Source: Leptogorgia sarmentosa (taxonomy: Eukaryota). Taken from it: DNA of 64,000 nucleotides. This document shows positions 1 to 64,000 of this stretch, one piece after another. Numbering within the stretch: position 1 is the first letter of the stretch; each line of letters opens with the position of its first letter. A program made the position numbers and the translations under genes. The notes below the pieces were generated by a model. It saw only the letters and a list, made by a program, of their open reading frames with translations, did not search any database and had not been told where the DNA came from. The DNA is taken from positions 18,848,001-18,912,000 of the forward strand of contig OZ210885.1 in NCBI GenBank assembly GCA_964658305.1. The letters are read 5' to 3'.

Positions 1-1080
1 GTATCTGCTGCGGGTGATGTATCATGGATGGAAAGTCGCCGCCGCTGGTACCTGTAGTTGCAGATGTCAAGGTTTCTGAGATTCGCTTCTTTGTAGCTTC
101 GTCCGTCTTGCTATAACTTCGGATGGAACTCTCGGAACGGTGGCCACAGACCGACATAATGTGGCGTGCCTCGAAACCTGATTTATCTAGGATTGTGACC
201 GCGGTCGCCCGTATCGAATGGTTTGTGTACTGCTGTGATAAACCTGCCTGCTTGGATATGTTTTTCATCATGTCGCCTAGGTATCTTTCGCCGACGACCA
301 TGTTGTCATACCAAACATCAGAATCTGCCGTCGTCTTTTTCTTTGGACGTTGAAACAAGAATTCATTCTTTGGGTTTAAATGCTGTAGATATTTCTCAAA
401 AGACGCAACAGGACAGAATTGGCCTTCGGTTGCATACATCATCCCTCCTTGTTCGGCTTCGTCGTTTTCTCTGTGGTTTTTGGTTAACTCGTCAACAACT
501 TTCGTCACAAACTTTTTCCCCGATGCATCGACCATAACAGAAAAGTGCGACTTCTTTAACTGGCGTAAGTTTTGATGTCCACGACGGCAAAAGCACAACA
601 TGATTTCGAAAAACACTTTGTTCAAAAGGGTTTCGGGCTATCAGTGTTGAACACAGCACTTTCATAAAGCTTTTTAAGGTCTTCATTGGCTATCGGAGGC
701 TTGTGTTGCACTTTTGCTAGTCCTTCTTTCTTCAGTTGAACACATTTGGCCGAGTAAACTTCGTTCGCTTCGTTGAATCCTTCATCATTAATAATATCAA
801 AGCCTGTCACCGTTTTCAAATATCTTTTCAAACCGAATCGGATTGTTCTAAGGCTTCCCATACTGTAAGACGAACCATCCTTTTTTCGCGCTTCGACATA
901 AAATTTCTTAAGAACTTGAGCAAGTTCCCTTTTTTCGGTCGGTTCTGCTATTCCTTTTTCATTCAGATATTTGTAAAATACTTCCTTGGCAACTTTATAC
1001 GTTCTTTTCGTGTTATCTACGTCTTTGTCTTCGAATAATTTTTGTATTTCGTCTTCTGAAAAGTTTGAAAATCTCTCCAT
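1..1080 (-). pseudogene. Crypton-like tyrosine recombinase (DUF3504/KCTD1-like), frameshifted, runs off the window start
   Basis: ORF 622..1092 (MERFSNFSEDEIQ...LKKFYVEARKKDG) continues after a frameshift near 625 into MLCFCRRG and then YTNHSIRATAVT...SGHRSESSIRSY, the YR R...HxxR...H...Y pattern. Confidence 0.8.
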
Positions 1081-1434
1081 TTCAGTGCTCAAAATTTTGC
1101 TTTGCTGGTTTCCCGTAGTTACACTTAGTTACACTTTGTTTTTCTTAGTGTTTTTCTTTGTATTGTTTATATTAAATAGATACCGCTTGCTAATCACCGC
1201 AGGCTCATTTTGCACATAATTAGTTTTATTATATACATACCGTAATATTCACCTCGGCAAATGACGAGATAAAACTCATCTACGACGCATTGCGTGATTG
1301 AGACGATGTTCCTCACATGTGAAAAAAATCGTCCGACCAATCAGAGATCGCAGACGATTTTTCTCACATGTGAAAAAACAGTATCGAATTTTCCTGACTA
1401 CCGGCGAACGCTTCGTTCGCTCAATCGCTCCGAA

Positions 1435-2769
1435 ATGGCTTCCCGCTTTGCAGACCTTGACATTTCTGTCGACGAATTCGTCGAACAACAAGAAAATGAA
1501 AACACAAAGAGAAAAACGGAACAAAACCTATCATTATTAAATCAGTTTCTTAGTAGCAAGAATGAAACCAGAAGCATTGAGGACATTCCTTCTGTGGAAT
1601 TAAACCTTTACCTGAGCGAGTTTATTATTAAGGTTCGTACAAAACAAAATAAGGATTACGAACGAAATTCTTTGCACGGTATGGTAGCCGGCTTCGAAAG
1701 ACATTTAAAAAAGAAAAACTATGGTTTAAGTATCATGAAAGATCTACAGTTTGAACAGACTCGAAAAGCTTTGGTTTCAAAACAAAAAGATTTAAAGCGA
1801 TAGGGAAAAGGAAATAAGCCGAATGCTTCGTCTGCTCTCAGCGAAGACGACATAGCTGTTTTGTATGAAAAAGACTTGCTGGGCACATCCAGTCCCGAGG
1901 CTTTACTGAACACTCTTTGGTTCAACAATACAATACACTTTGGATTACGTGGCTGTAAAGAGCATCGCGATATGAATTGCGGCGACGTGAAATTACATAA
2001 AACGGCCAGTGGCGACGAATATTTGGAATACAACGAAAGGCAAACAAAAACACGCTCGGGGGAAAACACCAGAGATGTGCGAAAAGTGACTCCAAAAATG
2101 TTTTCCGTACCAGGAAATGCAAGAGATCCTATTGCTGCGTATAAACTCTTTGCAGAAAAACGTCCGGCAGAAATGAACAGCGACGATAGCCCATTTTATC
2201 TTGCTGTAAACAGCTTGAAGAAGCCTGAATCCGTTTCATGTAAAGCGTGGTTCAAAAAAGCTCCAGCCGGGGTTAATAAACTAAATTCGATAATGAAGAA
2301 CATGTCTGCGAAAGCTGGACTTACTACCAAATTTACCAACCACAGCGGAAGGAAAACAATGATGCAGGCCTTGGTAAACCAAAACTTTCTGCCAACAGAC
2401 ATTATTCAACTTTCGGGCCACAAGAACCTGCAGAGCGTTACTCATTATTCCACTGTCAACGAGTCACAGCAAATGGAAATGTCGAGAACTCTCAGTTCAG
2501 TTGCCACTGGAAACCTGAGTCATTTGTTTAATTTCACCAGTGGAAACTCGGGGGTTCCTGCTCACTCATTGCCAAACAGTCAGAAAGCGACAAGCGTACA
2601 CAAAGTCGAAGAACAACATGCTATGCCGGACGCAACGATAAGTGGAGGGAGTATAAATATATCAATAAACACTCTCAAGCAGTCTCCAACACTATCTATA
2701 ACAAATGTAGATAGCCCACCAAAAACATATAAACGCTTAAAACTTTTGAGCGATTCTGAGTCAGATTGA
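1435..2769 (+). pseudogene. Crypton-like tyrosine recombinase (ZMYM/QRICH1 DUF3504-like), one in-frame stop
   Basis: ORFs 1294..1803 and 1861..2769 are in the same frame, separated by TAG at 1801. Motifs FGLRG, TNHSGRKT, GHKNLQSVTHY. Confidence 0.85.
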
Positions 2770-3106
2770 ACTACACTTTTTTGAAACGTTTTATACAATT
2801 TTAGCCATCGGTATGGGTGGCGACAACTTGTCTATAGTTATGTATTGTTATGTTTTGTGTTGTCAAAATGGCTTTCTTTTAGCTATAATTAGATCTTTGC
2901 TGTAAACAATGATTGTTAATTTGTTAGCAAGATTGTTTTCATTGTTTTATGTTAAAAAACTAATAAATTTTGTAAATAAATTTGACTTGTTCCTGGACCA
3001 TTCAAATCCGGATTGAAATCGACATGACCTTGTTATCAATTCAGGCCACCGTTAGAAAGTCCATTTCGTCGATTTATCACAGTTCATTATATATATAATA
3101 AACAAA

Positions 3107-3234
3107 TTACTTCATGGTTCTCTCGTTTGTACGATGTTTATTCACTCGTTGTGAAAGATTAAACTCACTCGTTCGTTAATATTCTTTCACAACTCGTGAA
3201 TAAAAATCGTACACACTCGTCAACCATGAAGTAA
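3107..3234. repeat. Imperfect hairpin, probable end of the second Crypton-like element
   Basis: ttacttcatggtt...gtacgatgtttattcactcgttgtgaaaga pairs with tctttcacaactcgtgaataaaaatcgtac...aaccatgaagtaa. Confidence 0.6.
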
Positions 3235-4750
3235 TCTCTATATCTGCTAGCAAATAACTCAGCACACTCAGTTATCTGCTAGCAGATAACTGGATTTCCT
3301 GTAGGTTGCGTGATTGCGCGATTTAACTGTACGCTCTTAGCCAATCAGATTGCTTTTACCATCTACAATGTATAATAATTATATATATATAGTAAATTTT
3401 ACCAAGTTTCTACAGCAAACATGTATGTATATTTTGTGTCGTTTGTAAATAGTGAACTAACTACCTGTTCATTTATGTTTTTTTGTTCTAATATGCATTT
3501 TAATGAAGATCGATGGGTTGTCATTTATCCAAAAGTACACAAAGGTGAAAAATGTATTGCCAGAAAAATAAAAGAAGAACCAACATACAGTAAGTTGTAT
3601 GAAACAGCAAAAGTATTTTTATTTTATCCTACCTTTACACAGATGTTTGGAACTCAGATATTTTTCAGTGTTGTTTGATATAAATGATCTCTGTAAAGCC
3701 TATCCAACTTGATGAAGTAGCTGTTTTGATTGTTAAAATTAGAATATATTGAGGCAATCCAGCCTGAAAGTGTTCAACTGAGAAGTGTTCACCTTGTGAA
3801 GCGACAATCTGACTTTTTGCGTTTTGGAGACCATGTCGTAAAGCACTGCTTTTCTTTAGTTGATTGATTTTCTAAAATTCCTCACCGTTTCCGCAGACGT
3901 CATGCTGCAAAATCGGTGAATTATTCGTTTGAATAATGCTGATGTAATTTCATCTTCAAAAATAACATTATCCACCATGCAATCGGTTGTTGTCTCTATA
4001 AATTATTTTAAATTTCAAAAAATGGTAATAAGTGTTTATTTAACAGTATATCAACACAGGAAACACTTCAATATAGGTTTTGTAATATCGCACTGTCGAA
4101 AAGTGTAAAATATGAGAAATGTCTGAGGGGCGTGGCAGAGGGGGGGGGCAGGTTTTCATATATTCATGTTCACAGACTGTAAAAACAATCACTTTCAACA
4201 GAAATGAATTATGCAGAACATGAATTTGTGAATGTCTGCCCCCAATTCTTGACTTTCCAACGCCCCTGGTGGAAAAGTATGATGCATAATGGACCACTTG
4301 CATAATAAATTTCGGGCTGCTAAGCATGACAGTAGGAGGCTGTAGGTTGCTTTCGAACGAAATGGCTGGCGTTGGAGTGGGTGATTTTGTTTGGAGGTTC
4401 CACATGCCGGATTTTCGACTATTTTTTGCACCAATTGGCATGGTTTTTGCGGTGCAACAGAACAACAGCGCTTTTCGCTACACTCTGGAGAAATTTGAGG
4501 ATGTTTTGTCCATTAATGGCCGAGAAAATTTGTTGAGAGTGACACGTCCTGTAAACATATTCTGCAGAAATGTGCTCGCGAAAACCTGACCTTCCCACAA
4601 ATTCTGGCTTCAAATGTAGCAAGAAAATACAAAAACGAAAGATTTTTCTGTGTTTACTGCTGTTGTTTGCCCTCTAGCTGAAGTGCAATTTGGTTCGCGT
4701 CCTCCATTGTTAATTTTTTGAATAAATAGTAAGTTCTAGAATAATTTTAG

Positions 4751-7700
4751 GTAAATTAATTTTCAATTATGCCAGCGCCGCAAAGCAATTATACGAGCAC
4801 TCGAAGGGAGAGATGTATGGAATACTTACGGTATGACATAGTCCAACTGAGCGAAGGAGGCACAAATAAAAAGCACTGAGATGATAAAAAACTCCAGTGG
4901 GCAGAGCAGTTTTGTAGTAAACCTAGGATAGACTCACTCTCCAAGTTTGCCATTATGTGAACGTTTCCGGAACACCGTATGATGGAACTTGACGCCTTCC
5001 GGAAAATACTTCATACAACTTGTATCCAGAGATGCCATGATAGAAACTCTCTCCGGACACGTAAGTGCCATTAGCATACATAGCTTCTGCGAAAGTTGCC
5101 TGTCCGACAAATCAGAATTCTCATGTAAACCGACTAAGTAGTCTGTTACGGTCTGCACATTCCAGGTATGCTGATAACGTGGCTGGGGAGGTCGAGATAT
5201 AGAGACCCCTTTCATGAGCCTGACAACCAATGGATGTTGACCAACAGGTTTATTGTCCACATGAACATGCGCTGACGAAATAGCAGATCGCAAGACATTG
5301 ATTGTTCGGTACTCTTTTCCGTTAGAAAACTGCTCTGCCAAGAATGTTTAGACCTCTGAGACTGGACCACATACGGGACCACTGAAACCAGGAACAGTTG
5401 TAAGTCTTGGTGGTTGAGGTCTTAACACTGTTGCTGAGCAGGTCAACAGCTGTTGCTGAAAGGCCTGCTGTTTCGAATTGTCTCCTGATATTTGCCACAC
5501 GGCCAGTTTGAGGGATGGGAATAGTGGATGAATGGCTCCTGGGTGGGAGACATCCTTCAGGAGACGTGGATTGTTCCCCAGAAATATTGGGAAGTCCACC
5601 AGTAGGTCTATCAACAATGGCCACCATGGTTGGGCCGAACACAGAGGGGCAACCCGTACTAAGGTTGCCTTCTCTGCCTTGGTTTTGTGAAGAATCGCTG
5701 GAATCATGTTGAATGGGGGAAATGCATACACGATCAAATGTGTCCACTCCATTGTGAACGCGTCTGTTGAGAAGCAAAGTACTTCATAGTATAATTAATT
5801 ATGTTAAGTTATGTTAATTCTGGCCGAGCAAAAGGACTAAGTATAGAGCGTGCTCGAAGCTCAAAGGGAAAATAATAAACTGTAAAAAAGCAAGGTTTTT
5901 ATATGTGTTTTCGGAAACGTTTGAATGGTCGAATTAAGTTGTGATTGGCCCTAGCGATGGGGATATAGTCAACAGCATCTATGTGGATCGCTTCCGGATC
6001 TGGTCGCCAGCTGACATATTTGTCCAGCTGGTGAGTCAAACGAGAAGCAAACAGATCTATTTTGCATCCTTTGATAAGGGGTTTGATGACCATCGAGTCG
6101 ATTTTCCAGTTGTTTTGGTCCCTCATTACACAAGATTCCTCGTCGGCGACAACATTGTTTTTCCCATTGTTTTCCCACATTGTTGAGCAAGAAGATAGAG
6201 ATGCTTGACCTCGCACCATTTCCATATCTCCAGTGCTAGATGGAGCAGCTGAGGAGAGTGAGTTCCTCTCTTGTGGTTCAGATACAATACTGCAGTCGAG
6301 TTGTCTATCTTCAAACAAATCACTTTGTTCTTGTGATCTTTCATAAATGATTTTAGAGCAAAGAACGCCGCCCTCAGCTTGAGGACGTTTATGTGCTCCT
6401 TGGACTCCTGGACGTTCCACCGTCCTCCTGTTCTCAATTTTCCCCAGGAGGCTCCCCAACCTATTTTTGAGGCATCCGAATTGTTGTTGCTCTGTTGGAA
6501 TGTATTTGTCGAGTGGGCTTAAATCTAAAACTGGGCGTTGTCCACTGCCTTTTTTAGCAACTAAAAACATTCTGCGGTAAAACGCTTGAGCACTGTAATG
6601 TACACGCTTTATTGCGCTGTTGTGTTAAATTCTTTTGCAAGTTGCGTACAATATCAGCACTATCAGCTGCAATTTTGGTAATATCGCTACCAAACAACTG
6701 CTTGCCTGCGTTTGGAAAAGCTGCTTCTGCGAGCGAAATCTTTGCAGGATTGATAGCATATAAAATCTTTGATCTGTGTAACACAGACAAGGAATGTGCC
6801 GCATTCCCAAGCAAACACATGGCCCTTTCGACTAGGTTTAGCATTTCCTCTTGTGATAATTGTTGCTTGTGCTCTAGCATATCATGCAGGGCTGTCAATG
6901 GTGCCGCCACATTTAAAACATGCCTCTGAACTTTGATCAGTTCTTTATCCCGGTTTTCAACGGATTTTTTATAACTTTTTGGAGAAAACTTCCAACTCTG
7001 GAAGAGGAGTATCCTCTAAAATACTAAAAATCTGCGAAGACGAAAGGCTGGTCATGGGTGAGCGATTTGCTCGTTAGGTTGCCAACTTTGTGGCTAGTAT
7101 TGGGGTCCAGGATTTCTGGACAGCAGCTTTCGACCTCCGGGTCCGGCGGGACAAAGCTGGTCGGAAAAATCAGTGGACTCTGGGCCACAAGTGCCTTGTC
7201 ATCGTTCATAGTGTCTTTGACTCGATCTGATTCAAGCGATATCATATGGTCGTTCAGCCGTTCTATTGCCGAACTCAAGGTGAACATTTTGTCCAAGAGC
7301 TGTGTAAGAACTGGGGAGTTGTTTCCCCCATGGTTTGGCTGTGAAATTGATCGCTTATGCTTCTTGGAACGTTCATGTCGATGCTGTGATTTGGCAGGCG
7401 ATTTTGAAGCGTCTCTGCTCCTCGAGCGTGAACATTTCCTGCTAGAACTCATCCTAGACCAACCGAACAGGTTGGGAAAATACAAATTTCACAGAAAAGA
7501 ACATGAAAGTACAGAAATTTAGGCAAAAAGGGACTTACCTTCGAAAATAGCTGTAGCTCCTTTGCACATTTGGAAAAAGTCGAAGCTCGTTCTCGGGGTG
7601 ATGACTTATATGGTATTCGCTGCCTTATATGGGGTGGCCTTCCTGCGCATTTCTTTTTTATCACCCGAGTGCTTTTTATTTGTGGCTCCTTCGCTCGGTT

Positions 7701-7760
7701 GGACTATGTCATACCGTAAGTATTCCATACATTTCAACCGAAGAGTGTGAAGTATAATTT
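4751..7760 (-). mobile_element. Internally deleted DIRS1-type YR retrotransposon (outer limits approximate)
   Basis: Inverted repeats at 4813-4891 and 7654-7732. Fragments of gag (6554..7485), RT/RNase H (5899..6570; HINVLKL, DNST), methyltransferase-like domain (YAFPPF, QPWWPLL; 5348..5752) and YR N-terminus (RSAISSAH, HPLV; 4934..5341). Confidence 0.85.
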
Positions 7761-7992
7761 AGCTGTATTCAAACAATAAACTTTTAAGGTCTGTTTGAAG
7801 TCACTTTAGACTTTGTATATAAATTTTAGATAGGATATAAAAATACTAAGTTATAGATAGTAAATTAAATTTCATTGGGTATATATTCAATTGTAATTAA
7901 TAACATATAATCATATTTTTTAAATTGTACAGTTTAGGTCAGTTATAATAATACTTAAAATATAGTTAAAATAATATATATATATATATATA

Positions 7993-8302
7993 TGGAGGCT
8001 GAACCTAGCACTTCACTTGTGGCGAATAGCAATGAAATTAAAACATTACAAAGGTGGACAAAAGATTTAATTGCCTACCGGCATTTAGCTATGAGTTAAT
8101 ATTGAAGCATTTGGGGACTGAACAATCTGGTGGTGCTCACAAACACAAAAAGTTTGGATATCAGCTGTTTAAGGATAAATATGTTGTTCAAGTTGAAGTT
8201 AAAGCAAATGTGGTTAAAGATAAAATCTCATGTTTCCTGATTAAAGCTGGTATGAATGCTGCCATGAAAAATATATTTCTCTTCTTGGCAGCAAAATCCT
8301 AG
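7993..8302 (+). pseudogene. Fragment of a transposon-associated ORF (possibly the region upstream of a SWIM/YqaJ-type domain)
   Basis: Short ORF ...KKFGYQLFKDKYVVQVEVKA...CFLIKAGMNAAMK. Truncated, weak resemblance only. Confidence 0.3.
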
Positions 8303-10702
8303 ATTAGAAATTTCCTGCGAAAATTATTTTATTATAACTAAGAGAACAAGCACTGATGTGAAAAATTAAATTATATACTTTTTAAAAAGTAGCCACTGCA
8401 CTCAACAGGCACATTAATGGCACTATGATGCTAACATAATTGAAATGACCCTTTTTTATTTTTAGTGTTCCGGAAAATTATTTAGTTGAAAATTTGTTTT
8501 TCCGAGTTTCGGACCTTCGGTAATCACTGATCATGCAGTCATCACTACTGTGATGCAGACACAGTCATCGCTCATCAGTGTTCTGTAACTATGTACTTAT
8601 TCATGTACTTCTATATACCATGCCCATACTGGTAGATTATAAATATAGATAGACACTGGTAAGGGTATATTTATTGTATAAATATCAAGGGTATATATAT
8701 ATATATATATTTATATAAATAAATCATAAATGAAGTCATTCAGGTCATCAGTATGGCTTTGTAACAATCAGAAATAGTTCAGCATTCTGTGTACAACCTC
8801 ACAATTGTCAGATACGCCCACTGTGGCAAATTACGGTGGCCCAGAGGTACAATGCATCAAATACAAGTAGAAATACACAAAATACAAATACACAAAACAC
8901 AAATAAAAATAAACAAAACACAAATAAAAATACACAAACACAAGTAGAAGTACACAAGTAGAAATACACGAAAACAAGAAGAAATCGACAAACACAGTAA
9001 AGCAGTAAAAGCACACACGATGACACAAACCACTACATGAACACGCAAAACAATCGGAACTCCATACGAACATATACGAGCACACGTGTTCGTCTGTTCG
9101 TAAGTTGTATTCTTCGCAAGTTGTATTCTTATTTCATCTTTGGTGCAGAAAATATCGAGGTAAGCTATATTATTAAAATATTAATCATTACAACTGCCTG
9201 TTTGGCTCAATGTCTTTCAACCCAAACATACAGTCCGACCTCAAAGAGGAGGTGCGAGATTTATTCAGGACTTTGATGTGGCATTTTGAATAATAATGTA
9301 TGTTTATTAATATGGTAATCATGCTAAAAACATGAATTTTACTGTCTTGTTTTCTTGTGGGCGGCATCTCAACGCAAAAGGGGCTTTAACATTTTTATAT
9401 CTGAAATCTAAAATCAAAACTTTTACGATGGTCATAGCGCACAAGCGGCCAAGTTAAAAAAACCTAGAGATTTAATATATAACCTCGCGAGTAATGCACA
9501 TTCATTATAATAAATACAATAAAACATTAACGGAGTACAGTAGACGTCCATAGTTTTTGTCATTAAAGTCATCAATGTGTACCAATACTTGTGTATAAGA
9601 ATATTATCATGAGGTGAAAGATGGAATGTTTTATATGTACTACCTCGTTACATTCAGGTCATTTAATTGGTTAATTATGGTCACGTGATATTTCCAAAGT
9701 TCTTTTTCAAAGAGTGAAATAGTAAGAGTAATATTGCACTCTATGTTTTCAACATGCTTTTTGCATAGAGATCACAGCTTATTTACATCGTTTATTGTTA
9801 TTGTTTTTTAATGAACTGTCCTTGAAGGGCAATGGCCAATTTTGGTATAATTATATATACAGGGGGTGGACAAAAAAAGTGGCCCTCAGAACAATTCGGT
9901 TTATAAGAGGCAAGCTCCACAACCTTGCAGATTTAAAGAGGATTTAACCCTTTCTCTCCCAATGTAGCCATATGGCAACATCAAGTTTTATTAGGTATAG
10001 CTTACATGAAGTTCTAGTGTGGGCAATAATCAGGCTGACGAAGAAGACCTCTGTTGCGGGTGGAATATATTATTTACCGAAATTCCGCTGAACTTTGATT
10101 TTGCGGCAGCAAAAAGCAAAATCCATCATGGCGTCTTTCGTAGTCGAGACTAACGGCTAAATTAAGAATTGCGCACTTGCCGGACGCCATCTTGAATTAT
10201 GCGCAATGACCTGGGTACTATAAACTATGATGTCATATTTCCTTTCATAGTGATGTCATCATATCAAGCATGCGCATAATTCAATTTCTCACACACTGCT
10301 GGGAGCTGCTGCAGCCATCCGCCGCAAGCTTGACATTTATTAGCCAACATGGCCAACCATAATACAAAGATTACAAGCAAAACACAACAATATCCTGATA
10401 CCGGGTGGACAAAAACGCTACGCCTTACTAACTACTACGTACCTACACAACATGCTAGGGTGGGCGGGTGGGACACGTCAAGCAATGGCGGAAGCAACAA
10501 CAAAATGTGCTTCCCCAACCCGCACAGCCCGATCATAAACATCGGGCTGGCCCCCAGGAGTGTGTGAGAAAACATTTTCTGCTTCTTTCGTTCCTCAGCC
10601 AGCAGAAAATTACACTTCTCACACACTGCTGGGAGCTGCTGCAGCCATCCGCCGCAACAAACAACGATAGAGCACACTAGACAGAGTCTCATAGGTCTGT
10701 TC

Positions 10703-11703
10703 TTAAGATTGCATTGTCTTAGTAACTAGCAGAAGTGAATCCACAGATTCCTCGATATAGTTATTTTTAGCGCTAGCCGTCCTCCAGCCACCCTGTCTTT
10801 GGAGCAGTCGATCTGGGATACCAAGGGCAGCTGCGGTAGATGCACCACCAGAACGCAAGCTATGGAGTCCGTATTTCTTGGAGTCCAGGCCTTCCTTCTT
10901 CAGCTCGTTCTTGAATAACTCATTCGCCCTTGAATATGACATTAACTCAGCCCTGAGTTTTTTACCATTCTTGGTACTCTGTATACGGCGCCAGATCGGA
11001 AGCATGGCATCATGGTCGCCCTTCTCCAAGAACTTCTCAACGATTTTCACAGGACATGTGGCTTCGTCTGACCTCGCGATAAGGATATGCGATCCAGCCC
11101 GAAACTGATCATTCTTTCTCTTTTCCAAAAAGATGGAAACGTGAGTGGGAGAGAATACCAAACTGCTGGGTGTGATACGGCTTAGGTCATCCCACCGGAG
11201 GAAACCGTAAAAACCGAGGGCCACCATTGCGGCCACTTGAAGATCTGCAAGAGTGCCCCCTTCAAGACGCCTCAATATGTTCTGGACTTGGGCCACTGTC
11301 AGGGGCTCTTTGCGAGACTTTGGCTTCGCCAAGATCCTTCTTGCAGCTTCAACTACTTGGCGCACAACTGAGTGCTCGCTAGGGTGCGATTGCCCGTTCT
11401 TCTTGTGTACCCAATCTATGCCATATATGGCGGAATTAACTGATGACACTGATTTCTCCTGTTGTATTAAAGATACTACGTAAAGGGCTAACCCCACATC
11501 ACTGGCAGGTAGGGGACACACACCCCGTGAAGATGCCCATCGTTTCCATGCCTTGTAAGCATTAACATATGTAGTCACTGTCCCTGGAGCTCTATCCTGG
11601 AGCAATATACTCGGGAGAGATTGTGCTAGGTTTTTTAGCTCCGGGTCATGGAATTGGTCCAAGTCTAACCACTGGTTGACATCAATGTCGCCATGACGAC
11701 GCA
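10703..11703 (-). CDS. Ngaro tyrosine recombinase
   Basis: GFLRWDD, KRKNDQFR, GLHSLRSGGA, GGWRT...NNY. No ATG at the start; preceded by the acceptor-like ttatttcttag. Confidence 0.9.
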
Positions 11704-12309
11704 CTAAGAAAATAATGAAAAAAGACTATGTAATAACTGCTTGCCTCTTGCCATGACGGCCGATGGTATAGCCATAACAGCTGCGTTGTCAAAAAAAATT
11801 CCCTGTCATAACCACTTCGGGAAAACAGTACACCACAACAATATATATTCAAACAAGCAATACAGTTAAGATTGAATGTATTTCAAATCATGGTATCACC
11901 GTGTGATTGGATCTGAAGATTGTTCAAGCCAATTAGAATAATTAACAAGGCTGCATGCCCTAACAGCTGCATTCAGATGGTGCAAGTACTGTTGTGCTTA
12001 ACTGTGCGCCACAACAGGCTCAGTCATCCACTGGAATACAATTGCTAAGACAGCTGTACTCTTACGTGTTCGCATGCAAACACTGCGAGTTCATTGCCCA
12101 AAATAATAAGTTAAGTACACATGCCATAACAGCTGTACTTAGTACACACATGCAAACTTGTGCCCCAGCCAAAACGGCCAACACGTGAAAGCTATACACT
12201 GCCATAACAGCGGAATCTCCGGCAGAACGTTCAATCCAACTATTCAGGCCAACGGCCAACACATGGAAGCTATATGCACTGCCATAACATCGGATCTCCC
12301 GAAAAAAGT

Positions 12310-14412
12310 TCATGCGAACTCAATTCTCAGCGCCCATATCCCGAATGGTGGCACTCCAGCTGTGAACACGTTGCTGGATGCAGATCCAGGGATAAATATC
12401 CCACTGTACGTTGGGAGGTTTAAACTGCCCTTTACGAAGGATTTCCAGGTTTGTCCTTTTCCCTTCGAGATAAGGAGGGGCCACCATGGGGCCGAAGGCC
12501 AGGAGGGTATGACTAGTGAACCATTTTCTTTACCCAGACGCATGTGGTGCAGAACACGTGGAATCAAGTAAGGAGGAGGGAAAAGCCAGTTGTTTTCATT
12601 TGCCCATGATACTGTAAAGGCGTCTGTGGTATCACAACCAGGATTCAGGTGCCGACTGCTGAAACGTGGCAGCTGTCTAGTCTTTAGGCTAGCAAACCGG
12701 TCATACGAATGAGGCCCCCACAGCTCATCGACCATGCGGAAACACGCGGGGTCTAGCATGTAGTCATCCGGGTCGTCCAACCGAGATAAACTGTCCGCAG
12801 TAGTATTAGCGTCACGACTCACCCATTCGGCGGTTAAACGAATGTTATGCAACCTGCAAATCTGGTATATCAGGATTGCCTCCCTATGCAGTTCAGGGAC
12901 CCGACTCCCTACCGTCATTATCCGCTCGGCGCTCTGATTGTCCGTCCTATGCCTCACCTCTTTACCCTCCAAGTGAGTGGCAAGGGATTCCAACACCAGC
13001 CGTGCACCTCTCAATTCACGAAAAGTGGAGCTCTTCACACTTTCCTCTGCAGACCAACAGCCCACCGCCTTTTGGTCACCCAGTTGTACAGCATAGCCTC
13101 CCCATGCCACATCGCTCGCGTCCGAATACGACAGCACTTCGACTTTTGGACTAGCCTTCCAAATAGGTTGGCCACTATTTTCAAAGTTCTCCTGCCAGAA
13201 CAGTATTTCCACTTTCGCCTCCTCAGATAGTAGAAACCTTCTATCCCATGAACTTGATTGCTGAATAGTCCGGTAAAGCTCCCGTGTCCAAAGACGAACA
13301 ATCGCCCCCAGGGCTAACCCCATAGATGAAAGTGAGCCAGTAACTTTTGCTAGCTGACGTGCTGACACAACAAAGCCACTGTCTATGATCTGTTGCAGGA
13401 CGCACCTAAAACTAGTCACTCGTCTTTCGGGTACGCTGAACAGGCCAGAAGCTAGATCGACCATAAAACCTAGGAGCTCTCCGTACTGAAGTGGCTCCCA
13501 CTGGCTCTTTTCTTCATTAGCTATGAAACCGCTCGCTCGAACATCCTGGCGCACTTGCATGGAAGTCTCCCTGGCATCGGCAAGGTTGCTCTCCGCGCCT
13601 GCACCGTCGTCTAAATACGTAAAAATACGGATGCCCTGTGCCCTCCAGTGCTTAACCAGGGCTTTCTGCACTTTCGTGAACAGGAATGGGGCGCTTGCTA
13701 GTCCGAACGGCAACACTGTAAATTGGAAATACTTCTGCTGACCATTTAGAACCCAAGCACATCCTAAGAACTGAGTATGCGCTGGAAATATTTCAACATG
13801 GTGGTATCCACTCGTGTAGTCGAATTTGAAAAACCAGTCACCTTGTTGGAATAGGTCGCTAGCCGTTCTAATGTCTTCGTACTTAAACTTTTGCACTCTT
13901 AAATGACTGTTTATAAAGCGCAAGTCCAAAATTAACCTTGGCTTTCCTGAGGAATTTTTTGCAACACTAAGAGGGCTACAAACAGATATATCATGTTTCC
14001 CGACTTCCACTAAAGCCCCGGACGCCAAGAGCTTGTCAATTTCACCCGAAACAAAGTCAAAATTGTTGATTGCACTGGCATGATTATCAAACAGTTTATG
14101 CTCAGGCAGTTCCACAAAAGGTAAACAATAACCACAACGAATAATATCTAAGACCCAAGAACTGGCTCCAATGTCCTGCCAGAATTGTAAGTTCTCACGC
14201 AATCGTCCTTTGACTATAACAGCGGAGTGATTATTAATGTTATCGCATACCTCCTCATCACACAGTGCTGGCCCAGGCTGACATTCAGTTCTGGTTGGAG
14301 GTTCGCATGTTAGTTGCCGTACTGGAGATGACGTAACGGGCGTTTGCTGAGCGGCAGTCTCTGGCGATATGACCTGGTCGCCCGCAACGAAAACACGTGA
14401 TACCGGTTTCAC
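12310..14412 (-). CDS. Ngaro reverse transcriptase-RNase H-methyltransferase-like polyprotein
   Basis: 700-aa ORF: RLILDLR, VLPFGL, YLDD, SDAS, ELRG, TDN, ADSLSR, DRFAS, FPPP, WWPLL. Confidence 0.92.
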   Translation of the reverse strand: MKPVSRVFVAGDQVISPETAAQQTPVTSSPVRQLTCEPPTRTECQPGPALCDEEVCDNINNHSAVIVKGRLRENLQFWQDIGASSWVLDIIRCGYCLPFVELPEHKLFDNHASAINNFDFVSGEIDKLLASGALVEVGKHDISVCSPLSVAKNSSGKPRLILDLRFINSHLRVQKFKYEDIRTASDLFQQGDWFFKFDYTSGYHHVEIFPAHTQFLGCAWVLNGQQKYFQFTVLPFGLASAPFLFTKVQKALVKHWRAQGIRIFTYLDDGAGAESNLADARETSMQVRQDVRASGFIANEEKSQWEPLQYGELLGFMVDLASGLFSVPERRVTSFRCVLQQIIDSGFVVSARQLAKVTGSLSSMGLALGAIVRLWTRELYRTIQQSSSWDRRFLLSEEAKVEILFWQENFENSGQPIWKASPKVEVLSYSDASDVAWGGYAVQLGDQKAVGCWSAEESVKSSTFRELRGARLVLESLATHLEGKEVRHRTDNQSAERIMTVGSRVPELHREAILIYQICRLHNIRLTAEWVSRDANTTADSLSRLDDPDDYMLDPACFRMVDELWGPHSYDRFASLKTRQLPRFSSRHLNPGCDTTDAFTVSWANENNWLFPPPYLIPRVLHHMRLGKENGSLVIPSWPSAPWWPLLISKGKGQTWKSFVKGSLNLPTYSGIFIPGSASSNVFTAGVPPFGIWALRIEFA

Positions 14413-15181
14413 GTGGCATGTTTGAGACGAACTTTCCCGCCTTGAAGTTCCCCAACGGTGTTTTTCCCCCGCTCTGAAACGGCTTTTGTGGCGCTCGGTG
14501 CTGTTCTTTCGCCTTCGAACGAGAAGCTTCGACTCTCCTTTCGTTGCGTAGGGCTTTGCTCTCCTTAACAGCCTTTCTTATTTTCTTTTCGTCCTCGGAG
14601 TCGCTCGCAAGAGGTTCCGCTGTATAGCATTGCACCGTATCCCAGCCGAACTTTTCTGCGAGTAAAATATGCTTATTTCGCTCTGTGAGTAATTTCTTAC
14701 CTTCCGAGAGCTCGTTTCGTGCTTCATCTCCGTCGTCCGTCGCGAGAGCCCGGTCGAGATGATCTACAACCGTTTTGTTAAGCCGATATTGGGTCTTGTT
14801 CCCCTCGAAGCGAAACTCAGGTTCCGCAAGCTTCGCAGTCGCTGCAGTTACGGTCGAACCACACTTGGACTTCGCCGCGATATCCGCTTTTATCCTCTTC
14901 AATTCCTGTGCATTCTGCCGTTGCTGGGTCAGTAACTCTGTTGCCCATGCCGGTGGTTCCTCCGGCGATCGAGATCTAGGCGCACTTCGTTCTCGGCGCT
15001 GCGTGCGATCACCGCTTCCCTCTCGATCTTGCCCAGACGAACGTGAGCGGCTTCGCGATTTGCTTCGACTAGCATTATCGCTAGCCCTCCTCTCACTACG
15101 CAAGCCTGGACTTTTATTGTACGGTTCAAGCCGCTGCACTGCTCGAGACGACTTCCCCGACGTTTGTCCAGACTTACCCAT
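14285..15181 (-). CDS. Ngaro gag-like protein with CCHC zinc knuckle
   Basis: MGKSGQ...CFRCGRPGHIARDC; overlaps the start of the pol ORF. Confidence 0.85.
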   Translation of the reverse strand: MGKSGQTSGKSSRAVQRLEPYNKSPGLRSERRASDNASRSKSRSRSRSSGQDREGSGDRTQRRERSAPRSRSPEEPPAWATELLTQQRQNAQELKRIKADIAAKSKCGSTVTAATAKLAEPEFRFEGNKTQYRLNKTVVDHLDRALATDDGDEARNELSEGKKLLTERNKHILLAEKFGWDTVQCYTAEPLASDSEDEKKIRKAVKESKALRNERRVEASRSKAKEQHRAPQKPFQSGGKTPLGNFKAGKFVSNMPRETGITCFRCGRPGHIARDCRSANARYVISSTATNMRTSNQN

Positions 15182-16585
15182 AACCAACAAAGAGAAATAG
15201 ACCGAAAATAAATGAATAAAAACCGCTTTATTATAAGACACGTCAAGCAATGGCGGAAGCAACAACAAAATGTGCTTCCCCAACCCGCACAGCCCGATCA
15301 TAAACATCGGGCTGGCCCCCAGGAGTGTGTGAGAAAACATTTTCTGCTTCTTTCGTTCCTCAGCCAGCAGAAAATTACACATTTCGCGGGAAAATTTAAA
15401 TATGCGCGCGAATATTGTAATTTCATAAATAGAGTGCTATAGGTCGCCGATTGCATTAAAAATCAACTAATTAAACTAAAGTATCGAAGTAGATATTGTG
15501 TCTGTTGCTACTACCCGTACTACAGAACGGTTGTTCACTCCACTGATTGTATTATAAAGAAATGTAAGATTAAGCATGTCGAAGTCGTTAAGCTCTACCG
15601 AGAGGAAACACTTTAATGTATGTAATCTTTGTAATCATCAACAGTAAATCAATAACGATATATAAAAACAGTAGTAATAATAGTCTCACACTAAATCATA
15701 TATATACCGAGGATATACTGTTTTCTCTCTATTTAGCCCCCTGTCAAATAACCCCCCCCCCTTCTCCAATAAGCCTCCCCTAGCATGTTCTGTTATTTTT
15801 TAAATATTTTTTTATATGATATACTGAACTGTGTAATGATTTTGAGTTTTATTACAGTTCAAAGACATAGTCTCCATTGCTGATTTTATGGATAAATAAA
15901 TAAGCCCTCAATTAAGCCCCCCCCCTCTCCAATAAGCCCCTCCTATAAAGGTCCTGAATAGAGTTATTACCCTGTAACCAATAATGGGGCGTGGTCCCTA
16001 TTTCTAATGAGAAAGTAACATAGTAACAAGTTTAAATCTTCGTTGCGGTATTATTATGCGACAACGGTGATAAAACTTGACAATGAAAAACACTTCGTCA
16101 CTATCCAGGTGATCTCGATACACGGAAAAGGACTGGGACTAGCTGTCAAATAGAAATCCATTTTTCGACCGAAACAACTGAATATCTCTCATAATATACT
16201 TTATTTCGATTCCATATTCTTGTCAGAGCTATAGTTCTCATAACCAAACATAATTACAAAATTTCAAGTAGTTTCGTACAGAATAACGAAAGATATAATC
16301 GTGTGAATATAGCGAAATGGATTTCTATTCGGGCAACCCTTTCTGAGCGCTGATTGGCTGAAACACGAATGCGAGATCATCTGGATTATATATAAGTACA
16401 GAAATATGAACGTTGTTCTCAAAACATTATAGGTTTCCTTCCTCAGGCGCAATTCAAGAAAATTTACTTCGTATGACATAAACAACTTTAGCAGACGTGA
16501 TGCTTTTGAATGTTCTATCCCGCCAACATCTGCGAAGAACTGGAAGTCAGCAAAGCTTGAATGCTATTCTGAGTCTCAGCAACTT

Positions 16586-18430
16586 TTGGACCCATTTGCC
16601 GTGAAATCTCTTCCATCGGAAGATCAATTATATTCATGGAAAAACGACATTAACAGCAATGTGAAAATGACATGGCGATACATTGAGACCTTTGCAGGAA
16701 GGTTAGACAACGATTGCATCAACGTTCTATTGAAGTTGCACACCGCCAAAAAGATCCAAGCGGCAGTAGAGCAAGAGGTCGTCTGGTTTTCCAAAGCGTA
16801 CAATAAGCCACCAACAGTATCCCAACATCCACCACCTTCCTCGGTTGCAAGATTTCAGGAAATGCTTTACTCTAACAGATACGACAAAATATGTGAAAAC
16901 CATGGTATGACAGCGACGGAATTAGCAATGATATGCGTTAATCGTTGGATTTCTTCAGATCACGTAACCTGGGTTATGGAAGCTTTAACAGAATCGCAAA
17001 CAGACACTTATTGTATTTTTCTAAATGGAGCACTTAACTCAAACCTCAAAACCTTACGCAGATTTAGAAATGAGGGGACTGACCTACCATCCAAATTGAT
17101 GTTCGCACTTAATGTTGGCCGAGATGAATGGGGGATCTTCCTTGGTTCTGATGAGAAACAAGGTTGTCATTGGAGGTTATGTCATGTCGACATTGCTGCA
17201 AAGAAGCTTGTCTATGGGGATTCTCTTGCCTGGCCCTTTCCAAGTGGTCTACTTTCCAGAGTGGACAAGTATCTTAAGGCTGTCTGTAAAGATGATGACA
17301 TTTCCAACTACACAACTGTTATGTTGCATGATCCTCAAAACCAGTGTCCCATGTCTGGCATGCATCGCTGTGGAGAGTCTTGCGCGGACTTCTACCCTCT
17401 GCAAACATGTTGCAATATATGTGGAGTTGTTGTGATTAAAAGTAAAAGCAAAAGCAGCAGATGATAAAAGGCTTTGAAGTTTCAGATGAAGTTGTAATGA
17501 AGATTATAGAGCCTAATGGCCAGCTTGTTACAGAGAATGACATTCACCTTGATGAAGATCACCCACCAGCAGAAGCACTGAATTGCAACATAATGTCCAT
17601 CAAATGCCACTTAAATCCAGATGCCTGGAAAAAAGTCATCTATTCATGTATGTAACTAAGATTAGGGTCACTACTATCCACCTTGGGTGATTCAAGCACT
17701 GTCCCCGCGATCCTGTGGGGGGGGGGGGGGATACTTGAATTTGACAATCTGCTAGGGCAAAAAGTGAAAGCGTGGGGATATTATTATCCACAAAATGTAA
17801 ACTTATTCATGCCAGTAAGTACAAGGCAAAGCAAGTACATAAGCAAGTACATTAGAGGGCGGGGGGGGGGGGGGATGACCACTTGGAAAATTTTATTGAA
17901 GTACAAGATATCATATTATGACCAATACTATGAATGTCTTTTCCAATAATATAAAATGTTTCCCTATTTTAACAGTTCAAGAACTACAAAAAGAGTGGAA
18001 GTGTTCCACATGCGAGAAGGCTAGATATGAGGACATGATTATGTGTGATTCCTGTTCAACCTGGCACCACTGGTAAGCTCATAGCATTTTGGTGGTGGTT
18101 ATAACTAATAGTTGGGGGTAGCACCCCCTGCACCCCCTGCACCCCCTCCCTCTGCAGAAAATCCAACCATGGTTCATAGTGAACTGATTTAAACTATTTT
18201 AAATTAATTGTTGCACATTGGATATTTTTATATAATTTGCCAATTATTTTGTAGATATTAACTGTGTCTCATTGCCACAGTGAAACAGGTTTTACTTCTT
18301 CTACTTGTAAAACACACATTATATATCACCATAATTATTACATTTTTTTGTTTTCTCAAATTAGGGATTGCGTGAAAATTGAAAGTGAGGATGATGAGTG
18401 GTATTGCCAGATGTGTGAGGACCTAAATTA
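16586..18430 (+). pseudogene. Ulp1/SENP-like (C48) protease plus spliced PHD finger, cargo of the MULE-like element
   Basis: RWISSDHV, CHWRLCHVD, YGDSL, PLQTCCNICG. PHD split by an intron at 18073-18364: CSTC...CDSCSTWHHW|DC...WYCQMC. Confidence 0.7.
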
Positions 18431-19223
18431 GGTCATTTTGAGGTTAAAGGGGTTAACCATTATCCGGCTATGTGCCCTGATGTGCATGACTTAATATCGT
18501 CCTTACTAATTCCTGGGCAGGCATTTAATAAATCAATTGTTAAGAAATGCCAGTTAATGGTTTATTGATAGCTGCAACTCTCTTCCGTGTATATATTGTA
18601 TATAATATGTATATATTGTGTATATTGTATATATTCTATGTAATAGATAGACACTATAAATTTAATATTTTGTTAAAATTATAAAGATTATTCAAGATAT
18701 TTTATACTTGCCCTTTCAATGAACAGGAAACAAACAAACACGTTTACACAAATTTGAAGATTATTAAATTGTACGTCGTACCACTTTAGCTTTGTACTTA
18801 CTTACTAAAAGGATCGAAAGGTACACATAACAAAACACGGTACACTATCCAAGAAAATCACTACTATCCATTATTATTCAACAAAATCTCAGGTGAAACA
18901 CTTACTATCCATTACTATCCATTACTATCCAACAGAATCCCCGGTGTTCACGCAAGTGTGCAATTCTTGATTTAGCCGTTAGTGTAGTCGAGCGTGTGCT
19001 AATGTGACTCATGTTTTGAAGGTATGTTTGACCCATATGCATGTATTTCTTGTTAGTAATGTATATATTTACAGTCAAACCGGATGTTGTGTTCCCCTGA
19101 ATATTGCAACACGCCTGTCAATTTAGCCATATTCATTGGCTAATTGCCCCGCGCAATTTGCAATTCGAAAATTCAAATTGCAATTTGAAAGTCTTAGGTT
19201 CCTCGACAGTTCTTGCTTGCGAC

Positions 19224-20228
19224 ATGTTCACACAAAAAAATAAAACGACTTCTTTACCAACTCGAGAACGTGTTGTAACATTATGCCAGCAAGGTGAAAG
19301 CTTCAAAAGCATTGCTTCTAAATTGGGAATATCGAACAGGACAGCGTCGAACATCGTAACAAATGTTGCCGAAAGGGGACATTTACTGGCATTACGACCC
19401 GGTGGAAAGGAGAGGCACATCGCCAATCCCAATGTAGTTGAGCATATTGAGTATCAAAAATTAGATAAACCGAGCACAACTACAGTAGAATTACAAGCTG
19501 CTCTGGTACGCGATGGAGTATGTACTCCTGAAAACCTTCCCTCCAGATCAACGATAAGCAACATTTTACGTAAGGATTCACAATATACTTACAAAAAATT
19601 GCATGTAGTACCTGAGGAATCTCGCACAGAGACAAATCAAGCACGAATGTTAAATTATATAATGGAGATGAGTGAAATTGACTGAAATAGAGTTCACTTT
19701 TTCGATGAATGCTCAGTCAAAACAACGACTGGAAATCGCATTTATGGCCACGCGCGAGAAGGAAAGCCTGCGATAGAGATAAAGCGATATGCTTCCCATT
19801 GCAATTATACTGTAAATCTATTACAAAGTGTGTTTGGTATCACCAACTTTGGAATTTTAGAAGGAGCATCTAATGGCCTGGAAATGCTCCATTTTTTCAA
19901 TGAAAGCTTGCAAATTGTCGATCCAATTTATGGCAATCCCGTTTTATCAAATGGAGATGTTGTTGTGATGGATAATTGTGGATTCCATCACGGCAGGTTT
20001 GCTGAAACAGAATTACGACGAATTTTAAGTGAAAGAGGAGTCACTTTGATATTCCAACCTCTATATTCCCCAGAATTCAACACTTGCGAATTTAGCTTTA
20101 CAGTTCTTAAACAGTATTTGAGAAAACACGAGCATTTATTGATAAATTTTACCGAAGTGGCAATATTGCGTGCATTAACACCAGAGATGTGTCGCAGGTT
20201 TTTCCATCACTGTGGGTTCTTAGTTTAA
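19224..20228 (+). pseudogene. IS630/Tc1-type DDE transposase with paired-like HTH; stop at 19683
   Basis: FFDECS, VMDNCGFH, PLYSPEFNTCE; I count 38 residues between the second D and the E. Confidence 0.85.
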
Positions 20229-20938
20229 ACCAAAGTTTCTGTAAAAATAAGTTGTACAGTGAATATTTAAACGCAAGAGTTTCAATATACATGTTAATTC
20301 CACATTGTAAATGCTGCATGGTCAAACAAAGATGAGATTGATGAAAGCAAGTCGCGAATTGTCACATGCAGGAGGCAGCTTAAGCCTTACATTGAAAAAA
20401 TGAAAGATTGATGAGTGTTTCGACTATTTTTTTTCACTTCAACATAAAAATACATTACCATTCTGTCCTCGTTTGACCAGGCCTCAATATGTTATATAAT
20501 ATAAATTACCCCTGAATATAAAACAGCTACAACTTTCGTTAAGATAAGAATAACACATGCTATGCCAAGTGAATATACACCATGTAACATAAAAAACAAC
20601 AATTCATGCAAGGTTTTTTGTGACTCATAAATCACAAGTGAACAAAACTAAACAGTTTATCAATGTAAGATATACAACTAATACGAGTTTGTTTTTGAAA
20701 CAGTTTAACTTTGCAATATTGCGACGTCTGCCAGATCGTTCAGCGTTAAATTATGTTGAATTGACTGTTCTCCTATTTCTGAAAATGATCGCATTGTTGG
20801 TGGCATATTCGGAAGTTGCTTATGTTGCCCAAAACTTACATCAGGATGTGTAGAAACAGAGGTGTCATATCGCCCATTTGCAGCAGACAGTTGAGGCGGA
20901 AACGGTCTCCACAACTGCTGCTTTTCGTTTACAGCAAC

Positions 20939-22412
20939 CTAAGGCTCAGTTGACATAGAATTCGTATTTACTTCTGAGAGATTATCTTCTCTTTCGAAAT
21001 AACTGTTGTTTAAAATACGTACCTCCCATCGACTGTCTGACGTCTTTCTACTTTTCCGCCTTTTTTTCTGGTTACGTTTTCGTTTACCACTATGTGAGCG
21101 TTTAAGTCTTCGTCCAACATAATCGTCTGAATCGCTCGATGAGGAGTTTGATAGCAAACTACTAGAACTAGATGACCAAGAAGAACCTCTGCGATCCTTT
21201 ATCTTTAACTTTTTCACGGCCACGGTTGAAGAAACATTGCTAACTTTCACAATTGGTGCAGTAAATTGTCCTACACATGAATATACATTACTAAAAACGT
21301 TTTGTGCATCTCCTTTTTTGCTCAAAGAGTCAGTTCTGTCAAAGTCCTGTTCTTGTTTTTCCAAGAGCTCAAGGAACATGTACCTGTCGTTCGTTGATAC
21401 AGCAGGAGCCTTGTTGCTGCACGCAATGCAAATAGTAGCTATATCTTTCTGCAACTTCATGTTACCCGCGGCTGTTCTCATATCGTAACGGTCTGGAAAC
21501 GCCTTTAATAATCTACCCGTAACTGCAGTCGTAAAAGCTGAGATAGTCTTTGATTAGAAGGCGGCCAGATTTTTTTTATTCTTTTCTATAGTATCAAGCT
21601 CCTCTGCCAGTTTTTTACGCCGCTTATTTAATCTTTTAATTTGTTCGAAATGTTCAGGGTGTTTCCTGCGTTGTCCGCAAGAGATGTATAGAACACACGG
21701 TGGGTTTTTGCATGCAGCTTTGTTTTTGTTTCCTTCGGCGCGATGACCTCTCAAGTGGCAATTTCCACATATTATACTTCTATATTGTCCTTGTTGTGGC
21801 GGTTCGGTGACATTTCTGGACAGCTCTTCAAGTTGGGCATCCACAGCCAAAAGCTCGTCTTCAATTTTTTGACAGTCAGTATTTAGACTGTCTACTTTTG
21901 TCTCTTTCCAGGTACATGCTACTACGTTTTCGTCATCTTCAGATTCGCTGTCAAAAAGTTTGTTCTGTGACTTATGTTCTGCCAATGAGTGTGTTGTCGA
22001 GCGCGAGGTCGAGCGTGCTTGTTCAGCAGAATTTGTGTTTGTTTCACACTTTCGCGTAGCCGTATTTTCTTCGAAACTGACGAGCTTGTCACGTCTGCTT
22101 TTCGCCACAAAAGGTGAATCTATCTCTCTTATCTCAAGCTCGACTCGTTTAAATGTTTCAGCGCCGCAATCATATGCATTTCGGAACGCCTCGCGGAGAA
22201 CCATATCGTCATCGGGAGGAATTGCGATGAACACCCCAAGGTGTGTATCTTTGTAAGCAGTTCGAACGGCTAAAGAATAAAGAAAAAGATAAAGGAACGG
22301 CTTCCTTTATCTTTTGCATTAAATCATAGTGAAATTCAATAGGTTTCTCAGTAAAAAAACACGCATAACGTCCGCCTAAATATGATAATACAACTTGAAA
22401 CTTGTTTGCCAT
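20939..22412 (-). pseudogene. ORF2 of the L31-like element: Cys/His cluster, coiled coil, Ser/basic tail
   Basis: Pieces 22209..22412, 21554..22234 and 20939..21481 (the last two are in frame across one stop). Motif CGNCHLRGH...C...C...CG...HPEH. Confidence 0.7.
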
Positions 22413-22944
22413 ATTTTAATACAGCAAATTGTATTGTCAACACCGACAGAACGTTAGCACGAGCAACTTTTACTCTGGCCGGAAATGAAATGCAACTTGC
22501 TCGCACAAATTGCGTGGGGCAATTAGCCAATGAATATTGCTAAATTGACAGGCATGTTGCAATATTCAGGGGACACAACATCCGGTTTGACTGTAAAATA
22601 AATGATAGTTATTAAATATCCTTTGAGTGTTTTTTGTATGATTCGACATAAATCAATGCGAAATACTTAAAAATACAAATCAAGGTTGCCATATGGCAAC
22701 ATTGGGCACAAGTGGTTATCGAATTACAGTTAAAAGCAGGTTTACATCAGTTTCACAATTTGTTACACAGGGAAATCTATGGATTTAACTGAAGCATTAG
22801 AATTAATTCTACTACCTGGAAATTCATCAGAGTTTGAAGACTCAGATGTTTCAGATGAGCTGGATGTTTCTCAACATGGAGATGTAGATTATATTCCCGA
22901 AAGCGATTTGATTGAAGTTCAAACATATATTGTACTGAATTGAC

Positions 22945-23373
22945 TTGCGGTCAAAGAAGTGGTATATGAGGATTGTTTTATATTGCATCAGTGCTGCTGT
23001 TGTGAACGGATGGATGTTATATTGTCGCCATGCCAAGCAGCTGAGGATCAACCCAGAGTCTGTCCTTCCCCTAAAGGATTTTCAAACCCAGATTGCCTAT
23101 GCCTTGGCAAAGAAGGGGAAACAAATCCAAAGAAAAAGAGGAAGACCCTCTAATTCTCCACAGCCATCCAAAAAGCCCTGTAAAGCAGCTGGCCCAAGAC
23201 CTACTGATGATGTTCGGCATGATAATCTTGCCCATTGGCCAATGCCAGTTGAGAAGAAAATGAGATGCAAAAACTGCATTCATCACTTTTCCAGAATGAA
23301 ATGCAGTAAATCTGATGTAGCACTGTGTCTGAACAAAAACAATAATTGCCTTCTGGATTATCACACTAATTGA
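22945..23373 (+). pseudogene. piggyBac transposase C-terminus with cysteine-rich domain
   Basis: RSKKWYMRI...VVNGWMLY...RCKNC...KCSKSDVALCL...CLLDYH. Confidence 0.85.
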
Positions 23374-23916
23374 CATCTCAATACAGTACAGTACATTTCT
23401 GTAACATTGTTCTTGTGGGTTTATATATGAAAGAGAAGGGTATTTTTATATGTTATATATATATATTTATACTTTAATGTTTTATATAGGCTTTATAATT
23501 CATAAGTTTTAGTTGTCTCTTAAAATAGAAATTCTAAAAATTATTGTTTAGTGTTGCTTTCTTCCCAATGTTGCTATATGGCAACATTGCACTGTTTCCA
23601 TGGAAACAGAACTTTGCACCAAAAACTTAGTCATGCCTGGTCCCTTTGGTATAATTAACATATTTTAGTTTGAAAAATTTTTTTTTAACTAGTAGTATTA
23701 ATTTGGGAGTGAAAGGGTTAAATTTTGAGATTTAAATTTGCTTAGGTTTCAAAATTTATACATTTGCTTAGGTCGTACTCAAACCAAACGGGGTTCTGCA
23801 TTCCCGATTACTTAGAGAGATGTTTTTCAGTAAAAACCAAATTGTTCTGGGGGCCACTTTTTTTTCCACCCCCTGTAAAACAAATAATTAATGTTTTCAA
23901 TAATGTAACTTGTAGA

Positions 23917-26566
23917 TGTTTTGCCTGACATGCGGTAGCCGCAGCGCTGAAAATGCAAATTTCTGCGGAAAGTGTGGTGCTTTGATGTCTCTGAATGGTC
24001 AGCCATTAACCAGTGATGGAAAACACCCACAAAGCTTCCAGGAGTACATGGAAAACAGGGTGAGGTTACAAAACCAAGGTGCTGAATTAACCACCATTCA
24101 GAAAAAGAAATCACATGAACATATTTTAGAGAATTCAAGAAAGAAAAGTAAAAAGGATGAAATTGTAAAGGTACTGGCTATGATATTTACCAACCTCCTT
24201 AGGAAATGCAGAGACTGGAAACCTTCAAGTTCAACCTTGAACTTGTTCCTTAAGGCATTCAAGGCATTCAATTCAAGCGAATACCTTTCTATTGGGTGTA
24301 TAAAAAAGTTAACAGTTGCAGTATATTCACTAAACAAATTAAGTTCAATTTTTAGAGAAGCAGCGGATTAGCGGAAGTTCCAATTTCCAGACATAGTATG
24401 TTCATCTCAGGGTACACGTAATTTTTCAAAACTTTGCAGCTTGTACAACATAATCCATACTTCAACTCGGTTAAATCAAATCGCCACCCAAAAGATAGAT
24501 TTTTGAATAAATTTAGTGCTACACATACCAGAAGGTGCTAAACTATCAAATTTTGCATGGTCGTTAGTTTGGCAAATATTTTGAAACTGTAAACTTTTTT
24601 TATACACCCTGTAGACGTTGCAAATACAGTATACTGAGGTACCAGAGGTACTGGAAGGAAGGAGCCCTTTTCAGTAGGAAAGTACAAAGAGTCAATTGGA
24701 AGAGCATACTCTCGTGTTAACTTTATTTCTTACTTTCATAATCAGACAATCGGCATAAGAAAAGGTTATGTGATTGTGTAAATAGAATGCAGTTATTTAT
24801 TGTCCTGTATGCTGGTGTTGAGGTGGGTAGCTATCCTACCTGATTGTCCAGAACCACAAAACAAACACAACTAAACTCTTTTAAGCTTGAATAAGTATTC
24901 TCCCCTGTGAAAATATAGTACATGAAACAGTCATTTGGTTAGGATTAGGATTTATTGAATAAATTTATTTTGAAGTGCTTTTTTAATAGTTGCCAATGAC
25001 TTAGATGACCATACAGACGAGACTGTCATAGGCGCTGAAAACAAACCTGCGGTTCATGAAGATGTTTTTCAAGTTGATGACATGTTTGATGAGTTGGCAC
25101 ATCCGCTGGATGCCATGGATGTCCCAGACTCCATCAACATTGCAGATGGTATGCCTGCAGATGTCCCATTTATAAATGAACAACTGAGTGCCCCTGCAGG
25201 TTTGTTTCTCAGGCATCTTCTATATGTAAGCTACATGAACATAGGTGTTTCCGATATGTAAGGTATCACTATATAGAAGTTACATACTTGCAATAATAGA
25301 AGGTAATTAAGCCCGTAAACAGGATCAATGTGGGATTGTTAACCGAGTAGAATCTTGAACTAAAACAAAGATTACATCCAATAATTGTTATTGGATAATA
25401 ATTATTAAGTAACCTAATATTCATTTGATTAACAAATTGATCATTTTATTGTATTTAGATCAAAATGAAATTTTTGATCATGGAATAGTAGACCATTATG
25501 AAATAGAGAGTGACACCTTGGTACAAGCTGGAGAAACCCATGAAGAAATCATCGCATTTGAAAAAATGGAACTTATTGTGCATCGTTCCACACTCTTAAA
25601 AGATTTGATATCAGCATTTTGTGACCCGAAAGTTTTAACCTCAACATTGTTTATTAAAGTTGTTGCCGCGAACGGTGTAGAAGAGAAAGGTGAAGGACGA
25701 GGTGTTACCATAGATGTCATCACAGAATTCTGGCATCTTTTCTTTCAGTCCCTGGCAATCGGAGCCGCAGCCAAAGTTCCTGTGATCCGTCACGATTATC
25801 AGAAGGAAGAATGGAAAGCGATTGCAAGAGTATTGGTGTACAGATACTGTCGAGAGGGTATATTTCCTATCTCTTTGTCTGCAGAATTAATCGCCAGTTG
25901 TATCCTTGGGGAAGACAGCATTTCTGACGAAATTTTGTTAAAATCATTTACTGCATATGTATCTAAAGATGAGAAAGAACTGATTGATGACTGTTTGGAA
26001 AATCGTGTGTAAATAACAACAGTGAGTTATTGGAACTTTTGAGCAGCTACAAGTGTTACCGCAATCCTAACGAAGATAATATTCGAGATATATTATCTTA
26101 ACTGACACACCAAGAGATCATACAGAAGCCTCGTTACGTGGCAAATTGTTGGAATCCAGTTCTACAATCTCTGAAAGCTCGCAGTTCATTTCAGAATGCC
26201 ACAAATATTCTTGCATTTTATGAAGATAAAAAGCCCACACCAAAAAAAGTGATAAAAATGCTGGAAGCTTCTCCCCAATGTGATGCCCAACGTATTGCGT
26301 TAGAGCACTTAACAAGGTTTATAAAGTCTCTCGGCGCTAATGTTGCGGCGTTCCTCCAGTTTACCACAGGTGCAAGTGTCATTTTGGATGGTCAGAAATT
26401 AAAAGTCAACTTTACAGATTTGAGTGGTTTTGCCCGTCGGCCAATCGCGCACACCTGTGGTCCTATGTTCGAAATTCCAAGCACTTATCAGTGCTACAAT
26501 GTGCTATGTGAGGAATTTTCATCAATTCTCCACGATAAAAGTGCATGGAAATTCGATATAGTTTGA
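23917..26566 (+). pseudogene. HECT-domain E3 ligase-like gene of IS3EU copy 1 (zinc-ribbon N-terminus, spliced, premature stops)
   Basis: MFCLTCG...FCGKCG; VHRSTLLKD, EKGEGRGVTIDVITEFW; FLQFTTG; RRPIAHTCG (catalytic Cys motif); ends WKFDIV. Confidence 0.8.
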
Positions 26567-27269
26567 ATCAAGGCAATCTACAGTATATACAAGTTATGAA
26601 TGTTGTTTGAGTTATACTCTAATTGTTGTTTGAGTTACAGTTTAGGCGAGTTCAATGATATCTCATGTGTGATGTCCACGCTTAACATCTTAAGGGACCG
26701 AAACGTGTTGAAAGATTCAAGTATAAGGGTTTGTACACGTATTTGAACTAAGTTAACTTTTAAAATCATCTTTTATATTAATTATTTGAGAGCAATTGTT
26801 GAAATTAAAGGTGCGGTTCAATCCGCGTATAAACATGCGTCTTTGTTCAAGTTTTACATTAGTACAGAAAAATAATTCTTTTTTCCTTTTCTTTATTTTC
26901 CCTCCAAGTGTTTTTATTATCATTTGGGTTGTAAACCCACTGTACTTGTACTCGGAAAACCTTCTTCTAGATTATAAAAATTAACTGTGTTAACTGGCGT
27001 CAGAAAATTTCAGATCAATTTTGCCCGGAAATGCTTGTCAATCAGGAACATCGAATTAACCTCAACGGCAACCAATCAGCGTGGAGAATTTTCAACAGTC
27101 ACCTATGTAATTATACTAATGCGAGGTATGTACATTGAATGACTTTGGCAAACAACCAGGCTCTTCTTGAACACAAACATTTTTATCGGTAAAAAAGAGG
27201 CAAAAGTTTCATGCAAAACTTGGCCGTGCACAAAAAATATACCAAACAGTGGCTTACAAGAAGCTATAT

Positions 27270-28424
27270 ATGATAAGTAATAAACTATGCAAATTCAAGA
27301 AGCTGTTCATATATGACCAAAGCATGTCTCCAGTTTTGTGGTGTTTCTAATTCTAACAAGTTGGCACTGTACGTAAAGTATTCTTGGTAGTCACGACTGT
27401 TGTCCTCTTCTACAGTAAGAGATTGCTCTGCTTCTTGCAAGTCTCTTTCATCATATTTTTTTTGGTAATCTACAGCACCAACAAATTAAGGCAAGAAAAA
27501 AAGCTGGTTAGGAATTCCTGCAACTGTATGATGATGTGATTTACGTACATAATGGCAATTCCAAGACTCCTTTATTTTGTTGAGGGCTTCTTTCATCACC
27601 GGGTAAAAACAAAACCAAAGACACTGCAGGTGTAGGACATTACTGGTATCTAACAGCCCACGGGCGACGAGGTTTTTAAAAAAATCCATCCACCTTGAGG
27701 ACCATTATTTGCGTAGCATGGACCACCATGCTTCTATCCTCTGATTGCTATGTGATGACCCATAACGATGTGCTTTTACTTCCGACAGTGAATCTGAGTG
27801 GTTTCTTCGCAAAAAGCATTGAGTTGTGGGAAGAATCCCGTTTTCCGTGCCCCTGTCTGTTCTTAAAACTGTGGGAAAAAATTGTAATTGCCTAACGCAG
27901 TTGAAAAACAGTTTGCCCAGCACGCGAGATCGTTATTGGAGCTGACGATTTCAAGCCATAATATTCTACGACTGAAACCATCCATACATCCATGTATCAG
28001 AAATCCGTATGGCTTTAATTTGTCATACCCATCGGCATGCCAACAGTAATTTGGGCCAGGGTTCAAATAGTCTCTCCTTCGAAGAGAGTTTGCTCGCCGA
28101 AGCCGTGATCCCTCAGGGTCAATATCTCAAAGAATCGTTTGAACAACTAAACGAGGCACATGTATGTCAATATTTCGACTGTAATCGCCTCCACATAGCC
28201 CTGTAGCCAAGCATTTGACCACTTACATCCAGCTCTTGTTGGATAGCCTCCCTCACACGATTTCCATCTACAACATTTCCGTGTCGACGCAATCCATATT
28301 CTTTCAACTTGTTTAAAAGAGTGCCTTTCAAAACAGTAATTCCATGAAATTTTTCTAGTAACTTCAGTATGATTTTGTACTGGTAATTCTTTCCAAAATA
28401 ATATCTAATGATGGCTTCTTCCAT
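27270..28424 (-). pseudogene. IS3EU-like integrase-core DDE transposase, frameshifted (3' end approximate)
   Basis: Clr5-like N-terminus, LGYRAMW, GPNYCWHADGYDKLKPYG...DGFSR, RTDRGTEN, SNQRIEAWW. Confidence 0.85.
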
Positions 28425-28806
28425 ATTCGTTCTGAGAACAGGAATGATATCGGCTGAAGATTGTTAACAGAGGTCGTTGTGAATGTTTTTTTCTATTTGT
28501 GTTTGTGTACTTCCTTTTGTTTTGAGTATTTCTGCTTGTGTTTGTGTACTTCTATTTATGTTAGTGTATTTCTACTTGCGTTTTTGTATGTCAGTTCGTG
28601 CATTTCTACTTGGGCTTGTGTGTTTCTACTTGTGTTTTGTGTATTTCTACCTGTGTTCGTGTATTTCTACTTGTGTTCGTGCATTTCTACTTGTGTTCGT
28701 GTATTTCGACTTGTGTTTTGTGTATTTCTACTTGTGTTTGTGTATTTCTTCTTGTGTTTGTGTACTTCTATATGTGTTTGATGCATTGTACCTCTGGGCC
28801 ACCGTA

Positions 28807-29750
28807 GCAAATAGACTGATGTCATTAGATCTTCTTACAAAGCGAATGCCATGCTGCCTTTTGAAATGCTGTTTCATAGCCGCCATCACAACTTTGTCAC
28901 ATTGGGCTTGTGAAGGACCATTAACGCTAATCATCATTTTGTTGTACGCGGTATCCTCATTCACATTTCTAAATTTATTGAAGTGAATCTCAAACTATGA
29001 TGTTAATGATTCAATCACTGATTCCACAGAAATTTTCACAGCAGACACACAAATAGAGTGGATAATCATCTCAATTCCCATGTACAACTCTTTGTCGCTA
29101 CGCAAAAATAACTTAATAAGCTCTTTGCTGTCAAGATCATCATTCTTTTTGTTTCTGACAACTTTCTCCAGCCGTACCAGAAATTCCTCAAATTGAAGAA
29201 TTATGGTCTCATCCGGAACCCCTTTAGGATTAAAGATGGGATTATTTTGCGTAGCGTCGTTATATACTTCGCTCTTTCGATATTCGAAATAAGGATAGCA
29301 CCTCTCAACTTTATTCTAACTGCAGTGGTCTTCAAATCAGTAATCAGCCTTGTATCCTCGATCATTTCTTTGTCTGACTGAGACACTGTACAATTGCACG
29401 ATAATTCTTACGAAAGTCAATACAAAATTTCCTGACACTATTTGCAAAACGAGTAGTGCTATACTTAGCTGGATTTGCAAGCACTTGCCCCAAGGATTCA
29501 CATGCATCTGCAAGTGCTTCGTAATTCTTCCCCCATTTGAAATTCTTGAAAACAGCTGCAACAACTTCAGTTACCTTATTTAGAAACTTGAAATTATCAT
29601 CTTCTCGAATATGAGTGTCAACCAAGCCAGCTTTGTGCATGGGATCATAATCATAATGAACAGACGCGTCTTTTCCTTCTGTGCCAAAGTGGGTATTTAG
29701 GACCTCGGGAACAGAAAGGTGGAAATACTATCCATCAAAGGATCCACCTT
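28807..29750 (-). pseudogene. Degraded hAT-like transposase C-terminal region, interrupted by IS3EU copy 1
   Basis: Fragments KYSTTRFANSV, SVESVIES, MISVNGP. The frame ...ISLFA continues as TVGVS left of 8826. Confidence 0.45.
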
Positions 29751-30262
29751 GAAATTGCTCGGCCGATATCTCAAACTCTTTCAGCACGGATATAATACTT
29801 TGGCAGACACCTTCCCCAAAGGAAGACCTGATGAACTTTACTATCTATCAGTGTGCTTTCACATTCAACCAGTAAGTGATGCTGAATTTAATGAGATGTC
29901 TCAATATTGTCATGATTATGAAGAATAGCATTATCCAGGAGTATTTTCAACATATTGGAGAGCAAATGGGTTTTCAGCAGGCAGCAAACTGGAGAGAGGC
30001 CCTTGAAATGTATCACATTTTGTGCGAAATTGCACTGGGTTAAACTGTGGTAACTTACAAATAAATAGTTTTAATATTTGGTTTATAATTATTAATTCTT
30101 ATATTCAAAGAATAGTATATAAATTAGTTCATTAAGATATGGATTTATTCATAACCATTGTAAATGGCAACAAAACAGTGAACAAAAAGCAATAACAGAA
30201 AGAACTATATGGTCCAACAGTGAATAATTTAAAAAGGTAGTCTTCAAGTTGACAAATATGGG

Positions 30263-30562
30263 TCACTGTCCATTTGAATTTTCTAAATCTTTGAAAATAC
30301 AACTCCATTCATTGTGTGCCAAACAGTCTACTGTATGCTTATTTACATAGAGATATAGCACGTTAGAACAGGTTTGTGCACAAGGAATATTCTTCTGTTC
30401 ATCATGAACAAAGGCAATAGATGGTGTTGGATAGAAACCAACTGATGGTACATTTGCAGCACCAGTTACAAACATGAGCATATGTGATGGGGTGATCAAT
30501 GGGACAAACTTTTTCTCTTCATCTGTCAATGTGAGGCCTTCATCCTCTAATTCTTGTAGCAA
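30263..30562 (-). pseudogene. HECT C-lobe fragment
   Basis: MLMFVTGAANVPSVGFYPTPSIAF...IPCAQTCSNVLYL. Confidence 0.7.
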
Positions 30563-31303
30563 TGTACCACCTAAATTTTGAATTTATTAATGCATGGTGT
30601 TGCAGTACTGCTGACAATAGTGACGATGACAGAGATATGTTGGTCCCTCATAGGAATTTGCTAAAAGTGAGACAAAGAACTTTTGAAAAAAGATTGTGTA
30701 ATATAATATATGGATATAATATTAACCCCTCCTCCAGAGTAATGGTCTTTTTGAAAGAAATTTCGTTCAGTTGTGAAAGCACTGGATCATGTTAATGACT
30801 TTTTTCAGGATCCATACTCGGTTGTTAGTTTTGAGGAAAACTCACCTTCAACTGCCTTCAAAAATGCCCTACAAAGTATATACACATATATACAAAAAGT
30901 TCAGCTACTTTTTTTTATGTTTCTAAATTTGTCCCTCCGGATGGCTCGCATCACCATGTCCCTCGTCGCTCGCTTGTTGAGGTTTCTTGTAGCGTTTTTT
31001 TATTATGTCTGTTTCGTATATAGAAAATCGTCGGCGGCTACCAGCAGACAAGGTTGTTTCCATTTCCCATGCATTTACGTTGAAGCAGCCAGTTTTAACC
31101 CACGCCTTCGTTTTGCGTTCCGAGGAGAGTTGCTGGTGTTTTTTCGTTGCCAGGTAGTTGAACGCTTCTTCAGCTCGAACGCCCACCAGCTCGTGCCTCT
31201 CGTTGCAGAGAACAGCTATGTCCCTCAACTGGGGGAGAAGACCACACGTAATCGTTTGGCCATATTCTTCAATTAATAGGCTCTTCTGGCCTTTAGTCAA
31301 TTC

Positions 31304-34300
31304 CAACCTCGTACCCAGGGTCTTATGATCTCCGCTCCCGCTGCTCTCCCGCTACGACAAAGACCCTGGCTGGAGCTGGTCACGTGCCTCCCAGATTCTG
31401 GGAGGTAAAATAAATATATAGTGTGGGAGGGGTGGTTGGGGCGCAGTATTTTGTCAATTTGGAAAAGTATATCGTTTTGGTATTCGATTTTCGTGCAAAA
31501 CCTTTCGCTGACGGCGCGTTAAGGAAAAGGATTACGTTTAACACCGACTTCTATCATTAGAGACTATTGAATTACACAGGAAGCTAGAATTAAAGCATTT
31601 TACAACATGTGCGTGTGTCAAATGACTCACAGAAGCCGCTTTAGCCGGTTTACTTTACTTCTCAGTTCGAATGCCTCATGGCCACAAAAGACACTCCAAA
31701 AAAGTTATACTCGAAGACCGCTTCTACAGAAGTTTCTAGTTCGTCTTGTCGACTTTGTAAAGCTGTTGTTGACAGGAATCATTCCAGAGATCAGTTTAAA
31801 GCCAAGAATAGCACGGTTCTAAAGAACGCTGAAGCGTTTTATGGACACTCTCTACCGCAAGACAAGAGTCTACCATACCTGATATGCCGGCCATGTGAAA
31901 GAAGACTTGATAATGCGATCAAGTTCAAAAATATTATTACAGAAACGCAGACTCGTTCAAAACGCTGCCTGGATATATCGCCGTCAGTTTCCCAGCCATC
32001 TCCTTTAAGAGTGCGAACGAGTGTCAGTTCGTCTGGTTCCAGTCGCAGAAGAAGCTTAGATTTCGCTGAGCCCACCGCATTGCAGCCACAGGTGGGAGAG
32101 TATTTAAATTAAGAATATTACTATTAGATCTAATACTGTAGGTTCGGCCATGATTTACATGTTTTGCGTTAGAACGCGCGACTCGAGCCATACTATAATA
32201 ATAAAGAGAACATCCCATGCATATTTATGATTACTTCACAAAGGTCGTCGAAGCATAATATAAACTGTTTTAGTGTTTAGTGTTACCACAATAACAAATA
32301 TAAACTGGAAATGACTATAAAAGTTTAAAAGCTAGGCATTATTATTCCAAGTAAAAATCAATTCAGCGTTTTAGCGTTTCACTTTTAGATGAGAGAATAT
32401 CTGTATTATTACCTACAAATCAGAAACATGTGTAAATTCAATATGCAATTCAATATGCAGTATCAGTATATGCAATTTGTAGCTGAACATTATATGTATT
32501 ACACACAGAGACACACTTCCACAAACCCCCATCTCTGATCCTACCCTGTAAACACTACAGTGTATGTACAGCACACACTGTGTTGTGGGTTGCATTCTGC
32601 ATTATTAATATTATACACACAGCATGTCTTTGCAATAGGTTATTTGTATTTACATGTGATCCAACTACACATTCTTGTTTTATTATTTATGAGATATTTA
32701 CCATTTTAATTTAATATGTTTCTTGCCTGCCAACCTTTCTTCAACAACCTCTTTTGAGTGATGTTTTGGATAAGGCAAATCAAGAGCTGGTTGAAGTCGC
32801 CAGAAGAACTGAACCATCAGTGTTACGAGAAAGAGATTTCAAAGGACTATCAGACCAAACATGGATAACTGAAATCATGAATGAACTGTCTGCTCAATGC
32901 CCTGTGGTGACAGCTATTTTATCCCAATTACTGGAATTAAACCATTTCCCTGAGAAGAAAATTCCAGCTGCATGCTTAATATATGGCATCTTGATGTTCT
33001 TGAGATGCCATGAGTTAAGTAGAGTGCAGAGGATAAATACAATCCTGCTGACACAAGGTCAAGCTTCTACCAATGTAAGATATTTTATATTTGCACTTTT
33101 GCTTAGAAACTTCTAACTGCTAAACTCTTAGTCATGGTGAACCATGACTGTAGCTGGCTAGTTAACAGATTGAACTTTGTTGGAATTATTTTTCTAGGAG
33201 TTTAAGTTAGTAAGGTAAAATTAAGAAGCTATCATTTAAAGTGCTTCCTAAAGACAAGTTCAGTAAAAAAATGAACTGTTGCGATAGACATAGGGACAAT
33301 CAAGACATTAACAATGCCTTCAGCCTTCTAGATATGCCATGTGGTATTAAGTTATTTATTCAATGTTATGCTAATAAATTATCATTATGTTTTTCTACAT
33401 TCTTTATAGTTAATTGATCGACTGAACAAATATGGTTTCTGTCTTGAGCCAAGCTCCAAGTATTCATTGCTGGACAACATTGGGCATCATTTCCTAGACC
33501 GTACAGTGGAGTTAGTGAAATCTGGTCACAAATTTGTATTTGTGCTTGATAACATTGATTGGGAGGAGAAGGCACATGATGTAAGATCTGATAACCAGAA
33601 CAAGAGTGTCCATGCAGTGGCCACAAGTATCGTGTTTGACAGGATTCCTAGAGCCAACCTGCCTGATACTGGTCCACAGAGAGACCTAAAAGCTACTAAT
33701 GTTCGTGAACTTGTTGAAGTCAGTGATGCTGAGTTGGAGACCATTAGAAGTCGATACAGGACATTATTGGCAAAATATCTGTTTGAACACTTCCAAGAAT
33801 TTTGTGGTTTACAAGCTCACATACCCAGCACCCCTGATTCCATGTATCCTGAGCAAACGTGTTTGAAGTCGGAAGTGATAACCATGCCAATTCTCATGAA
33901 GGATGAAAAAAAATATTCGGAATGTGTTGATGTCCTTGACCAACTTGAGACATGGACATACGACATTTATGCTGCTGCAGGAATGTGTAATGTGTCATCC
34001 ACATCTTCCAGTGCTCCTGATGGCCTTCCAGCACCTGCAATTGGCAACCATTCAAGGCCAGATCAACCAGCATCACACATCCCTCCCACTGTATCAACAG
34101 ATGACCCTTTGGCCGGTGTGAAGATACCTTGTTTTGGTGACCAGCTTACCAGGGTTCGACTGGCTGGTGCAAAAGATCTTCGAGCTGGTTGCCATACCAC
34201 TAGACAGCGACTTGACCACCTGTACCCTTTCCGCATTGTTGACTGGCATACCAAGAGAAGTTTTTTGAAGGTATAATATAAATACACACATTAAGCTTTA

Positions 34301-35906
34301 ATTCTAAATATAAGCCAATTCCCCCTAAATATCAATCCAACTGAATACACCCCCACAATATTGAATTGCCAAATGACAGGCCAAATTCAAGAAATGGTAG
34401 GCAAGAACAGCTTTGAACTGACAAATGAGTAAGGAAAGAGCAGTGGAAATTTTTTAGTTTTTGGCAGGTCAAATATATAAAATGGCAGGCTACAAATTAC
34501 TTTGCCTGCCAAATTAAAACTGAAATGTTAAAATGTTATGGCATTTCATCATTCTCTACCCCTGCCCTGTATGAATGTGTTGTTTGGTTATCTACATACA
34601 AATATTTTTACTCCAGCAGAGAAAAAGGTACTCTAAAGTACTTTCGGGAGAAGCTAAATCGTAGGAGAGTTACAGTGGATGTCAAGCATTATGAAGATTG
34701 CGAGCAGTTATTTCTAAGTGTTGGCAAGTGTTTTGTCCTGGAGGCGTTTCTGGAATTCTTTAATATGGATGATGTGACAGAGAAACCAACAAAGAATGTT
34801 CCAGATTTTTCATCAACTGCAACTGATGAGGAAAAGAAAACCAAAATTACAAATATCCTGGATAAGTTTCTCGACAAGTACATTTTTGTGCCTAAAAATG
34901 AAGAAGACCCTCCTTTTGACAATGATGGTGTATGCTCATACTCAGTGAATATGATCAAATCTTTCATCATACTTGCTGATTTTAAAGATGCTGTAGCTGC
35001 AGGAAATGGCGAACACCTGTCAATTTTGCATAAACAGTTGTTAGTTCATTTTTTTACTGCAACTGGATTTAATGAGTATGCTATTGAGATGCTCATTAAC
35101 ATCATACAAAGCCAAATCCTTTTGTCCGAAGCTGAGGCCCACAAGTGCAAATGGGCATCTACAGTTAATTGGAGTGGTGGTGAAAGAAGAAATGTTGAAA
35201 TAGACTTGTTTCAAGAGAACCGAAACAAGGATATGAAATTGATGACAAGGGCCATGGGTGCCAACAAAACTGACAAAGCAATTAGCCGAGCAAGTAAGGC
35301 TTCTGGAGGTGTCAAAGAAATTGTTGAAGCCTTTGAGAAACAAACCCACATGCGTCGCAAGTCCTCGTCACATTCCCATAAATCTTCAGCAGTTGATGAG
35401 AAGATGATTTTAGAAGACCTGAGAAGTTTGAGGCCCTTCAAACAGGTAGATGGAAGGGTATTTGAGTCTTTTAAGGATATTTCCCACAACCCTGCTTCAC
35501 TATTTGATGAAAATTAATTTGTATCCTGGATTAACAGGCACAAGAATAACATTTTAAAACATTTTCCAGCATCCAATGATTTAAATTCTGTGGAAGACTT
35601 AAGTTCAGAAGAAAGCGATGATGTATAGGCAAAAGATCATACAGTAATATATATACAGTACAGCTACTGTAATTCAAAAAAGGTTGTCCTTCATAAACAT
35701 TAAACGTAAACGATGGACTATGAGCTTGCAAGGGATGCAAGGTAACTTCTATTGGGAGCCTCAAAGCATGCTCGATATAGGGAATTTTACATGTTTAATG
35801 TTTATGAAGGACAACCTTTTTTGAATCAGCTGTATATATACTGTACTATATAAATATATATAATAATATATCATAGATCATAAATATACAATATACATGT
35901 AAATAC
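31304..35906 (+). mobile_element. Academ (AcademH-like) element, left part; cut by IS3EU copy 2
   Basis: Starts with CAACCTCGTACCCAGGG, an Academ-like terminus, followed by the transposase gene. The right end was not found. Confidence 0.6.
31678..35628 (+). pseudogene. Spliced Academ-type (DUF6589-like) transposase with N-terminal C4 zinc finger
   Basis: CRLC...ICRPCERRL; VLDNIDW; FGDQLTRVR; DWH; EIDLFQENRNK. Exons approximately 31678-32091, 32750-33075, 33410-34270 and 34615-35628; stop at 35515. Confidence 0.7.
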
Positions 35907-38047
35907 TACGGTGGCCCGTTAGGGACACGCATGTTCCGTAGAAAATTAGGTCCTCTCAGTAGAATGGCGGTTGTATTCCGTGCAAATGCAGTTATTTTCT
36001 GTAGAAATGAAGGGTTTTTCCGCAGAAATTTGATGCTTTTCCGTGGTATGTATCGTATATTTCCGTAGAAATATGATACTTTTCGGTAGAAATATGATAC
36101 TTTTAAAACTGATGCGCGCGCATGTGATTTTGTTGTCATCCCCAGGCCTCCATATTAAAATAAACTCGACGCGCAAGCCACGTGCGTTCTTTTAAAATTT
36201 CAGGTTTCACTAGCGTTTGCTTCTAGTATTCGATCTTTTTTAAGTTTTGAACCGTGTAACATGTTTTGCCAAGGCTGTGGAACGAAGCTCTTGGACAACG
36301 CCAAGTACTGCCATAATTGCGGTGTGTGTGCATCGTCAAATCTTGGTATGTTACCGTATGTTCTCAATATGTAAATGTTATATGCAAATATAACCGTGGG
36401 GAGAGTATTTCTTAATTAGCAATCTTGTGTTTTGGAAGTTTTGGTATATGGTACTTGATTTTCATTGCTTAAATTTTTCAATCTTTAGATTCATCCAAAC
36501 CGTCAACCAACAATTCTGTTGTTAAACCTAGCTCATTTGAGGCTTTCCGCAAAAAAAAAGAGCAAGACCGCTCATCAAAATTCAAGCTAAAACCAGGTGG
36601 GAAGCGGGCAAAGGTATCCCGAGAGGTTAAAATCCAGGTAGGCCTGGTGAAAGATAAAAATGGTGATGGTGTTTTGGTAAAGGCAAAGTCAAGAACAATA
36701 ACTCTTGCAATTGATGAAGATAGTGATGTTGATACACTATTAGCAAAAGCTATAGAGAAACACACACGCCATCACCAGCAATTTGAAAGGGATATTAAGT
36801 ATGTCCTTTTATATCATGACATGTCCATGGTAAAGAACTTACCTCGAAGCAACACACCATTTGTTTTGTCGAAGTATCAGAAAGATTTGCTGATGCCCTA
36901 TTCAAAAATATATTTCTGGTTATGTTCACAAGCTGATTTTGAAAGCTCATTATCAGAGGAAAGCTCTGATACAGAACTTGAAATGAGACAGGTTAAAAGT
37001 GCTGCAGATCCAGAACAGTGTAGCACTGCACAGTCAAGTTCAATGTCCGGTACAACCAGCAGCAATGAAGCCAAAAATAATGTCAGACAAGGTACACAAT
37101 TGTCATTCTGTGAAACCTTAGCATTGCACCCTCCAAATGTTTCAAGCAGAATATCATCCAGGTCTGATCAACAAGAATTAATTGATAATTATTTGGTTTC
37201 CCATCAATGTCCCACTTGCCTTAAGTTTTTTTCACGAGCTGAGATTGAGGTTCATGCTGATGTGTGCGCAGAAAATTGGATTGACCCTATTGGTGACTGT
37301 GGGGATTCAGTGGCAATCTGTGATAGTGGTGAAGAAACTCTCACTGCTGATGAACTGAGTGTTCTTGAATCTGAACCAGAAGTAAGACGGATATTATTAA
37401 GAAGATTAACAGTTCCCTCAAGAGGACATCAATAAACAGAATAACAATTCGGAGACAGGAAGCCTTTCAAGATTATTTGGAGGCCAGGAGAAAAAAATGG
37501 TTTACAGAAGGAGCAGTTCTCAAGATTAGTTTTGCAGGTGAACCAGCGGTTGATGGAGGTGGGCCGAGACGGGAGTTTTTTACAGGCAAGACTTTCGTTA
37601 TTAGGACCACAATAATTATAGCTTGAGCTCATTGTTGTATTAATAGATGCCTTAAATTGCATCTTCATTTCTTTAGCAATGTATGGTGTGATAAGTTGCA
37701 TATTGCCACTTGTTATTGAAAACCACTTATTGCATTTGAATTTAATCTTCTAACTTCCTCCATTTTCACTCTGGATCATTAATTAATGCATGAATAAATG
37801 TTTTGTGTACATGCTAATATGTGATAACTTTTTTCTGTAGATGTTTTGAAGCACATCCAGCACACATTGTTTGATTCCAGTGGGTATCCATTGATCAACA
37901 CACGTGCACTGGCTAACAACGAATTTAAAGTGGCAGGTGAACTAATGGCTTCATCACTTGCCCAAGAAGGACCTGCACCATGCTTGCTTGCAGAGAAAGT
38001 CTTCGATTATGTTGCTAGAGGCATACACAGTATCCAATCATACAACT
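35907..38047 (+). mobile_element. IS3EU-like element copy 2, left part only
   Basis: Begins TACGGTGGCCC (first 11 nt identical to copy 1), subterminal ttccgtagaaa repeats, then a HECT gene in the same position and orientation as in copy 1. Confidence 0.7.
36262..38047 (+). pseudogene. Zinc ribbon-UBZ-HECT E3 ligase-like gene, truncated
   Basis: MFCQGCG...YCHNCG; UBZ4-like CPTCLKFF...EVHADVC; GEPAVDGGGPRREFF (~37538-37582); GELMASSLAQEGPAP. Confidence 0.75.
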
Positions 38048-38200
38048 GGCTAGGACCCTCCTTGTGCTTTTGTGGAATATTCCACAAAAGCACAACTTGT
38101 GCTTTTGTGGAACTTGTGCTTTTGTGGACTTGTGCTTTTGTGGATTTTATTTGTGCTTTTGTGGATTGGTCCTAAATTTAACTTGTGCTTTTGTGGATTA
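38048..38200. repeat. Array of cttgtgcttttgtgga units; probable terminus of an unclassified element
   Basis: About 7 copies, one inverted (tccacaaaagcacaa). It abruptly interrupts the HECT exon. Confidence 0.6.
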
Positions 38201-40351
38201 ATGCTTGCTTTTGATTGGCTTATCCACTCTGATGCTGCAATCTGATTGGCTTAGAACTGTTCGCAGCCTAACTCTGCAGGATTAGGGCGGGGTTTTATCA
38301 AATTTGGCACACATTGCTGCAGACCAGTGATTGACAGTTCACAATTGTTTTTTTTACAATAACTCTGGATGGTTTTCACCAATCAGGCTAATGATTGGTC
38401 AGTTGGTGCATCCTCCTCGGCACTATTGCTCAACATAGCCAAAATTCAAATTTGAAAATTGAGGTTGGCGGATGGACTTAAGACCAAGTGCATTCAAGTC
38501 CCCATAGTCCCTAGATCATGATGGGCGTGGTCTTGACTCGACCACGCCCAGACCACGCCCACCAAAAATCATCGGAATGGTCCAAAACATATTTTAAAAA
38601 CATTTAAAAATGGGCGTGGTCACTTTTTTCTATAGGTAACCACGCCCACCAAAGTTGTTTAGAATTGTCCAAAACGTATTTTAAAGAAATAAAAATGTGT
38701 TGCATGACGAAACTTCCATGTGGTCTGAGATATCGCCCTTCTTCACTGTTCGTCTGCCAACAACTTCGATACTCGATAGAAAACCGATTGAAATACTAGA
38801 AATTTTGCGTTCAGTCTTCAAAATGGCGCCACAGGAACAAACTGCTAGAACTACAAGTGAACCTCAACCTGTTGAACCTGAAAAGATGACCAGAAAAGAT
38901 CGTCTAGCGGAGCACAACGCGAAATGTGAGCGGATTGTGCACTACCTATGACACGGAAAGTATCAAGCTGGCTTGTCGAAAAATCAGCAGCGAGTGGTTC
39001 GTGGCCAAGCCAGAGGAGGTTGGACAGCAGACCGCAAAGCGTCATGGGTAATGAGCGTCTAATTACACGTGCGGCCTCATTCATACTTTGACTGCCGTGA
39101 TGTAAACATCTCTGGTCCAATTAATAATGGACGTTGACTTCGATGTTTCTTGAAAATAACGCGATTGTTGCGATCGTTTCGATGGTTACTGTTCTACTAT
39201 TCCAAGTTTATCGTTTTTAAATTGCCTGGCTTCCTTAGTAATCCGTCTTTAATACAAAGAATTCGGTATCAATTACCGAGTCACCATGTATGATTCCATG
39301 TTTGATGAAGTTAAAACAGTATTCCAGGTTAGTATATCAATATTTGAACTATGATACATTTATTTTAACATATCTATTATATATTTTAATATATTTATTA
39401 CTTATTTATAAATATTTGTTTTACGATTACATGTTTATCGTATAATAGTATAAATATCGGGTGTCCTCAAAAAGAATTTACTTGTAATACAGTTATACTC
39501 TAACTTTCTAAGATATATATGGCTGTATAAATCTTCCTTTGTAGCAGACTATCAGGTAGTGAATTTCATTTTGATCTGTATAGCTTATGTAATATTGCAT
39601 GTTCAAGGTTACATGTAACTTATTTAGGAATTCTGATTTTGAGGAAAAGATTTTCTTCTGTTGTGATTTTATAGAAAGAATTTGCTACATATAAAATTGG
39701 TTGACTGATTTTGAACTTGGGCAAGATGGAAGTGACCAGTTAAAGCAACTGAAGATGCTGGGATTTGATGAATTAATTAGAATGCTATTAATCTGAAAGC
39801 AGCAATAATGAAGACATTCCATTGGTTCCACTGCTCATGAAAATATTTCCAAACTTTCATACTGCCATACCTGACAAGTTCTTCAAGAGATGTTTTTAAT
39901 GTAAATAATATAGTACAATAAGCCAAGGTCTACAGCTATTGAATGAATGCAGGATATACTGTATTTGTACTAAATTAAGTAGTGATTTCCCCACCCATGT
40001 AATCATCACTGACAGGATATATACACCTTTGAAAATGTGCTTTTAGTAATAAAAACATTACACAACACACTTGGTATAAACAATGTAACATATAATTGTA
40101 TCAATAAATTTGTGAAACTGTGTAATTATCTTGAGCACTTGACTTTGTATATTCACTCTGGAATAGGAAATTTGAGTCATCCATGGTTGTGTGCTAAAAG
40201 TCTCTTTAGCAGTCTTTTCATCTTTTTCAGTCTATCAACTTTGCCACATTTTTGATAATAAGACTGTTACAATATGTGGTTGGGCCCCCTATGTCGGGGG
40301 TCACATGGTAATAAAATGTTGTTGTTCATGCAATGGCGCCATCTTGATACA

Positions 40352-40363
40352 TGGTGGCAGCGG
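40352..40363 (+). promoter_or_regulatory. Primer binding site, probably tRNA-Leu
   Basis: TGGTGGCAGCGG immediately after the 5' LTR; complementary to a ...CCGCUGCCACCA tRNA 3' end. Confidence 0.7.
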
Positions 40364-40412
40364 GTCTGAAGCCCACACAATCATCTTAAAACCAGTTCCA
40401 TAACGCGACAAC

Positions 40413-43400
40413 ATGGAAACTCCTATGGAAGACGACGCAGCCGACAGTCCTTCGCCTTCTGGCTTGGCTCAAGCTTCGCCAGCACTGACCATGCTACCTG
40501 GAATAAAGTCGCCTGGCAAACTCGATCTCCGTACGAACATCGTTGACAACTGGAAAACGTACAAACCGACGTGGAACAACTACGCTATCATTACCAATCT
40601 CAATGTCCAGCCCGAGGAATATCAGCTAGCTTTGTTCTTGCATTGTATCGGCCCCGATGCCCTGAAAATCTACAATGGTTTCGATTTTGCTAACGAAGGC
40701 GATAACAAGTCTATAAAGAAGACCTTTGAGATGTTCGACGTTTACACGATGGGTGAGATAAACGAAATATACGAACGCTATGTGTTTAACTCGAGAAATC
40801 AGCAGCCAGATGAATCGATAGACACATACGTAACTGTGCTTCGAAATTTAGCGAAGACCTGCAACTTTTGCGACTGCCTGAAGGACACATTACTACGAGA
40901 CAGAATTGTTCTAGGAATACAGAGCCAACCAACACGAAAGCGATTATTGCAAGACCGGAAGCTGAGCCTTAAGAAATGTATTGATTTGTGCCGCAGTATG
41001 GAAGCCGCCTCATCACAGCTGAAGTATATCACACAAGAGAAAACCGCCGCCGAGAGTATTCGATCAGTTAGACAACAACCTAAGGCACTGTCGAAGAACC
41101 GAACCCAAAGCCGTCGGCCAACCATCCGCCCTACAGAGGGCCCTCCCGTTGCTTGTCACTACTCTGGAAATGAACACCCCCCGCCAAAGGAGAACTGCGC
41201 AGCCTGGGGAAAGTCCTGTCTTTCCTGTGGAGGACGAAATCATTTTGCGCGAGTATGTCGTAAAACCAAGAGGGCAGCCATCCGTGCCATACAAGAAAAT
41301 GTGACTCCTGATGAGGAAGATGAGGAAGAGGATCATGATGAGGATATCGAGTATATCACATCTGTCACATTAGTACCTGACCAGGTTCATGCCGTCACAG
41401 CTCACAATAATGCATTTGCCAATGAAATATATGCTGAGCTCATAATTGCAAACCAGAGGATCCAATTTCAAATTGACTGTGGTGCAACAATCAACATACT
41501 GCCACAGAGGTATGTCAAAGATCAGAAGCTAAAGCCAACAACCAAGAAGCTCCGTATGTGGAACCACTCTGAGGTCACACCACTTGGGACAACCAGAGCT
41601 GTCACCAAGAACCCGCAGAACAACAGAAGATACTCTATTGAATTTATTGTTGTACGAGAGAGCCTGGTACCCATTATTGGTGCACGCGCAGCTCAACACA
41701 TGAACATTATCACTGTTCACAATGAAAACTTCACCCCCGCTGTACCAAACAAGGCCCATGAGGAACCAACGCCGAGTATGAATGCCCTACACACCACAGA
41801 GCAGGTTATCTCACAGTATCCAGATGTTTTCCAGCGCCCTTTGGGAACACTGGCAGGTGAAGTTCACCTAGAAGTTGACCCAGATGTCTGCCCAGTCATC
41901 ACGCCAACACGACGCATCCCAGCAGCACTCAGATCTCAATTCCAGCATGAGTTAGATCGACTACAGAAGCTTGGTGTAATCACACCAGTCGATGAACCCA
42001 CACCTTGGGTGAACAGTGTTGCCATTGCAACACGGAAGTCTGGAGCCATGAGAATATGTATCGACCCTCGTCCATTGAATACAGCACTGAAGAGAGAGAG
42101 GCACCAAATGGTTATTCTGGATGAAATCTTGCCCGAGCTTTCCAAGGCCAAGGTATTCACCACGGTTGACCTTCGAGCCGGTTACTGGCACTGCCCCTTG
42201 GACACCGCATCCAGCCTACTGACCACGTTCTCTACACCCTACGGACGTTTTAGATGGCTCAGATTACCATTTGGTCTTTGCGTGTCATCCGAGATCTTTC
42301 AGAAGTGGGTGAACCAAGCGTTGGATGGCCTTGAAGGAACACTCAACATATCCGATGATATTTTGATCTATGGCGTTGGTGAAACCAAGGAAGAAGCAGA
42401 CAAGGATCACGACGCCAAACTAGTGCGTTTACTAGAACGTTGTCAAAGCAAAGGAATTGTGCTAAACCCAGAGAAGTTAAAGCTACGACTAGAGGAGGTG
42501 GCATTTATGGGTCATGTTCTAACCAGCACTGGGGTAAAGATTGACCCAGACAAAGTCAAAGCCGTCACCGAGATGCCACCACCCACAACTGTGGAAGAAG
42601 TCCAACGATTGAATGGTTTCGTGAACTATTTGGCTAAATTCCTCCCACGGCTCACTGCGATTATGGAGCCCCTCCGACAACTGACCAGAAAGGGTGCGCC
42701 ATGGGAATGGTCCCAGAGACAGCAACAAGCATTTGAGAACGTGAAGAAGCTCGCCACTGAAGCTCCGATCCTATGTTACTATGATCCTGGCAAAGAACTG
42801 CAGGTCCAATGTGACGCAAGCCAAAAGGGTGTGGGAGCTGCGCTCATTCAGGAAGGGAAACCTTTAGCTTATGCCAGCCGTGCCTTAACAGAGACCGAGC
42901 AAAGATATGCTCAGATCGAGAAAGAGATGCTCGCCATTGTTTTCTCCCTGGAGAACTTCCACCACTACACGTTCGGCCGACCGGTAAAGGTGTTCAGTGA
43001 CCACAAGCCTCTTGAGATGATAATCAAGAAACCGTTATCAGCCATACCTCGACGCCTACAAGGCATGAGAATGCGCCTACAGGCATATGACATTGAAGTG
43101 ATATATCAGCCAGGCCCAACGATGCACATCTCTGATTTGCTGTCCCGATCTTACCTGCCTGGAGCACCCGAGCCCAACCTTGGAGAATTTGAGCACATCA
43201 ATATGGCGCAGTTCCTACCTATATCCGACGAGCGTCTCTCTGACATCAAAGAAGCAACCGCGGCCAACGAGACGCTACAGCTACTAAAAGAAACTGTCTT
43301 GAAAGGCTGGCCTGACGACAAACAACACGTGCCTGAACAAGTCCGCCCTTACTTCAGCACCCGCGATGAGCTATCCGTACAAGACGGACTGGTATTCAGG

Positions 43401-44597
43401 GGGCAACGCGTCGTAGTTCCAGTAAAGCTTCGTCGAGACATGAAGACCCGACTACACTCATCGCACATGGGAGCAGAATCGTGTTTAAGAAGGGCAAGAG
43501 AATGTCTGTTCTGGCCAGGGATGTCAGCGGAGATACGACAAGTTGTGGCGCAATGCGAGACGTGTGCCAGGTTTGGCGTCAGCCAGCAGAAAGAAACCCT
43601 CATGCCCCACCCAGTTCCCTCCAGGCCATGGCAAAAGATCGCCGTGGACCTCTTCAAATGCGACCAGAAGGATTACATGGTCACTGTCGACTATTTCAGT
43701 AACTACTGGGAAGTAGATGCCCTGCCAAGCAATACAACAGCTGCTGCTGTTATCAAGAAGCTCAAGAATCACTTCTCCCGCTATGGCAGCCCAGAGGTTC
43801 TTATGTCTGACAACGGACTGCAGTTTACCTCCACAGAGTTCCTTGAGTTCTCCAAAGCATGGGACTTTGAACACCGCACATCAAGTCCTGAGCACCACCA
43901 GTCGAACGGCATGGCAGAGTCTGCGGTGAAATCTGCAAAGCGACTACTCCGAAAGACGAAAGCAGCCGGCACAGACTTCCAGCTAGCTTTACTGGACTTC
44001 AGAAACACCCCCTCTCAAGGAATGGGACTGAGCCCCGTACAGCGCTTTATGAACCGACGATCAAGAACACTGCTCCCCACAACCACCACGCTGTTGCAAC
44101 CATGTTCCGTGACACTAGAGACACAGCAAAGCAAACTCCGTGAGAAACAGAAGAATCAAACCCGCTACTACAACCGACAAGCCAAGGACCTCGATGCCCT
44201 GAAGAAAGGAGATGTGGTGCGAATGAAACCTACTCGTGCTGGCCAGCATCAATGGAAGAAGGCCACTGTCACATCCAGCTATGGAAACAGATCTTACCTC
44301 GTTGAAACTGAGGACGGTGGGAAATACAGACGGAACAGAGTACACCTTAGGAAATCCGAAGAAACGGCCTATACCGATGACGACATAGATCCTACCTCAC
44401 CACCAAATGATGAACAAGCTGAATCCGAGCCACCAACCAGTGAAGTACCAGAGCAGACCCTTGACGTTTCTCAATCCTCCAGTTTACCGTCTGATGCAAC
44501 CATACAGAGCCCTATCCTGAGAAGACCACAACGTCAGAGAAACCCACCCGTTTATCTTCAAGAATATGACTGCGGACAAATCAACTCGCGACCATAG
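40413..44597 (+). CDS. Gag-Pol polyprotein (Gag, PR, RT, RNase H, IN)
   Basis: 1394-aa uninterrupted ORF: CLSCGGRNHFARVC, IDCGA, LPFGL, ISDDIL, CDAS, DHKPL, SDNG, SNGMAE. Confidence 0.95.
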   Translation: METPMEDDAADSPSPSGLAQASPALTMLPGIKSPGKLDLRTNIVDNWKTYKPTWNNYAIITNLNVQPEEYQLALFLHCIGPDALKIYNGFDFANEGDNKSIKKTFEMFDVYTMGEINEIYERYVFNSRNQQPDESIDTYVTVLRNLAKTCNFCDCLKDTLLRDRIVLGIQSQPTRKRLLQDRKLSLKKCIDLCRSMEAASSQLKYITQEKTAAESIRSVRQQPKALSKNRTQSRRPTIRPTEGPPVACHYSGNEHPPPKENCAAWGKSCLSCGGRNHFARVCRKTKRAAIRAIQENVTPDEEDEEEDHDEDIEYITSVTLVPDQVHAVTAHNNAFANEIYAELIIANQRIQFQIDCGATINILPQRYVKDQKLKPTTKKLRMWNHSEVTPLGTTRAVTKNPQNNRRYSIEFIVVRESLVPIIGARAAQHMNIITVHNENFTPAVPNKAHEEPTPSMNALHTTEQVISQYPDVFQRPLGTLAGEVHLEVDPDVCPVITPTRRIPAALRSQFQHELDRLQKLGVITPVDEPTPWVNSVAIATRKSGAMRICIDPRPLNTALKRERHQMVILDEILPELSKAKVFTTVDLRAGYWHCPLDTASSLLTTFSTPYGRFRWLRLPFGLCVSSEIFQKWVNQALDGLEGTLNISDDILIYGVGETKEEADKDHDAKLVRLLERCQSKGIVLNPEKLKLRLEEVAFMGHVLTSTGVKIDPDKVKAVTEMPPPTTVEEVQRLNGFVNYLAKFLPRLTAIMEPLRQLTRKGAPWEWSQRQQQAFENVKKLATEAPILCYYDPGKELQVQCDASQKGVGAALIQEGKPLAYASRALTETEQRYAQIEKEMLAIVFSLENFHHYTFGRPVKVFSDHKPLEMIIKKPLSAIPRRLQGMRMRLQAYDIEVIYQPGPTMHISDLLSRSYLPGAPEPNLGEFEHINMAQFLPISDERLSDIKEATAANETLQLLKETVLKGWPDDKQHVPEQVRPYFSTRDELSVQDGLVFRGQRVVVPVKLRRDMKTRLHSSHMGAESCLRRARECLFWPGMSAEIRQVVAQCETCARFGVSQQKETLMPHPVPSRPWQKIAVDLFKCDQKDYMVTVDYFSNYWEVDALPSNTTAAAVIKKLKNHFSRYGSPEVLMSDNGLQFTSTEFLEFSKAWDFEHRTSSPEHHQSNGMAESAVKSAKRLLRKTKAAGTDFQLALLDFRNTPSQGMGLSPVQRFMNRRSRTLLPTTTTLLQPCSVTLETQQSKLREKQKNQTRYYNRQAKDLDALKKGDVVRMKPTRAGQHQWKKATVTSSYGNRSYLVETEDGGKYRRNRVHLRKSEETAYTDDDIDPTSPPNDEQAESEPPTSEVPEQTLDVSQSSSLPSDATIQSPILRRPQRQRNPPVYLQEYDCGQINSRP

Positions 44598-47171
44598 AAC
44601 TATTGTTTATTCTAGTCCTACATTGTTGAGTTCATAGAACTATTGTTTATAAGACATTCTAGTCTTACATTGTTGAGTTCAGTTAAAGCCCTAGTTATCT
44701 TTGTCAATATTATAAAAGGGGAGATGTTACAATATGTGGTTGGGCCCCCTATGTCGGGGGTCACGTGGTAATAAAATGTTGTTGTTCGTGCAATGGCGCC
44801 ATCTTGATACAAAGACAAACAACACATGACAATTACATGTGACTGGGTAATTACAATGTTAATATTAATAGCTTCAGCCAATTACTATCATCCCAGTCTC
44901 TATATCTACAGTACATATATTTGTACTGTTTGTGCTCTGCTCAAGTTGAGCTGGTAAACCTTCTGCTGGATTGAATTGCATATGGGCTGCTATAGCAACT
45001 CAGCTTGCCCTGTTGAGGGGTCACTTCACAATTTTCCTTGAACAACCCCCAGGACCAGCTGTTGTTCAGCAGGAGGATGAAAAGAGCAATATAACACTCA
45101 AAGCTGACACACATGCACCTGTAATAAGTAAAAATATATAAATAAGAAGATAAAAGAACAGTAGCCCTATGCCTAATGATTTGTGTAGGAACTCCTCCCT
45201 ATAATAGTGGTCTATAATAGTGGTTGTCCAGGGATGAGTAGAAAAAAAATTCAATAAGGCCCTTTTGGGGACATCTTAAAAACCCATAATAACTTAGCTG
45301 TAATACGGAATAAGTGTTTGGTCGTAAAACCTGCGTGAGGCGACAGCTGATGTCAAAAAGCAACATGTAAATAGCAACCCAAAATTAAAATCTACATTAA
45401 GCCTAAAAAAACATGGTTTCAAATATTCAAATATTCCTGTGAAACTAATTGAACACCTGATGTAATATATAACTTTACAATCTCGCCACTAATTCACAAA
45501 TTATTCAACAAAATAAGCTTTCTTGGCAACAAGGCGAAGTACCATTTTTGGTACTTGTCGAAACGAGTCATGTCGACTCAAAGTGAAATTTCTCATTACG
45601 GGGAGGGGGTATTTTGGGGCTAAAACCATACGTTTTTAGTTTATATATTTGTCTTCATGCTCAGAAAAAATTTAAAAAATCGAACCACAGGAATTCGAGA
45701 TTTTTCAGTTTAAAAATCGTAAACAGAAATCAAATTTAGCTGTCGGGTTGAAATGACCCTCCGATATCTGATGATAAAAATGAAGCAGTAATTATGCTTA
45801 CCTCGCTTGAAATTCCAGATATAAGAAGTTCAACTCTTCCTTTTACAGAATTCTAGCAATTCCAGCATCAAATTTGAATAAAAATACCCAAAATTTGAAT
45901 AGTTTTGTGCGCTATGCAAATTATTTTGTTCAAAATCCTTGCAAAAGCAAAGTCAAAATGACGCGATTTGATTGGTCGAGAAATTCACGTGACAGCTGTC
46001 CAACCTCCTCTGTGGCCAAGCTAAGAACTATGTTCTGGATGAGACAAGTAAATACTAAATATATGATATATTATTCAGTAATCTAAATTTAAGTTATATT
46101 AAGCTCGTTCGAGAATTGTGATATTTGCACACAATATGCCATAAATACTAACACATGTCTGAATCGTTATTCACGTATTATCATTATCAAGCTCTTGTTA
46201 ATTGGTCATTTTCTCAAGATAGATAACATAAAATAATATGAAATTACATTATGATACATTTCAGACAATGAGCTATATTACACTAGTGGGAAAGTTGGAA
46301 TCCGAAAGAAGGTTGTTCTTACCTTAGAAGAAATTGCAGAAGTGTTGCATCATCACCATGGCAATGCTATGGGGGGCACAGTGGAGTGAATGCTACGTTG
46401 AACAAGATTTCAAATTATTATTGTTGGAATGGGATGAAAGAGGATGTGCAAGAATATGTAAGTCTAGATGTAACATTAAGTCTATACTAGTAACTCTAGT
46501 ATCCTTGATGAGTAAAATACCCCTGCTTTGGCCATAGAGTAAATGCTAACACATATGCATACATTGCATGTTAAGGTGACCAAACTTTGCATACTTGTAT
46601 TTTTTAGATAATGTCATGTCATCAATGCCAGACATACAGCAAAATTAAAACTCAAGCACCAGAACTCATTCCTATCAAAGTGAATGAGGCACTAGAGTTG
46701 GTTGGAATGGATTTGATTGGTTAGTAGCAGTAATAATGACTGATCAAATACAGTGAAATGAAAATCATACACTATCATAATGTATGTAAAAGGATGAGGG
46801 GTCAAACACATCCCTTCATTCCATTGAACACCCCCTTCCCCTGGAGAGAGGTTAAATAATTGCATGCAACTTAAACTGTTCCTTTTTATATACATTAAAC
46901 TATACATTACTAAAATACTTATCTTTTTTATAAGGACCGTTACCAACAACTGCAGAAGGGTATAAATATGTTTGTACCTTCACCGATTATTTTACAAAGT
47001 TTGTGGATCTTTACCCGCTCAAAACGAAATCTGCAGATGGTGTTGCAAAATGCATCAAAACATTTACATGCAGGTAATATGAGGGAACATGGGAATGAGG
47101 TTGACCGAATAGTTATTAGAATATTCCGGGGCATCATCACATAATGTTTGCTCTGTGGGTTTCAATATGCC

Positions 47172-47390
47172 CAGGGTTTGGAATAGCTGCCGGCGATAGC
47201 CAGCACTTTTAGGACCTTGCTAGTGATTTTAATTGCAAAGCATAACTCAAAAGATCTGGGGATAAGCGAAATTGAAATAAGCGAAATGCCCGCTTTTTCA
47301 GCTTGGAAAATGGCCGGAAAAAATTTTGATCTAAGTATAAAAACAGCCTACAAAATTGAGCATATTTTCTGAATGTTATTTCGAACCCTG
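47172..47390. mobile_element. MITE with a 5-bp TSD (hAT5-like) in a Ginger intron
   Basis: cagggtttggaatagc versus gttatttcgaaccctg; ATGCC on both sides. Confidence 0.65.
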
Positions 47391-49050
47391 ATGCCTCTTC
47401 AATATAATTGTGGGAAATGTTTTCACATGCAAATAGAGCTTTTCCTGTTCATATTTACTTCAAAACTCTTACAAAAATAACCCAAAACCTTAACATGTCT
47501 GCCATGTGTTTTCCTGTCTCATCATTCATTGGGGCTCGTACATCACAGTCACCCAAAATGGAAACTTAAAAGGTTATACACAAATCAATAGATTTTCAAC
47601 ATATTACTAAAGATCAATAGATTAGTGTTCTAATTCTAGGGTGGTATTCTTATCTTTTAGATGGGGTGCACCAGCTCGGCTTCTTTCTGACCAGGGAAGA
47701 GAATTTGTTGCCAACGTGAATGATGAAGTGTGTAGAGAATTTGGGATCAAAAGATCAGTCACAAGTGCTTATCATCCCCAGACAAATGGGTTGGATGAAC
47801 GGACAAACCAAACTTTGAAGCAGCGTTTGTCCAAATTAGTCAACGACCATCAAAATAATTGGTGTAACTTCTTAGATGAAGTTGCATATTCAATAAGAAC
47901 ACAAAAGCAAGCTACGACTAAATACACACCATTTTTTCTGATGTTTGGTCGGAATCCAAATTCTCCTCAGATGGTAAATTGTGTTATTTAATATTACATG
48001 ATCTATATCTAATTTATGTTTGAGTGATGTTATTCGTTGCCTGCACAATTGACATCCGTATGTGTCACTGGGTGCAATTTTGGTTCATTTTAAAATTCAC
48101 TTTATGGTTGATTTGAAAAATCAAGCAGGATGCTGTTGCTTGCAAACAAGCAATGTGTAATTAATATTTATTTAATATCTCTCTATAGATGACTGTTGTG
48201 GAGGACAGTTCTTCTGCACCTGATCATGATGAAGACCAGCTGGACAAACAAGTTGGTGAAATGATTGCTTTATCTGAAGTCACATGCAAGCAAGTATGTA
48301 TTGTACAATTGTCAATTTTTATAACCCATTCAGTGTAAAGTGGTGCCAGACAGAGTAAAATTGTCTGGTGCTAGACAAGGTAAACTTGAAGGGTTAAGCA
48401 CATGCTTAGTAACATATTTTTTGTTGTAGGTTCTTAGCAATGTAGAGATTGCTCAGGAAAAGCAAAAGAAGCAATACCAAAGAAGAAAGGCAAAGGGTGT
48501 CAAAACGTTTGACATCAAAGTTGGTGACACAGTTTTTAAAAAACACATGAAAAATGTGTCCAGAAAAGGTGGGAAGATGGAACCTACTTGGATGGGTCCA
48601 TACAGGTAATAACAAGACACATTATTTGGATAATGTAAATGAATAAAGTTACCTGGCTTTAATAACAGACAAAAAATAGATCATTTAATATAGAGAGTGT
48701 TTGGTAATGTTGAAAATGGATATAGATTAAAATTTGAGATACCATATTAGAATAAGTTACATACATATGGCCATTTCGTGAGCTTAGCCCGTTAAATGCG
48801 CCCTACATTATTCTTTTTACTCTGTCTAATGCCAGATGATTTTATTCATCAAGAAAAGAGTCTTGCAATCTAATGGGTAATATTTATTTATAACCTTGTT
48901 TATATTACTGTTTATAGGGTAACAGAAATTGACAAGTTTCAAAGAGCAACACTCATTTCCTTGAAAGATGGTGCTGTGCCTTTAAAAAAGAAAGTTCCAT
49001 ATGACCAACTGCGACCTTACGTGACCAGCGAACTTCATGACTTGAACACA

Positions 49051-49326
49051 GATGACACCGCACCACCAACTGATGACACCATACCCTCATGTGAAAACAC
49101 CACACCGCCAACTAACGACACCACACCAACGACTCACGACACGACACCACCAACTGATGACACCACACCTCCATGTGACAATACCACACCACCAACTGAT
49201 GACACCACGCCACCATGTGACAACACCACACCACCAACCCACGACACCACACCACCATGTGACAACACCATGCCACCATGTGACGACACCACACCACCAA
49301 CTCATGACACCACACCACCAACTAAC
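49051..49326 (+). repeat. Coding 21-bp minisatellite (DTTPPxD heptads)
   Basis: About 13 gacaccacaccacca-like units, in frame, between the integrase and Ulp1 regions. Confidence 0.9.
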
Positions 49327-50265
49327 AGAGACAGAGCCCACAATGGTGTTGCCAGCAAACAAACGGACAAAAACGACAGCAAAAGCAGAGGTACCAACAA
49401 AACCACCACCTCAAGAAACACCAAGTCACAAAATGGTAGAAAAAAAAATCGGGAAGTGTTGCATTGTGCTGCAAATGCAAATCCAGGAAAGCTGGCTTTA
49501 ACCATATTGCAACAAAACTACTGGCTCACTGATGAACACATCGACCATGTGCAATGGTTAATTTCCAGGCAGTTTCCAGCAGTGAAAGGATTTCACTCTG
49601 TGTTGGCATTTGAAAGCAAACCCCCTAAAGTGGAGAAAGGACTGAAAGGATTTGTCCAGATTTTAAATGCTGGAGGATGTCACTGGGTGGTGGTCACCAA
49701 CATTGGATGTGAACAGAACAAAATAAAAGTGTATGACTCACTTTATCGAGAACTGTCAGCAAATGATAAAATGATCTTGGCAGCTTTGCTCAATACCACC
49801 TTCCCAAACATGATTATCGAATGGCCAAGAACGCAGAGACAGGAAGGTTTATCAGATTGTGCTCTTTTTGCTACTGCAGTTGCAATTAGTTTGTGCAGTG
49901 AACATGATCCAAGTGAGCAAACCTTCGATCAGAGTGTGATGAGAGAACACTTAGCCATGTGCTTCATGTGTGAAGAATTGGCTCTGTTTCCATTAACACA
50001 GTCCAATTGTGTGTTTAATGGAAGATTGGAAGAGACAGGGGCCGGTTGTATCAAAGGCGTTTAAGTCGCTATACACCGTTTAACTTGCTATCCGCCGGAT
50101 AAAATTTGAACGTTTGAGAAATTGCATTGTACGAATCCCGTTTAGCGCTATCCACCGGTTAATTTTTGCCTATTTACCGTGTAAACTTAAACGGTCTCAT
50201 GAGACCGTTTAAGTCGCTATACGGTGAATACTTATAGTTGTTGTTTTGTATTTCCCTTCTTGAAA

Positions 50266-51547
50266 ATGGCGTACCGATTACCTGGCATCCCTTTTTACGA
50301 TCTTCCACGAGTGAACAGACGAGCGGACAGACTTTTCAGACGTGAAATTGACAACATGTTACAATACTACGATGATAATGAGCTACGCAAACGATATCGT
50401 TTCGGCAGGCAAACCATCAACTATATAGTCAATCTTGTCCGAGACGAAATAAGTCCCGAAACAAATCGTAGTCACACAGTTTCAGCCACTAATCAAGTTT
50501 TAATAACACTTCGGTTCCTCGCATCAGGCAGCTTTCAACAAGTGACAGGAGATAGTCTCGCAAGCTTGGATAAGTCAACGGTTTCTCGAATAGTACGTCG
50601 TGTTACTGTTGCCTTATCTCGTAAGATGAACCAATTCATCAAATTCCCTCACAAGAAGAACGTGACACTGTGAAGCAAGGCTTTTACGAGATCGCCAATT
50701 TTCCCTGCGTGATCGGCTGCGTTGATGGCACACATATTAAGATCATTGCGCCCTCACAAAACGAGCCGGACTTTGTCAACCGAAAGAGGGTACACAGCAT
50801 AAATGTCCAGGGAATCTGTGACCACAAAGGTACAGAAAACATCTTTATTATCAATTCACTAAAAATATTGCTTCGTTGTTTGTTTTTGTAATTTTATGGT
50901 AGCAATGTAGCATGATACTCAGGCATAATTGTGGATGTAAATGATTACAATATTACTGTTATTACTCGAAGTGGAATAATTATGCAGAATTGAGTAAACA
51001 TCCAATTATGTTCAATATGCTCTCACACTGTGACGCAAATGCTCAGAAATTTTTCCCCTTTTTTATTACAGGAAAATTTACCAATGTTGTGGCCAAATGG
51101 CCAGGTTCAACCCACGACAGTCACATATTCCGCACATCATCTGTTGCACAAGACCTAGCAGGAACCCATCTAGAAAATGGTGTTCTCTTAGGTGACAGTG
51201 GGTATGCCTGCATGCCATTCTTAATGACCCCTTACCTGGAACCAGAAACCCAATCACAGCGGCGTTTCAACCGTGCCCACAGAGTAACAAGGTCTCTTAT
51301 CGAAAGAACCTTTGGCGTGTTAAAACGACGTTTCTATGTCCTTCATGGTCAAGTTCGAATGTGCCCTGAAAGGGTATGCGTCATTGTTGTTGCATGCTGT
51401 GTTCTGCACAATATTGCTATTGACTATAATGAGCCACTGCATGAAGAAGAGGAAGAGCCCTTAGTGGAGGAGAATATAAATATTCCATATAATGGTGTCA
51501 ATACAGGGGCAGCAGTCAGAGATCATATTGCAGCAACATACTTCTGA
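50266..51547 (+). pseudogene. Harbinger (HARBI1-like) DDE transposase; frameshift near 50650, intron 50830-51071
   Basis: GCVDGTH, WPGSTHDS, LGDSGY, IERTFGVLKRRF, CCVLHN. Confidence 0.9.
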
Positions 51548-51976
51548 TTTATTCAAATACTTCAATATAATTACATGTTCTTTAAATTTGAATGTTGAAA
51601 AATTGTCATAGATTGTAAACACATTAAAATTGGAAAATCATTAAATTATTAAAATATACATTTTAAGGCTGCATTATATAATATACAGTGTGTCAATAGG
51701 CAACATTTTGTAACAGCAAGTGGCAAACAGGCAGTGAGAAAAGGTTTATTTTTTATATTTAGTTTGAGTCCAAGTAATATAAGATCACAACAATATCTTT
51801 AGTCAAGTTAGTAACCTCAAATTTCACCATACATTTGCTGTCTACTCTAATGTTACTTATTGACCCATTTATGTTTTGTCATATTACTCACATCAAAAGA
51901 TTTCAAAATTTACCAAGCTTATTAGTATGTAACAACAAAAACATTTTCATGGTAATATAAAAAAAAAAGATTATTC

Positions 51977-53077
51977 CTAATCAACATTAGCTTTTGCTTT
52001 TATTTCAGCAACTTGTAGCTTCAACTTTGCTTGCAATAATTGCATGTTTTGAATTTCAACAGTAATTTTTTGTCTTTCCAACATAAGGACATTCAGTTGT
52101 GCCTCCTGTATGTCCTGTGTTGTTACCTTTCTTTTTTTCTTCTTGGGCTCCTCACTGCCCTCTTTTACTGAAATTGGCACTTTTGGTGCTACTTCAACCA
52201 TGGATGGTATTTCATCTGTCACAGATGATTCCTCAAAAGTGAATGGTGGTGAATGAGGTATGATAGCATCGTTAAATGATGGTGGTGCATTACCAATATC
52301 CGGGTTCACCAGATACAAAATGTCCCCAATTGTGTTCTCTTCAAGGGTATTTTCATTCAGGTCATCAAGATTTATGGTTGTTCCTACAACAAATACCAGG
52401 ACATTCATAAACAATGTTTCTTTGTTCAGGACTCATGACAAGAAAAGGAAAGGAAAATTATTTATGTTGTTACAACTACTAAGGCTATAACAGTGAAAAT
52501 AATTTATGTTGTTACAACCTACAACATCATGGACTAACTATAGAAAACTATCTTTAAATTCAAGATACAGAAATTAGTAACGAAATCTGTTCTCAACATA
52601 TAAACAGCAAGCGATAGACGCCCGCCATATTTATATTTTCCTTATCTCAGAGTCATAATTAATTAAATACACACACAGTCACATGAACTTACCAGAATCA
52701 ATCCCCCCTTTTATCCCGGAAAAACCAGGTTCATCACCAAATACCTCGATAATTCTCTGGCTGGTTGGCTTGAGAGTGTAATCTGGTTTTCCTCCTCCTG
52801 TTTTTTTCATTGCCTTGTTTTCTTTTACCATATCTTTTCGAGCTTCGCCTCTCATTGCTCGCCACTTTTCTCTTACATCGTTTGGTGTCCTTTTCGCAAC
52901 ACCAATTGCATTCACCCGGTTTGATATCATTTGCCATACTTCATTTTTCTTTTTGTTGGTCAAAGTTAACGAGAATTTTTCGCGGATGGTTTCAATATTT
53001 TGTTCCGCAAGGTCAAGAATTAACGCGCACTCAGCGGCAGAAAAGTTTGGCTTTCGCACTCTTTTTGTCGACTCCAT
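51977..53077 (-). CDS. Harbinger Myb/SANT-like accessory protein (2 exons)
   Basis: RKPNFSAAE...W...RTPNDVREKW...KTGGG; second exon within 51977..52414 has a coiled-coil tail. Confidence 0.85.
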
Positions 53078-53727
53078 TTTTCTTTTAAATTTCCCGCCCT
53101 TCCGCCACATAGCAACGCGTAGCAACCACCGTGAAAAACCGGTTTTATCTTGCTTTGACTGCTTTATCCTGCGGATAGTTAAACGCGTTGCTAAACAGGC
53201 TTCGTGCAACACGATTTTATCCGCTAGTTAACTATCCGCTGGATAGGAAATTTATATGTTGGATAGTGCTTACACGCCGTTTAAGTTAAACGCCTTTGAT
53301 ACAACCGGCCCCAGAAGAACTATTCTGCCATTGTAGGATGCCGTATACAGAAGGTGAATTCATGATTGAATGTTCAAGATGTTTGGGATGGTTCCACCGA
53401 TCATGTGACAATGTTCCTAAAACTGTTCGTGCAAATACCTCTTTTTATTGCATGAACTGTAAATAAGTTTGGCAAAATGTAATTTTGTAAATACTATATC
53501 TTTGTAAATATAAGTAAATTCATGTAACATTAAATTATTTAAAATGTAATTTTGTAAATACTATATTTTTGTAAATATAAGTAAATTCATGTAACAGTAA
53601 ATTATTTTACTTGTCATGAAGAAAGGTTATAACAGGTATATAGTGCAATTTTCAGCTAAGCTTGGAAACAAGCAGACAATTTGATTGATCATTGTCATTT
53701 TGATCATTGTCATTGAAATGCAATAGT

Positions 53728-54480
53728 TTCAGACCAGTCTCAATACTACGTCTCACCCCAAATTGGAGAGTGTTCAGACCAGTCTCGCTACTCGCCAGTC
53801 TGAGTTATCTCTTTCAAGAAATTATGACAGGAGATAACTCAGACTGGAGAGTATTGAGACTGGTCTGAATACTCCCCCAGTTTGGGGTATCTCCTGTCAT
53901 AATTTTTTAAGAGAGATAACTTAGGTTAGGGAGTATTGAGACTGGTCTGAATACTCCCCCAGTCTGGGGTATCTCCTGTCATTATTTTTTAAGAGAGATA
54001 ACTTGGGCTAGGGAGTATCGAGACTGGTCTGAATACTCCCCCAGTCTGGGGTATCTCCTGTCATAATTTTTTAAAAAATATAACTTGGGCTGGGGAGTAT
54101 CAAGACTGGTCTGAATACTCCTGGGCAGTCTGGGGTATCTCCTGTCATAATTTTTTGAAAGGGATAACTTTAAAAAAAATATGGCAGAGAACTAGGGACT
54201 GTTCAGACCAGTCTCGCTACTCACAAGTCTGAGTTATCTCGTTCAAAAAAATTATGACAGGAGATAACTCAGACTGGGGAGTATCGAGACTGGTCTGAAT
54301 ACTCCCCCAGTCTGGGGTATCTCCTGTCATAATTTTTTAAGAGAGATAACTTAGGCTAGGGAGTATTGAGACTGGTCTGAATACTCCCCATCTGGGGCAT
54401 CTCCTGTCATAATATTACAGAGAACTAGGGAGTGGTTCAGACCAGTCTCGAGACTCCCCAGTCTGAGTTATCTCTTAAAA
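53728..54480. repeat. Subterminal array of ~75-80 bp units (direct and inverted) at the Ginger right end
   Basis: Repeated gagactggtctgaatactcccccagtctggggtatctcctgtcat. The ggataactcagactgg motif recurs at ~54638 and ~60589. Confidence 0.8.
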
Positions 54481-55163
54481 AATACACAAAAATGATTATA
54501 TTTATAAAGAAATAGTAGGTAAATTACGATATTTAACGGACTTACAAATTTTTTACAAAAATGTGCCTTGATGAGAATACTTTTAAAATCTTTTTGTATA
54601 AAATAATCAAAGATATAAAAAAGCAGGATATAAACGGGGATAACTCAGACTGGGGGAGCGTTCAGGCCAGTTATATGGAATGCCAGAACTGTCTTATGTG
54701 GCCATTTTGCATTACATGTTGTTAATTTGTTGTTATATGGTATGCATTTCACTTTATATGCGGTCCATTCTTCGTTATATGTGGTGCTTTATTCATTATA
54801 TGCGGTCCATCCGTCATTGTATGCGGTGCTTTATTCGTTATATGTGGTGCTTTATTCGTTATATGCGGCGCTTTGTTCGTTATATGCGGTGCTTTGTTCG
54901 TTATATGCGGTGCTTTGTTCGTTATGCGGTTACTTCGTTATGTGGTAACTTTGTTATGCGGTAACTTCGTTATGTGGTAACTTCGTTATGTAGTAACTTC
55001 GTTATGCGGTAACTTCGTTATGTAGTAACTTCGTTATGCGGTAACTTCGTTATGTGGTAACTTCGTTATGCGGTTATAATATTATAAATAACATGACGTA
55101 CTTCAACATATCACACAGCGGGCTCAGAAAAGCTGTTGAAAGAAAAAGGCGTCTATTTCTGAC

Positions 55164-56525
55164 ATGAGGAAAGTTTTGGAAAACCTTGGATTTTCCTCAC
55201 TCACTGAACGTTTTATAGACCAACGTATTACTCCAGATATCGTTTCCAAACTTTCATTGTACGATTTCTATCAATTGGGTATGCATAACCACAGTGACAT
55301 CATGTCCTTGAGAATTGAGTGCACGAAGTATGGGACAGCCAAACCAACAAGGCATAATAATGGAAGAACACAAGCCGTGTTCGAAATACCGAAGGAGTTA
55401 TTGGAGAGTTTTCTTGAAGAAGATTTTCTTATCAGTGAAATTGCTACAATGCTATCCGTGTCTGAAAGCACTATATACCGTCGAATGAGGAGTTATGGGC
55501 TTAGCAAACATAGCTTTTCTGATATTTCTGATGAGGAGTTGGATGTTAATGTGAGTGCAATTGCCATGGAGTTTCCATTTTGCGGTGAAACTATTTTTAA
55601 ACAGTTGCTTAAAGGAAAAGGGATAAAGGTTCCAAGAAATCGACTTCGCGACTCCATACATCGAGTGGACAGCCAAGGTGTAGCGAGCAGAAAGAAAGGA
55701 AGGCTTCATCGCCGAATATACAATGTTAAAGGGCCTAACCATTTATGGCACGTTGATACCAATCATAAACTTGTAAGGTGGAATTTTATTATCGTTGGAG
55801 GAATAGATGGGTTCAGTCGATTGCCAGTTATGTTGGTTTGTACAAACAACAACAAAGCTGATACCCTGCTTTCGTGTTTTTTGGGTGCTGTGACTGAGTA
55901 TGGTTTACCAAGTAGGGTGAGGACTGACAAAGGCTTAGAGAACGTTCGTATTGCAGACTACATGATTGAGAAAAGATGAAGTGGTCGTGGAAGCATCATA
56001 AGTGGGCAGAGTACACACAATCAGAGGATTGAGAGATTATGGCGGGATGTGTTTCAAGGTGTTCTCTGCTATTATTATAATTTGTTTTATTTTCTTGAAG
56101 ATCAATCTCTGCTTGACCCACTAAATGATCAACATATAGCTGCTCTGCACAATACTTACATGCAGGAAATTAATGATAAACTGAACATGTGGCAACAAGC
56201 TTGGGCTAAGCACAGGATGCGAACAACCAGGACCAGCCCAATGAGATTATGGATTGCTGGACAAGCACAGAATCCAATTGGAGTGGTGGATCTGCTATTG
56301 GATGATTTATGGGAATATGGTGTGGAAGGCCATGTTGATAATGATGAAAATAATACAGAAGATGTCAGGCCAATTTTTTCTCCTCCACTTCTAATACTAA
56401 GCGAGAATTGCATGAGCGAACTCAGTTCCTTAGAAATAAATTCAAACAATTTTAGAGTAGAGCAATATGCTTCAGCACTACAAATCATTGAAAGGCACAC
56501 CCAAGTCTCTGATCACAATGTTTAA
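55164..56525 (+). pseudogene. SAM-HTH-integrase core (DDE) transposase; single in-frame TGA at 55977
   Basis: SEIATMLSVSESTIYRRM; GPNHLWHVDTNHKL...IDGFSR; RVRTDKGLEN; HNQRIERLWRDV. Confidence 0.9.
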
Positions 56526-56955
56526 AATGTGTAAAATCTTTAAAACAACCACCATTGGATGTAATAACAGAAAAATAATAGATGTAAATGGTAAATTAGG
56601 GATAGATGATTAGAGAAGTGATGGAGTGGTGGTGACTTGCAGAAGAAATATTTTTTCAAAACCAACATCTCCCTATTTAATGATTTTTTCACACTATGCC
56701 TTAAAGATGTTATCTTGATTTTCCTGGGGATCATTTTTTTGTTTTTGGCCTACCCCCATCACTTTTCTAATGGTCTGTCCTTAATGCAATTACGTTTATA
56801 TCGATCTAAAACGTAGACCAAAGTATTAACTTTAACTCAAATATTAACTTTAACTGGGTTATATGATATTATTATGTTCTTATTGTTCTAATCGCAATGT
56901 AGCAAACAGTAATAAAATTATTCCTTTCTATCACCGAAGAATGTTCTTCTAAAGT

Positions 56956-59900
56956 CTACATATTGCCAAAGTGGTTGCTACAAAATGCCTCATCATAAAG
57001 GCCAAATAAGACATCATCAGCTGGCAATTGCTTTGATGTATGGGATGCATATGGTAACATCATACAATTAATGCAGGTGTTGGCTGTGGGCAGGAATGAC
57101 TCCATTACTTCTACAAAGTGAATTGATGGAGCTATTTTAAATCCTAGCAAGGGCTCTTCATCACATGATGCTGCAAACTGGAGAATCCAACCTAACGTTA
57201 TGTCACCTCTTCTTCCAGCTATAGTAAAAAAAGTACACCATTATGTCCTGGAGAACCTGGTATTGGTTGTCCAAGTATAGATGCATGCCCTGGAATTCAA
57301 GTAGCCAATCAACTTGGTTGGCAAATTATATTAACAATAATGACAACTTGTTGAGATTGGAAATCAATGTATTACATTATTACACTTGGATAAAATATCT
57401 TTGTGGCTTTATTACTGTGTGGTGACCATAATCTAGCAAAGCTTACCTGCAACTTCTCGCATATATTTGCACAGTAGTGCATAAACAGAAGCTTCATATC
57501 TTCTCTTATTTGATCCATCTGGACTAAATTGTGGCACCAGTAATGTATGAATCTTTCGTAACGTAAGAATGGATGATGGATTTGGCTTAAAAATCTCCCG
57601 TAGTGATGGAATTTGCTGACATAGCTAAAAATAAGCATTGTGAAATTTATAAGAGAGACAACACCATAGATGACAGTTTTCCTTGGCTAATTGGATGATG
57701 ATGATGATGGTGATGGTGATGGTGATGATGATGATGACAGAACATTTACAGTATTCTACCTGGAATATGCCAATTTTTTCCAGTCCTTTAATCAGATTTT
57801 GTAAGGCATTACATTTAACATCTGACTCAAACATTTCTGTTAATACATCATCTGATAAAAACTGAGGGAGTTTGCCATTTTGTAGTATACTGAGGCCTAT
57901 AAGGGTAAGAATGATAATTAAACATAGCAGTAGAGCATATGACAATGTACCTCGAAATTGTCAGGAGGTAGCAGCACTGTGCCCTCATAATAAATTACAC
58001 ACAACTTGGCATGAATCCAAATTTCAATATGAATAATTCATCTAACCATATGCTAAGGGTACTTGAAGTATTAATTCATTCCGTTATCAAAATTTCTTAT
58101 ATAACTTTTTCCGGCCTAGCAATGCACTGTGGCTATGAACTTACCCATTATCAGTCCAACACAGATATATTCATCTGCTAAAAGGGCACGCAAGCCTTTA
58201 TCGAAATATTTGTTCTTAATCTCTAACAGAATTAGACGGAAGAATTCTTTTCGTGGACCTCCGTAATCCTGCGCTACCTATAAAATAATAATAAATTATA
58301 TAAAGAATGAAATTTTAAAGTCAGTTATTCAAGCAAATAGAACAGGGCCTTTGAAAGATTTTTTACATGCATCACTTCACACAATTTTTACATAGAATAT
58401 AAAGGTGGCTCATGGTTACTACCCAGGGCAATTTTGGAATCTGGCAATGAATCCTGCAAATGGATAAAAACCAAAGAGATGAACATTTTTTTGGAATTTG
58501 TCTTTCCATCTAGTGACAGACTGAAGTCTATAGTACTGTATTTCAAACCAAAACATGAAGTTCAAGGGTAATATCCAGATTATAAAATGTGAAAAATTTT
58601 TCCATGTTTTACAAGAAACAGGACTTTTACTGGGGGGCTGTTGGTGGGTGGAAACAAAATAGGAGCTTTAATAAAAAATACTGGTGCAGTGACAAAAAAT
58701 ATTCAATACTGGTGGAGGTCTATTCTAAACTAGAGGGCAAACTGCAAAGGATGGTTTTGAACAGTAATATGGGCTTGTTGCTTCCTCTAGTTATTACTTA
58801 CTATATATTAAAAGGGATTTGGAATAGAATTTGCCAAAGAAAACCTGCAGAAAAAGTTCAATTATAATTAAAATATAATTACCTCCCCATAAAATTGGAC
58901 CTCTAAAGTGAGAAATAGATTTTCCAATCCAGCAATTTCTTCCATTCCAGTCTCCAAAATATTGAAACGGTCAACCAAGATGTAATTGGTTGCTCCTTCT
59001 GGACAAGAATCCTCATTTTCAATTTCCAGACTTCTTCCTTGTACAACTTTAGATTGCATCAAACGTATAACCTCTTTAGTAGTGGAAATTTGGTTTTCTT
59101 GGCAATGATATACAATACCACTCACAATACTGTTGATGTCTTCAACTACTGGCAATTGGTTGGTAATCTCAGTTGGAAACTCATTGTGGCATCCCTGGCA
59201 CATTTCCTTTACATTAACAACAGTTTCAGGTTTAACAGGCTTGGTTGAAAGGCTACGCTGTATTGGTCGAACATAGATCTTTGACTGACCTCCAAGGTTT
59301 GCTTTAAGATGTTTGACAGACCACTGACACTTGATGATTGTCAGCCGTCGGCAATTTGATTGGCATTGAAGAAGTTCAAATCCTCCGCCATCCCGGAGTT
59401 GTGGAAATCCCATGGTGATGGTCTCCTCATCTGTCGATTTCTCTGCAGACATAAGCTTTTCCGCAAATTGCTCTTCGTTGTCGCTTAGCAAAAATTTTAT
59501 TTTTTTCAGTCCTAAGCCTGCATTGTAAAGGACTTGTTTGGCACTGGCGGTGGGTAGGGTAGTTTGTTGGCGGTCTGCCAAGCAAAATACATTCGCAGTC
59601 CATGCTCTTCTGGCAGGCTCTGATGCCTTTCTCTTTCGAGATCTTTCTGTTCCTCTGGCATGGCGAGGGTTGAACAATCTCGCACGTTCGGCTGCGACTG
59701 AAGCAGCGGATGGGACACGGTAGGTAGATCCTGACGATGTCGCTTGTGATGTCGACGTCGACGCTGTGGTTTCTGGAGGATTGGAACCACTATGACTATT
59801 GCCATTGGAACCGTTCGTGTTTTTACAAACTGTGCGAAGACGAACACGATCCCCTATCGTTGTAACGCCAAGTCGGGTTAACTCTGCATCTGTCATCGTT

Positions 59901-59983
59901 AACACTAGTTCTGGCTCGACCCTTTCTTCTTTAAACCGCTCAAGCAAAGTCTGAAGGCCTGCTGCTTCGAGTACTTTATCCAT
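56956..59983 (-). CDS. SAM-domain HECT E3 ubiquitin ligase-like protein, 5 exons
   Basis: Exons approximately 59983-58883, 58277-58145, 57896-57760, 57625-57447 and 57218-56956 with GT-AG ends. Motifs VQFYGE|VAQDYGGPRKEFF, WILQFAA, FLPTANTC, HFGNM*. Confidence 0.85.
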
Positions 59984-60584
59984 GTTGCCGCATGCATATA
60001 AAGCAGCCTTCGGCAGGACGTAAAACCACTGATAAAATATTCCGCACGAAGTTTTTCTGAGCCCGCTGTGTGATATGTTGAAGTACGTCATGTTATTTAT
60101 AATATTATAACCACATAACGAAGTTACCGCATAACGAAGTAACCGCATAACGAAGTTACCGCATAACGAAGTTACTACATAACGAAGTTACCACATAACG
60201 AAGTTACCGCATAATGAAGTTACCGCATAACGAAGTTACCGCATAACGAAGTTACGCATAACGAAGTTACCGCATAACGAAGTTACCGCATAACGAAGTA
60301 ACCGCATAACGAAGTTACCACATAACGAACAAAGCACCGCATATAACGAACAAAGCACCACATATAACGAATAAAGCACCGCATATAATGACGGATGGAC
60401 CGCATATAATGAATAAAGCACCTCATATAACAAAGAATGGACCGCATATAAAGTGAAATGCATACCATATAACAACAAATTAACAACATGTAATGCAAAA
60501 TGGCCACATAAGACAGTTCTGGCATTCCATACAGTTAGCTACGTGCTCAGCGGTCCGCTGTTTTCGCGCGTGCGCAGATGATCA

Positions 60585-60629
60585 AAAGGGATAACTCAGA
60601 CTGGCGGAATGCTGAGACCGTGACACCGG
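60585..60629. mobile_element. Probable right terminus of the Ginger1 element
   Basis: ...gagaccgtgACA|CCGG. A TGT..ACA end and a CCGG target match what I recall for Ginger1, and it shares the subterminal motif. Confidence 0.6.
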
Positions 60630-60699
60630 GAAACAGTTTTGTAATATATAGTCTCAAGAAAAAATAGGCCCTTCCTCGTGAAAACGCGTACCAAAATGT

Positions 60700-62340
60700 T
60701 TGGTAATGTTTTTAAGAATTTCAGTAAAACTGTTCATGCTATATCTCTTTCACCTTTCAATGTATGATCTTCGTTCTTTGACACATCAAAGCACATGCAG
60801 TAGGCTCTGGTTAGGCCTAGTTACAGAACTTTAGAACGTATATTAAGGTGGCTATGTGAAGTTGAACATGGTCATAATTTGATTTTGCCCCATGATACAC
60901 TTACTTTTTCTTGAATATATATATTGTGAAAGTGTTCCTCAGTACCACATAAACATGATATATATGTTGGTTGTCTCATATGATTGGGCGTGAAGCAAAA
61001 TTAGCAAAATTGTAATATATATATATAAGACAAGAGCATTTATGGCGCATGCGCATTCATTGCCATGTTTGTCACGTTTCACCATGATGCACGCATTTTT
61101 TCTTGAGTATATATATTGTAACAATGTTCCTCAGTACCACATAAACATGATATATATGTTGGTTGTCTCATATGATTGGGCGTGGTCGGGATTCAGCCAT
61201 GTAAACATTATTGTCTTTTGCCACGCCCTGTTTGGAGTAAAAAATTTTTCCCCCCTCACATTCTGTTGTTCAGCGTCTGGGCATCTACAAAATATGTATC
61301 CTGTGTCTGTAGCATGTAAAACCACAGAGATATCGCATGGTAAAATAGGTCAAATTACCATTTACGACCATGTTAAACGTCGCGTCGCCACCTTAATATA
61401 ACTTTATAAGTTACAGCAACCACCCAGAATGGTGGCAAAGCATGAAGTGTATTCACATAAAGGTGAAAGAGATATTGCATGAACAGTTTTATAGTAATTC
61501 ATATTAGATTTCAAAATCCAATATGGCTGCCAACATTTCCATTAATTTCTTAATAACTCATGAATAGAACATGCTTATACAACGAACGATATATCAAATA
61601 AAGCGCGTACAACGACGATTGTAAGGATATTTGAACCACCGTCTAGCACCGTTTCGTTGCAAAGTTATAAGCAAAATTGTAAGATAATTATAGAAATTCA
61701 TAAATCCAATATGGCCGCCAACATTTTTCATTAATTTGTTAATAACTCATGAATAGAACATGTTTATCCAACGAACGATATATCAAATTAAAGCACGTAA
61801 AACGACGATTGTAATGATATTTGAACCACTGTCTAATAATGTTTCGTTCCAAAGTTATAAGCAAAATTGTAATATATATATATAAGACAAGAGCATTTAT
61901 GGCGCATGCGCATTCATTGCCATGTTTGTCACGTTTCACCATGATGCACGCATTTTTTCTTGAGTATATATATTGTAACAATGTTCCTCAGTACCACATA
62001 AACATGATATATATGTTGGTTGTCTCATATGATTGGGCGTGGTCGGGATTCAGCCATGTAAACATTATGGTGTTTTGCCACGCCCCGTTTGGAGTAAAAA
62101 ATTTTTTCCCCCTCACACTGTTGTTCAGCATCTGGGCATCTACAAAATATTTATCCCGTGTCTGTAGCATGTAAAACCACAGAGATATTGTATTATAAAA
62201 AGGGTCAAATTAGCATTTATGACCATGTTCAACATCACATAGCCACCTTAATATAATTTCATAAGTTACAGCAACCACCCAGAATCCGTCTCTAGTACAT
62301 GTACTTTGAGGTGTCAAAGAATGAATAGCATACATAGAAA
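60700..62340. repeat. Complex direct and inverted repeat block; unclassified non-coding element
   Basis: ~61001-61430 is repeated at ~61859-62285; ~61510-61680 at ~61700-61870; ~60775-60878 is inverted relative to ~62218-62321. Confidence 0.7.
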
Positions 62341-62859
62341 CCTACAGGAGATATGTATGATCTCGTAGCGCAAGAGGAGCAGTTCAATGTTGAGTTAAAA
62401 CTGCATGAAAAACGCATGAAAATGAAGGCTGAACTTGAACTAAGTAAAACTAATAACTTTGTGAATTATAATAACGTAAAAAATGGCTCTTTTATATAAT
62501 ACATATGTATAATGATATCTGATATCCCGACTTGTCATTTCTTTGTCAATTGTCACCCTAACTATAATTGTAACATAACATTTACAGCTTAACACAAACA
62601 CGTTTGTTCTTAGATCAAGATATCTTCGAGGGCATCGACATCATCGCGCCAACGCCGCGAAAGAGCCTGCAGAGAGGTCAAGAAAAGCCACCTCCGGAGT
62701 TATCTTCACCTTCACCTTCCCCGAGTTCAAAGAGAGTGCCCGATATACCATCCCAGCGGCAAGAAACTTCTCCCGAAGCCGAAGAAGAGGGGAAGGTTCG
62801 TATATAATATATATATAGAATATATTTAGTTTCCGTATATATTCGTATATAAATATAGT

Positions 62860-64000
62860 TGTTGGGAACTGACCAATCATTTAAGATATATCATATAACA
62901 CTTTAGGGAGGGAAAGTTAATTAGGGAGATTATATAGTTTAGTTTTGATCAGAGAGTGTCATCGTGACAGCGAGAGAGTACGGATGTGAGACAGCTGCGA
63001 CGAGCATACATTGTGATTTGGGTATACTTATATTTTTCTATTAAAACTTATATAAATGTGATTTGTCGAGGACTACTGTTTTGGAGGCAAGCTGAAATAT
63101 AGCTGAAACGCCAGTTAACTTATCTTAAGTACGAATCAACGACAAAACGTGACATGGAGAAGCTTGGGACGAAGCTGAAACAGTTGAACCTAGGAGTCCT
63201 TTGAACGAAGAATATCTTGGACTCAGGTAAGAGAGAATCAATTAAACGGCATATCGATGCGCTACGTGAGACTGTTCGGGAATCAAACGAACTTAAACGA
63301 GCTGCCGAAGCGGCAAAAATCGAGCTAGGCGAAAGCGCCGAGAAAATTAATGATTGGAACAATGAGACTGACGCTAAGATTGAACTGGCGGACGTTGAAA
63401 TTGATCAGTTAGAGAGTTGGCTTGCGGAAAAGGAACGTTCCGAGCATCTCGTAGCGCAAGAGGAGCAGTTCAATGTTGAGTTAAAACTGCATGAAAAACG
63501 CATGAAAATGAAGGCTGAACTTGAACTAAGTAAGACCGCGACGGAAGTTCAGGAATGCGCTGGATTTAAGACGGCTAAATTACCCAAGTTAGAAATATCA
63601 AAGTTCGAGGGTTCGATTATGGATTGGCCTAGGTTCTGGGGGCAGTTCAATGAAGCAATAGGAAAAAGTTCAATCGCACCTATCAGTAAATTTACCTACT
63701 TGCGCGAGCTGCTTGGGCCCAAAGTAAGATGCTGTGTTGAAGCCCTTCCGTTTACACCAGAGGGTTATAATCGAGCCAAGGCAATCCTGAAGGATAGATA
63801 CGGTAAAGAGTCCGAGATAGTGAACAGTTACGTAAAAGAAATACTAGAATTGCCCCATATTACAACAGCAAATCCACGTAAAATCGCCGAATTTAGCGAA
63901 AAACTGTCTTATTGTGTTCAAGCGCTAGAAACCATGAAAAGGCTTGATTCTGTGCAGGGAAATGTATCAATGACCCTCGAGAAATTAGTCGCGATTAGGG
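62860..64000 (+). mobile_element. BEL/Pao LTR retrotransposon, 5' end (putative LTR ~62860-63077; gag from 63154 with a stop at 63202)
   Basis: KLPKLEISKFEGSIMDWPRFWGQF...KFTYLRELL...GYNRAKAILKDRYG (DUF1759-like). The LTR limits are unverified. Confidence 0.8.

Follow-up and report, generated by a model that had tools for sequence, protein, structure and literature searches.

A SAM domain on each of the two convergent genes, for a transposase and a HECT-type ligase, of an IS3EU/GingerRoot transposon in Leptogorgia sarmentosa

Transposable elements with two co-inherited genes whose products form a complex include Harbinger, with its Myb protein, and the RAG1-RAG2 transposon, in which the genes are convergent; the partner proteins of these systems bind DNA or histone marks, and no homologous docking domain is common to both proteins. 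The dismantling or restraint of eukaryotic transpososomes after integration is largely an open question. As outlined in excerpts of their descriptions, IS3EU/GingerRoot elements (Repbase IS3EU; PMC6839031; PMC10045372) have TA..TA termini, a 6-bp target site duplication (TSD) and a DDE core without HHCC motif, with the first Asp about 200 residues in and an N-terminal helix-turn-helix (HTH), and occur in corals and oysters; all of these traits recur in the element described here, which differs in having a SAM domain at the transposase N-terminus, a convergent SAM-ubiquitin-like-zinc finger-HECT gene and terminal inverted repeats (TIRs) of about 470 bp. The words "HECT" and "ubiquitin" have no occurrence in the main text of PMC6839031 and PMC10045372. 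Fungal IS3EU families likewise hold an opposite-oriented gene for a modifying enzyme within the TIRs, an alpha-kinase or a TET/JBP dioxygenase and not a HECT protein, and the excerpted account does not report a domain shared between both genes (PMC12730594). SAM pairs with the fold, and the split between helix-5 Gly and mid-loop, seen here are known from EphA2-SHIP2 and EphA5-SAMD5 (PMC5993539) and from the tankyrase polymer (PMC4980433); those are host signalling proteins, whereas here one mobile element encodes both SAMs and their binding is predicted. No description of a SAM-bearing transposase paired with a SAM-bearing ligase was found in the literature searched.

The window, i.e., the whole stretch of 64,000 nucleotides analyzed (contig OZ210885.1, positions 18,848,001 to 18,912,000), contains at 54674-60531 an IS3EU/GingerRoot cut-and-paste transposon, with two convergent genes inside the TIRs. 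Its features, in window coordinates, are:

54668-54673, left TSD, CAGTTA (sequence)
54674-55134, plus strand, left TIR; starts TATGG, tandem subrepeats of 21 bp and 16 bp
55164-56525, plus strand, IS3EU/GingerRoot transposase, SAM-HTH-DDE (rva_4), intronless, nonsense-broken (profile search, homology)
55164-55322, plus strand, transposase SAM domain; the mid-loop is kept, the Gly of the end-helix is not
55386-55505, plus strand, transposase HTH region (Pfam HTH_50, E 0.0034, below cut-off)
55977-55979, plus strand, nonsense TGA at codon 272, past D255 and ahead of E290
56956-57218, minus strand, ligase exon 5; HECT C-lobe, LPTANTC, stop at 56958-56956 (Pfam HECT, homology)
57447-57624, minus strand, ligase exon 4 (GT-AG, homology)
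57760-57896, minus strand, ligase exon 3 (GT-AG, homology)
58145-58277, minus strand, ligase exon 2, DYGGPRKEFF (GT-AG, homology)
58883-59983, minus strand, ligase exon 1; encodes the SAM, a linker with a basic patch, the ubiquitin-like domain, one half of a C2HC zinc finger and the first part of the HECT N-lobe
59173-59175, minus strand, in-frame deletion junction in ligase; second zinc-finger half and acidic linker gone
59258-59608, minus strand, ubiquitin-like (beta-grasp) domain, ligase residues 126-242 (fold model; without Pfam family)
59825-59983, minus strand, ligase SAM domain, canonical end-helix TIGDR (Pfam SAM_1, fold model)
60050-60531, minus strand, right TIR
60532-60537, right TSD, CAGTTA (sequence)

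The initial annotation had described a TIR/TSD-bounded unit with two convergent genes, and this was borne out: the TIRs are 89% identical across 484 columns (97% in the outer 213 nt), the termini read TATGG...CCATA, in keeping with the TA..TA ends that belong to the definition of the superfamily in the excerpted PMC10045372, and CAGTTA, on either flank, has the required 6 bp. The inner end of the left TIR, of which the inner 60 bp or so are unique, lies 29 nt upstream of the transposase ATG, and that of the right TIR 66 nt upstream of the ligase ATG. The transposase matches rva_4 with 120 + 110 bits (Pfam); the triad of its integrase-like DDE core is D198, D255 and E290, so that the first Asp falls inside the range of 100-300 residues characteristic of IS3EU/GingerRoot, and a search with integrase zinc-binding families (E up to 1) revealed no HHCC motif before the core. 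The core motifs resemble those published for IS3EU-1_CVi. Where codon 272 reads TGA, three relatives that are 96-99% identical (P0001-P0003) have Gly; the stop, inside the DDE core, leaves the present copy unable to make a whole transposase, such as an autonomous element would encode and as P0001 and P0002 retain. The transposase of relatives also starts six codons earlier, at an ATG at 55146. The element is thus a damaged copy of the IS3EU/GingerRoot lineage. The TGA in the DDE core, an internal deletion in the ligase gene (see below) and an AAG at 55146 were all absent from the initial annotation.

The ligase gene is predicted to consist of five exons with GT-AG introns, open for 603 codons, the splice sites following from GT-AG and homology; the motifs DYGGPRKEFF and LPTANTC, previously noticed in the ligase, fall in its exons 2 and 5, respectively. 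The deletion amounts to 94-102 aa relative to P0122/P0121, and a contig of run X4 carries 264 additional letters at the junction. Single-sequence folding of the whole of exon 1 was useless (mean pLDDT 33). The modeled ubiquitin-like domain superimposes on that of TBK1 (Z 7.9, rmsd 2.4, 80 residues), and in Foldseek the C-terminal domain of Ring1B (E 0.018-0.020) and Ras-binding domains also match. An atlas look-up with this domain returned unnamed eukaryotic clusters.

Both N-termini had been taken for SAM-like domains that align without gaps at 19/53 identities, and both statements held. The alignment has a BLASTP E of 4e-12 and a local score of 86, reached by 0/20000 shuffles (shuffle maximum, 45). 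The ligase domain scores 28.9 bits against Pfam SAM_1 (cut-off 23), and its model (pLDDT 97) matches the tankyrase-1 SAM with Z 9.2 and rmsd 2.0 over 59 residues. The transposase domain alone remains below the cut-off of 20.5 for Pfam SAM_2 (15.9 bits; E 0.015), but the best PDB match of its family profile is also the tankyrase-1 SAM (E 1.8e-4), and profile-profile comparison with the ligase SAM gives 97% (E 4.9e-11). Thus, both N-termini are SAM domains, the transposase side by profile homology and the ligase side also by fold model. An atlas look-up with the transposase N-terminus returned SAM clusters at 0.76-0.77, a lead only.

In a tree of 72 transposase and 36 ligase SAMs (53 columns) the two sets separate at 100/99 support; for 0/177 sequences does the nearest neighbor lie in the opposite set, and cognate pairs are no more alike than non-cognate ones (33.4% and 32.8% identity). 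Their sequences thus point to old, separate subfamilies, and the same three results reject present-day TIR-driven copying. As a present cause of the likeness such copying was also at odds with the TIR, which stops short of both ATGs, and with the SAM DNA (68/159). Among SAM-less elements, homology between the N-termini of the two genes was found in 0/6 tested (75-945/1000 shuffles scored equally high). The transposase SAM probably derives from the 5' end of the ligase gene, through a duplication that took place long ago within the element, the direction being unrooted.

The two sets differ in the face that is conserved. The Gly of helix 5, in the end-helix, which Eph SAMs require for end-helix binding (PMC5993539), is found in 36/36 ligases and 2/72 transposases. 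Entropy is 0.83 in transposases versus 1.78 in ligases at the mid-loop, 2.10 versus 1.02 at the end-helix, and 1.88 versus 1.86 at other SAM columns; the contrast was first noticed, then measured on columns of our own choice and then repeated on the interface positions named for tankyrase-2 (PMC4980433), to which these values refer. The alignments therefore suggest that opposite faces are conserved, the end-helix in ligases and the mid-loop in transposases, which is the pattern demanded by a head-to-tail SAM heterodimer. The PDI motif of the transposase mid-loop includes D27 and I28 (window numbering). Complex prediction, with no interface given, passed the SAM pair weakly, at 0.51 against 0.00 for the best of three controls, none of them a SAM; scores of 0.60 or under were obtained by only 5/78 solved complexes but by each of the 4 mismatches, out of 180, that passed; the runs agree in 100% of contacts, with partner pLDDT of at least 80. 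The score may derive from solved SAM-SAM complexes.

We tentatively propose, at somewhat below even chances, that the ligase SAM docks head-to-tail on the transposase SAM and that the ligase marks the transposase with ubiquitin. Transcribed inward from near-identical TIRs, both genes would be co-expressed; the ligase end-helix would bind the transposase mid-loop, and the transposase, having no end-helix Gly, would cap the SAM pair rather than polymerize. The substrate would be the transposase itself, cleared after strand transfer or held low. Since the HECT domain seems to be without its E2-binding subdomain (see below), ubiquitin would be loaded by another route, be it through the ubiquitin-like domain, through the zinc finger or with the help of a host partner. 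The fuller picture, a two-part machine of transposase and minimal HECT in which an in-element duplication of the 5' end created a one-way SAM-SAM lock that directs ubiquitin chemistry to the element's own transpososome, is a little less probable. An element-borne ubiquitin enzyme with a defined, mutable docking surface would make the dismantling or restraint of transpososomes open to testing, by a few substitutions in two small domains. The docking evidence is shared by an unlikely alternative, that the transposase serves as carrier, bringing the docked ligase to element ends or target DNA, where it would ubiquitinate host chromatin or silencing proteins. The likeness of the ubiquitin-like domain to Ring1B, among others, could then mark a second substrate-binding part, but a beta-grasp resemblance is unspecific, many families being matched at Z 6-8; the TET/JBP genes of fungal IS3EU families, thought to counter silencing according to the excerpts of PMC12730594, also fit a carrier role.

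The distribution of the domains qualifies the pairing. SAM is present in 110/120 listed transposases, the remaining 10 being short (291-414 aa), and in a DDE-only tree SAM transposases form one side of a 99-support branch (31 vs 25); by this topology SAM was gained once on the transposase, so that no independent contrasts for coupling are available. SAM on both genes was found in 12/12 linked transposase-ligase pairs, a figure partly by construction because SAM-bearing queries were used in both searches; two Desmophyllum pairs carry consecutive accessions (such as KAJ7386861/KAJ7386862), 4/10 transposase clusters have no partner among the ligases listed, and the Pinctada pair P0063/P0257, on one chromosome but with distant locus tags, was left out. 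Across the 12 pairs, distances measured on the DDE core track those measured on the ubiquitin-like domain (r 0.83), and transposase and ligase genes are co-inherited in related elements. However, no SAM-specific co-evolution was found (partial r -0.02 after DDE and ubiquitin-like distances; n=12), and in the L035 family (5 loci) the ligase has a ligase-type SAM and the transposase none; hence, a ligase SAM can exist without a SAM-bearing transposase, and coupling is not strict. Both results would suit two SAMs that act apart, the ligase SAM self-associating or binding host SAMs and the transposase mid-loop binding a host SAM protein. The ligase SAM combines an acidic mid-loop (-2.4) with a basic end-helix (+1.75), which makes self-binding possible, next to a nearly neutral transposase segment (-0.4), and both profiles match host SAMs (tankyrase, BICC1, ANKS6). 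But the variable face of the ligase SAM is the mid-loop, which a homopolymer would conserve, and exactly opposite faces are conserved in the two lineages; we consider separate action rather unlikely.

The designation as HECT E3 ligase stood as to the C-lobe and became doubtful as to the activity. Pfam HECT matches the ligase at 30.4 bits (cut-off 23.9), in the C-lobe only. The catalytic-type Cys565 (57075-57073, exon 5) is kept in 15/15 aligned ligases, as is an aromatic residue four from the C-terminal end, and DxGGPR in 14/15; with AREL1, E6AP, Rsp5 and the NEDD4 family the ligase shares DxGG..EF, the C-lobe Cys motif and the near-C-terminal aromatic, but its N-terminus is SAM-ubiquitin-like-zinc finger and its HECT domain is 83-94 residues shorter, the shortfall lying after DxGG and before the Cys. 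The GG-to-Cys span is 192 residues (181-197 across 14 relatives), against 275, 280 and 286, counted by hand from alignments, in the solved E6AP, Rsp5 and AREL1 domains. By span, then, the ligase falls short of a full N-lobe; judging from motif positions, the missing stretch is probably that subdomain, which hosts the E2 site (PMC3077247), making ordinary E3 activity uncertain. Rather than being a self-sufficient E3, the shortened HECT might accordingly serve the transposase complex as an acceptor for ubiquitin, as a decoy or as a scaffolding subunit, as the location of the gap and the C-lobe-only match would allow; yet the retention of Cys, DxGGPR and aromatic residue fits continued selection for thioester chemistry, and one sentence in PMC3077247 assigns E2 binding to the large subdomain, so that we regard this role as improbable. 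A naturally short HECT that keeps its Cys would inform how HECT enzymes are loaded.

That the ligase is a captured passenger with a functionless SAM likeness, as the decay of the present copy and the gene fragments carried by GingerRoot elements (excerpts of PMC6839031) might suggest, is already disfavored and very improbable, given that the convergent gene is kept in relatives as far as about 50% identity, with matching distances of both genes, that surface conservation is strong, and that the two SAM sequences agree at 11/53 third codon positions while the proteins are 36% identical. A scan of viral contigs revealed no relatives of the element. Its lineage occurs in corals and bivalves too, and many genes of these animals annotated as "HECT" or "SAM domain" are probably transposon parts.

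The initial annotation described the element at 54674-60531 as a TIR/TSD-bounded unit with two convergent genes, and this layout was recovered: the inverted repeats (461 and 482 bp) are 89% identical over 484 columns and 97% identical in their outer 213 nt, the termini read TATGG at the start and CCATA at the end, CAGTTA flanks the element on either side, and each strand carries one gene. TA..TA termini and 6-bp duplications define IS3EU/GingerRoot in the available part of PMC10045372. The transposase gene (+) is intronless; the ligase gene (−) has five exons, deduced from GT-AG sites and homology, with 603 open codons. The closest relatives with a name come from corals and bivalves. The inner, non-repetitive 60 bp of the two TIRs (55075-55134 and 60050-60109) are near-identical and form a candidate promoter common to both genes; directly 5′ of each ATG they contain an AT-rich, TATA-like run and a TGACGT. 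An array of 82-bp palindromic units is found to the left of the element (53728-54484) and, because a related 46-bp unit occurs on both flanks (54623-54668 and 60574-60619), the transposon has landed in an older repeat.

The transposase comprises a SAM domain, an HTH and an rva_4 core. Its codon 272, between D255 and E290, is TGA, whereas close relatives (P0001-P0003; 96-99% identical) have a Gly there; its first ATG is AAG in the window, and contigs from sequencing runs X1, X4 and X6 have a T at position 55147. The ligase is 94-102 residues short compared with its relatives P0122 and P0121, a loss that takes half of the C2HC zinc finger, and an X4 contig has 264 additional letters at the deletion point. 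The TGA, the lost ATG and the ligase deletion thus mark the window element as a decayed, dead copy of a family that has whole members.

That both proteins begin with SAM-like domains, alignable without gaps at 19/53 identities, was upheld (E 4e-12; 0/20000 shuffles reached the score). The ligase N-terminus scores 28.9 bits with Pfam SAM_1 (cut-off 23), and that of the transposase 15.9 with SAM_2, below the cut-off of 20.5. The best PDB match of a transposase profile (105 sequences) is the tankyrase-1 SAM (E 1.8e-4), a ligase profile (76 sequences) matches the BICC1 and ANKS6 SAMs (E 3-4e-8), and the two SAM profiles match each other at 97%. AlphaFold modelling of the ligase (residues 1-268, mean pLDDT 83.8) gave a structure that superposes on the SAM of tankyrase (Z 9.2, rmsd 2.0, 59 residues), with a ubiquitin-like fold at residues 126-242 (TBK1 domain: Z 7.9, rmsd 2.4, 80 residues); a Foldseek search with this model gave no match as good as E 0.001.

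The SAM pairing is a feature of a lineage, not a one-off. A SAM is present in 110 of the best 120 transposases among 1843 proteins found, the remaining 10 being short; among the ligase matches listed, the ubiquitin-like domain is present in 146/150, of which 99 also carry a SAM. SAM transposases occur at 18/80 metagenome loci, with a convergent HECT C-lobe at five of the 18, including all four with at least 1.4 kb downstream. In a tree of the DDE core only (71 rows: loci plus 20 chosen proteins, thinned at 90%), one branch (SH-aLRT 99) separates 31 SAM from 25 SAM-less transposases. Transposases and ligases were paired, as a proxy for linkage, through contigs of matching length among cluster members, compared by eye; this gave 11 pairs with 1 to 8 contigs in common, two of them with consecutive Desmophyllum accessions. 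Both genes carry a SAM in 12/12 pairs, window included, a count partly built in by the SAM-bearing queries; two of the ligase records have a partial SAM only, and another protein relative, P0022, replaced a truncated cluster mate. DDE and ubiquitin-like domain distances correlate across the 12 pairs (r 0.83). No SAM was found on either gene at E under 1 in seven SAM-less families whose metagenome locus contains both TIRs (L028, L029/L059, L049, L052, L053/L074, L057/L058 and L077). Co-occurrence on both ORFs, first proposed as a check, holds for these pairs and families and fails for one family (L035, L036, L038, L040, L072), in which the transposase is SAM-less and a ligase-type SAM, intron-split with deduced splicing, lies 5′ of the HECT gene; its right TIR is beyond the fetched DNA. 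This family (L035:7960-21095) is a multi-copy IS3EU of >13 kb whose transposase N-terminus is helical, and L071 is a 4.2-kb deletion derivative of it with both TIRs.

Transposase and ligase SAMs form separate subfamilies (support 100/99), none of 177 has its nearest neighbour in the opposite set, and cognate pairs are no closer (33.4% identity) than non-cognate ones (32.8%), which rules out ongoing homogenisation. LRxxC closes both SAMs and is absent from the BICC1 and ANKS6 matches, and both SAMs start directly inside the TIRs. The common motif, the position next to the TIRs and the existence of a ligase-only family suggest that the transposase SAM may have arisen by an old duplication from the ligase.

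SAM domains bind end-helix onto mid-loop (PMC4980433, PMC5993539), and the end-helix partner needs a Gly where helix 5 begins (PMC5993539), according to the available parts of these papers. This Gly is present in 36/36 ligase SAMs versus 2/72 transposase SAMs (sets thinned at 75%). At interface columns, which are positions named for tankyrase-2 and transferred through the profile alignment with the tankyrase-1 SAM, mid-loop entropy is 0.83 in the transposase versus 1.78 in the ligase, and end-helix entropy 2.10 versus 1.02; both bootstrap intervals exclude zero, and the 38 non-interface columns have equal entropy (1.88 and 1.86). As read from sequence conservation, these opposite faces are what a one-way heterodimer would produce. 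The SAM pair scored 0.51 in ESMFold2, against 0.00 for the best of three controls, with 100% contact agreement between runs and partner pLDDT of at least 80, a result that the tool rates as weak and for which it gives no interface. Its mark is reached by 51/78 solved complexes and 2/108 mismatches, and values up to 0.60 include only 5/78 solved complexes, yet all 4 passing mismatches of 180; since SAM-SAM complexes have already been solved, the pass may reflect likeness to them. The suggested co-evolution of the two SAMs was not borne out (partial correlation −0.02), and the ligase SAM has complementary charges on its own two faces, which we counted against hetero-docking. On balance, we favour the prediction that the end-helix of the ligase SAM would sit on the mid-loop of the transposase SAM.

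The N-terminal parts of HECT proteins recruit substrates and, given docking, the simplest reading is therefore that the docked transposase would be a ubiquitination substrate of the ligase, a proposal we make tentatively. That the ligase would instead act on host chromatin seems rather unlikely. Independent roles for the two SAMs, for which the ligase-only SAM of the L035 family speaks, are slightly less probable again. A HECT domain that is non-catalytic, or dependent, is more doubtful still. The GG motif and the catalytic-type Cys are 192 residues apart in the window ligase and 181-197 in 14 relatives (two further ligase rows without the motif pair stand outside this count), much closer than the 275-286 of E6AP, Rsp5 and AREL1 (alignment, counted by hand); all 15 full-length relatives that were aligned have this Cys and keep the C-terminal aromatic residue. 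[quoted passage not shown] That the ligase is a mere passenger is very improbable. In the SAM-less element L077:1-5355, a single long ORF encodes the ligase, whose HECT is of this short type too; the shortened HECT is therefore not confined to the SAM clade.

The superfamily IS3EU is known, its structure and function being largely unexplored according to the available part of PMC11934779. Full-text literature searches turned up no description of HECT or SAM in IS3EU; Kojima 2019 and Repbase Reports could mention the HECT gene. There is none in the available portions of the main texts of PMC10045372, PMC12730594, PMC6839031, bioRxiv 2021.09.26.461848, PMC11934779 and PMC9587614, and the PMC10045372 supplement has 0 occurrences of HECT, SAM or ubiquitin. 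What is new is the pair of SAMs, conserved on opposite faces, and the short form of the HECT; both are testable, and their function is putative.

Positions 1-50000 of the window are mostly mobile DNA. Features outside the element include:

1804-2766 and 10706-11725, tyrosine-recombinase ORFs
12313-14577 and 40404-44594, RT ORFs
19101-20225, paired-box/DDE_3 element
25413-26563 (+) and 27884-28165 (−), second HECT-like gene (end ...AHTC...) facing an IS3EU-type transposase fragment
30350-30496 (−), 33410-35514 (+) and 36473-37581 (+), further HECT pieces near two DUF6589 ORFs
50945-53110, Harbinger-like element with a DDE_Tnp_4 ORF (+) and a Myb/SANT ORF (−)
63205-63999, DUF1759 ORF

The transposase fragment facing the second HECT-like gene is 36% identical to P0001 (E 8e-12), and the two at 25413-28165 are probably what is left of a further element that carried a ligase, one of a different type. 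The DUF6589/HECT region, with a HECT C-lobe at 30.4 kb and the start of a HECT N-lobe at 37.4-37.6 kb, is possibly another transposon type bearing a HECT gene.
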